A stretch of DNA of 63,969 bases, the filler included, from Catajapyx aquilonaris (Eukaryota): NCBI GenBank assembly GCA_000934665.2. It is 2 parts of 2 records of this genome, joined end to end, with 100 filler letters (N's around TTAATTAATTAA, not from the genome) between each part and the next. Parts side by side here need not be neighbours in the genome. Positions count along the whole stretch, not along the records: positions 1 to 31,978 come from JYFJ02004462.1; 1 more part is not named here. One strand, 5' to 3'. The notes beneath the pieces were generated by a model that saw only the letters and a list, made by a program, of their open reading frames with translations, ran no database searches and had not been told where the DNA came from. The position numbers and the translations under genes are program-made. This document shows, in pieces, positions 1-63,969 of the stretch; the stretch's first letter is position 1, and each line of letters starts with the position of its first letter.

Positions 1-660
1 AGGTACTATAATAGCATCCCTCCAATCCCTAGGAACTACACCATTATCAAAAGAAACCCTACATAAATTAGTCAAAAAAGTAACTACATCATCCCCGTCA
101 CACCTCACCATTTCCGAAGAAATAGCATCAACCCCAGGGGATTTACCTAGTTTAAGTCCTAAAGCAGCAGCTGCAACTTCCTTCTTAACAATATCCCCAC
201 AACCATCATTACTTGATACAACATCCCCAATTAAGCTAACAGATACATCTACACTGGCCTTATCACTTGCTGACAGCAAGTCCTTAAAATATTCTCCCCA
301 GCGCCCTTTCGCCTCTCCTCCATCCCACAGCATGTCACCCTTCTTATCCTTCACACCCACTACACTAACCCCACGGCCAGTTCTTAACCCCCTAACAGTC
401 TTCCAAAAAGACTTCTCATCCTCCTTGAAGGCCTTCTCCAGCCTCTCACTCTCCTCTAGATCTACCTGCTTCTTACTCTCCCTAACAACCCGTGCTGCCT
501 CCCGCTTCCAAAACCTGTACTCCCCTGCAGGGACACTACCCTGCAGCATTCCTAAGTAAGCCTCCTTCTTACGATTAACAGCCTTAGCCACCTCCTCGTT
601 CCACCAACGATCCCCCTTCTTACAACCCACCTTAGCCATACCACAAATATTTGTGGTATC
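1..660 (-). mobile_element. Non-LTR retrotransposon (RTE-like LINE) ORF fragment, 5'-truncated, running off the left edge
   Basis: 220 open codons on the minus strand: ...RWWNEEV...FWKTVR...RWGEYFKDLL...LKLGKSPGVDAISSEMV...FLTNLCRVSFDNGVVPRDWRDAIIVP. This is the linker and start of the RT domain typical of non-LTR elements. The clade assignment is by recalled motif resemblance. Confidence 0.88.
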
Positions 661-969
661 TTAACCACGATACGACAATATTAAACAATATTGAATCTCT
701 TTGTCCGATATGGCGCCTTCATTTCTAACTCTGATGCAGCCATTTTTCTGCGGTATGTTATTGTTAGTAGACTACTGTACTTGGAAAATACGTTGCATGG
801 GCGGGTTACACGCTCAAAAATGTAATTACTGTAGCACATGGCTAGAGCTTAGTGTTCTCTGTCTCAAGGCCACTGCTGCCTGTTTTAACGCATGCAAACT
901 GCTGAATTATACTGCACAGAAGTGATACGATGCTACTGATATTTGGCGTTAGCTAATCTACTTACATAG

Positions 970-1309
970 CTATTCGACGCATTCCAGGGCATAGTCCTTT
1001 CCTTTCTGGAAATGACTTCTACAGCGGTACACTACCACCGTCTGCCAGGCACTCCCAGGCTTGCTCCCAGGTATTCCCAAGTCTCGGGAGTATATAATTA
1101 TCACCTTAATATCACTTGGAAAGAACGCAGGGTTACAACTAACCGCACACTCTGTGATGAGACAATCCAGATTAATGACAAGCAAGTCGGTTTCGAGGCC
1201 TTCATCTGCCTTGCCGTGATAAAATGGATAAAGGTAAAGATGGATAAAAATTATACAGACACAATCGTGTCCCCTCAAATCCTACGCAAAGTGCTGTTGG
1301 AAAAGTCAG
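970..1309 (+). CDS. Putative internal coding exon of an unidentified gene; weak BACK-domain resemblance
   Basis: Acceptor ttacatag|970 and donor tcag|gtgcat at 1309/1310 bound 113 open codons (LFDAFQ...FEAFICLAVIKWIK...SPQILRKVLLEKSG). A stop-containing copy lies at ~4590-4850. Confidence 0.35.
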
Positions 1310-2870
1310 GTGCATAATTCATACATGCAATGGGGGATGTAAGTTATTCTGATGTCTGATTTCTGCCCCCCCCCCCCAAAAAAAAAGAAGAAAGAATTAA
1401 CTTGCAATATTATCTNAATTAACTTGCAATATTATCTCTTCAATGGAGCCAAAATTACATAAATAAACTGTAAAAAGTGAATTATTGATTCGAAATGAAC
1501 TTACAAGGTATAACTTACATACGGTACACTGTATAAATGTCATCATCAACAATAACAATACGGTATTTTTTATATGACCAATGACGGTAACATAATTTCA
1601 ACATTAATTTCCAGCCATCGCAGAAATTAAGACTATAACAGACTAAGCCTGTAACAATGCTGGCCTCAGTTGGGAAGCGAAGTACAATACTGTTCACATG
1701 CAGCGCTCCTTACGCATAAAGCTTCACTATCACTTAGACTAGTATATTATTTTATATATTCCAACCAATCAGAAGGTTTGGGCAAAAATATTACACAGAG
1801 TGGCAAATCAACTAAAACGGGACCATGGAAATTATTTCATTGCTATTTCATTGATGTTTCGATCTGCAGTCTGCTCATTGCCTTCTTTTTTCACTGCACA
1901 ACAATTATTTTCAGGTTATTGGATAAGTGGTTTTTATGACCACACGGCATTACCAATAAATTTAATGCATTCAGATAAATCAAATATTATTTTATTTTGA
2001 GGCACGTATCCTTTCAGTATCAGTGATGAGACTTTAAGCGTACAGTAGTCTACAATCTCTACATGCTGTAAAAAATATTGTCGTGTCATCTGGGGGGGAA
2101 AAAAACCATAACAATAGGTTAGTATCAAAAACAAACACATTTCAGTATCCCAGAAGTAGAAGTAATAATTATTACTTTATTACTTGTTCTCTATACACAT
2201 CGCTGCCAGACACACTAGATGGCTATGGAACCAAAGGTCTACGACTTTACGTAGGCTATTAATACAGACAAATCACAACCTCATTATTTGCGATGAAATA
2301 AGTCATTAAGTTGGCCATAGAAAATAATACTTGATATATGCGAGTGATATATTATTATTTTGAATATTTAATACTCTGCACATGCAGGTGACCATGTGAT
2401 ACTTCCTGTAACGATGACTCAGATATCACTGACCTGTCACAGAAGGAATGACCCAAAAACACATGTTTTTTTTTTGCAGTTAAGTATAATTATTCAGATT
2501 CGAATGTGAAACAGTAAGTGATTTATTTACAAGCATCTACATCGCGTAGTGGGAAACACGTAACTTGCCACAACGCGTGAAATGGACATTTTATGAAGCA
2601 GCCATGACGCACAATAAATTCTCGTCGTGGCATTTTCGTTTAGTCCAGAAAGCGTCGTGGCTGCTTTCAAACCGGCCATTTCACGATCTGGCTGTTTTGA
2701 AAACGACGCGAAATGGTCGTTTTCTCTTTCTTTCAATGAATGTTACCAGAGTTTGAACGCAACATACCAGTATCTTTAGCCACATAAAATTGCACCTTCC
2801 AGAAACAATTATGATAAATTTTCATGGGTTTTTTTCATGCAGGCATCCATATAGAATAGAACCACAGTAA

Positions 2871-4263
2871 TTAATGCCCTTTCGAATCCTGATTTTTGTT
2901 TAGCAGTTTGTCCAGCATAGTTTCTTTCTCGTCCTGGTGAATCACGTGAAATGTGATGTCCCGTAGAATCCCCGGATCAGCTTCCAACAATGGAGCAAGG
3001 TCATCCAAAGTGTTGATCACTTGAGCTCCAACACTTCTACCTAGGCATTGTATGCAAACACGGCGATAAATAAGGAAATGCAATGGAAACATGAATTTAA
3101 TATAATCATGCATAAGTTTTTGAGGGGAAGCATGATGGCATACTCACCTATCATGTAAAGTGAGTAACCTGCCAGGTTCAGACCTCCCGAGCATATGTCT
3201 TTCTTCTTCTGTTCCTGTTGCACCTGCTGGTCATTCAGATCTGACAGGAAGGTTTTCAGAAAAATGCTATAGTGATAGATGCAGCCTGTGTCCTTCTGGT
3301 AGATGACCACTGGGACTGGCTTCTCCGTCAGTTGGTTCATCAAGTCGAGGCAGCTTGACTCTGGAGGAGCTGCACCAATTTCTTCTCCAGAACCAGTCAA
3401 ATGTGGCTTTGTAGTTCTCAGTTCCTCCTAAAAATTTTACCCATCATTATATCTCTCAATAATTCTCTTCTTGGACTCCTACAGTACATCACATTGTAGA
3501 ACTAACCTTTTCCTTGGCCGTGCCAAGTGCTTCCTTCAAATATTTGGTGAACTTTTCCATTTCTATTTTCAAAAGACGACACTCGGCGATTCGCTCTTCC
3601 AGTTTCATGTTGATGTCATGAATTTCGGACTCACGCATCGATATAATGTTCTGAGCCTCCTTCAACTTCTCGTTCTGTAAGTGTAATTAGCATTCATTTT
3701 ATGCGACTACAACAAAAAAAAATGGTAAGGCACATTATTACTGATATAAACTGCTGTTACCATTGTTTCAACAGCTTTGGCACTTTCGGATTCGAGTTGA
3801 CAGTGAAGGTTTTTGTTGCAAGATTCCAGTTGAGCAGACAAAAGCGTCACTTCCTCTTCCTGTAACAATTAAAACACATCGGCAGTAAACAGTGCACAAA
3901 AAAAAGCGTTACAACTTCGGACTCGTTGCAACTATATTCAGATGTGGAATAGCTTCAAAAATGTTGCGTCTAATGAAACATTTGTCTCACCTTCTGTGAA
4001 AGGGAAGTCTTCAACTTCACCGACTCGTTATTAAGAAGAGTTTCTTTCCTCTGAGAAGCTCCCAAGTTTTTCTTCAAGTCTTTCATCGTCTCTTCTAGCG
4101 AGTTTTGCACATTTTTGTGTGAAATCTCGTGGTGCTTTCTCTTTTCGATCGCTTCTTGCCATATCGAGTAGTAGAAATCCCTCTCATGTTGTAGCTCAGA
4201 TATTTTGTCTTGTAAGCGTTTCTTCTCCTCTTCAAACGTTTGGCCTTTCTGGAGCAGTTCCAT
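2871..4263 (-). CDS. Coiled-coil protein, paralogue A (~329 aa; 5' end apparently decayed)
   Basis: Exons 4263-3991, 3859-3761, 3674-3507, 3427-3148 and 3040-2871 are GT-AG and in frame. The body is E/K/L-rich. The C-terminus (PVPVVIYQK...GLNLAGYSLYMIG|RSVG...ITFHVIH) aligns with paralogue B. Minus-strand AATAAA at 2176-2181. Confidence 0.72.
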
Positions 4264-4589
4264 TTACTGCAGGAAGTGAGTAGAGTATACCAAAAGAATC
4301 CGCAAAAATGTGTTTCAAACAGCAAGTTTTTAAAATAAGTTACAATTACCATTTTCAGTTGATCCATCCTCGCAGTAAATTGGTTAGTATTGTTTCACCA
4401 ATAACACCCTAAGCAACTCCATGGCAGCTATCTCATTGTCCTTTTTTACTCTCACTTTTCTTTGACCAGCCGATTGCTACATGCATCCTGGAAGTAATGT
4501 GTGGATAATTATTAGCAAGAGTATGCCTAAGCAAAATTATAATTTAAAAATATACTTAACAATTATGGGAAAATATTTCCTTCTTGGCT

Positions 4590-4850
4590 TCCCCAACAGG
4601 ACACTACCACTGACTGCTACACACTCCCGTATGATCTCAAGTCTCATGAGGATAAGTCACCTCTTATCACTTGGAAATAAAGTAGTGATACAATTATTAT
4701 ATAGGATTTTTTGTTATGTGTCACGCTATATTATTTGAAACAAGCCAGACAGTTGAGAAGCGTCAGTGATAAAATTACCTTAATTGATAAGATGCACGAC
4801 ACAATCCCTGCCAATCATATATGGCAGAGTGATTGTGGATAAATCAGGTG
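4590..4850 (+). pseudogene. Decayed duplicate of the 970-1309 exon
   Basis: Shares cactaccac, actccc, caagtctc, atcacttggaaa and tcaggtgca with 1030-1314, but reads HYH*LLHTPV*SQVS*G* in the equivalent frame. Confidence 0.5.
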
Positions 4851-6438
4851 CACATGTGTATCATTGTTATGTCTGCTCTCTGCCAAAAATTAAATTTCAG
4901 TTATATCATATTAATGTGTCTGAGTTTCCCTAAATAAGATTGAGGAAGTAAATTATAATTATCGAAAGGAACGTACGCTGAATAATGCTCTACCACGACA
5001 ACAACACGTGACTATTCCTTTAATAGGGCCAACTTTGGTAGGCTAGATACATAAGTATTGAATCGCATTTGAAAATATCATATACTAGGCAACTTTTCCT
5101 TGTTAGATTCTTAGAAAGATATCGATATGAAAGGCAAAGGTTCATGATTGTGTTGCTATGCTGCATATCAAATCAAGCTCGAAGGAGGGGAAAGAATTAT
5201 GGCAGGAGCTAATGACACATCACAAGACACAAGATATTATTTTCGTAACACAACTGATAGGTAGATTATACACTCCCTTTGTGAATGACCTGTCATGCTT
5301 GCAATTTTGTCATAGGTATGACATTATAGGTATGACAGACCTCTTAATGTTGTATATTTTAAAATTTTGGGCCGTGATGGCCTTGTGACTTATTTCATTT
5401 GATTTCTCAGTGACCGATGGCAGAAAAATTCTCATATGAACATGTCTTTAGTTGATGGTATGATGAAAGGCCCATTTTCATGTGCACTTTAAAAAATTGT
5501 TAATCTGCAGCCTTCCATTTTTGTGGAGTATTCAGCAGAATCAGTTACAGTGTGATACAGATGTGTCCATGATCCCATAATTATGTTCTTTTAACGACAC
5601 TGTGTTTAATATGTGCCATCGCATATTGATGAACGACAGTACCTGCAATTGGTGTAGATGTATTATTGTGTATCGATTATGCCAGCAATGAAACTAATAA
5701 TTAGTTTCATTATTAAATTAAACATAGTGGTTTTTTTGGCTCCACCGCAAAAATTAATAAACAATAAGATAATCAGATATTAGCAAAAATTAATATGCAT
5801 ATTGGTACTTGAAAAGAGTTGTATCCTAAATGTAATAAAATTAGACCATTCAATCTTAACGAAGAGCACTTATTTTAACTTTGGCCACAATCCTTTGATC
5901 CGGAATGAAATAAGCTCATAGGAAATATTATGTCACAGGCACAATCATATACCCAGCATTTTGTCTTAAACGTCAGTTCAATTTTTAAACACATTTTTTG
6001 TAACACTTTCTGTAAATCATACTCAATTAAATGTCAAGAACATGAGCATGTAGCAGATGAAAAAAAACAACTTTATTGTTGCTCTCTACACACTGCATAA
6101 TAATACTGCAGGATTAAAAAGCTGAGTACATAAATCACACAAACGTTACATTTTCTTCTGAGTACAGCATTTGTAGTAATACAAAAACATGTGCCTGTAA
6201 TAATAATTAATCATTAAAATTCACCTGTCTCTCTGGAATATACTGTGTTATACTTGATGACATATGGGGTCATCATGTATCTGATCAAACCATAAGCAGC
6301 ACACAGAAACGGGCATTTATGCAACTTGATGATTAATATACCGTACTAGTAGCATGCATAAAACAGACTCCAGTACATCAAAAACAGGAAGGAAAATAGC
6401 AATTCAAATTTGTAGCATTCAGAGTATCCGAATGCCAG

Positions 6439-8435
6439 TCAGCACATTTCAAACTCCTTCTCCTGGTTCTTCAGCAGTTCGGCCAAACGTATTTCCATCT
6501 CCTCCTCGTGAATCACATGGAAGGTGCTGTCCCGTTTGCCCTCCGGAAAACCTTCCAACAGTGAAGTGATGTCCTTAAAGCTGCTGATCAAGTGCTCTCG
6601 TCCATATTTACCTATACATTAAATAAAAAATAAAAAATGGGAATTACAAGCTGGCCTGGATCATTTGAATATGGTAAATACTGTATGTTTGTCAACCGCA
6701 AAATTGTGAGTTATGTGTAATCACAAAATTGCTGTATTTTTTTTGCAGCGCTGCAGGCGAACGAACATCATTGTGGCTTTGCCACTTCGCTGCGTAAAGA
6801 TCCAGATTATAATATACACACCTATCATATAAATGGAGTAACCAGCCATCCTCAGCCCTTCCATGCAATCTTTTTTGGACCTCAAATCTAGCTCATTCAC
6901 CAGCGGATGATTCAGGTGAGAGAAAAGAGACCTTATGAAGACACCGAAATCATTGCCATCTTCCTCACGCAGCTCGGCCTCTTGGCACGAGCATCTCCTG
7001 CCCTTCTGATGGATGACCACCCGGATTGGCTTCTGCAGCTGGTTCAAGTCGAGTTTCTTCGGTTCTGGAGCAGTCGAGCACTCTGCCTCCTCAGATCCAG
7101 TCAGAGCTGGCAGATAGCGTTGGGTCAGTAACTTTGCGTACTTCTCAGCCGTTGTCTCTGCCTGCAAGAGATGTACGTGACAAAGTATTGCTTCTTTCTC
7201 TACCATTTATGATCACATTATCATGTTAACTTACTTTCTCCAGCTGTTCTCGAAGCAACCTGGCTTCAGTCTCCTTCTCCACAGCCTTTTCTTTCATTTT
7301 ATATTCACCCTTAATCGATTCCAGTTGCATTGTATACTTTTCCTTCTCCATGTTATCAGCTTGCTTCAACGCATCTTGTAACAGTTTGCCCTAAGGAATG
7401 ATAGGGACGCATGTACTTCTAATGCGCCAATGTGTAGCTTGTGTAACAATACCCTTTCTTCCAACATGAGTGACGTTGTCTTCAGCTTATCTGATATTCT
7501 CTCTCTCTCCATAGTCAAGAATCTGCCATCGCAAGACCGTTCCACCAGCTGCATATCTGCGTCCGTTTTTTGATTCTTCAGATTGTCCAGCTGATTTTTC
7601 AGTTCTTTGACCTTGGCACGCTGCAAATGCGTTTGTTAATTATTGTCTTATATGAACACATACAACGCGCAGCCTACCTTACTCTCAACCTTCCTCTCTT
7701 TCTCTTGAACCTGCTTTTCATATGTCTTCACTTCACTTTTGAGCAGCTCAGAAGCCATGATGCTGATGTGCAATTCTTGTTGGAGCTTGGTCTTGTCCGC
7801 TTCCAGTTGTTTTATTTCCTTCTGCAGACCTGACTTGTCCGTCAGCAAGTTCTCCACCAGTGGGTGTCGTCCAACTGAAGCCATTACATCCTACACATGG
7901 AATCCAATCACAAAATGTGATTTTTTCCAATAAGTATATGGTAGGACATACCTGAACTTCATGGGTTGCAACAGAATTGCTTTGAATGAAACCCATGAGT
8001 GACAGTACTTCCTGGCACTTGCGGTCCAATTGCGCAGCCAAATCATTGATCTTTCTATCCAGAGCAGCATTACGTTCTTCTTCACGAGTCAGATTGAGCT
8101 TCAGATCAAAAACTACCTGCTGCGAGTCTTCGTAAAGCTTCTGAAGCGCTTCGGCCTGGGCTTTCCAGTCAACATTTCCCTGATTGAAATAAGGGTGAGA
8201 AATTAATTATGAGTCGATGGGAAAATCAATCAATGAGAATAGGGCATACCTCATCATTTTGTTCTGGATTGACGTCGTCACTGACTCCAGCCCTGAGCAA
8301 AAGTTGTGATATGTTAGAAAATATGCTTCCATCATTGGTCAGGTTTTTTGTCATCATATACAGACGTTTTACTGCTTCATAAAACTGATTGCTTTCAGTG
8401 AAGTATACTTACGGTGTCTGTCCATCTTCAGCCAT
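6439..8435 (-). CDS. Coiled-coil protein, paralogue B (~447 aa, 8 coding exons)
   Basis: Exons 8435-8413, 8292-8250, 8179-7952, 7890-7678, 7620-7453, 7390-7235, 7161-6822 and 6611-6439 are all GT-AG with a continuous frame. Start context is accATGG. C-terminus KPIRVVIHQK...GLRMAGYSIYMIG|KYG...STFHVIH. AATAAA at 6072-6077. Confidence 0.82.
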
Positions 8436-8530
8436 GGTTCTTTCAGTTGTTCACTCTCTGCCTAATTCCAAGTAACTGCTTCGCCTATGACTCACGGCGA
8501 CTACTCAGGGACCACATGACTTCTAGCTCC

Positions 8531-8695
8531 TTATCAGAAACTTGATAACTACTTTTCCTGCTACACGATGAAGACAATTTTTATAGACAATGCTTACAGA
8601 TATAAAACCCCAGGCTGTATAAGGTGTTGTCGCAGATTTCCACCCACGGAGGAATTCCCTTGTTATCAGCCTTCGCCTTGATAAAACTGTTATCA
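8531..8695. promoter_or_regulatory. Cluster of five TGATAA/TTATCA (GATA-type) sites upstream of paralogue B
   Basis: Sites at 8531, 8543, 8663, 8679 and 8690, about 100-260 nt 5' of the ATG at 8435. Confidence 0.45.
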
Positions 8696-8715
8696 GGGTG
8701 ATACCACCCACTCTT

Positions 8716-9052
8716 GTCTTGACTAAGGCGTGGGGACGGACATTGATCACTTTTCACTGCGAGTGTAAACTGATCTAACCTAACCTAACCTAACCTAACC
8801 TAACCTAACCTACCCTACCCTACCTAACCTACCCTACCCTAAGTAACCTAGGCTGAGAAAAATGGACTTTTGTGAAACCCTACAAATGAAAATAGTGGGG
8901 ACATGTCCCCACTAATTTACACATGTCCCCACTGTAATGGTACACTTCGCGTGTGTGAGACTGTGGGGACCGACAAATGTCCCCACAATTGGAACTGGTC
9001 CCCACAGCTACAGTAAAACCACAGACTTCCGTCCCCAGACCTTAGTCAAGAC
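8716..9052. mobile_element. Non-autonomous inverted-repeat element (MITE or Helentron-like) with an internal (CCTAA)n tract
   Basis: 25-nt inverted termini gtcttgactaaggcgtggggacgga (8716-8740) and tccgtccccagaccttagtcaagac (9028-9052), with 2 mismatches. GTGGGGAC/GTCCCCAC motifs recur inside, including a 22-nt perfect palindrome at 8893-8914. Confidence 0.65.
8775..8850. repeat. Interstitial (CCTAA/TTAGG)n tract, the arthropod telomere-type pentamer
   Basis: Seven perfect TAACC units at 8776-8810, followed by TACCC/TACC variants. Confidence 0.9.
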
Positions 9053-9729
9053 CTGATCACTATTAGCGGTGCACTATCCAAGTCCCAATTCCAAGTAGAA
9101 AGAATGTAAAAAGTTATGAACTGCTCATTTTTCAAAAGTCAGCTGAAATATAAGCAACAATGAGCGTCACAGTCTATTTCTGCTTCGACAATGGGTGTGA
9201 TATACTAATTATTTTCACTTGTATTGTACCGACGTTGCAAAACTCATTTGCCAAGTCGTCTACATACACAGTTATCGGTACACATTTGCTTTCATATAGG
9301 GCGATCCTTGCAGACAAAAATATGCGTAGTATTGCCAATTTTAGAAGCCAATATTACTGATCATCGGTTTTAGAAATTGATTTGTAGAAGATGAAAAAAT
9401 AGCGTATTACTTGCAATTAGAATAAATGGTCAGTTGCCTTAAAAACAACTGGATTTAATTCCCATTCAATATAGTACAGCATAGATAATGCAGAAGTCTT
9501 GTTACATCAACAAATAATATTGTGCACAATACTTATATGGATTATGAGCAAAAAAAACCTAGGCTTGCTGAAATTTTTGCAATCTTGTAACAACGTCATG
9601 GCCATTTTTGTGGAAAAAAAACTTTATCTGAACATGTACTGTATGACCAAGAGTAATTTTCGATGCACATGCTTTTTTTGCAATGTGATGCTTTTTTTGT
9701 GACCTTAAGAATGATTTGACCTAGTTGGG

Positions 9730-11898
9730 TCAGAGCTGGAGCAATTTCAGCTGGACACTGCTTTCCTGTAGCCATTCACCGAATACATTCAGAAGCATAG
9801 CATCATCCATCTTCATCGGATCCATATCAGGGACATCACCTGAAAACAACATAAAAATATTCAAAAACTCCATGAATGAAATAAAGAGAGAATATTTCGC
9901 CAAATATACCTTCCCACAGAAAAGTATAACCAGCATTTTGCAGATCCGACCATGACGAAATGGCAATTCCATGTTCGTCCCTGATCTTGAGTGGTGTCAA
10001 AAGTGCTTTTGACAGACTGGACATTGTTGGAGGCTTGTCACATGGAACTTTCAGGCAGTAAATCTCACCCTCTGTGCTTCCAGTGCGAAAAACCTCAACA
10101 TTGACCGACAACATGGGACAAGATGAGGGCACACTCTGTGTTTGTTCTTTCTGCAAAAATAAACCTAATATGAAAAATGCTGAAAAAATTGGGTTTAAAT
10201 TTTCAGCGATACGAACCGCTTGAACTTTCGATTGCGAAATAATTTCATCCGCTTCAAATCTCGCCAGTTTTATATCCTGCGCTCGCTTTTCTCTTTCCAG
10301 TGCGTCCAACTCTTGCTTTGTTTCGGCCATAACCTTTTCCTGTATGAGCTGGTGTTATAATTGGATTTGCCCACAAATATATGTCTGCTCGTACAAACCT
10401 TTTCATGTAGTTGGTCACTTTTTGTCCGAAGCTTTGACTTCACATCGTCCAATTCAGATATTTTAATTTTCAGTTCAGTTCCCATCTTCATCATTTCCAT
10501 TTCCAATGTCCGCTTCTCATCTCGTGTCTTTTCCAGAGCTGCTTTTATTTCACGCATCTCAACTTCCTATACATAAAATAATATTGATAATGCCAACCCT
10601 GCATGATGCGCACTCTATCATTTAATTACCATGCTTTGTATCTTCCCATCTTTTGCTCTTACAGACTCTTCGAGATGCCCAATTTCCTTCTGGAGCCTTT
10701 GTGTCTCCATATCTGCTTTGCACAACTCCATGTTTAAATGCCCTGCATCACTATTTGATTTAGTAAGCACCTCCTGTGATAAACAGCATAAAAAAAAATT
10801 AACATTTGTAGTGCATAATTTGGTTTAAAAAAAATTATACCTCATTCTGGCAGGTAAGCTGGAATATATTTGCTTCCAAATACTCAATCCGTGCTTTGAG
10901 TGACACTTTGTCACCATCACATGCACGTAATCTCTTTTGCAATTGATCCAGCTTCTCGTTACCTGAGATCAGGTCTTTGATCAGAGTTTTTTTCTCCTCA
11001 TCCTTCTCAACCAGCTTTATGTTCAGGTCAGAAATTACTTTCGATTTAGTTTCCAAGTTTGCCTTCAGATCGTCATAATCCGTGTGTATGCATTCATGCG
11101 CAGGCAATTTGCATAGTGCTTGCGGCTCTACAGTGATCACATGTTGTTCGATTGCAGCTACAGTGTCGACTTGAATTTCTTTGCTTAACACTTCAGGTTT
11201 TGCACTACCGCTACTTTCTGCGACGACCTGCTTCGTGATGTCCAATATTTCTCTCATGACTCGCATCATGTTTCGATGCAGTTCATTCCCATCATTATGG
11301 CCTGAACTGGGATCATACTGTAAGGAATGTTCATTAAAAATACTCCTCAAAATGAAATACACAAAAAAATCCAGCCTTACATGTTCGATCATATGTGGCC
11401 TCACACGACATAGCACTGTGTAAGCACGTCTGTAGTCTTTGAGTAATTTTTTCTCCTCTTTATTTCTGATTCTGTCCTCATCAGGTGCACTCGGATAACA
11501 ACATCGACAGCCACAACACCTGTAAAAATAAAGATTGAAATGCTGGGAAGAAAAACAAGTTAACAGCCACGAAATAATTATTCCAAAAAAATGGGCGATT
11601 AATTAATTAATCAGCAGTTGCTTCCTCCTACATGGTCGTATTATAAGAGCTGTCAATATAGTGTTCACAAAACTGGTTATCAGACATGCCCTTCTTATCA
11701 GACTTCCAGTCATATGAGAATGGGACACACACCTCTTACTTTTAACTATAAAAAACCAACTTCATAGAGCGTCAATGTATGCATTTCATACTCTTTTTTC
11801 CCCCTCTATTTAGCTTGTTATACTGTCAAAAATTCTGATCGAAAGTAGAGAGATACTCACAATCGCAAAAAGTCATCCCAAATTCCAATGTCACCCAT
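9730..11898 (-). CDS. Coiled-coil protein, paralogue C (~479 aa, 8 coding exons) with an N-terminal Cys cluster
   Basis: Exons 11898-11861, 11519-11381, 11317-10841, 10773-10630, 10566-10399, 10339-10217, 10150-9910 and 9839-9730 are GT-AG and in frame. Begins MGDIGIWDDFLRLCCGCRCCYP. C-terminus VNVEVF...IYCLKVP...DLQNAGYTFLWEG|DVPD...VQLKLLQL. Confidence 0.82.
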
Positions 11899-12052
11899 TG
11901 TAACGTGCTAAGGAGTTGTTGCTGCTTCCAACATGCTCAACACACTGAGGGCTCCTTCATGACTGTTATCTCAAACTCGTGTCAGAAACTGCTGATAACG
12001 CACAGGATGAGTCAAAAACCACATTGTTATAGTCACATTACAATTTACAATC

Positions 12053-12113
12053 ATATAGAATTGGCTAGACGTAACTTCTGTCCCTACATGCAATGGCTCA
12101 TCACCAACGTGCA
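12053..12113. repeat. Short dispersed repeat, with further copies at 12536-12571 and 30381-30431
   Basis: Core tgtcccta...ctcatcaccaacgtgca in all three copies. The atatagaatt..ctag prefix is shared by the 12053 and 30381 copies. Confidence 0.75.
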
Positions 12114-13159
12114 CCAGAGTTGCCAACCTGACCCGTAGAAACTAACCGTACCACAAGAGTCAAAATTACCGGATTTCGCCATAAAATTACCGTACATATT
12201 AAAACATGGCATTTTGTGAATGAAATACATTAGGAGGGAAACATGTCTAGGAATTGTCAGAACCGCACAAAATGCATGTGCAACCCGCTGCAGAAGGTGA
12301 AGCGAACACAGCGGCGGGGAAGAGCCCGCCGCAGGCGAATTTATTTTGGGTTCAAGGTCGCACCAGCTTAGGTGAATGTAACTGACAGTGAACAGTGGAA
12401 TCCTCATATACTGTAAGCACGTCGGATATAATTTTTACTTTATCTGGAGTACACAAAAGCGATTTACCGTAGTATACCGTATGCCTATGACCCCCACAAT
12501 TAGCGTACAGAATAGGCAAGAGTGAGTCCCTGACTCTGTCCCTATTTGCAATGGCTCATCACCAACGTGCATATGTACCATGCATCATTTCATATGGATT
12601 TGAAAGAACTGCTGAAGCCTCAGGTCATACGTTTGGGGAAACGTGTGGTATCCTCAGTAAAGGTCAGCCTGGGGCGGTAACACCTTTATATGATCATCAC
12701 CGGCTTCAGCAGTTTTTGAATTTTGGCCATTCGCACATGGCCTTTCCATATTGGAGATGGCTTTGGTCGCACCTTGTACCATGCACTTCAACTACAATTT
12801 GCAATGATTCCAGTCGACCTGTCGCAAAATTATGCATTGTTCCGCAATTACTAGTGCGTACTGAACAATTTCAATGTTGAAAATAAATTGTGCGTAATTA
12901 GTACGGGATTGAATAATTATCATTAGAGCTGAATCGGGCGAACAAGGCGGTGTCGCCATCTGTAGGCAGCAGTCCGGACTTTCCTCTCTGTTCGCTGATG
13001 ACCAGCTGTCATTAGTTAACAATTTAATTTGATAATTAATGTGGCTGAATGTGCACTGTCATTAATAATTAAACGCCGATTAAACCATGTATTAAATAGT
13101 TAAATGTACGGACACTAATTCGGACACGACCGTCGCACGAATTCACCCGCAGCCCTCGC

Positions 13160-13260
13160 CAGGATTGGTCCATTAAAATCAAACGTAAGCCACGCCCACT
13201 TTTTCTCCAGCGGTGCCAACAGGCGGGAAGGCGCCAACCGCCGTTTTCCATTCATTCCTT
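13160..13260 (+). promoter_or_regulatory. Probable CDK1 core promoter
   Basis: Inverted CCAAT (gattgg, ~13163), tandem E2F-like sites GGCGGGAA (13222-13229) and GGCGCCAA (13230-13237), and Inr-like TCATTC (13252-13257). A strong acceptor at 14520 just before the ATG implies an upstream UTR exon. Confidence 0.5.
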
Positions 13261-13589
13261 TTTCTTTCCCAACCGTCGAAAGTACCCAACATTTTGTCTC
13301 CTCTTCGTCTCTCTCTGTGGAACATATTTTCCCCGTCGTCGTGCCCAGGCCATGGAGAACAAAGGAGGTCAGAAGGGTCAATGGGGTCAATGGTGTGTGG
13401 GGTGAAGCGGGGTCATTGGTGACCACTCCACGGGTTAGGATCAAGCCTAGTCCATTGTTCGTGTTGCGACTTGAAAGTACTTGGAAAAAACGAGTGTGCG
13501 AAGCGAGTGTTTCTCTAACCGCAGGCCTAGAAATAATTAGAGCGAAGCGAGGTTTTTTTTTCTTCTAGTTCAATAGTTAAACAATGGTG

Positions 13590-14480
13590 TGTGTGTCACA
13601 TAGGTCATGCACTGTATGTACAAAGGTCATGCGTACGTAGGTCATGTTCCATTTGTATGTACAAATATTGTGGACCGTGTGTACATAGGTCATGTTCCAT
13701 GTGTACGTATATCATGCACTGTATGTACAATGATTGAGGACCATGTGTACATAGGTCATGTACCATTGTTCAAATTTCAGGTCAGTACTTGCAATTAAAT
13801 AGTATGGCGTGTACGTAGCTCATGCACTCTTCGTACAAAAATAATCCATTATGTGTACGTAGGCCGTGTACCATGTGTACATAGGTCATGTTTCGTGCAT
13901 ACACAGGACATGCATTGTATGTACTCAGATCGTGTGTACATAGGTCGTGCATTGTATGTACTAAGATTGTGTGTACATAGGTCGTGCATTGTATGTACTA
14001 AGATCGTGTGTACAGAGGTCATGTATTGTATGTACCAAGATCGTGTGTACATAGGTCATGCATTGTATGTACTAAGATCGTGTGTAGATAGTTAAAGATA
14101 ATTATGTACTTATGTCATGTTCTGTACATACACAGGTTGTGCACTGTATGTACAGTACAAAGATCATGCATCATGTGTACATAGGTCATGTACCTTGTGT
14201 ATGTAGATAATGTTCATGCATTGTATGTACATATAGTGGGTCATGCACCTTATGTACAAAGATCATACATAGTTCATATTCCGCGTATACAGACGTCATC
14301 CACAATGTGCACATAGGACATGTATTCATCCGCTGTGTGTACATATGGCATGTATTGTAAATACATAGGCCATCCACAGTGTGTACATAAGCCATGTATT
14401 GTAAATACACAGGTCGTGCACTGTACATACAATGCCCTGTACCACCGTAGGTCATGTACTGTACGTACATAGGTCATGTT
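13590..14480. repeat. GTAC-rich minisatellite (37-nt unit) in the presumed CDK1 5'-UTR intron
   Basis: atcgtgtgtacataggtcatgcattgtatgtactaag-type units start at 13929, 13966, 14003, 14040 and 14077 (partial). Degenerate cataggtcatg units flank them. Confidence 0.9.
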
Positions 14481-14531
14481 CGGTGTAAGTCGCATTGTGT
14501 AATTAACCGACTTCTTTCAGCGGAGATCACG

Positions 14532-15531
14532 ATGGAGGACTTTGTGAAGATTGAGAAGATCGGCGAAGGCACGTACGGTGTCGTCTACAAAGGTCGTAAC
14601 CGGCGTACTGGCGAGATCGTGGCGATGAAGAAGATACGTGTTGAGAGCGAGGACGAGGGAGTCCCTGCGACGGCCATCCGGGAGATCTCTCTCCTGAAGG
14701 AGCTGCAGCATCCAAACATCGTCAGGCTCCAGGACGTGCTGATGCAGGAGGCTAAGATCTACCTCATATTCGAGTTCCTCACCATGGACTTGAAGAAGCA
14801 TCTGGATTCGCTCGGATCCGGAAATCTGCTGAAGCCACCTATCGTTCAGTCGTACATGTACCAGGTGAGTCCAACCGTTTTCCGTACTTCGCACGTTGCT
14901 AAGTACGTACTCTCCACAGATCCTGAACGGCATCCTGTTCTGCCACCAGCGGCGTATCCTTCACCGCGATCTGAAGCCGCAGAACTTGCTGATTGACAAC
15001 AATGGTTGCATTAAGATTGGGGATTTTGGGCTGGCCCGCGTGTTCGGTGTGCCTGTGCGTGCGTACACTCATGAGGTGGTTACGCTGTGGTACCGTGCCC
15101 CTGAGGTGCTGTTGGGGGCCCAGCGGTACTCATGCCCTGTTGACATATGGTCCATCGCCTGCATCTTTGCGGAGATGGCCTCCCGACGTCCGCTGTTCCA
15201 AGGCGACTCAGAGATCGACCAGCTCTTCCGTATATTCCGGTAAGCCCCGCTGCGATTACTATCGACCGGTGTACACATGGATTACTGTTGCAGGGTACTG
15301 AGCACCCCGACTGAAGAGGTATGGCCTGGCGTCACTCAGCTCCCGGACTACAAGGCCAGCTTCCCCAACTGGACCAGTAACAGCCTGGTCGACCACGCAA
15401 AGAACCTGAACAACGACGGAATCGACCTCCTCAAGAGCATGCTTGTGTACGACCCTGCTAAGCGCATCTCCGCACGTGCCGCCTTGCAACACGAGTACTT
15501 TCAAAACATGGTTGTCAAACCACCTGTTTAA
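14532..15531 (+). CDS. CDK1: Cyclin-dependent kinase 1 (cdc2), ~296 aa, 3 coding exons
   Basis: Exons 14532-14864, 14920-15239 and 15294-15531. Motifs [65 protein letters not shown] and [19 protein letters not shown] at 15784-15789. Confidence 0.96.
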
Positions 15532-15868
15532 AAGCATTTTTCTCCCCCTCCTTCCTAGGACTGTCTTTTTTTTTATGTATTTATCAGTTACGTGTGGGAG
15601 GGGTCAAAAAAGTTGCAGCACACACGCGAGACAATTAAAAACTTGGGTTACGCCTCGAAAGACGTAAACAGATTTTTTAATTGTCTCATGACTTCTCATA
15701 TCATAACCCGGATAAAATGACTTTCTGCATATTTTTTTCGTGGCAGAAGAAACCATGTAACATATTGTGTCCGGTAACTTGTTAATAAAACTGTGTCCCC
15801 CAGAGCTAATGTGACAGAGTCAATCTTTATTGAACGAAATTTATCTACAGAACATTACTCGCATATGC

Positions 15869-16326
15869 TTATTGACTGATAGGGTCCACAGCAGGTTCTG
15901 GAAAAATAAACCGGTAAAATTTTCATTGCTATGATCGCATTTCTGTGTACGCATGTCTCACCTGGGAAGTTGAAGGTCGGGAACTTGGTCATGTCCACTC
16001 CCTGTCCGCCCCCGTAGATCTTTGCGATCCGGTCCATCTCGGTTTTCATCTCCCTCTCGATGTCTGGGTTCGGGTCGACCAACTTGCCTCCAGATGACCT
16101 GCAAAATTTGTTACGTACAGCGACCGATAACAGTTCAAAACGACTCGGTTGTAATACAAAGAACACCTTACTCGCTCTTCTTGCGGTAATCCCGGATCTT
16201 ATCGACGAAAAGCTTCTGGATCGGATCGGATACCTTCTGCGCCAAGGGTGCGACCACTCCAAAGTTCCTCCTGAGGGTCAGGGCCAGAGAGCCCTTTCCG
16301 CGGAGAAGCACGCGCTGGATCAGCAT
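15869..16326 (-). CDS. ATP5PF: Mitochondrial ATP synthase coupling factor 6 (~106 aa)
   Basis: Exons 16326-16172, 16098-15962 and 15897-15869. Arg-rich presequence ...LRRNFGVVAP, then DPIQKLFVDKIRDY, GGKLVD and YGGG..DMTKFPTFNF.EP..DPI. 5'-UTR intron 16338-17765. AATAAA(-) at 15826-15831. Confidence 0.95.
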
Positions 16327-16477
16327 GATTCCGTCACCTGCAATGGGCCATCAATTCCACATTATGCTCCACATCGAATATTTAAGAACGGCATCTCGAA
16401 ATCGTGGTGGATGCGACTTGTAATTGCGACAATTACATCTTGTTACAATAATAATCGGACAAATACTGTGGATGTGC

Positions 16478-17656
16478 TTTGGAATTGGGTTGGGCAGGTT
16501 AAATCAATTGTAAGCAAACCTGTTTAAACACGGTCTAAAAGTTACATACAATTATTAATAAGCAGTCACCATACAATTATTATAAGCAAGTCCAAAAATT
16601 ACATTCAATTATTGTAAGCACAGTCCATACACATAATTATCGTTGCAGGTGCAGTTGAAAAATTACCATTATTTTAAGTGCAGCCCAAAAAGTTACAAAC
16701 AATAAATAGTTGTAAACACAGTCCAAAAATTACATGCAATTATTTAGCACAATAATCATACAATCATTGTAAGTAATGTCAAAAATTTACATTCAATTAT
16801 TTTAATTGTATTCATTTTAATAGTAGTCTAAATATTACATACAATTAGTGGAAGCCCAGTTGAAAATTAATCATTATTTTAAGTCCAGCACATTACAAAA
16901 ATTGTATTTAATAGATGATTTTAATCGCAGTTCAAAAATTACAATTATTGTTGTAAGTGCATCTCATACATACAATTCTTGTAAGTACAGTACATACAAC
17001 AACTGTATGAACTGCACTTACAACAATTGTACACGCTGTACATAAATTGTACGTACCAGTTATGTACTGTAGGCTGTACCAGTTATGTACTGTAGGCTTA
17101 CTTACAACAATTGTATGCACTGTACATACAATTGTACGTACCAGGTATGTACTGTATCTACAATCGCATGTGCTGGGTATGTACTGTACTTACAACAATA
17201 GGATGTACCGGGTACGTACTGTACTTACAACAATAGGATGTACCGGGTATGTACTATACTTACAACAATAGGATGTACCGGGTACGTACTGTACTTACAA
17301 CAATAGGATGTACCGGGTACGTACTGTACTTATAACAATAGGATGTACCGGGTACGTACTGTACTTACAACAATAGGATGTACCGGGTACGTACTGTACT
17401 TACAACTATTGTATATCCTGGGTATGTACTGTACTTACATGCAATATATTGTATGCACTGTACATACAATTGTACGCACCAGGTATGTACTGTACCTACA
17501 ACAATTGTATGTGCTGGGTATGTACTGTACTTTAATACAACAATTGTATGTATGAACGTAGGCGAAATATTCCATACAATATTATTATTATTGTATGGAA
17601 TTTGTGGACTGCGTTCCAACTAGTTGGATTTTTATCCCATCCAACCCAATGCCAAA
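16478..17656. repeat. Foldback-type inverted minisatellite array within the CF6 5'-UTR intron
   Basis: The left arm has degenerate catacaattattgtaagcacagtcc units and the right arm the reverse-complement motif, including six 35-nt units from 17192. Central stem 16979-16998/17004-17023. Outer inverted repeat 16478-16493/17641-17656. Confidence 0.8.
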
Positions 17657-17765
17657 CAATCACACATTTTGCTCACTCATTTCCACACCACATCTGGGCA
17701 ATGTTTGTACCTGCAAGACCTTGCATAATTAGGCGCAATTAGACAATTACACTGAATAATCTCAC

Positions 17766-18258
17766 CGTTTTTCTTTCGTTCCTCAGCAGACCAGAAATAG
17801 AACGAAAGGGAAGGTGAAAAAAGATGGCCGACACGCGCAATAATTACACAACCGTTGCCAACAGAACTGGGAGTTTATTAACTCAATATTAGAACATTAT
17901 GTCGTACAATTTTGGTGATTAAACCCTGTATATATTTGAAATATGAATTAATATTTGTAAAATAACATAATACAGTGGGTCATTCAAAAGGCGGCAATAT
18001 CAGACCAATCAAATTTCAGAACGGTCTAGTATTAGCCAATCAGCATGTACTGGCGCATGTAAACACTTATTTATACTGTGGATTTTGCGCATGCGTGCAA
18101 CTGACTCGTGTAAACATTCCAATCGAATTCTGCGCATGCGTCGAAAAAAAAAATCCAACGATTTTCCGATGGCGTCTCTTGAAAGCGGCAACTTATTTTG
18201 TTCTAATTAATTAATTAATTGTTTAAAAAAAAAAACTAATTACGAAGAACCAAGCAAG
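17766..18258. promoter_or_regulatory. Bidirectional promoter shared by CF6 (-) and SMC1 (+)
   Basis: The CF6 UTR-exon donor is at 17765 and the SMC1 ATG at 18259. Between them: three CCAAT boxes (~18005, 18036, 18119), two TGCGCATGCG NRF1/Ewg-like sites (18086, 18131) and YY1-like GATGGC (17823, 18167). Confidence 0.65.
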
Positions 18259-21200
18259 ATGCCGGGCTACCTAAAGTACATCGAGATGGAGAACTTCAAG
18301 TCCTACAAGGGCTTCCAGAAGATCGGTCCACTCAAGCCCTTCACCGCAGTCATCGGCCCTAATGGCTCAGGTACATATTATTATTCCAAAATAGTGTGTT
18401 CCATTGTTCGTCCAGGATCCTTAAGGCGCCTCACATTTTGATCAGTTTATATGTTTGTCCAGGTTGGAATGGGGGTTCACCCGATTTTTGTATGCTTGAT
18501 TGTTTGTCCAGTATATTGGCCACAAGCAAACAAACTTTGCATTTCATACACGTAATATACACGTATGTAGATGATTGGGCCTGACGGTGCAGGTTTGTTT
18601 GTTTGTTTGTCCAGATCCATGTTGCCATTACTGCTAATTACGTTACTGTTAAAAACAGGCTGTACAAAGTGTTCCGCTGACGAAGGGGTCAACGACCGTT
18701 CATTTAAGCGTATGTGCCAAGTGTACGTCGCATTTAATTAGTCGTTATCTGCTCAAATTACGGTATGATTATACAGCGACAACTTAATATAATTATTCGT
18801 ATAATGTGACAAGTGCGAAAAGTTTCGCTGCCGTTTATTATAGCGGATGTTCTAAATGTACATACCGTTTAATTAGTCGTTACTCGTTGGATTACGGTCT
18901 GATTACAGTACGAGGGGTTAACGACCTTTTATTGTAGCGGATGTTCCAAGTGTACATACCGTTTAATTAGTCGTTACTGGACAGTACGATTATGCCTTAA
19001 AAAATTTGTACCTTTATGTACTATCTGTCACAAAAAGTTTTGGCTGACAATGAACCGAAAGCTCGGGCAAAAGTGGACACGAACGTTATGTTATAGATTT
19101 GTGCATGTAATTGCCCAAAGTACCAAGTGTAATTTGTTTGCAGTCTGATCGCAACCTGAGGCGTTAACTGCACCGCACGAAGCGACACGAGGGGGAAAGA
19201 AAACATGTCGACATGTGCCATGTCGACTTGTCGCAACACACTGAGAAACACTAGGAACACAAGAAAGGTTTCCTTCTTTTCATTCCCGAGCGATCCGAAG
19301 GTCCAGAAGATATGGATCGCACGATGCAAAAAGAAGGGTCCGTTGAACGTCCGATCCGCCCGTGTGTGCTCTGATCACTTTGAGGAATCGGATTTCGAGA
19401 GGAGCATGATGCACGAACTTATGAACGAAGCGCCAAGAAGACGGACGCTTAAGATGGAAGCGGTACCCAAGAAAGATGTCAACTCTGCACCGAGTGTTAG
19501 AGACCAGCGTGTTTATAAACGGAATGTTCTCAAGCGTGCCTTTGAAAGGTTAGCGAAATTGTCGCCAAAACACAGTCAAGAAGATGACGAAACGCAACAT
19601 GTTGATGCATTTGCTGTGGACGACGATAATGCATTTGCTGTGGACGACGATAATGCCTATGATAGTTATACGGCTTGTGCTGCGGATAACGACATGATTA
19701 GCGATAATACGACTAACGATGCGGATTCAAAAAGAATTGAAGATCTCACCAACGAACTGCAAGCTACGAAGAAGTTGCTGCACGAATCGCAATCGCAGGT
19801 TCAGGTCCTCCGAAAGCAACGTGACAATTGGAAGGAAAAGTACTACAAACTATTGCGAGAACGTGCAAGGAAGTGACTACAAAATTTTTTCCAGAAGAGC
19901 TCAGTCGATCCGGCTGGAAAAGAACCTGGACAACATAACATTTCCGGATTATTTTCCAGCCGGGAAGTGCACAATCGGACCTAATTGTTTGTGACAGCTA
20001 CTTTAAATTTGTTTAAAAATGTGTGTGGTCCGCATGCTTAGCACGGGCGACACTTCGATCTTGACATGACGACAAGAGTAATGCGATCCTCGGACAAGAA
20101 CATTTAACATCGGTTGGAGCAACAAAGATGCATAGAGACTTGGTCTTTGGGCAAACCACAATAGCTATAGGTATAAGCCTGTACGCAAAATATTTATATT
20201 GAGATTCTAATAATAATTTGTGAACTTAACAGGGAAGTCGAACTTCATGGACGCCATCAGTTTCGTAATGGGAGAGAAGACGAACAGTTTGAGAGTGAAA
20301 CGTCTGAGCGATTTGATCCACGGGGCGTCGATCAATCAGCCTGTGTCTCGCAGGTATTGCTTTCGGTTCTATTGGTTGTACGTCAGTTTTAAATACGATT
20401 GTTACAGCGCATCGGTGACGGCCGTTTTTGAACTGGAGAACGGAATTGAGAAGAGATTCAGCCGAGGAGTTCAAGGGTCGTCCTCGGAGCATCGGATTGA
20501 CGGAGAGGTTTGTTTTGACTTAACTTTATGTCGTACACGTTTCCGCATTTTTTTTTGAACGTTCCAGTTTGTGAGCATCCACACGTATCTGAACGAGCTG
20601 GAAAAGATGGGGATCAATGCGAAGGCCAAGAACTTCCTGGTGTTTCAAGGCGCAGTCGAATCCATTGCCATGAAGAATCCAAAGGAGCGTACGGCATTGT
20701 TTGAAGAAATAAGCGGGTCCATCACACTGAAGGAAGAGTACGACCGACTGAAGACGGAGATGTACCGTGCGGAAGAAGAGACGCAGTTGACATACCAGAA
20801 GAAAAAGGGGATTGCTGCTGAACGTAAGGAGGCGAAACATGAGAAGGAAGAAGCTGAGAAGTACCAGCGGCTGAAGGACGAGCTTGCCGAAAAGCAGGTT
20901 AGTCGCATCTTGTTCATCCGAGAGAATATGTCGTTAACAATGGCGTCGATTTCAGGTGGAGTTGCAGCTATTCCGACTCTACCACAACGAGAGGGACATT
21001 GAGAATCTGGAGGGCGATCTTCGTAAACGAAAGCATGAAGCCGAGAAAGTGGGTAAACGGAAGGAGAAAGCCGAGGAAGTCCTGAAGGAGAAGAAGAAGG
21101 AGCATGGAAAGCTGGGGCGAGATATGGCCAAAGTTGATAACGATATACGAGTTGTCGAGGCGGAAATAAACCGGAAGCGACCTACGTTCATCAAGGCGAA

Positions 21201-24200
21201 GGAGCGAGTGGCTCATATGGCCAAGAAGCTCGGTACGTTAACAGTTCGCAAAATTTGTAACAAATGTGTTGACTATCGTTTCATCCAGAATCTGCAAAGA
21301 AGAGCTTGACGCAAGCGAAGAAAGCGGACGATGCCCACTTGGAGGACATTGCCGTTCTGCAGAAAGAGCTGGACGAAGTGGAGCTGAAGAAGGCGGAGTA
21401 CGAGGAGCAAGTAGCCGGAGAGAGCCAGTCGCAAGGAAGAGACGTGCAGTTAGAAGAAGCGCAGGTGAGTGTTTCGTCTGATCGAATCGTGCCGAATGTT
21501 AACGTCTCGCTCTCTCTCGACAGGTGAAGGAATATAACGATCTGAAGGAACAGGCTGGGAAGCTCTCGGCTCGGTTCCTGCAGGATCTGGATTCGATCAA
21601 CCGGGAGCAGAAGTCGGATCAGGATCGCCTTGATAACGAGATGCGGGTGAAGAGCGAGGTCGAGAACAAGCTGAAGCAGAAGGGACACGAGTTGGAAGAG
21701 GCGCAGAAGCGGAGGGAGAAGCTGGCCGAACATATCCGGACGAGCGAGAACGCATTGGAGGAGCAGGTTCGGATGCGGCAGGAGCTACAAGGCGACGTGG
21801 TGTCGTCGAAACAGCGGATTCAGGAGCTGCAGGGCGAACTAGATCAGGTCGTACAGCAGCTGGGCGACGCTCGAGTCGACAAGCATGAGGATTCGAGGAG
21901 GAAGAAGAAGCAGGAGATCGTCGAAAACTTCAAGCGGCTCTTTCCGGGAGTGGTAAGTTCGGATGGCGTAAACACAAGCGATGTCATAATTTCGCAATTT
22001 CCCAGTACGACCGGATGATCAACATGTGCCAGCCGATCCACAAGCGGTACAACGTCGCCATTACGAAAGTGCTGGGAAAGTACATGGAAGCCATCGTCGT
22101 GGACCAGGAAAAGACGGCTAGGGACTGCATCCAGTTTCTCAAGGAGCAGATGCTGGAGCCGGAGACGTTCCTGCCGCTAGATTACATACAGGCAAAGCCG
22201 CTGAAGGAGCGACTCAGGTATGTACAAATTCGCCATGAAGTTGATCCCGTAAAGCTGATGTGTTTCAACGCAGGAATACGAGGGATCCGAAGAACGTTAA
22301 GCTGCTTTACGACGTGCTTCAGTACGACCCTCCCGATATCAAACGGGCCGTGCTATTTGCGACCAACAACGCGTTGGTTTGCGAGATGCCAGAAGATGCG
22401 ATGAAAGTCGCTTACGAAATGGAGGACGGGCACAGATATGATGCAAGTGTTGCGCACAATTTCGATAGCGAATTGTTACCTAACCCGAATGCAATTTCAG
22501 GCCGTTGCGCTCGACGGGACTTTTTACCAGAAGTCCGGGATTATATCCGGCGGCAGTTTGGATCTGGCTCGAAAGGCGAAACGTTGGGATGAGAAGCATC
22601 TGAGTCAACTGAAGCAAACAAAGGTGCGCAATTGACCCGTCAAAACTAATTATGATCAGTTGTAATCAGCGGAACGTATTGTTTTGCAGGAAAAACTGAG
22701 CGAAGAGCTGCGCGACTCCATGAAGAAGTCGCGAAAGGAATCCGAGTTGAACACGGTCGAATCGCAGATTCGTGGCCTAGAAACTCGGCTGAAGTACTCC
22801 AAGAGTGATCGAGACAACACTGTAAGTACCGCAGATTTAACCGTGGCGGACACTTGAACTTAATTGCGATTTTTTTACGCAGGCAAAGCAAATCCACCAA
22901 CTACAGCAGGAAATCGAGAACTTGGAAGAGCAGTTGCGTCAGTACGATGTGAGTTATTTAATGCACCGTGTTTTAGTTGGCTGTGTAATTACTTGTACTT
23001 TCGTTAGCCTCAGATGGCTAAAATAGAGGAGGTGATGCGCCAGCGGGATTTGCGGATCCAGGACGTGAAGGGTCGGATGAACAACGTGGAGGACGAGGTT
23101 TTTGCAAACTTCTGCACGCAGATTGGAGTCGCCAATATCCGGCAGTACGAGGAGCGTGAACTAAGGTGAGTGCGGACAACTACGGTGCCCACATTCACTG
23201 AATTGATTATCCCGCAGGACGCAACAAGAGAGGGCGAAGAAGCGATTGGAGTTCGAGCACCAGAAGAATCGGATTCTGAATCAGCTTGAGTTCGAACGAT
23301 CCAGGAATACAAGCAGTAAGTCATTGTTGTCGTTGGTTTATTTAGTTGATTATGTTTAAACTTCCCCGACCAGACAATGTCGGGCGTTGGGAACGTGCGG
23401 TGCATGACGACGAGGAAGAGCTGGAGCAATGCAAGCTTGCGGAGACGAAGCAGATGAGCGAGATCGATCAGGACATGCGGGAGATGGACCGACTCAAGTC
23501 GGAGAGGCTGACCCGCAACAACGAGATCAAGGCGATGGACGAGGAGATTGCGAAGGCCAGGAGAGAGGTTGGGAACATCGCGAAGGAGATTCAGGCCGTC
23601 GAGAAGCAGATGGCATCGTTGGAAAGCAAGGTCGAGCAGAAGAGGAACGACAGACATTCGGTCCTCAAGCAATGCAAGGTCAGAGTTACTCGTCTTGCGT
23701 TAGTTTCTGAATGTACGCGATGTAAACAATGTCTAATTTTTACAGATGGAGGACATTGTAATTCCGATGACCCGAGGAAACATGGAGGACATAGAGCACG
23801 ATACGACAATGGAGTCTCAGTCGGATGGAAACAAAAGTCAAGGCTCGCAGTCCAGTTACGATCGGGAAAGCAGGTAACGTTTTTGGCGACCAAAAGTTTC
23901 GAGCGAACTTGTAATAATTGCGTTTGTCCGCACTGCAGGATAGTGATAGACTACCTGGCCTTGTCGGACAACCTGAAGGATTTAGACGACGGCGATGAAG
24001 TCAAGAAGATGGGCGACAGGTTGACGCGATTCATATCCGATCTCCAGCATACGATTCAGAAGATACAGGCTCCGAATATGCGGGTCAGTTTTTTTATTTT
24101 GGAAATTTGCTGAATCTCGATAATGGAACATGTGCTGTTTTTCCAGGCTATGCAAAAGCTGGATCTTGCCCGCGAGAAGCTGCATGAGACCAACGAGGAG

Positions 24201-25014
24201 TTCGATCATGCTCGAAAGCAAGCCAAGAAGGCGAAGCAGAATTTCGAGAGGATTAAGAAGGAGAGGCACGACAGGTTCATCAAGTGCTTCGATCATGTTG
24301 CGACCGAGATTGACGGCATTTACAAGGTATGTCGAATTGTGATACGTATCGGGTACGTTGTTCTTCACTTGATCTTTCCCGCAGTCGTTAGCCAAGAACC
24401 AATCAGCGCAGGCGTTCCTGGGTCCAGAGAATCCGGAAGAGCCGTATCTGGATGGGATCAACTACAATTGCGTCGCTCCCGGAAAGAGATTCCAGCCAAT
24501 GTCCAACTTGTCCGGAGGGGAGAAGACAGTCGCTGCTCTTGCACTACTCTTCGCAGTTCACAGGTACCGCGGCCGTCCTTTTTTTAAAAAAAATTCAAAT
24601 TTTAATTAAATCTGATTTCCGCAGCTACCAGCCGGCGCCTTTCTTCGTCTTGGATGAGATCGACGCAGCTTTGGACAACACAAACATCGGAAAGGTGGCC
24701 AGCTACATTTGCGACAAGACGTCTTCGCTTCAGATAATCGTTATCTCGCTGAAGGAGGAATTTTACAGCTATGCCGATGCCCTGATTGGAATTTGCCCCG
24801 ATGTAAGTGCGCAGCTTTGTTCTATCATTCTATAGAAGCAGTTTTTTAATGTTGACGGTTTTTTTGTTTACAGCCCGGGGAATGCCTGGTGAGCAAGGTT
24901 CTCACGATGAATCTGACGGACCATGCGTCGCATTTGCCCCAACCGTCTCAACCGATAATCATGTCTCAGTCGCAGATCATGTCGCAGTCCATGTCTCACT
25001 CGCAGACGCAGTGA
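18259..25014 (+). CDS. SMC1: Structural maintenance of chromosomes 1 (cohesin ATPase), 21 coding exons
   Basis: Exon 1 is 18259-18370 (ENFKSY...GPNGSG), exon 2 starts at 20233 ([11 protein letters not shown]) and the last exon is 24874-25014. Motifs [15 protein letters not shown], hinge [23 protein letters not shown], signature LSGGEK, Walker [13 protein letters not shown] and IVISLK. The frame is continuous across all introns. Confidence 0.97.
18680..18980. repeat. Three degenerate ~80-95-nt direct repeats upstream of the THAP ORF
   Basis: Shared core agcg.atgt..caagtgtac....tttaattagtcgtta at ~18680-18776, 18831-18909 and 18910-18980. Confidence 0.8.
19205..19876 (+). CDS. THAP-domain zinc-finger protein (223 aa, single-exon ORF) nested in SMC1 intron 1; probably transposase-derived
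   Basis: C-x4-C...FFSFP...W...RVCSDHF...LK..AVP THAP signature, followed by an acidic linker and a C-terminal coiled coil. No DDE domain lies in frame. Confidence 0.88.
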   Translation: MSTCAMSTCRNTLRNTRNTRKVSFFSFPSDPKVQKIWIARCKKKGPLNVRSARVCSDHFEESDFERSMMHELMNEAPRRRTLKMEAVPKKDVNSAPSVRDQRVYKRNVLKRAFERLAKLSPKHSQEDDETQHVDAFAVDDDNAFAVDDDNAYDSYTACAADNDMISDNTTNDADSKRIEDLTNELQATKKLLHESQSQVQVLRKQRDNWKEKYYKLLRERARK

Positions 25015-25343
25015 AAATCATTTGTTTGGTTCAGTATAATTTCAAGACATATTTTTTTGAACATTTACAAGTACTAATTAAGTGCAATTTAAAAAAAAAA
25101 CGTTTACCTGATTATGCAGATCTTAATTTTGTAGCATTGCAGTACATGACTATTTATGTGGCTCTTCAAGTTTTTTTAAATGTATGTTTTGACAAACTGT
25201 CATTATTGTGTGTATCAGTAATTAAACAAGTAAGTAATTACTCGCTGCAATACTTTGGATCCCCTCGTTTACGTCAACGGATTTTTTTTTTGCCAAACTT
25301 ATTAATTTTAGCAAGTTGCGCAAACGTAAATTAAGTTAAACTC

Positions 25344-25650
25344 ACAAATCATGTTTCCGAGATTTAATATTCGTTTCATTGAAGTGAAGTCCACTCACAT
25401 GAATTAGGAAATTAATTTTAATTAATGATTTGCGTGCGCCTAAATTACGGTCAGCTCCTCAAATAATATTTCCGCAATTTATATTCGGGGCATCGAAATC
25501 CGGAAAATTTTTGACAAACATTAATTTGGGAAATTAATGATTTGTGTTGGCCTAGCAAATCATGTTTCCGCAAAATATTCGGAGCATCGAAGCGAAGTCC
25601 GGATAAATTTCTTGACGAAAAATATTAATTTGCGTTAATGATTGTGTGAA
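25344..25650. repeat. About three degenerate ~100-nt direct repeats between SMC1 and the MATH-BTB gene
   Basis: Recurring aaatcatgtttccg, atattcgg.gcatcgaa, tccgga.aa and ttaatgattt blocks. Confidence 0.7.
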
Positions 25651-25889
25651 CCGAAAGGTAAACTTTTCTCTACTGTTAACGCAACCTGGCCCCGAAATAT
25701 CCGACATTAGGCTACTGAAATAGATATTGGGCACCATTTGATTTGTACGCTGTATACACATTGCTTCTGATAAAAAGAAAAGACAAGTTGTAAAATGTCA
25801 GATTATCATTTCTAAAGATAGCGACCTACAAACAGTGATGAAACACCTTTGCTGCGATAAGAGTGGCAACGGCTTTTGTCAGTTAGACA

Positions 25890-27127
25890 ATGGAAGTGAG
25901 GCAAGTGGATTTCCGATGGGAAATTCCGTCGTTTTCAGCTCGTTCTGAATCCGTCGGAGAGTACTTGGAGTCCTCGAGATTCCCTGCGAGTAAGGACGAA
26001 GCGCAGTGGTACTTGGAAGTGTATCCGCATGGAGACGAACCTGAAAATCAAGGATGGCTGTCCTTCCATTTGCGTCTTGAGTCGTCGCCGTTTGGAGAGG
26101 AGCGGGTGAACTTCAAGCTGGAGCTTCGGAACCAATCGGGCGAAACACTGAAGAAATGCGCCTCGGAAGACTTCACCCTGTTGCAAGCCTCAGGACCGAA
26201 CGGACTCGGATCAGGACGACTAATTTCTCGAGAGTTTCTAATGGACAGACCATTGGGACGGAAACTTCCTGGAGATTTGCTGATTTTAGTCTGCAGCCTG
26301 TCCATAGTTCAACAACATAAAGTGAGTTTGCGGCGATGCGACAATGCATGTTATGTTAATTCGTTTCTTCGTAGGTTCCTCCGGTTGTGCCGCCTCGCAC
26401 CAACAAAGTTTCAGAGCATGACTTGTCCGAGGTCATGTTGCGTCTGTTTCAGCGACAGGATAACTTCAGCGATGTCGTTCTGAGAGCAGGGAAGCGACTT
26501 TTTCATGCCCACAAGGCGGTTCTGGCTAACCGAAGCCCCACGTTTGCTGCAATGTTCAGAAGCAACATGATGACCGCAATCGGAGAGCGGATGGTGGCTG
26601 AAATAAAAATAGCTGACGTTTCGGAAGAAGCGATGGAGCAGGTCTTGCGATATATCTACACAAACAAATGCTCTAAAACGCAAGCTGCTGAACTTGTACG
26701 AGTCGCTCAAAGGTACGATGCACATGTAAAAATCGTAATGCGTAAATATTCCGCAACTGTTTGCTGTAGGTACGGCTTGGATGGACTTCAGCTTGAATGC
26801 GAGTCGCACCTTGCGACGGGCTTGAATGTCGACAACGCATGCGACATGTACTTGCTGGCATGCCGATGCAAAGCGGCTCACCTGGAAAAGATGGCTGTCA
26901 CTTTCATACACAAGAACGTCAGACAAGTCATTCGGACTGTCGGTTGGCAGAACCTGCTGAGATCAGGGTCCGACGATGGGATCGGACATCTCGTGGAGAC
27001 ATTATTGAGCTTGAAGGTGGACGACGAGCCGAAGGTTACTCAGCCGACTGCTCAGCCTCTTCAGGATAAAGACACGGGTGCGAAGGTTTTAGTGAAGCAG
27101 CCGTGGCGTGGCGACAGTGGCGTGTAA
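25890..27127 (+). CDS. Divergent SPOP/roadkill-like MATH-BTB-BACK protein (~375 aa), a likely Cul3 adaptor
   Basis: Exons 25890-26321, 26375-26712 and 26770-27127. MATH: FRWEIPSFS, WYLEVYPHG, DLLILVCSL. BTB: FSDVVL..G...F.AHKAVLA.RSP.F.AMF, LRYIYT. BACK: LNVDNACD..LLA. An acceptor just before the ATG suggests an upstream exon. Confidence 0.9.
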
Positions 27128-28949
27128 GAATTTTTTGATTGTCTTTATGTCGTTTTTTTTTTACAACAGAACTTGATTACACTAGTGGAATACTTTCCCA
27201 TTTATTTATACCTGCGGCAATCTCTTGTCAGTCACACCTGTGCTGCTATTTTTGCGCTATCAGGATTGGCCTTGCATGTTATGATTTCTGATGGCTGATC
27301 AATCAACTCACAATTCTTCCTGTTTTTTTTTTTGTGACCGCAGGTGCATTGTTGTCAACAACTGTCCTTGTATAACAATTTTTTTGAATAAAACGTTGGT
27401 GCAAAACGACATGTTTGGATCGGTGTGGTAATAAAAAAACATAGGTAAGTAAAATCACACTTTTAATACTGTATAACAATACGCGACGTATTTACAAAGT
27501 ACGCTTCAGTCCTACGATTAAATGATATTGCAACGTCTGTATACAATGTATATTAATCTGAATGCAATAGTGGTTCTCACATAATCAACTTTGCGGAAAA
27601 AAATTGTGTTCATCCCAGGAATGAAGTACCCGGATGACTCATGCAGTCTTATCATTACGCAGGTCTCGGAAATGCAAAAAAAAAAAATCCAGCTGGCAGG
27701 AATATGAAAATTGCATTAGTATATGCACTGGCTTTACAAAATATTAATAACATCAATACTTACTCCGGCAGTGGCCATGCAGATTTTCACGTCCGGTCGA
27801 CACTCGCGTAGTAATATCTGCGGAGGAAAATATTAAATGTAAATATATACGGTCATAAATAAGTCGTACCCATGTGTAATTGCGGTATTGACCTTGCTGC
27901 GGTTATTTCAAAGAGTCGACGTAACCTTGCACATGCAGCATACATTTAATATTGATCACTTATTCATTCATTTTTATGAAATTATTCAACTCCTTACAAG
28001 TATGCAGCACTGAATAATTTGAGGTAATTTTTTTTGCAAACATGTGAGTCCACTATTTTTAGCAACCAGGAAATTGCAACTTCAGGGATATTTATAAATT
28101 CTCTAGTGTGCACACCCAGACATCTCTCTTAAAAACATATACTGAACTACCAATCAAGTGATTGTTCAGTCCAGCAACCTGCTAATTGATTGATTGATAA
28201 TTTTGGGTCAAAACAATTATTGTTAATATTTCCTGGATGCTATTGACACTTTTTTTTCCCCCCTCCCCAGGCTATCTTGGGTATGACCTTAAGTGACCTG
28301 TATTTTGCAGGGTGAGTCATGCAGACTTATTGATCACAGGGTGTGACAAATTGGGGCATTGCCACCAGGTTGGGTGGGTAGACTTTAAAAATAAAAGGAG
28401 AAGCGGGGGCGGTGCACGAGTAATTACTACAACCGGATCGGTTGTCTTATAATGATGATGGAAGTTCATGAAATAATTCAGCATTTTATTATGGGTAATA
28501 ATAGTCGCTGATTTCTTGAATTTTTACCGGTACAAAATGAGTCATAAGTTGTTTTTTTCCCTCCCCTTTTTGACCGCGTCACACCCCCGCTTTCCTGATC
28601 GGTTTTTTATGCTAACATTGGGCACGAAGGTCACGTTTGCAAAATATGCTGAGCATATAAAGGATGGGGTCCGGTTTTCGCATAAAACGCGTACACACAC
28701 ATTATTTGACCTAAAAAAAAATGTACAGACAAGTGCAAGTGACGTAAGCACGTGTGTCACACACAACGAAAAGTGGGAAGTGTGTCTGTTTAACGAGTGT
28801 TTCAGAATTGAGCACACAGTCATATCTCTGATAATATTCGCCTTCAACGTTTGCCCTAGGGATTAATCTCTTAAATGACAAGTTTGCTTTTAAACTTAAA
28901 TTTTAATTTAAACACGTGCGCTTGTGCAACAAAAAAAAAGCTTACAGAA

Positions 28950-29620
28950 AGCATAAAATTTTCCTTCAAAATCATCACATTTACAAATAATCAAACTAAT
29001 AAAAATCATAAATCATGTAAACGATCAGAAATTACGACGATAATGAAATCAAAACATTTAAAGCGTCAAATTCAAATCAAAACAATAATAATAATCATGA
29101 ACGAAATCATCAAATTCCAAATCGCCAAATTTTCATTCAAAGCATCGCATTCAAATCATCAAATCATGAGCAAATCGTTCAAATTATCATATTCAAATCA
29201 AATCTTAATCGTGATGAAATAGTCATTAAAATCATTAAATCCCACATTTTACTTCAAAGCATCACTTTCAATTCATCAAATCAATCATAATCAGATCGTT
29301 TAAATTATCATATTCAAATCAAAACAATCTTAATCGTGATGAAATCGTCATTAAAATCATTAAATCCCAAATCGCCACATTTCCCTTCAAAGCATCACTT
29401 TCAATTCATCAAATCAATCGCGATTTGAAATCGTCAATAAAATCATTAAATCCCACATAGTCACATTTTCCTGCCAAGCATCACATTCAAATCATTCGAA
29501 TCATCAATCACAATCGTGATAAGTCATTTAAAACGTCAAATTCATATCATGAAAATAATGATGATGATTCATAATCACGCAAGCAAATCATTCACAATAA
29601 GATGATTCCAATCATCAAAC
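28950..29620. repeat. AAATC-rich degenerate tandem repeat (~120-130-nt period)
   Basis: The anchor ttcaaagcatc recurs at ~29135, 29253 and 29386, with a variant near 29475. The + strand is strongly G-poor. Confidence 0.85.
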
Positions 29621-29680
29621 ATATATTTTCCTCAGGAGATGTCGAAAGCTACATTAACACCTCAGCTCTCTATCTATTAC

Positions 29681-29916
29681 CTTTGCCTTGTGTCGAGGTC
29701 ACTCATTCCGTCCTGTGGTCCTCCTCCTCCTCCGCTGACCAGTATGCTGACCATCTTGTAAGGCAGCAGCCCTGAAAGCAGCACGAGGCCGACCATCATC
29801 CCCATCCTGACTTTGGGGTTGATGAGAAGGTACGTGTCCAGGACCATGATCCTGATGAGGATGAGGTAGAAGGACCTGACCACTGCCATCGCCACTCGTG
29901 CCACCCACTTCCACAT
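29681..29916 (-). CDS. Putative exon of an unknown hydrophobic/membrane protein
   Basis: MWKWVARVAMAVV...MMVGLVLLSGLLPYKMVSILVSGGGGG has strongly G/C-ending codons against AT-rich flanks and ends at a donor-like AAG|GTAAT (29681/29680). Confidence 0.4.
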
Positions 29917-31813
29917 GATCAGGATCAACGAACTGATGGCCGGAGCCCCCAGCACACCAACAGCTGCTTTTGCACGCCCCCGCGCCTCTCTCTCTCTGTC
30001 CTTTTCAAAGGGGAGGGAGGGAGGGGAAAGAAAAAAAAGAGAGAGAGATCCTGCCAACCCACACAACCAAACCCTCCCTTCCCAAAGTCAAATATAGCAG
30101 TGAACCAACCCCTCTACTATACATGGGGATGAAATCATTCACCTTTCCCAGAGCCTTTTCTGCCATCTGCTGTTATGCCTGCTCAAGCTGATGAGGGAGG
30201 GTGGATTTTGTTTTTTTTAAAAAAAGGTGACAGGATATTGGACACGATGGTGTAACATCATCCCCGATTTGACCATACAGCAATAGTTATTGGAAAATGG
30301 ACAAAAATTGCTCCATGAATTACCACTGCCCGACCGATGTGTGTATCAGGAAAAAAAAAGGTCACGCAATAGCCAGTTTTATATAGAATTGTCTAGCCGT
30401 GTCCCTACACGTGACTCATCACCAACGTGCATGTAATTACAGTTGCCACGTTAGGTGGCATGAGTGTGCAGAGGCTGGCGCCGCGTGTCATTTTTTCTCG
30501 TTGAATTCAGACGGACCAAAGCGGCTGTTGAGCTATACATTATGCTGGGTTTTTAATTGTTTTTAAAAAAATAATTGTGTTTTTTTGGAGCTCGGGGGGG
30601 GATTGCAAAATAGTGTTATTGCCACGTTAATTTTCTATAACATTGTAGCGCATGTTACTAAAACATGTATACTATACGTGGGCAGCAGGACACACCTTCG
30701 TATCATATTATTTCTGCATCATAATGCTTCAAATAAAAATACTTATTAGCAAAATAAATAAATCGAGCAATTATTATTATTGTAATTCGAACTTTGCCGC
30801 ACATTACAACTGGACCACTCTCGTCATCTGTTGGCAGGGAAAGGAACTGTGAGCATATTTTCAGACGCGACGAGAGTGGGCCATTGCGCAAGGCATATCC
30901 AGGTGCGCAGTGTAACCAGCGGTAAATTAAAGGACCAGTACAGTTCCAGAAGATTTCTTCAAAAAAAAAGTTTTGTATAAATGCTGTTAGATCGAATTGA
31001 TAATCTAAGAAGTCTATAAGGACATACGGAACATTTACCGTATATTTTTGTCCAAATTTTTAAAGCAGCAAAATTTTGACCCTGCACAGAAAGGGTCTGT
31101 TGCAAAAATGACACATGCTTAAAAATGGTTTCTGCTTCGGTTAGTTGGAAAAGCGAAATTCAAATATTTTCGCATACGTGATGTGGATGGATGACAAATA
31201 ATAATCATTTACATCCCGAGGAAACGAATATTGCTATTTTTGTAAATACTGTAGTTGAAATTAAACGTTTGTATATTTCCAAAACGGAAAGTTATCGTGT
31301 GTTAACAGTCATAACAGGTACAGTAACACATGTGGAGAGTGGGCGGACATCATTAAATACAATTATTCCAATAAGCCTCTCTCTTGCAAAATTCGGATAT
31401 CGGAATGATCAGGAGATTTTATAGATATCCTAAACAGTTGCTCACGTTTCACAACACTCCAAATTAATTCTTGCGCACATTATTAGTCTCTTGTGTCGCA
31501 ATCCACTACGTCTTATGAATTGAATTATTCACAATATCCATTTCGGAATCTGAGGCCAGAGATGGCAAGGTGATATTGTTGCGACACAGAAACGGAAATT
31601 GGCATATACTAGTATATGCCAATTTTGATATTTCAGGTGCAACACCTCTCAGGCACGTGTCCATCCTTGCAATTGCGCAATTTCCGACCACAATTTATGC
31701 CAGTTAACGCGTTCCATGTACCTTTCAGGCGTATGTTTCCACATAGCTGCAATGTACTGTAATTTGCAGTGCGACGTGGATTTCATGATAGTTGAGGCAC
31801 AGAAAGGTTTAGT

Positions 31814-31978
31814 ATGAGACACAACATGGGGGCGATTGCACGCGTGTTTGTGGGGCTAGTCCTGATCAACCTTGGTTTGGAGGGAATGAAGAGCAGTGTG
31901 GTCCTGAGGGAAGACGAGCATCGGGAAGAGGAGGAGGCAGTGGCTCTCCTGGTGAGGGAGATCCTGGGAAGACAAGAC
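31814..31978 (+). CDS. Putative N-terminus of a signal-peptide-bearing protein, cut by the gap
   Basis: MRHNMGAIARVFVGLVLINLGLEG...EEEEAVALLVREILGRQD is open up to the N-run, with coding-like composition. Confidence 0.35.
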
Positions 31979-32078
31979 NNNNNNNNNNNNNNNNNNNNNN
32001 NNNNNNNNNNNNNNNNNNNNNNTTAATTAATTAANNNNNNNNNNNNNNNNNNNNNNNNNNNNNNNNNNNNNNNNNNNN
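31979..32078. other. Artificial assembly linker
   Basis: Exactly 44 N + TTAATTAATTAA (stops in all six frames) + 44 N = 100 nt. Confidence 0.95.
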
Positions 32079-35000
32079 GGCTATATTGACTCTCAAAAAA
32101 AAAAAAAAGTTTTGGGACTCAGGTGGAAAGGCGGCTTGATGTGGGGGTTTTAGGGCCTGAAAAGTTGAATCACTCCTCCCAGGTTATTTTGGCTATTGTG
32201 GGAAATGAATCCCGAGACTGCGATATCTTTTTCCGACGGGACTAGATTAGCTTCTCCAAGGCGCCGGAGCGGTAATAAGCGCACCCCCCCCNCCCCCTTC
32301 ATGTCGTGACTGGATCCTCTTTTTCATTTGCCGAAGACCCTGGTCTCTCTTAACTACACAAAAGGGCGCAACTGGTCGCATAATTGCGGCTAAGGCTCTT
32401 CCGGAAGCTAGGATTTTTTTTTTTTTTTTGGAGAAGCCCACCCACCACCCACTCCCGGAAGTTTGTTTATTGTGTGGGAGGAAAAGAATGGGATAAGAAA
32501 CTGTGGTTACTTCCTCTTGTTGACGGACATTCTTGAGCCAGATTTCTCCCAATAAGCTGAAAAGTGCACTGGCGACAAGTGGAGGGCGAGACGGATGACC
32601 CCAAGGGTGGGTGCCAGAAGTAATGGCTCTAACGACCCTAATGACAGACGCGGGGGAAACAAGCGATGGTCAGTGTGGGGGCCAGCTGGTGACCAGACAG
32701 ACGGTGGTAATAAACAACCACGACGCCCTCGTCCGACACCCTTTTCCTTTCAGGGTTTGTTGTTCCCCCGACCAGGAGCGAAAGCCACGCTTGTTGCTCG
32801 CTACCGGCTGCGCTTGTTGTACACACCACTAAGTCATGGTCAAACCCACGAAATTGTACGTTGTAATGTTCCGACTCGGGATGTGAAAAAATGTCCTGAC
32901 TTCAAATCGGGACCGCCTCTCAATATTGTCTGAACTTGGTATGTGTATTATGTCAGCAATTCCTATAACATTGGTCAGTAATGCGTAATTTAATAATTCA
33001 TTTTTAAATAATAAAAAAAACATAATAATTTTAGTATATTGTCGAGATAAGCCAGGGATGATCATACTAAAGATGTCCACTGCGACTGCGAGCTTATTTT
33101 GGCCTAGCTCTAGCAGCCAGCAATCCAAAACCATCAGTCTGGTCCCCTCTAGGTGTAACTTGCAAAGTTTCTGGTGTTTCCCTGGTAATAAATGGAAGGC
33201 CAGCTACAGCATTGCCTTTTTCTCGTTTTTTGTACATTTTTGTTGTTTTTTTTTAGCTAGGCGAAAATGGTGCTTTGGTTTCTGGCTGGGGAAAGAGGGG
33301 GGAGGAGGAGGAGAGAGAGAGGTCAAAAAGGTGGCTTTCGTGGGTTCAGGTCGTCACGAAGGAAGAGGAGAGTCGAGTAGAGTAGAGAGGGACCTCGGTC
33401 GGCTCTTTGCCCCGCAGCTGCCTTTCCCAAGTTCCCCGAGTAAACAACTTTGTTCTAGGATTCCGCGGCTGGTTTCTGGGAGGGATGGTAGGGGGGGGGG
33501 GAGGAAGGCGGAGGGGGTTGGCTTTTACGCCCTCGGTACGCTGATCAAATTATGCGACCCATGCCCCGCTGAAATCTTCTCGCCTTCTTCCAATCGGGCT
33601 ATGCGGTGATGGGGACACAGGTGGAGCCAACTTAATAAATTTTTTGAGGAAAAAAAAAAAACTTGAATCATTAGTGGGCAACTAATTTTTCTTTTTGGCG
33701 CACCCAGTGGGCAACCAGTGATAAAGAAGAGGGATTGAGGAGGAGTGTCGGCCGGGTTGATCCTGGGCCCGGAACTGACAGGAAGCGAAATCCTCTAGGC
33801 AATCGTTCCTGGGGTCTTTTTCTTCATCGCCAGCCTCCTCATCCATCACCCAGGGTTTGACGCGATTGTCCGCCGGAAGAATCCAGAAGTGGACGCAGCC
33901 CACTTTCTTCGCGCCTTACTTGCCCCGAGGCTAGACGTTAATCACACCCTATGCTCTTTACATGTTGCGCACTGCTGACACACGACGGTTAAATTGCAAA
34001 ATCCCACAGGGATACGGTACTGTAATTTCTTATTAATAATAATGATTAGCTGCCCCAGCAGTTGATTGTATGACCACAGAACAGGCGTGGAAAAAAAAAG
34101 TAACCATTTGGATACAATGGCCACAAGGTGGCGTGCATAATGAGTGATTGGACAATGCAGTTACGTCGAATTAGCCCAACTTTTCCGACAAATCGGTGAC
34201 ATCATGTGCTAAGCGGGGGGAAGGATGGATGGCCAGCATTTATTATGTGTGTTGCTGGCGACAACTGATTAATTGCGGATGGCGACTGCGAAATTTTGTG
34301 GGAGGGGAGTTGTGGACCTGACATCCATGCATGTCCGAGTGGGGTGGGGGGACACTTCTTTCATGACGAAGCGCACATAGCCAGATACCATCAAACCAGC
34401 AGATTTGTCGGGCCCAAAATATTAGGAGCGGCCTCTCTCCCCTAGCCATTGTTGGCCCCTCCACCATTTAGTGCAAAATTTTCTTCCGAAATTGCATTAG
34501 TTCAGGAAGTTGGCGTCGCCTTGCATGCATTAACCCTGCGCGTTGCTGCAGTTTTTACCAGTTGCATGTAAAATGGGTGGGCGTGTATGCTAGATCCCCC
34601 TCATATAGTCGGCCCAGGTTCATGAGGGATATGTGGGGAGCACGTATACATACAGTATGAGTTGGGGGGGGGGGAGTGAGTGAGGGGGGGCTCTCTCCCA
34701 AGGGATTACGGTCCTGCCGTTCATTTCTGTCCCCACCCCCCCTAAGGGGAGTCTATGAGGTGGCTGGAGAGAGGTAAAAGAGAGAGCGTGAGCATCACAG
34801 AGAGGCCTTGTTTTTGGCTCAATCGAATTACTGACCAAGCCCCCTGCCCACAAAAAAAGACGTCCATCGGGCTGTTGATTTTATTAGCACCGATTCCCTT
34901 TGATGCTTGGCACAGGAAGTAATCCAATAAGGCTGAGTCCCGTTTGGACAGGTTCGTTCTCTGCAGGCTTCCCATCCTGCCTCAGGTGGTGAGCAAGTGA

Positions 35001-38000
35001 CAAAGGCAGCAGGCCAGGCCTATATGAGTGGAGGATATGGCTGGGATAGAGAAGAAGGAGAAGGAACTTGGCTCGTGTTGCCACATTGGAAATCCAATAG
35101 ACGCGTTTTCAGGGGATGCTACTGCTTCTGCTGTATACCACATTGGCTGGCTTGGCTGGCTGGGGGAAAAAGTACTCCAGGACAAATCCACCAGAAAAAA
35201 AGAGTGCATTTGCTGTCTGGAGCTATTTTTCCAGGATGAGAAGCTCAGCTTGGATGTGGCTGGTCAGTTGTCTGGCTGAATCTCAGCAGGGGAAATTCGG
35301 CCGGCGAAGTTGCCAAACAGGATTTTCAGGATTTGTCACCAAGGGTTACTTAGCTAATTGTTATTTGCGTAAAGGAAAACTGTTAGTGAGTAAATGAGTT
35401 GGTCAGGAGTTGGGCCTGGAGGAAAACACCGACTTTTATGCCGAACTCATGTGTGAATCCGACAGTCACGATGACAAAAGAAGCAGTGTAGTGTCAAACC
35501 TCCCATCACGCTGCCAGTTTCGGAGCGGATACAGTCGAATTGGTATTCCCCGCATATGACCTCCACTTCTCATTAGCATCAGTCTCGTGACCCATGGTCT
35601 GTCGGGAAACAATCGCCCCTTGAATCCGCCATTTCCATCACTCTAGGTTACCGAAAGCTGAAGTTGTCCGATCCAAGAGTGACACAATATTGTGCCAGAC
35701 AGGATTTGCTTCGTCCAGATTGATGAGTGATTGAGGGGTGTATGGGCCTAGAAAAGGTCACACATTATTATGCTCCGGTCATCTCGCATCTGCGCTCCAC
35801 ACACACACACTGGAGACTTGTTGGCGATGACACATGAATGGGACAGCCGCTTTGACGCTGCGACGTGGCTCTCGGGACATCCATCAAGTAGGTGGGTGGG
35901 TGGGGAGGACAGAAGTGGGGAGAGGAGGGAGGCAAGCCTTACACACCCAAGGCAATAAACAGCAAACTGGATAATCTCCCCCCAAGTCTGTCTCTCCAGG
36001 GAGTCCAGTCCTCTCCGATTCCGGTCTGATATATCATCGTACAAGTCTATCTATCTCCCGCTGGAAGAAAATGCCATGTTTTTCCGCTTATTGGATGCTG
36101 TTTCGCAGATGGTCGCCGTGTATGTCATGGCAGGCGGTATTGTAGCCTTGTTTGTGGGGCCTCCCTGCAACCCCTCCTCCTTTCTGCTGTACAACAGTTG
36201 GGACCAAAGGGTTTGGCTCATGGCCCGATGCTGATGCCTCTTTTCGCAGGCACGGATCTGGTTCGGTTATACACGGTTGCCAGGAACAGGAGACACTCAC
36301 TGCAGGTTGTTCGAGGTCAATCGCAGGTCACCCGATTTTTTCAACCCCCATCTACCCCGCCCATGCCCTTACCCACCACATTTGCTCTGAACTAGTTTCC
36401 ATCACATGACTCGAATTCCTGTATGTGTAAATGGGAGCAACGGCAACCATGCCTTGTTATGGTATAGCCGGTCCACGTGCCGAATATTCCCCTAGTTGTT
36501 TGTTATTGGGCAGTAGGCTGACATTGGATCCGGTTCGGGTGGGGGAGGTGGGGGGGGGGGGNGGGGGTGACAAAAGTAGATCATGAGCGGCGGGGGTCAG
36601 TGCGCGCGTTTTCTCTCGGTTCTCACTTGGCCTATTGTACGCCGGGTGACAAGTCTCAATCGCGGCCTTTGTCACCAGGGGTGGGGTGTATAGAAAGAGC
36701 TTTGTCCCGCAGGCGCTGCCTGTCTGTTTTGGCTCCGAGGGATTGTTGGGGTAAAAGATTTCACGTGGGTGCTGCATCATTGGTTGGTTTACGTCACCCT
36801 TGGAGCTGGCTGGCTGCAAGCTGGTCCAGCGGGTAGACCTCTGGGAGGTTCGGTGTCCGATGGTGTCCATCATACAGGAGTGGTTGTCTCGTGGGCGATG
36901 CTGCTGCTGCTTCACCTTCAATGAGGAGGGTGGACGGCTTATTTTTCCTTTTTGTTGTCGGACGGTGAACCCAAGGGGCAAATGGAGCCGAGCCTCCTGC
37001 TTGAATGGAATACATCCAGAAGTCGTGGGGGTTACTAGCTAATCGGACCCATCGATTGTGATTCTCAAACGTTGCGGTCATTTACGGCCAGATGAGAAAT
37101 GGCCCAGGCCATTCGATTATAAATCACGCGTATTATGGAGTTTTTATGTACTGATATTTTATTATCAGTGCCAATTTTTTTGGGGTGTAATGAATTGGTT
37201 AATAGCTTACGTCACTTGTGAACAACTTGGCAGAGCCTTCCAATATGTTGCGGTTTCAGTTAGTGATGATTTCATATGAAATTGCTTAATAGTAAGGCTC
37301 GGTAACATTTTAATTTTTGCATCAAAATATTAGCCACTGTTATTAGGCGGAATAAGGCATGTTTTTAAAGCACCGCACTGTTGCGAAAAAAAGGTCTCAA
37401 CCATTGACCTCAGGTGCTATTGGATCAAAATGGGTCATCTGCAATGTCTTTACCTGGGAAATTCACTGCTTCTAATCAACATCAGATTATATGCTAATAT
37501 GATACATTAGACATCCTCCCTAAACTATTCCAGATGAACGACTTTAATGATAAGCAATTTGTTCGAATAGTCGCTAACTGACACGGCCCCACCTATGTCA
37601 TCCCGTAGTACAATGGGAAAGTGCGCACATCTATCTATACTGTAATTGTGTGCGTGCACGTTACGCGGAAGTCCATAATGTCCTTGTCAAAGAGCTATAA
37701 TTAGGTGTACAGCACATACGCGACCTTTCTTATTCTTCTTCTCTCATAACCAGGGCTTTTTAAGACGGCGCAGAAGCCAAAGATAATGACCATGTCATGA
37801 TCGTATCTTTCACGACGTGCTGAATTCATTCTATTCAAACCAGCAATCATCAGAGTACGCCCCTGCATGTGACAACTTACATAATATTATCGCATGAGAT
37901 GGAACGGTCATAATTATGCCCTCCGAACAAGTGACGTCATGCCTATAAGGCGCCAAAAGCCGGGCCGCTTGAATGTACGTGCCATAAACATTTGATAACG

Positions 38001-40571
38001 CCGCATACAATCAATCATTGAAGCACAACAGAAGCCCCTGTCTCAGCACCGAGCAGGCAGGGCCATATAGACTGCAAACACAGGTCAAAAGTCACATCTC
38101 CCGAAAATAGATTGCCTATGGACCAGCTCCAGGTCGCCCTCCACCCCACTACAAATCAGCCCTCCCCTCTTACCCGTGGTCATTCATGAATATCCTATTG
38201 GCGAGGCCGAACGACACCCATATTGGCAGAAAATGCAATCTTTTTGCCGTATTCTCCCGTATCCCGGGGCAAACTTTCAATATCCTTGTGTCATTTCCCA
38301 CGTAATACGGGTCCTATATTCCCGTCCACCGCCCTTCCCATTCAAGGCTTGGCCGCCACCAAGCCTGGCGAGGGACAGGAGAAAGCTCGCCTCTGACTAT
38401 AGGTTAGGTTAGGCAGAAGAAGCGCCTGAAGAAGGTGATGGAAATATGAAATCGGGGGAAGGGCGGGCATGGGAGGACAATGTTGCCTTGATTTCATTTG
38501 GAAAAGAAGTTGGACCTATTTTTCTGGAGTTTGAGGTTAAGCCAGATTGATTTTTTTTTCTCCATGCATTTTGGAGTGGTAAGATAAGTGGTCGGCGCCA
38601 ACCTTCCGTGTATTGACTGCAGGAAAATGGGAACGGGCAGTTTTCCCAGCCAGGGCCAGTCCAGCAGAACCATTGGACTCCGATGTCGTCTCCAAAACCC
38701 CCCCAACGACTGGCTGGGAAGGGAGAGAACCCTACCTTTTCCCCATTTCCGGCTACTCAGCATCGCCCACCAAAACCATTCCTAGCTCTCTCAAGGCAGC
38801 ACAGCATTGCCTCGCCTCCGAACAATTGATCTCGGCAACGGGTTTCTGATATTCATAATTCACCCCGGGGCTATAGACCCCACCCCGTGGGGATCTATTG
38901 ACCCACGGGATCGCACACTCCAATATTCTCTACCTAATTCCGCGTTATCTTGATCGCTGGCGACAGCGCCCACTGGACGGACGCATTTCCTCGGAAGAAA
39001 AGATAGCTCCGGTTGGATGCAATATCGCTGCTGCCGGGGAATGGGGAAATTGAAGAGAGGAGGCTCAGGGAGGAGGGTGATTGTGTTGGCTGGGTGGGTG
39101 GGTGCAGATGGGGATCATTTTGCCCACGAAATTTGTTCCTGGACCCAGGATGGCTGATTTGGCCGGATACGTAACGACTCCTAAATAAAAATGGCTCCGG
39201 ACGAATTTAGGAGACACGGGAATGATGACTTTGCGAAGAACGGAGCCTGCGATAATACCTAGGGCCCGTACCAGGCTGGTTCCGGGCCCAAATTTCTGAA
39301 CAGTTTGATTGCTTTCAAGTGCAAACAGTTGCAGAGCGAGGCAGCAGCGGCATAATCTGACGCGGCCCAGTCCGGCCAAGAGGGGCGCAAGTTTCATCTT
39401 CACCGAGTGGCCCTTTGTGTCAACACTGCTAAGGCCGCGGCGACCTGGGAAAGAACATTGACCGCTTCTTATTATGCAAGACCACGGCTTCTCAGAATGC
39501 TCCTTCCATGAGAAATGAGCAGTGCTGACCTGAGCCCCAAGCAATTCCACGTCCTAAAAGTGAAGGGCGCTCTTGGAATATTCCACCGCTGTCGAGTCAC
39601 CTCGCACTTTTTTCCCCCCCTTTCTTCCTTCAACGAACCTATCGGAATGCAAACCAAATGGGGACCTAAGTACGTTTTAGCCAAGCCTGTGATTACAAGG
39701 CACAGGTTCTGAACCTGCACTTTACGGCCTCCCTCGTTCCGCCGTTACGAGGCCATGTGTTGAACCCCGCCGAGTAAATAAGGAAACAAAGCTTGTCTTG
39801 TAACGTCCCGGGCCCATAATTAAGAACAGAGACGGCGTTTGGGTCGTCCCCTTCTGGCTTGGCTCAAACCAGATGGTCAGTGGTCAACTGACCTTCTTCC
39901 GGCCATCTGAGGAGTCAGTCCCCTCCGGAGCAGTCGCAACACTTGCAGGGCCCATCTCGAAGCGGCAGGTTCTTTGTCCGATCCAGTGCTGGTGAGTTGC
40001 TATTCTGAAAATTGTACTTGCACTTTGACCCTACCTCCACACAGGTGGTCCACTTAAAAAAACCGCCCCCTTCTGGAGCGCCCTTTGATTAAGCCGGCTC
40101 GTGACCTTTGTCCCGATGCAAATAGGCATATGTGTAGTCGAAGGGGAGACGTGTCTTAGCATGTGTGTGGTCACAAAAGGATCGACGCGTGTCGCAGAGC
40201 CTTGCCCCGGGTCTCAACCCACCGGCCTTTTTCAAACACGGTCAAATCCTCCGGCCGCCGTCGGAATACCAAATCCGGGAGCAAAGAAAAGGAAGGAGCG
40301 ATTCCCGAAATGTTTTTCATGTCGACACCCCCCCTTCTTCTAGAGACGCTTCTCCTCCATCCCCACTTTCTTAATATTCCAGGCGTGTCAGCCAACCCGT
40401 TCGCCCCGCACACTTTAATTGAAATCCCTCACCACCAGCATCCGCTGTCAGGTTTTCATACCTTTTTTATACCCCTTCAAGGTAGTCCATGTGTTTCTTT
40501 GTTGTTTCCCCCCCTTATTTTTTTCACATTCTTGATGCACTTGCGTGTGTGTGTGTGTGTGTGTGTGGGGG

Positions 40572-40751
40572 NNNNNNNNNNNNNNNNNNNNNNNNNNNNN
40601 NNNNNNNNNNNNNNNNNNNNNNNNNNNNNNNNNNNNNNNNNNNNNNNNNNNNNNNNNNNNNNNNNNNNNNNNNNNNNNNNNNNNNNNNNNNNNNNNNNNN
40701 NNNNNNNNNNNNNNNNNNNNNNNNNNNNNNNNNNNNNNNNNNNNNNNNNNN
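40572..40751. other. Assembly gap (180 N) flanked by (GT)n and poly-G
   Basis: N-run with a GT microsatellite at ~40545-40567. Confidence 0.95.
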
Positions 40752-43700
40752 GGGGGGGGGGGGGAAAGGGCTACGTAACTGCCGGTACATTGGGGTCCGG
40801 CCAAATGAGGTGCGCTGCTGGAAGTGTCGTTAAGATTATGGGCGAATCAGGCCCGGTTGTAATTCCACGATTGCATCCTAAATTGGGGACGCCGCGTTGT
40901 TTCTCGGACTGTGGCCAAGGCTGGTGGCGGCCACTTCTTAGGAATGCCAAGTGGTTCCTGGACCGACGGTCGGTGTCATGTAAATATATTCCGGCGAGGG
41001 TCCAGGAGCCTGTGGAGGGTCTTTTGGGAAGCATTTGCGCTGCATTTGGCCTGGGGTTTCTGTTGCTGTTCAAGGACCCAGCCAGATGAACTCCCAGAGC
41101 TTTAGGAGTTTTGCTGCTTTGTTGTGGCAGACGTCGAAACATTCAGCATAATGCTAGCGTTGTACTTGCGCACTATTCCGTAACTGGTGGAAAGCAAAAA
41201 ATAAAAAATAAAAAAATCGTGAAATAAAATATTTAAAAAATATTAGCTATATAGATAATATTTCAAAAATATATTATTTCATGTATATTTTTTGCCAATC
41301 ATCTCCAATTTTTTAATAAGCTGTAGCTGTTGAAAAATTGGAGATAATTTTACCACCCATATCTGCAATGGGTGCGATCAAAATAATTTGAGATCACGTC
41401 TCTAGCCTGCGCGCGCATTTGTTTACAGGCGCGACCACTGTAAATAAATGCGAGTAGTCGCCTCGTGAATAATAATAGATCAATAATAGTTCCCACGCGC
41501 TACGTTTATCGCCTAACATGTGGACAATCGACACCCCCCCACCCCCAACCCCCATCCTCCATATTCGTAAGGGCTAGTTTTTATTCACCCTCAAAAAAGT
41601 GGTGAAAAAAGTCTCAAGTGCTGGGGCGTAAGAGGCGTCGCCGGCGTCGCGGTCACCCCCTAATCACTCGGCCTGAGTTCAATAGCAGAGCAGAGGCCCT
41701 CGAAACGGGGGGAAATCGCTGCTTCTGAATAGAATTATTGCTCGTCTATTGATTCAGGAGAGAGACAGGCACAAGGAAAGAGCCCCCCCCCCCCTNGAGC
41801 CCCCCCCCCCTCCTCTCTCTCTCCCGCCTCCCTCCCCCTTCCCTTCCTCCTTCTCATTCATGTTGGGCGGGGACGACTATCGAAAAGCCCTGACTCATTT
41901 GAGCGGCGCTGTAAGGAGTCAGGAGACACGCCGCAAGACCCGCAGATGACCTGCACCGTCTGAATTAGAATTGCGCCACCGAAAATTTTAGGCTATCCGA
42001 CTAATCACCGATAGTATGAGTGCCGGCATTGTTTAGCGATTGAAAAATTGCTGGAGTCTGCTGTACGTGACATCCTGCATGTCTCCTCCACGTCACGGAC
42101 CAGGATCCCCGATGCAAGTCGCGTTTCAACGTGGTTGACCCTAAAAATAGCGCTGCTATAGATCCTATCTCCCGGAGACAGATTTAACGCTTTTCTCCCC
42201 CGTATAGCGATTTTTTTCGTTAACAAAAATCCGGGCAGCAGTTGAGGATTTCAATTCCGCCTGACTCCACCTCTCTCTTTTGTCCAGGACGTGGTCGGAT
42301 CATACGTGTTGCCATGCGAATAGAGAATCTGTTATGGTATTGGGGCGGGGGAGGGGCTGGAGTGGGATGGGGGGATGGGGTAAAAAAAAATCCCCGATGG
42401 ACACGTACAGGGGCACACGGGCAAAGGACGCGGTGTCAGAATGCGTGGCTTCCTCCCCTTTGTTTCCCGATGAAAAGCCGGAGAGCCAATCGACTATCCA
42501 GCGGATGTGGAAGAGGGAGGCGAAAATACAAATGCATATGAGGTGGACAATGGAGGGGATATTGGTTGAGGAAAGTGTTCATTGGCCATAATAAGAGCCG
42601 AGGCATTCAATCGACTCGTATGATACGCATGTCACGTTTTGCGGCTTGTTGGGGTGCCTTGTAAATATGACGGACTGGAGTGGGTTGAGGAGAGGTATGT
42701 GGCCCGTCCAACACTGGACTGATTTATGCAAGGGGAAGTACATGAAACAAAGGCATTTTTTTATACGCCGTGTATCGGGTATGGGATGCAAGGCCGTGCG
42801 TTACGGACAACGAGAGAAATCAGGGGAAAAGGTGCGAGTTATGCAACTCCGGATATCCGAACCATCAGTGGCATATTACTCTGCCATGTTATGCGTATCT
42901 CCTTCCTCTGCGTATCAATTTTTTTTGTCATCCAACAAACGCATTGCGCCGTCTACTGCCCTGTACAATCGATCGGTCAGTAAAGAAACCCGGGAAGAAA
43001 AGTCCGAGCTGGCGCGTTGGATTCTTGTGGGAGGGACTCTGAGGGCTGGGTTTGGCCCGCCCACACCATTGAACTGACCGCCAGACTGGCCTTTCGGAAG
43101 GGGCTTGCTCCCCATTTGGCCAGCAGGACAACCGTTTTCCGGAGTGGAAGGCAACGACGCCGGCGTACGATTGATTCTTTCGGGATCGGTCAGGACGTCC
43201 GGGTATTGGCGATTGGATTCGGCCGAAGGGACCCAGAGTGGACAATCAGCCCATGGGGTTGGGCTACACTTTGTCTATAGACTGGGGATGTGAGAGGTAC
43301 TGGTCTAGCCCTCCATGTTTTTGTACCAGGCCAGGAGGGATCCTCATAAATCATGCGGATAATTAAGCCATCGTCGTTTTACAACTGGATGGATTGGTTT
43401 GCAGTGCGGAAAAACCTCTCGATAATTCCAAGATACAAAGAGTGATTTGTTTGCGGACAGTGTAATTACCTCGTATCCTCTGAAAGCGTTGTCTTGCTAT
43501 GAAAGCAGTTAATGACTTTTGGGGTGACCAGCATCCCTTCCACATATCAATCAATGTGTGGCGTAAAAAATGTGGTTCTCTCGGGACTGGAATACAGTTT
43601 GTCCGACAGCTTCACTCTCCTGTGCACGTCCTGTGGGTTGCGTGCCGGCGCGGGTTGGGTGAGCCCCTTTTCAGAGTACCCACTTGTGATGCAAAGCCGG

Positions 43701-43937
43701 TTGACCAGAATGAAATAGAGCGTAATGACCAAAATCTCCAAATAACGAATGAATGAGTCGAATATGAGCCGTTGGAATTAGGTCTGGGAGTGGTTCAAAG
43801 TGCGTATACAAAAGAGGCTTTTGTCCGACAAGGTGGCTTTGATTCTCGCGTTTTTGGGGAGGGAAGCGTAAAAAACAGTTTTTTGTGTTTCGCACGGTTT
43901 GTCTCTAAGTTTGGTCCTTTTTTTTTCTCTTTGACAG

Positions 43938-44489
43938 AACCAGAACTGGTTCAAGACCTGCTGACGTGTGGCGTTTGCCAGAAGGAGTTCGCCCTGGCAG
44001 ACATCGTCAAGTTCATTCAGCACAAAGTGCTGAGTTGCAACAAAGAAAACTACCTATTGGCGTACGACGGCGGAGCGGCCAGCGACGACGACGAAGGCGG
44101 AGGCGGCAGTGGCGGTGGGCCGACGGTCAGCGTCCATAGCAGGAGACCCAGCATCTCCGCGCCCATCAATGCCAAGAAAAGCCACTCCTCCACCTCCACA
44201 TTGCTACAGCTGGATAAGGACAAGCTACTAACTACTGCCTCGTCGACGTCCACGTCGCCACCAGAGGCCCCGGCGTTGCTGGTTCCGCCACCACCGCCTA
44301 GGCCGCTATCTTCCACCTCGCCGCCAACCTCCCCCAGGCTGAGTGCGCGGGAAAACTCGAGAGACAAAGACAGGGGGGTGGGGGCCATTCTGAAGCAGGA
44401 GAAGGACTCCACGGAGGCTTGCGACCGTCTGAACGAAGAAGGGAGGAGTAGGAGAGTCGGAGAGGTCGAGGCCAACAACAACAATACAG
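43938..44489 (+). CDS. BCL11: Internal exon of a BCL11A/B-like (Chronophage/CG9650-like) zinc-finger transcription factor
   Basis: Acceptor ttctctttgacag|43938 and donor ACAG|gtcagt bound a 552-nt phase 1-1 exon. DLLTCGVCQKEFALADIVKFIQHKVLSCNKEN matches the BCL11 N-terminal CCHC finger, followed by RRPSISAPI and a Ser/Pro-rich linker. Other exons were not found in the window. Confidence 0.9.
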
Positions 44490-47400
44490 GTCAGTGCACA
44501 AATTGGGCGTGTGTGTTATTTTCTCTCTGCTGATGATGTAGAGGGGAGAATTATCACCGCCAAGGGTATATGAAAGATTATGGCATTGTGAATATCCAAA
44601 TTGAATTGCATTAGCCTTCACACATTCGCTGTGGGTTTACTCCGAATAGAAGTGTAGCCATGTTTGTGGACCAGCGCGCTGAACAAGTTATATTCAATTA
44701 GAGACAAAATGTCCCGCATTTGAATAACAAACCAGCTGAGCTGTCAGTCATTAGGCTATTATCAACGGGATTCACAACGCCATCAGAATTTGTTAGGAGC
44801 AAATGATAGGGATTACGTCCAGCCGTATATCGATCGATCGGGAGATAGGCCAATGAAACCAGGCTCCTCGGAAGATTCGACAAACCCCCCAGTAAACAAA
44901 TGCCAAAAAATGCGCCTATGCTAATCAGCCACTTGCTATCCTCCTCCCACAATGGAATTACCGGACCGGAGTCTTGGCTGTTATACACCAGATAATAATT
45001 GTGTCTCGTCATTATTGGCAAAACAGACCCTACATTCTGATGGTTGGTTGGGGGATGGGGGAGGGGACCCCACCCACTCATCAACGATCCCTCCCAGTAG
45101 CTGCAACCGGAATCTGATAACGGTCTGGCGCTGCTTCTTGGTGTAAACTCCCCTCCCAGATTGCCATCATCAACGAAACACGCTATAACAACGCAAGAGT
45201 TGCTGCTGCTGCATCGTCTTGCAAAGTTTCAAACCTCCTTCGAATTGTGAATTCCGCCAGTGCTCCGTGTGGGCATACATAATGGGAGCCACAATGACAA
45301 ACAGGGATGTTAGTCAAAGAAAACTTGTACCTGCTGCCCATTGTCCGCCGCAATTTGTATTCCCGGGTGCTAGGGGACATCAGATGGCCCCTGTCAGTCT
45401 GCGGGATCTTATCAGCCAGAATAATGGATAAGAATTGATTATTTTGCATGCTGTTTGTCTCCCCGGTGGTGACCGACCGAATCAGCATAGAAAAAACCCA
45501 TTTATTATCGAATCAGGGCCACCGGTCTAATTTCTCGTGGTGCATGTTTACACGTGGAGCCCCTTGAACCCTGGGTTTCACACGGGGGCCTATCCCTTTC
45601 TATGCCGCGCTCGTAATCGTGATGGCAAATTGCGTTGCGCACGGAGACGTGCTCCAGGATGTCCTAATGGAAAGAGAGTCTGAGACTGCCCGGCCGAGCA
45701 TCCCACTCCGTGACATTAATGCATAAAGAAGGGGAAGGTGGCAGGGGGTGGAAGAAAGCACAAGAAGAAGGAGGGAAAAAAAGCACACACACAAGGGGGG
45801 GGGGGGGGGNGGGGGGGGGGGGGAGATAGGAAAAACAGGCTTCATAAAATTCCCACTTTAGCCGGCTCTACATGGCAAGGTGAGTCGGCATCCTGCTCTT
45901 CCACCGAAAAGGTCAGCGTCCACTCTCTTGACCCGGCTGGTAGGGGTCAACCGGGGTCGGCGCTTTTTGGCCACATATACCACTCATTTGGGAGCCAGGA
46001 AGGAATGCCAGGAGCATTGGCCCCTTTGGGCAAAGTCGTGACGCTGGCTGCTTCCGAAATGGACAGGACGACGGCAGAGCCCTTTTGCTATACTTTCTCA
46101 TTGCGTAATGCAATAATTGCTTTACGAGTCGTGAACCCTGGTCCGCTTGTAACCAGTCGGCCCGGACCTACCCCCCTGATGATGGCAAACGTGCAGACTC
46201 GTAAGTCAAGGGCAGTTTTATTGCCTGCCAGATTGTGGCTCTGGCCCCACCATAGGGAACACCGGGGTGTACCGCACAACCGCTCATATTTTTCGGGGTA
46301 TGGAACAAACAAGGGCTGGGTGGATGCAATATAAAGTGCGGGGAAGAAACGCGAAATTCGCCACGGATGAAGATACCAGTCCGGCGAGTGACCTGGCTGA
46401 CCCCGGACGAGGCGGCGTAAATATTAAATTGCTAACAGTCCTCCGAGGGGTTTTATTATGTACCACGTTTTGGCTTCTGAATCGCCGCGGGTTCTAATTT
46501 ATGCTTCCTGGCATAAATAATGCATTAAGTCAATTTGCGCTCTTCATTAGTTTTTTAAGGGCAATAAGAAGGCGCAGGAGTGATTCATCTTTTCGGGCGC
46601 TCATTATCATAGCGACTGACCGCTGGCGTGACTAATCACCACCATTTGGCCGGACAAGAATGCCAGATTATTATTGAATATTGAAACACACACACGATTG
46701 TTACCGGCGACACTCATCAGATAATCAGTGCGTGGAATCCCCACCACAAAATATGTTCCGCTTGGGAAACACTAATGGCGTAGATTCTCTGTCCAGGGAA
46801 AAAAAGGCGATAACGCAAACGTTGATTGGCCGCTTTTTTTTTGTGGGATTTTGAACAAAAGTGTTCGCAGAGGTACCGGTCTTCCCCTCGTCTGATTTAC
46901 AGCACCCCTTAACCTTTAACTGCGCTCCTCGGAAGACCTCGCGGACCCCCAACTCGAACTTATTTGAAAGAAAAACCGGCAGCGTTGAACATTAAGTCTC
47001 ACAGCAGACCCCACAACTTACAGAGCCGGTGCCAGTTCCGTAACAAAGTCTAATTGCAGGTGACAACGTGCATAACTCACCCATCGCATTGCAAGCGGGG
47101 ATTAGGCCGCGTATAAATCCATCGCGCTCGGCGGGGGCAGCAGATACGCCTGCAAAACGTCCGCACAACGCCGTCAGGTATGGCGCATGGGAACCGGTGT
47201 TAAACGCGTTCATTATCGCATTGTTATGCAGCCTTTCTCCTTCCAAATTTTTTCAACGTGACTTTGCGCGCTATTGTTGCATCTTGGTGAGAGGGCATCC
47301 GTTTTCCCAAGGTCCACTCGGCGGAGGTCAGGGGTGAGCACCTCGGGTCCGTGATTAGATAGCCATCGTGTTTTCGGAGGGGGTTTACCTTCCTCGGGCA

Positions 47401-50400
47401 CGATTTCGGGGCGCTTTCCACTTGTTAGGTGCAGATTAGACGCCAAATCATGGCCACGAACCAAGTGACCGTTACGACGCTTTTACCCATGGTAGACACA
47501 CACAAAAAAAGAGCAGACAGCTCCCGGAGGTCATGACCCTTCCGGAGAGGAAGTGGTTGTCATCCAGCAGCGTCGCACACTTGTCCACGGTTTCCAGTAT
47601 AAGGAGGGAGTGCATTAGGCTTCACCACGCCGCTCATTAATATGAACGGAGGGTCCCGCCGTCTTCCGTCGACTTCGTTAGGCGTGACAAGGACGTCATT
47701 TCGTCATTGTCCCTCGACTTTAAGACGCGGGTCGGGCTGGGAGGGGAAGGCCCTTTTCCTCCTGATGCATGCACGCCCAGATTAGCACGACTCGGCTTAT
47801 ACAAACGGAGAGGCTGCTGTCTGCGTGACCGGAGGTCCATTTTTCACCTTGTTTGCACCTCATCTGCTTTAGAAGGCATCCCCCCACCTCCAGGGACCCT
47901 CTACTCCACCATAACCTCCACCCGACTTGCTATTTCCTTGCACGGATTCAATTTGGTGGACCGGCTCCCAGCGTCAATCATGAACCGAGGGCCCCCAAAT
48001 TAATGGTGCCTTCCGTCCACCGAGTCAGCCGAAAAATGGCCCCTTTACCGGAGAGGTGACCCTGGGAATCCGGTCCACATCCGCTGGCCACATCCCAGTA
48101 TGCACACCCAGAAAAAAAAGGTTCATTTGCTTGTCAGATATTAATTGGGGACGCAAGCGGCATGGAACGGTGATTTTGTCAACAGAAGGTGTCCCCAAGG
48201 TGGCGGACAAGAGGGTGACAAATGACAGGGTGGACGTTGGGTGGTCATGCCCCACTAATGGTCCAACGCTTGCGGGCTTTACCATGTGAGGGTGGTGGGG
48301 GTGTACCCACGGTGCCAGGGACGGTCGGTTCTCGACAATTTTCAGATCGAAGGCTATCGCTTTTGGAGTGGAGACTCCAGGGGAGAACTCACCTGATATA
48401 GCTCAATTAAATAGGAGGGTGTTATTATAACGTTTTTCATGTGGAGCCCGGTGGGTCAGTGTCGTTTAAAGACCTCGAGGAAGTTTTTTTTTTTTGTTGT
48501 TTACATGGGGGCGTGGGTGGATTTTGAGGAAAACGAGTGTGGTGATGTCTGGAAAATTCCCTGTAATCGAAATCGGAGTCGGGAACCTCCGATCGGAAAA
48601 CACCTGAAAAACCAGTAAGGTATAGGTCGCTGGGAGGGGCTTATCAATAATGCATTTCCTGTGACTGAGAGCCCGCTGTGTGCTCAAGATGATAGAGGTG
48701 ACGGAGGTTTGCGTGATGCCCCCCCACCACCACCGCCGCACCCAAACTCCCTGTTCCTTGTGCGGCTTGGGGACACGGACTTGTACATTTTGTGGAAGAA
48801 GGGACTGACACGGCATGCTGCTGGTATAGGGTTTCCAATTGATTTTAGTTGACCCAACTTTTTGTTTTTAAAAAAAATATAGACGCACTTGTAAATTTAC
48901 CAGTACCAGCCCGTCAAACTCGTTTCCTGAAGTAAATTACAAGTTTTTTATTCTCCTTACCCTGCGCACAATCATCTCGTTTGAAGTTGCCTCCCCCTTT
49001 CCATCTTTCCACCCCCTAGTAAATTCACACTCGCCATCATTATAACATCATCAAGCACGAAGTAATTTGAGTCAAGTGTGGGTGGAGAGTGCGAGGCTTG
49101 TGAATGGGCGGTAAAGACTTGTTCCTTTCTCCACTTCTGCCTGTCGTCTTAATCCTTCCTCAACCAAACAGCTCGTTTCTTGCACATGTGTGTGACAATA
49201 TGTGATTCATTTACATAGGCCGATTTGGGGTCCGGCTATAAAGTCGGGATCGGATTGCGACTCATCAGTCTTCGTTAGCGCAATTATAATACCGGTTAAT
49301 AGATTGCATGGTCAGAGTGGCGGGGGTGGGCCAGCAGGCTATCGGAATCAATAAAAGTTGTTGTGTTCTCGTTTGTCCAATTGGAATTTCTGGTTTACGG
49401 TCGGCGTCATACGGTACTATTTTATGGTGTAGTCCAGACCCGTGGGAGGCTCTCCTCTTCTCACCTTCCAACACTGGAATGGTCCGCACGTCTTTTTCCC
49501 TTCGGACTATCGCAATCATCGGCAGTTAATGTCGGAGCCGTTAACGACTTGTAGGCGAAACTGTATATAAAAAAAGCGGATCCAGCGGTCCACTGGATAA
49601 TAAGTAGATTAATGAGCTAATCTGACGGTAGTGATTTGTGTAAGTGGATGTACCGTAGTGTTTGCGCTGGACGATGCTGACGACGCGGCCGGTGACAAAT
49701 GACGCCCAGGCTCCCCCTGCTTAACGCCGGGCACAATCTTGCTAAAAAGCTTGTTGGAGCTTCATCATGCGGCGATTCCGCTCTACGACACTCATCTATC
49801 TCCCAATTCTCCTAGGGGCCGGTCATTCCTCACTGGAACGGAGCCATGAATTTTTCACCGCCTAAATGGTCAGCACATACACGCTTTTTGAGGCCCTCCC
49901 AAATGGGTCAGAACTCTGTTTTTTTTAAAGCAAAAATGGGCAACGCATTAAAAAAAGAGCTGTGGACCATCGGGAGCAAGCTGACCACAGAAACGAGCAT
50001 TTCAGGCGCACTTCTCTAGAGATCTGCCGCCGAGCTGTAAATTATGCAAAGCCCGCATATATAAAATGTGGAAGAGGCACGCGGGGGTGTGTATAGGGGT
50101 GGGGGGGGGAGGTTGTTTGTGAATATGGTATGAATGCGTGCAGCTTGTTGGCAGATCAAGTGTGGTCACTCGCCTTCTGGGCCCAGCTGTTGCAGGTGAG
50201 GTCAGATCAGCATGTGTCGGACATCGCGCCACCTTATTCTCTGACCAGGTACACATTTGCATAAATTGTGCACAACACTTGCGCGCCAGCTTCAGGTGTG
50301 TCAATGACCCAGTCTGTACTTAGCCTCGTCAAGGACAGATCGTTCACCCGCGGCTTGTAAAAAAAAAGTTTTGCAAGTCCATATCGATTAAAATTTTTTT

Positions 50401-53400
50401 TATACCCGCAACAATTCCGCGGAAGTAAAAGTCGTTGCAACATCATCCGATCTCCGGCCAACAATGGACAAGAGGATAATGTCACACATCTATACTTAAT
50501 GCTCCGGCTTTAATACATTTTTTGCACCAATTATTATCACCATTCAGGCTGGGGACTTTGAGTACTAAGTTGGATTTGAATTGAAACTCCCACATGAAAT
50601 GCAGAGCCGGCTTGTGGGGGGTTGTTACTCATTGTATCTAGTGGCCATAAAGGGGACTGCGCGACTTCATTAATGAAACGGCGTGTGTATGTGTGTGTGT
50701 GTGTGTGTAGGGAGTCAATACAATTATGTGCATGTAAGCTGGTTGCATGGATCACGGGCAGTACTCGGCTGCTAATTGTGCGGCACAAGTGACGGAAACG
50801 GGCATTGTTCTGCGGGGAAACAATCCCGGATTCCTATTTCTCTCCATATTGCGGCTCTTGTGTGTGTGTATCAGTTCAGGCTACATAATAGGACGGATTA
50901 TTAACGCATTCCGTACGCGGTGGGTACCCCTTTTTTCCAAGCTCGTCCGCTTGAAATTAATCTTGAAGCGGGCCCAGAGAGCGTGGTCCATTCGGGTGGA
51001 GTGACCATCCAAGTGGGTCTTGTCCACGCCTAATTTCAGGGCGAGTCCTCGAGGACCAGCGTGATTGGTCAAGAGGTTGGGTTTTCGCAGATTTAAGCGT
51101 GGTTTTTGTGGGCGGAGTCCAAAAATAAGTGTAATCACACCACATGCGGTGAGGCTTTATTTGGGACCGGCGCCAGAGCGATACGGTTGAGAAAGTCTGC
51201 TTGGGTTATAAATCAGGCGGTGATGTCTTTTACGGTTATGTTTCTAATAAAATATTTAAACATTACAGTTATGGGAGGAAGAAGAGTGTTGCTAACGAGT
51301 CGAGTGATAGGTTCGTTTTTGGATAGAGCGTTAAAAAAACAACTAAGATTTTGTTGTTCACTGCTAGGCAAACCGATCGCTATCGTGTTGTTTTTTTTAA
51401 AAAAATCCAGTAACCTCGTTACAAGGAGGCAATTTCAGCACATAAATTTTAACCCAAGCATCCTTTGATGATTGCAATTTCATTAAGTTACACATTAATG
51501 AAAATTAATGCAACAGCCAAGCCCAATCAACTTTGGTGTAATCATCTCCCACGTGGTCCAGTATCGATCCAACCAGACAATATCTACTGTCCATCACCAA
51601 AAAAGCCTTATGGTCACTGTAACCCCCCCCCCCCATTTCCTTCATATAGTTTGTGAAAAAAGAGGCCCCTGTCCAGAAGGGGAGATAGATTGGGCCTGTC
51701 AAGCCTTCACTGGATGTCCATTACCAGGGGCCGGCTATGTGGCGCTAACAAGCCGGGGTGGACTTGTGAGTCACCATCCTCTCTTTTCCATCATCGACCC
51801 CACCCCCCTGCCCCCCACCCCCCTCCCTAACACTCTTTGGGAAACAAAAAAAGGTGACCAGAAGGGGGACCCCGTTGTATTCTCCCCTTTCCTCATAGGG
51901 GAGTAGTCACGGAGCGTAAACCCTTTTCCAAAGTCTTCGATTTTGGGAGCTCAAAAGAGGGGGGGACAAGGGGGGTAACTCTACCTTCTGGCCAACTTGG
52001 GTTTTTTAAAAAAGAAAAATTCGGGAAGGGTAGGAATAAATCGATAAGTTGCGCCGTAAGAAAACCGGGAGGCTGGACCTTGAGTAAATAACCGTGAATT
52101 AAGGGACTTGCAGATGAAGAGTTCTTTTTTGTCCTTTACGATTCACCGACGACATTGTCCGAGCGCTTTTACAGACCATTTCAACTGGCAAGAGCGTGTG
52201 TGTAAATTCAGCCCACCTGTGAAGTTGCAAGGTGGGTTGTATAGAGACACCCACGAGATGTGTACTTACTATTTGCGAGAAAAAAAAGCATATGACCACC
52301 GACTATATATCTTTCGTAGTATTAAACCGCACCATTACCATCAAATTGTAGAATTAACCATCCTCACAGCTGCGATTGCCATTTTTTTTCACATCCCTCC
52401 CCACTGAAGGGGTGGGATGCTCATCATCTTTCAACTGTTTCGGCGCCAATATCTTCACACATTGGCGCCGTTCGGGGATCGATCGCATGCAAAGGCAATA
52501 ACGTCAACTGCCGACTTTTCCCTCCCCCTGAACTGACATCAGCGTGGCACCACCCACCCACCCCCTTTCTCCCCATATGCACCGAGTCCCCAGGACAGGA
52601 GATGGGATAAATTATGACTTTAATCCGTGTAACGAATGGTGGTAATCATTTGCAAGGGGGGGCGCCCAAATTTTAAATCTATGCAAATTGAGCTCTTCGT
52701 GGCCAGCTGTGAGACCACTTTGCCGACGACCGCGGGCACGTCACATGGGGCGAAGTGAAAATCACTCCCCTCGCACCTCCCCACACCCACTCGGCCTCTC
52801 CCCACACCCGCTGCCACCCAACCCTCCTCCCCCAGGGTTTCCTTAATGCAGATGCGGCAACTTTTAGGGATCTGTGATTTGGGTTGCATACACCCCAGGA
52901 TGCCATTTTTTTAAAAAGGGGGGGCGAAATAGGTCCAAATGGTGTGGAAGGGGGGGCGAATTTTTTTTTTCTCTCTCTCTAGAAGATGTATGGTCGAGTG
53001 CGGGCTCGGCGGTTTCCAATTTAGGCCGAAGGGTCGATCCTGAGGTGGTCTGCAGGCAAGCCAAGGCAACATCCTGCGTCGTCGTCTGCTGCCGGCGTCT
53101 TCGATCCCTTTCCTTGAGGACGAATAGGAACGGGTCAGGGCTTGGACCAATGTCTTGCAGGGGCGGCAGTTGGCGAGAACGGCCCCAACTCCCACTCAAC
53201 CCACCCACCCTTTTCCTACCACCCCGAGAAAATCTCTTTTCGTGGACAACTGGACGTGAAAGGCATTCCGTTTTTGGGATCTTGATGCCAGCGCCGGATG
53301 CTGCATGGCCCCGCAGGGAAGATATGTCCGGATGATCCCGAATGGCGACAGATGCACCAGAAGGACCCTTCTTTTGCTACTTGCCCAAGGCTAGATGGGG

Positions 53401-54513
53401 GGTGCCACTAGAGAGGGTCGAGCAGCACCCATAAATTATACCTGTCGACTCACTCTATATGCAGATTAGCCGCACAATGAGGCTCATTCAGGTATTCAGC
53501 GGCGTCTAACTCGCACTAATCCACGGCGCATGTCACGCACCTTTTCCGTCTGTGTATGTACGCGGCCACTTGCCATGTCAAAATTGCACGCCGGATAAAA
53601 CCTTGACCCCCTTTTAATATCTGGCTCCACTGTTTGTTCTTGCAGAAAGTACTTCGAGGAACAACCCCATGAAACTCACCGGTGAGTACCTTTTACACGC
53701 CCACGCAAAAATCGATCCGCTCATTGAAATACGCAAGCACGTGGATTGCACGTTGGTCTGTGTACACACACATGTGACTCGGTCACACACACACACACAA
53801 ATTGTCAGTAGCGTCTAATATTTTTCCGCCTTTGTCCTTCTTCTCTCCCCCACCCACCCTGGCATATACACCCAACCTCTTTTGCATGTGACAGAGTAAT
53901 GTATGGCAGGCGGGATGGCCCCCGCGCTTTTTTGCATTTTAATCACCCCGCTGTGGACAATGATCCAACTCCCCACTGAAACGTCAATAATTACGGAGAG
54001 ACACTCCGGAGGCCCGTCCTGTGATAAAGGGGAATGATTAAAATGTGGTGGAGGCTCCCTGGATAGATAAGAGGGGGGTGGCTGCGAAGGGGGATTATTT
54101 GGCTGAGGGTGAGAATTGTGGAGGGGGAGGGAAAAAAAGGAGAAAGAGTTGCTCTTTGAGAGGCAGGATACTAGAGATAACCGTCCTTGTCTAACTACCC
54201 GTAGGCCAATAATGCCGTATCAAAAAACTGCGTCCTATGTACGTAACGGTGCTGGGCATTGCCCAACACTGCCAGCCCTCCCATCTGTGACCTGAAAGTA
54301 CCTTATCGGCACTCCAGGCAACTTTTGTTTGAATTAATAAAATATTTAATAATAATAATCCATTTCCCACCAGAATAAGTCGGCAGCATATATACGCTAA
54401 TGCTATAGTAGACCTGAGTGGATCGCAATTCTGAGTCATAACAAAGGCTGAATATCTGGAAATCATTACGCATTTCGTTTCAATTTTTAATTGTACATTA
54501 TTGGTCAAGTGAG

Positions 54514-54692
54514 ATGGCCAGGTATGTACTATGGGGCTCCAATTGTTTTGGCTACTTTATCCTGGTCTTGAAGCAACCCTTCGCACAAACACACACATAC
54601 CTGCTCAACGTGGGTCATGTGCGAAGGGTTGCTTCAAGACCAGGATAAAGTGGCCGAAACAATTTGAGCCCCATAGTACAGTACCTGGTCAT
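54514..54692. repeat. Long inverted repeat (~74-nt arms, 30-nt loop); MITE or hairpin RNA
   Basis: 54514-54587 pairs with 54618-54692. The inner actttatcctggtcttgaagcaacccttcgcaca is perfectly complemented. Confidence 0.88.
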
Positions 54693-54928
54693 AGCTGAAT
54701 ATACCCCGTCATGGGATTAATGCCGTGAAGTGAAGTGAATGAATCAATGGAAAAAAATCTGCATTTGGTAAATGACAAACATGTGGTACTGGTATTTGGT
54801 ACATGCCACGGACGACCAGTTCTAACTCACGTCCATTTCTATAGTGATAAAATACAGGCAGACGGTAACACAATCTGAAAATTATAGATATTAACATTTT
54901 AAATAATTCAAACAAAACTATCATCTTA

Positions 54929-55012
54929 TACATATGTACTTATGTACAGTACATATGTACTTATGTACAGTACACATGTACTTATGTACAGTACATATGT
55001 ACTTATTTGTAC
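54929..55012. repeat. GTAC-rich 21-nt tandem repeat (~4 copies)
   Basis: tacatatgtacttatgtacag-type units start at 54929, 54950, 54971 and 54992 (variant). Confidence 0.9.
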
Positions 55013-55618
55013 GACCCTAGTACGTATGTTGACATTACACAGGTGAACTTTGCTATAGTGGATGCTTAATCCGTGCAATTAGATGTAACTATTGCATCAA
55101 ATGTTGAAAGCTGCAATGCATACTGGTGCATAATGAAGTGACCTGCACCCCTATTTATATAACAAGTAATCTCCAATTAGTTGTCCGCCATCAAATAGGA
55201 AAATGGGTCGCATTCATTACTGCCGATTAAACTTAATTGCTATTGCCAGCCTGATGTGAGGAGACGACAATAAATTCCCACGAGCTTCGGATTGTGACCG
55301 GACATATTCCTGGCACCATACACAAGGGCAAGTTCCCAATGGGAAATTCATTCTTCGGGCACTAAACACGGGATTGATTGACTGACGGGGTCAAAATTTG
55401 AGATGCACCTGACACGGCGCGCAGTTTATTTCCAGCCCGTGTGCTATCGGCGTTATTTGAACTATTGCGGGGAAGCGAGATGAGGCCGGGCGCTGTAATA
55501 TGATGATACGGACATGTCGGACACGTGCCTGAAAAATGACTGCAGAGTGCTGAATGACACCGCCATGATTTCATTATTTCCCAGTTGCTATCATTTTTTG
55601 AGAGTGGATGCTAGTGGG

Positions 55619-55648
55619 TGGGGGTGGGGGTGGGGGTGGGGGTGGGGG
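55619..55648 (+). repeat. (TGGGGG)5, a potential G-quadruplex
   Basis: Five G5 runs separated by single T. Confidence 0.8.
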
Positions 55649-58600
55649 TGTTATACACACAGTCCTTGTACACGCATAATTAATTCTGATGTTCAGGGTC
55701 GAATTTTTGCTGGAGCGTGACTAAAAAGGTCCGCTCTTAAAAATCCCTCGGAAAATCCCTAACAAACGAATGACAGTATTTTGACAGTCCTTCCCATCCC
55801 AAACACTCCAGGGACCTCATTTTTCACTCTGCCGAGGGAAGGACGGGGGTCAGCAAGCGAAAATGCACCAGACACATCCCTCTCCCGACCTCCCTCCCCG
55901 TCTAAAGCGTTGTCATTATTGGTTTCCATTGTCAATATTTTTCTTTCCTTGTTACTAAGCAGTCGCACCAATATGAATCTTAGCATGGGGAGAATAAAAT
56001 GGGGGGAAAAAAAACTAGCTCAAATATTGTTTCTGTAGTTCTTTGCAAAGTGACGCGTGGGAACCCGAGGTTTGTTGACGTGATTTTTTTTTTCCTATTC
56101 TCCCCACTCCACCCAGCCTCCCACTTCTGAATATCGATTATCACTTCATCGATGGTTAACCAATAGTTATCATAAATCGGGCGAGAATGTGTGCTGTCCC
56201 CCCCCTGGCTCCAAGCGTGCTGAGGCTTTTTATTTCGGACAGCTTTAACTACCCCTCCCGTACAATTTGTTTACGCTGGGCATTCAGACTCAATGTTGAT
56301 CTACAATATACGACATGCAAGCTGTGTATAAACGAGCGGGATAATGGCCAGTCATGCACGAGGCTGAATTATGCTCAAATTGGCTCTAATGTGGGAGTAA
56401 CTCGGGCAAAACTGCACAATATTCACAAACGTAATTTGGTTTGTATTTATGGCACTGTCATGTGTCGGAAATAATCGGGAGGGAATTATAATTACTGGAG
56501 GGCTCACCTTTGAAAACACCTCTAAAGCTTAGCGGCTTATTCAATAGCGCATGTAGCATCAGGGAATAAACTCCCATTCACTTTGAGCGACCCGCACTCA
56601 GTTGGTGCAGCACGTGTATGACTGCTGTGTACAGAATATATATATGTCTGTGCATGTGCATATGTGTGTGAGCTACTCTGGCCATGTTCTGTTGTGAAAA
56701 GCCCCTGGGAAAGCGCCAAGGGGGCTTTGGGGGGGCACAAAGAGTTTACCTGCATTTTCAGACCGGCGTGGAAAATTTGGGAGATTCGTCTTTGACCTTA
56801 ATTTTGTATCACTTGTGCAGTTACACTGTCGGGTCCAAAAAGCATTTATGTACAGTGCAGTGATCAAACCGAAACCAAATTTAATGGTCATCGGAGTGGT
56901 GGGACGCTGTATACGCTTCCGATTTGTTGACGAAACCATTATGCAAGTTGTTTGAAAGCGCCGCATTTTGAGACTTGCGGGTTTTAGCTCCCCTGTCATA
57001 TAATATGTGAATAGAGTGAGTGTATGGCCGTGCGTAGCGCAATTAATTAATTAGCTTAATATTGAGGAAGTGAATATACGACACTTGACGTTGACGTTAG
57101 CCGACGAAAAAAACACTATATTGTAACAGGCCGAAATCATGGCAGCGTTGGAACAATGCGGAGCTAATTTTCGGGGAAAAACAGCAGGCTGTGGACGAGC
57201 CGTCAGTTTCTGGAATATCTTGTTAATTTTATGCAGAATCCTCCATCAACTCCGCGCCCCTTGTATTGCCATAATAACAGTCCTAATTATGAGGATCCGC
57301 TTCATACCATTACGATGATCCTGTGTTTTATACACAGCTACGCTTTTCCAATGTTGACAAGCTTTTGTTTCAGCCCTCCCGAACACCCCTCCCCAACCCT
57401 GTACACTGCGAAAAAAAAAGTCCTTTACCGGGATGGGTATTAAAATCCGGGGCGCGGCTGCTGTCATTCCGTAATAGTCGAATAACCCTTGCTACATGTG
57501 TGTCATCACAATGCATAGGACTCCCCTTTTTTGAATCGCAACTTGGCTGGAATTGACCCGGCTGTTGTCATTAATAATTAATCGTACATTACGAGCTTGT
57601 TTATGCGCATTGCATCGAGTAATTTGCGTTGATATCAACTTTAGTCGGCATAATCAGTCGACCGGGGAGCCTAATAGTTTCGCGGTGAAAAAGGCATCGA
57701 ATCTGGGTGCCATAATTCGCTTAATTTATGCGACCAGAGATCTGCTTCTTCTTCCCCCACCACCAGCACCCTTGGCAACCCATCGCACTTGGCCTTCCTT
57801 TTTTCTATTTTGATTAGGTTCTATAGGTGGTATCGACGGTGGGTGGGCATTAAGATAGTCGGCCGCGATTTTGTAAGCCGCTTTGAATGAGCCTGATTTA
57901 TTGGTCTCCTTAAAGTTGCTGTATCGGGCGGCAGAATGGTTGAGTGTCAATGTGCAGAATATCCCGGGGTCGGGTCGCGGCATCAATACCCTGGGTGATA
58001 ACGGATGTGGGAGAGGCCGCAAAGTTTAGGAGACGGTTTGTGCCACCCTTATCCCCTACTCAAAACTCTTCTCCGGGGGACTCCTGATAAATGCAAATAT
58101 ATGGATCATTTCCATCGCAGCTGCTATGCGTATCTATACCCACCCACCCCTACCACGCTTAAAAATATTTTTTTTTTAGGTCTCCCTTCTATACATGCAT
58201 AACCAAAGCCGAAATAATGGGTGGGAGGAGCATGCAAAAAAAAATAATTGAATGGGGTGTTTCTAGTAAGCGGTACCCCTGGAATCAAAATCAATGTCAT
58301 TATGACATTTCGGGGCGGGGGAAAATATGAGCTGGTGTGTTGGCGATCGAAGAGCGGCTTGCATTCTGGGGATAGCAGAGGCAAGCCGTTGATACGTCGT
58401 CATAACCCGGGTCGAGTATAAAGAAGACAAGGGGCCAGAGTGATTTTAATAAAAGGGACACAGCTTTTGTTCTGCCGCCGTAATAAATAGTGCGGGATGG
58501 AGCAGTCTGGTGTTGAAGTTGGGCTTGAGTCGAGGCGGAAATGTCGCTGCTGCTGCACCAGAAAAGTTGACGGCATGACGGTGTACAGTAAAGAAGTTGG

Positions 58601-60088
58601 AGCTACACAAGTAAACAATGCAAGCATCTGGCCCCGCTAGCACCGATACAGGCCTATAGTCCGGTGCAACTAAGGGTATTATTCAAGAGATATCCAACAC
58701 GGGGCATGTTGGGACGAAAGAGCGCCCTTTGGCGTATTTTATGCTAAATTTCGGCATCCGTTGATTCATGACCCTGCCTCCCATAACATAGTCGGCTGTT
58801 TACATGGATGGCAACCCTATTTGTGAACAGCTGCAGACTTTTAATTACTTTCCATATTTATGGGCAAAGTTTCATTAACATTTGCCACCACGGAAGGTGC
58901 CGGCGGTATAAACGAATAGGTTTATTAATACGCACATTCGTATATTATTTTTTCAGTCATGCGGCTTACTAATTGTCAGGCTAACTAGATTCTGGCCGGA
59001 CACTTGTCCCGGATTAACCATTTCCGGGAGGCAATTCTTCAGGGGACATTATATACACCTAAAAAATGTCGGAACAAATATAGGGTGCGGGGGAATTTTT
59101 CCCTACCTGATGGCCACTGTACTTAATACGCACAGGCCTGTTTAATAGGGATGCATAATTACAAACGGTCCCAGCTGTATAATGGAGCCGAAGCCGCGCA
59201 GCAATAGTACCACTATAGCTTTAATTACTATGTACGCTATTTACAATCCAGTACAATAATATTATAATTGGCTGTCGGCTGGAAACTCTATCAGCGATAT
59301 GTGTATATATGTATCTGTTATCCAATTCTAGAGGACTAATTGCATCGATCCCGGCGGGATTCATGCATGATGCATGTGGCCGGCTCCCATCCCAAATAGA
59401 CCCCTGCTGGGTGAATCGCAAGAGCTGAAAAGATGGGGTCGATACTATCGATACACCCAATTTTCACCGAATCGCTAATTAGGCGACGGCACTTTAAAAA
59501 AAAACAATAACCTAACCTATCTGATGGGCTAGTGACAAGTTTGCAGTGCCCCTGAGCTGGCAGAGCGTAGAGTGAGTGAGAGAGAGAGAGTGGGTATATA
59601 CATATAGGTATCCCAGTTGGGATACCACAGGGTGATCCCACCGTGCAAATGACTTTCGTTCTGCGGTCCCACCGGTGCCGCTACTAACATGATTATTCTA
59701 CATTTCTCCTCATGCATGAAAATACGCATACGCGTCCAGTCGATCATGGGTGGTAATTGCCATTGCTGGCGGGTTGGAAGTGGGGAGGTGGGGGGGGGGG
59801 AGAGCAGTAGAGAGAGAGAGAGTTGGGAGGGACTGGGGAAAAGGGGAGGGAGGGGGTGATGGGGGAGAACGGCCAAGAGGCGAATGCTGCTAAATTCAGC
59901 TCAAAAATGGAGAGAAATGTCCACTAGTTTGCGACCCATGGGGTTAGCTGGCGTTTGATATATGAGCAGAAACCCCGGAAATTATGCCTAAACCTGACGG
60001 GTTTGAAAAACACAAAAAAAAAAAACCTAACCGTTTCCTTCAACGAACACCCCTATGGCAAGGGGTCAGACACTTTTTTTTTTTTTTT

Positions 60089-60155
60089 NNNNNNNNNNNN
60101 NNNNNNNNNNNNNNNNNNNNNNNNNNNNNNNNNNNNNNNNNNNNNNNNNNNNNNN
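60089..60155. other. Assembly gap (67 N) between poly-T and poly-C
   Basis: N-run. Confidence 0.95.
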
Positions 60156-63100
60156 NCCCCCCCCCCCCCCCCCTTCCCCTTTTCCCTTTCCTAGCTTAAT
60201 CAGGCTTATGGCCATCCGGTTAATTATTTCCCTGCGGGCCGGCCGACATTTTTGGGCAAAACGCGTGGCAGTGGACTTATTAGCCGAGCCAGGGTGGGGG
60301 GGCTGAACGGCCATTAGTCCATCTTGGCCCGGAAATTTCTCTAGCTCTCCTGGCTGGCTACTCCGTCCTTGTCACAGCCATCGGGCTCTTTTTAGCCGTG
60401 AGAGGGGGGCCCTCCCAGAGTACACAAACTGCGTGACGTGGCCACACAAGGGATTTTTGGCCTTTCCGGGTAATCCCACCACCCAGAACGTGGGAGGGAG
60501 GGAGGAGAGGGGGGTTGTAGTGGCGCGTTTGTGCATGAATATTAGACTTCTGGTGGGCATCTCGTCAGGTTTGCTTGCGGTGGGCCTGCAAGTGGCTAAT
60601 AGTCGCTGGCGAACCGTGTTTGTCAGAACAGGGATGGGGCAAGGCATGCCCTTATTACATTTACAGTTATTATACTCCGGCTGGGGGAAGGTATTAGCTT
60701 TAGTACGACTATCATTTTGCTGCGTATGTAAACCAGTATTATGGGAGAAATGATTGAAGAGGAACCGTGTTATTCTTTTCTAATTATTTGCCAACAGGGG
60801 GAAAAAAGTGCGGGGATTAACAAAAAATAATGAACTCTTGTGGTGCAAAAAGTGCGAACTTGCCGTCAAACTGGTTCTGTGAGATGTTCGATGAAGCAAT
60901 TGGGGTAGTTGCTAATTTGGGCGATTTCGACAAAATTATGGAGATTATTGCACTGATACCAATTTTCCTCACGTTAATAATGCTATAGTCGCTACACCTG
61001 GAGGGGAGGGTAAATATGATTGCAATGTTACATCCATCCAAACACATTACACATCCCATCCACATATGGCCATGGCTGAATTGACAAGTCCAGATCCCCA
61101 GGTATTTTGTTCCACCTTGCATCTGCATAGGTATAGCCCCCGCTGAATTGAATGAATGTGTAAAGAAAGCCAACTGCACATCCCTGTGACCAAACACGCA
61201 GCTCCGGAGAAAGCTGTCCATAAATCTGGACTGCTGGCCTCCCCCGACCTGGGAGGTTTACGCAGACCTTAAGCTGCTCCAAATTAGGCATTTAGACATA
61301 TTAGGTCATTTTTCAAGCGTCTCAAGCAGACCGGAGAGAGCTCTCGTAGTTGGTTGGTCAGTGAGCGGGCGAGAGAGAGAGGGAGAGAGAGCTCCCTGAA
61401 ATGCTGGCTTTTGCCAAATGAGGCTATTCTGCATCGCGGCGGGGGATTCTGGCCCATCTGTGGGCGGGGATACCAAGCTGCTAATGGGGAATCATGGCTC
61501 AGGATTCTAGTGTCTGGCTTTGGCCTTTCTCCTCGCCCGGATGGACTCGGGTCATTATAGCCCGTTTAGCAAGGGTTAACTCGACTCTGGAGGTGATATT
61601 ACTCATGGATGCGGTTAGGAATGACGCGGGACGTGTGGCGCCAAAAGTGAATAGAAGCTGAGAAAAAAAAAACGGCGCAAATTTTTTAGAAGGAGCTGAG
61701 GCGAAGGGTGCGAAATCACATCGATCATATCCGTTAAGTGCTGCTTTGTATGAAATCTGGCGCCTCTCGCCAGCCTTCCTTGTTTTATCACTTGCATATT
61801 GATTTTGAGAGGGTCACGTGCCGGAGAATCACGTGGCTGTGGTGGAGACATCTGGGAAAGGCAAGGCATCTTTGGAACTACCCCCCACCGGTTTCCACCC
61901 CCTCGTGCTCGAAGTTTGAGGCCGTTTTATCCTGCGCCATCCGGCAACCAAAGAGCCTCTCTTGGTTTGCAGGCGACCTGCCTTCTAGGCGCAATGGATG
62001 GGATTAGAAGCGGTACAAAAATAATAGGACCGGGGGAGCCAGCTCCTAGGGATTCGATTCTTAATTGGTATCCTCCAAAGCCCACCTCTGGTTTCCTTGG
62101 GTTTGTCTGTTCTTGGGAGAGAGCCATTCAGAGAAAAAAAAGGAGTAAGCTCCAGGATGGATCTCGGTTCGGATCCGATTGTTCCTTAGGGCCTTCCCGG
62201 TAATAGTCGTCCGACCAGAAGAAATGGGACTGGGTCCATCTGCTCCGCCTTGTTTCATGTCTTTTTTTTCTCTTCCTTTTCCTCTTTCTCCCGAGGCGAT
62301 TGCGAATCCCCAGAGTGGATTGCGTTCTGGGCGGGACAATTCAGGTTATAGTCAGCAACCATTTTTTTTTTGTTGAGGACCTAGACCGCGGTGTATGTCA
62401 TGCTCTGCAGCCGCCCGCCTTTGATGTAATTAACGCGTACCATTCCACCTGCATGCAACAGCGATTTTAATCACCTGTTGGTATAATTGCTTGTGTGCGC
62501 TATTGGAAATCCCCAGCCCCCATCTTCCCTTTTCTGGCACAGGGAACATAGACGTCGGAGGCAAAAAGAATCGCGGAATTTACCACTAATGAGCCCATGT
62601 GGAGCGCTTCCAATTGGCCACATGGAGAACCGATCCATCCTTCTTTCTCATCCCCCTTCCCATGTCCTCTTACTCCTTTGGAGCACCCCCCTGACTATCT
62701 CCCTCCCAGTGCTTGGGAGACTAGTTTGTGACTCAATTTGGTAGGCCTGGCAGACGGGCGGTACGGATCGCTGGCTTGTCCTCCAGACTCGGACGGGCAA
62801 GGATAATTGTAGTGTCACGTGGAGAAGGGACGAGGGCCTCTTCTGGGGGTGGCCGCAGAGCTGCTGGATCCAGCCTAAAGGGGCTGCTTTGCGGCTCTTC
62901 CTCGTGTGATCATGCATCACTTGCTATACCATCATATTACTAGATAGTTCACTGCCTTAGTTGACTAGATGGAGACCAATTTTGGCATGTCAAGATGATT
63001 TGATGACATGTTGCTATCAGCAGGACTTGAGCCCGGACTGGACATTTTATGTCGGACGCACCATGCAGGAGTGGGCATACTGCGAAACCAAGATGTTTCT

Positions 63101-63969
63101 TGCGGGCGGAAATTATGAGGCCTGAGCCATGAATGCGTATTGTGCTGTTTCCACAGGAATGCTACAAATCGATCCAGGTGAAGGACACCATCCTCCTCCT
63201 CCATTTTTTCCGTCTTTCTCCACAACTCTTGTCTCTTAATGGGAGAGACCACTAAGAGCAAGACACGGGGGCCATCTTCCCTCCTTGCCTTTCCTTTGTG
63301 TGGTTCTCCCCCCCTCCCCCCTTTTCCTGTGTGGAGCATCGCAGGCCGGAATTAGAAGCGTCCGCCCCATCCTGACTAAGAGTGTCTTCTCTTGCATCTT
63401 GAGTGGAGACCTCCCCTCCACCGCCTCTCCCCCTTCCCTCCTTCTCCTCCTTCTCCTCCTCCTCCACCCTCCTTCTTCCTGCCTGGCCCGAGTCTCGTTA
63501 GCTCCAAGACGGTGTCCCCTGGGGCCTTCTGATAAACGCCCGTCGTCTACGCGCTGCCCGAATTAAAGTCGGCCCAAATGTCATCCGTACTTCTTCCCGC
63601 TCATTTGCATAGATGGTTTCTGGGGCTGCAGGAAGGAGTTGGGCGGAAGAGGGGAGAGAAAGGGGGAGGGGGGAGACTTAAGGAGTTCTCCTTACGTCTC
63701 CCCTCCCGCCTCCTTGCCTCGTCTCTCCCCACCTTTGGCAGCTTCTCTAGCTTTTCTTGCCTTGCTCGGGGACCCCTTGTTGTGGGGTCACTCTGAATTC
63801 AGCAGGCAAATTGGATTAAAACGTAGGTCAGAGTTGCATGGGCCCGGAAATAACTATGGTCATACCGGAACAAGGCTATGGGAGGAACCGTGTACCTAAA
63901 TCAGTCGCTGCCAGAATTAATTGTGATCGTGTGTCTGGCAATATTTATTTGATCGTGTAGTAAGGGGGG

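Follow-up and report, generated by a model that had tools for sequence, protein, structure and literature searches.

Polymerising modules of the PB1, DIX and SAM-like kinds organise signalling assemblies, and in TFG a PB1 domain is united with a coiled coil. According to PMC7051960, PB1 is a ubiquitin-like beta-grasp of five strands and two helices, and PB1 families keep little sequence outside key residues. [quoted passage not shown]

Here, we describe a locus of Catajapyx aquilonaris (assembly GCA_000934665.2, JYFJ02004462.1) with three genes, A, B and C, for which a first-pass annotation had proposed coiled-coil bodies and a shared, DIX/PB1-like C-terminal domain that could make the proteins polymerising scaffolds. 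Overall, this interpretation is partly supported. As in Ccd1/DIXDC1, a coiled coil is followed by a small C-terminal domain, which may be ubiquitin-like in A, B and C; however, only this layout is common, as no CH or DIX Pfam match was obtained for any exon of the three genes, the tails have at least two predicted helices compared with one in DIX, and no sequence similarity was found. Positions are given along the window, i.e. the whole stretch of 63,969 nt that was analysed.

Three expressed genes on one strand

The ends of the locus (2871..11898) coincide exactly with the stop codon of A (2871) and the ATG of C (11898), and all three coding regions lie on the same strand (Table 1). In the gene models, all introns are GT..AG and the frames are without internal stops; moreover, B and C have identical exon counts and intron phases (2,0,0,0,0,0,1), as originally proposed. 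In each gene, a phase-1 intron cuts the final Gly of the motif AGY[ST]xxxxG after its first base, again as proposed, with the penultimate exons ending in LNLAGYSLYMIG (A), LRMAGYSIYMIG (B) and LQNAGYTFLWEG (C).

Splice support was taken from the spliced contigs of one public run, X1, for which the library type is not on record. The predicted splice pattern was borne out in part: 13 of 18 coding junctions are present in these contigs (A 3/4, B 4/7, C 6/7), among them that of the last, phase-1 intron in every gene, while 3859/3991, 7890/7952, 8179/8250, 8292/8413 and 11519/11861 are absent among the X1 joints listed. All 15 joints listed, of 16 in total, i.e. the 13 coding junctions and two in the 5' UTR of A, have minus-strand GT..AG ends. 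X1 cover is zero at 8019-8632, and exons 1-2 of B and the 5' part of its exon 3 are predicted only. A tblastn search of the window with A, B and C gave no fourth gene copy. On the basis of the X1 contigs, we conclude that A, B and C are real, expressed genes.

Table 1. Coordinates of the three genes and their features along the window
Feature	Position	Strand	Description
Gene A coding region	2871..4263	-	5 coding exons, 329 aa; short coiled-coil body and A/B-type tail
Gene B coding region	6439..8435	-	8 coding exons, 447 aa
Gene C coding region	9730..11898	-	8 coding exons, 479 aa
A coding exons	4263-3991, 3859-3761, 3674-3507, 3427-3148, 3040-2871	-	Coordinate-built gene model
B coding exons	8435-8413, 8292-8250, 8179-7952, 7890-7678, 7620-7453, 7390-7235, 7161-6822, 6611-6439	-	Coordinate-built gene model
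C coding exons	11898-11861, 11519-11381, 11317-10841, 10773-10630, 10566-10399, 10339-10217, 10150-9910, 9839-9730	-	Coordinate-built gene model
A junctions seen in contigs	3040/3148, 3427/3507, 3674/3761	-	X1
B junctions seen in contigs	6611/6822, 7161/7235, 7390/7453, 7620/7678	-	X1
A 5' UTR, spliced	4264..4560	-	Junctions 4266/4350 and 4486/4560 in spliced contigs
A 168-nt coiled-coil exon	3507..3674	-	Corresponds to exon 5 of B and of C
B 168-nt coiled-coil exon (exon 5)	7453..7620	-	Boundaries map onto C exon 5
C 168-nt coiled-coil exon (exon 5)	10399..10566	-	Common to all three genes
A tail exon 1	3148..3427	-	LTGS, PVVIYQK, AGYSLYMIG; last base is first of split Gly
A tail exon 2	2871..3040	-	TFHVIH and stop codon
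B tail exon 1	6822..7161	-	Partial AF2 model
B tail exon 2	6439..6611	-	TFHVIH and stop codon
C tail exon 1	9910..10150	-	Partial AF2 model
C tail exon 2	9730..9839	-	Acidic run first, VQLKLLQL last, then stop codon
C Cys cluster CCGCRCC, residues 14-20	11498..11518	-	Candidate S-acylation site

The helical bodies identify A, B and C as paralogues

In agreement with the first-pass annotation, E, K, L and Q together account for a residue fraction of 0.42 in A, 0.42 in B and 0.36 in C. The bodies are Pro/Gly-poor with a hydrophobic periodicity of 3.5 residues in patches. The bodies of B and C align with 40.0 bits (E 2.5e-8), whereas the best of 100 shuffles scored 22.7 bits and the reversed sequence 20.8 bits, and two intron positions match exactly in this alignment (B 169/170 and 225/226 to C 266/267 and 322/323). 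Residues 116-171 of A align to residues 161-216 of B and, therefore, the exon boundaries match at an offset of 45. By sequence, A, B and C are paralogues; they form a real family that is probably lineage-restricted.

The A and B tails are homologous while the C tail is linked by an anchored motif

The tails extend over about residues 216-329 (A), 321-447 (B) and 375-479 (C). Those of A and B are 40% identical over 152 aa (E 6e-30) and have LTGS, P..VVI.QK and TFHVIH in common, as had been noted from the outset; judged by sequence, they are clear homologues. By contrast, the C tail has no BLAST match to the tails of A and B and is not significantly similar to them in sequence (hhalign P 0.25). 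Only the motif at the exon end connects the C tail to the other two. Taken on its own, this 12-residue motif is no more than expected by chance in sequence terms, since 5/12 identities arise somewhere in 197 of 300 shuffles; anchored at the exon end, 5/12 identities were reached by only 29 of 200,000 shuffles.

These data can be read in two ways. In the first, B and C have only their bodies and gene structure in common, and their tails represent distinct domains, as a result of either divergence past a common fold or replacement; AGY[ST]xxxxG would then be a short stub retained beside an inherited intron, and there would be no single shared C-terminal domain. The lack of similarity described above fits this reading, as do the lengths, 105 aa for C versus 114-127 aa for A/B, which have an additional C-terminal helix region. 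However, the last intron agrees in position and phase, the anchored identities are rare among shuffles, and the exon counts and phases of B and C are identical. We consider separate tail domains unlikely, although they deserve serious weight. In the second, a single ancestral domain gave rise to all three tails, which is what we infer.

Predicted fold of the tails

Because the tail domain is split by an intron, fold predictions and Pfam scans were made exon by exon. In the AF2 model of B tail exon 1, strands are predicted at 46-52, 61-64 and 108-112 and helices at 71-82, 86-89 and 96-105; in that of C tail exon 1, strands are predicted at 13-22, 28-36 and 75-79 and helices at 43-51 and 67-72. 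In both partial models, a helix ends in AG and the next strand begins at the motif Tyr. This common order of predicted elements around the terminal intron argues against separate tail domains.

For C tail exon 1, the nearest ESM Atlas clusters were all ubiquitin-like or PB1/DIX-like, and of 50 VIA-wide rows obtained with the C model, about 30 were ubiquitin-like folds, with scores in the chance range in both cases. For the B tail exon, the ESM Atlas search gave no usable match, and the Atlas and VIA neighbour lists for C are unlike those for B, as separate tail domains would predict. A two-chain complex prediction for C tail exons 1 and 2 scored 0.21 against a mark of 0.34, a result that weighs on neither side. 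We take the tail to be a small globular domain that may be a ubiquitin-like interaction module.

The alternation of strands and helices among the predicted B elements would also suit a three-layer alpha/beta domain (strand-helix-strand-helix-strand-helix) of thioredoxin-, glutaredoxin- or flavodoxin-like type instead of a beta-grasp in A/B, and by eye we take VVIYQK...C and IG....DDL of the A/B tail to resemble glutaredoxin-type patterns. However, there was no Pfam or PDB-sequence match to these families, no such theme in the VIA rows, and A and B do not have a conserved CxxC pair in common. The glutaredoxin-like idea was dropped because there were no matches of any kind, and a three-layer fold is very improbable.

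Searches for relatives and comparison with PB1 and DIX

No Pfam family passed in any exon of the three genes, and the PB1 (PF00564) and DIX (PF00778) profiles had no match at E<=10 in single tail exons. PDB sequence searches returned nothing under E 0.17, and word-indexed protein-library searches aimed at longer proteins gave no match for tail exon 1 of B or C or for C exon 3. Among metagenome contigs, 471 pattern matches to C tail exon 1 and 121 to the A/B alignment yielded no confirmed relative, and a literature search on DIX-like coiled-coil polymerisers found nothing relevant. A HMMER profile of the A and B tail exons matched two of 1.84 billion representatives (E 2e-6 and 4e-4); both were judged spurious because they are repeat proteins aligned over a short LTG-type stretch only. 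By these single-exon scans, the tail domain belongs to no catalogued family.

Similarly to the domains of PB1 scaffolds (p62/SQSTM1, TFG, Par6/aPKC; PF00564), the tails are small with a predicted strand-strand-helix start. In C, again as in PB1, the conserved Tyr opens a predicted strand ahead of an acidic stretch, here with 5 Asp within the first 15 residues of tail exon 2, after the split Gly. An acidic run is absent from A and B, which carry an invariant Lys directly after predicted strand 1 (VVI.QK), where C has Arg; this Lys is a candidate counterpart of the conserved strand 1 Lys of type 2 PB1 domains. Unlike PB1 scaffolds, A, B and C have the domain C-terminal to a long coiled coil and lack a Pfam match in the exon scans, and the tails, the fold of which is predicted only, measure 105-127 aa versus 80-100 aa for PB1. 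The acidic run of C does not contain the strict OPCA type 1 core D-x-D/E-x-D/E. The polymerising, DIX-like domain of SOSEKI (PDB 6rsn) and the ubiquitin-like self-association domains GRHL1_C and TDP-43_N scored under the tools' own trust levels; they occur in other domain contexts and have no sequence relationship to the tails.

If the tails were true PB1- or DIX-type modules, the proteins would make head-to-tail filaments or puncta; given the absent profile matches in single exons, the missing strict OPCA core in C, the surplus of helices relative to DIX and the chance-range scores, this is improbable.

A scaffold model

As a whole account, we cautiously favour an expressed, tandemly duplicated, probably lineage-restricted family of cytoplasmic, rod-shaped scaffolds or adaptors. 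The Pro/Gly-poor, E/K/L/Q-rich helical bodies most likely pair as a parallel coiled-coil dimer, which would therefore present two copies of the C-terminal alpha/beta domain (105-127 aa). In all three tails, the predicted elements would follow the same order: strand, strand, helix, further elements, a helix with AG at its end, a strand that opens with Tyr, and Gly; another helix and strand would come after the conserved intron. Two types of tail, A/B and C, would since have arisen by divergence, the C type most likely being a ubiquitin-like beta-grasp that acts as a protein-protein interaction module.

An extension of this account is that the C tail (acidic face) and the A/B tails (basic face) complement each other as the two halves of a PB1-like front-to-back system, with the paralogues co-assembling into hetero-oligomeric coiled-coil scaffolds anchored to the membrane by the C Cys cluster. 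C, which lacks a Lys behind strand 1, would contribute the Asp-rich run that directly follows the strand of the conserved Tyr; A/B would contribute the invariant Lys, and where C has its acidic run they have a loop that is neutral or basic. We regard this extension as quite improbable; if true, it would add a sequence-orphan branch, uncatalogued so far, to the polymerising ubiquitin-like modules, within an arthropod lineage.

Should the tail be a new sequence-orphan ubiquitin-like branch, a lineage-specific scaffold system would be added to the PB1, DIX and SAM-like polymerisers, and the genes would offer a case in which tandem duplication turned a single domain into two sequence types that differ widely while the gene structure was kept. 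Should the genes encode only a rapidly evolving coiled-coil family whose end domain is small and ordinary, their value would lie in annotation, i.e. three real, expressed genes, correct exon models and one defined unknown domain.

N-terminal regions

C is probably tethered to the membrane via its N-terminal CCGCRCC cluster, which, given that Cys clusters can be palmitoylated, we take to be a candidate S-acylation (membrane anchor) site. The N-terminus of B is acidic and has no Cys cluster of this kind. A would be a copy of the B type that was shortened by loss of its N-terminal part. In the 5' UTR of A, an in-frame TAA at 4264-4266 blocks upstream extension of the main frame, and a 6-codon upstream ORF terminates at this same TAA.

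A tandem family of three expressed genes

The interval 2871-11898, which runs from the stop codon of gene A to the ATG of gene C, contains three intron-bearing genes, all on the minus strand, as modelled from coordinates, sequence and open frames in an animal genome with short introns. All introns of the models have GT..AG ends, and all frames are open. The intron phases are 2,0,0,0,0,0,1 in B and identical in C. In A, B and C, L..AGY[ST]....G closes the penultimate coding exon, and the Gly codon of this motif is split after its first base by the terminal, phase-1 intron. The first-pass annotation was accurate in detail on models, phases, motif, split Gly and exact ends.

Genes A, B and C and other features of the window
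Feature	Position	Strand	Coding exons	Protein	Basis
Gene A	2871-4263	minus	5	329 aa
Gene B	6439-8435	minus	8	447 aa
Gene C	9730-11898	minus	8	479 aa
Protein kinase	14451-15240	plus			Pfam match, open frame
ATP synthase coupling factor 6 (F6)	15858-16277	minus			Pfam match, open frame
THAP-domain ORF	19160-19873	plus			Pfam match, open frame
SMC protein	20217-24832	plus			Pfam match, open frame
MATH-BTB protein	25887-27124	plus			Pfam match, open frame
BCL11A-like CCHC zinc finger	43757-44530	plus			Pfam match, open frame

We compared the window with contigs from one public sequencing run (X1), for which the library type is not on record and in which 44% of the words sampled from the window occur. 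These contigs are spliced and, among the joints listed, 15 of 15 have minus-strand GT..AG ends; 13 of the 18 predicted coding junctions are present among them (A, 3/4; B, 4/7; C, 6/7), including the terminal intron of each gene. The remaining two listed joints, 4266|4350 and 4486|4560, fall within the spliced 5' UTR of A. The contigs have zero cover at 8019-8632, in the 5' part of B, and therefore exons 1-2 of B are based on sequence signals only. An in-frame TAA immediately upstream of the ATG of A rules out an upstream extension of the frame; thus, A is a genuinely shorter protein. The 5' UTR of A (4264-4560) also contains a 6-codon upstream ORF with its ATG at 4366, and the spliced ORF stops at the TAA adjoining the main ATG. 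We conclude that A, B and C are a real, expressed and uncatalogued tandem family.

A, B and C are related through their bodies and the last intron

The tails, i.e. the C-terminal domains encoded by two exons each, are clearly homologous in A and B (40% identity over 152 aa, BLAST E 6e-30) and have LTGS, P..VVI.QK, AGYS.YMIG and TFHVIH in common. The bodies, i.e. the long E/K/L/Q-rich parts, align between B and C (25% over 115 aa, 40.0 bits, E 2.5e-8); by comparison, none of 100 shuffles exceeded 22.7 bits, and the reversed sequence scored 20.8 bits. In this alignment, introns 169|170 and 225|226 of B coincide exactly with introns 266|267 and 322|323 of C. The bodies of A and B also align (27.7 bits, E 8e-5), which pairs the 168-nt exon of A with exon 5 of B and C, likewise 168 nt in length.

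By contrast, the C tail had no BLAST match to the A and B tails, and hhalign returned the 12-column motif alone (P 0.25). Unanchored, the motif is within chance, as 5/12 identities occurred somewhere in 197 of 300 shuffles; anchored at the exon end, its identities are rare (29 of 200,000 shuffles). Judged from these sequences, A, B and C are paralogues in which the region surrounding the last intron was inherited. The entire tail may or may not still be of one domain type in all three.

Searches for known relatives

Pfam searches with all exons of A, B and C gave no match at family cut-offs; the coiled-coil exons had sub-threshold matches to coiled-coil families only, and the six tail exons, searched singly, matched nothing relevant even at E<=10. 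PDB sequence searches, word-indexed protein searches and two metagenome scans were blank, and there is no fourth copy in the window. When 1.84 billion representatives were searched with an HMMER profile, two matches emerged, both repeat proteins, which we rejected as spurious. The family is likely lineage-restricted, provisionally so because the arthropod coverage of the libraries is uncertain.

Predicted structure of the tails

The domain is interrupted by the terminal intron, and the AF2 models cover one exon per tail type, the first. The model for C (80 aa, single sequence, pLDDT 65.9) contains two strands (13-22 and 28-36), a helix (43-51), a short helix (67-72) and a third strand (75-79) that begins at the motif Tyr. 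Foldseek with this exon of C gave no match below E 1.2. Its nearest neighbours in the language-model Atlas were GRHL1_C (0.86), TDP-43_N, PB1, CIDE-N, KHA, ANKRD40_UBL and the Par3 N-terminal domain, all ubiquitin-like and all below the 0.9 mark of the tool. The model for B, with the A sequence as alignment (pLDDT 55.4), contains strands 46-52, 61-64 and 108-112, the last likewise beginning at the motif Tyr, and helices 71-82, 86-89 and 96-105; the Atlas search gave no usable match. Both models start strand-strand-helix and, near the motif, proceed from a helix ending in AG to a strand starting with Tyr, Gly and the intron, an order compatible with a common fold. Altogether, three concordant leads weakly suggest a ubiquitin-like beta-grasp in the C tail; the A and B tails may or may not share it.

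PB1 is described as a beta-grasp of 80-100 aa with five strands and two helices, poorly conserved except for a strand-1 Lys, a strand-3 Tyr and an acidic OPCA core, D-x-D/E-x-D/E (PMC7051960). A study on DIX describes five strands, one helix and head-to-tail polymerisation, and assigns to Ccd1 a coiled coil plus a DIX domain at the C terminus (PMC5552852). A Tyr opens the pre-intron strand in all three tails, and in C it is followed by a run rich in Asp (5 among 15 residues). A and B differ from C in having a neutral or basic loop in place of the Asp run, and strand 1 is directly followed by a Lys that is invariant between them. This pattern hints at type-1/type-2-like complementarity between C and the A and B tails, the boldest reading and an improbable one; however, C lacks the strict OPCA core. 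The tail exons, searched singly, matched no PB1 or DIX profile (Pfam, E<=10), and membership of either family is not established. The observation behind the first-pass annotation is confirmed and its interpretation is partly supported; polymerisation of the tails has no support so far.

Possible function of the proteins

The bodies are poor in Pro and Gly, have an E/K/L/Q fraction of 0.36-0.42 and contain patches of 3.5-residue hydrophobic periodicity. They would form dimeric coiled-coil rods, each carrying a pair of tails that would act as interaction modules. Cys clusters can be S-acylated and serve as membrane anchors; by analogy, the N-terminal CCGCRCC cluster of C is a probable membrane anchor. 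The N terminus of B is acidic without such a cluster, and A lacks the entire N-terminal region. Finally, the linker before strand 1 (LTGS ... LDL.NQL..KP; 7030-7110 and 3310-3400, minus strand) has many invariant positions and equals the domain itself in its degree of conservation between A and B, yet is disordered in the model (pLDDT under 50). It may represent a linear motif for binding or phosphorylation.

Other features of the window

An open frame at 60820-61257 (minus strand) matches the Phlebovirus glycoprotein G2 fusion domain below threshold (19.8 bits against a cut-off of 22.9, E 4.4e-4); it could be a fragment of an endogenous virus or a chance match. Between B and C, a short element at 8705-9059 has terminal inverted repeats of 25 nt (8716-8740 and 9028-9052, 92% complementary), coincides with the peak of contig depth and has loose contig ends at 8705, 8914 and 9059. 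These features resemble those of a MITE-like transposon present in many copies. Its interior contains repeated ATGTCCCCAC words and a (CCTAA)n tract at 8778-8850, which fits the arthropod TTAGG telomere-type motif.
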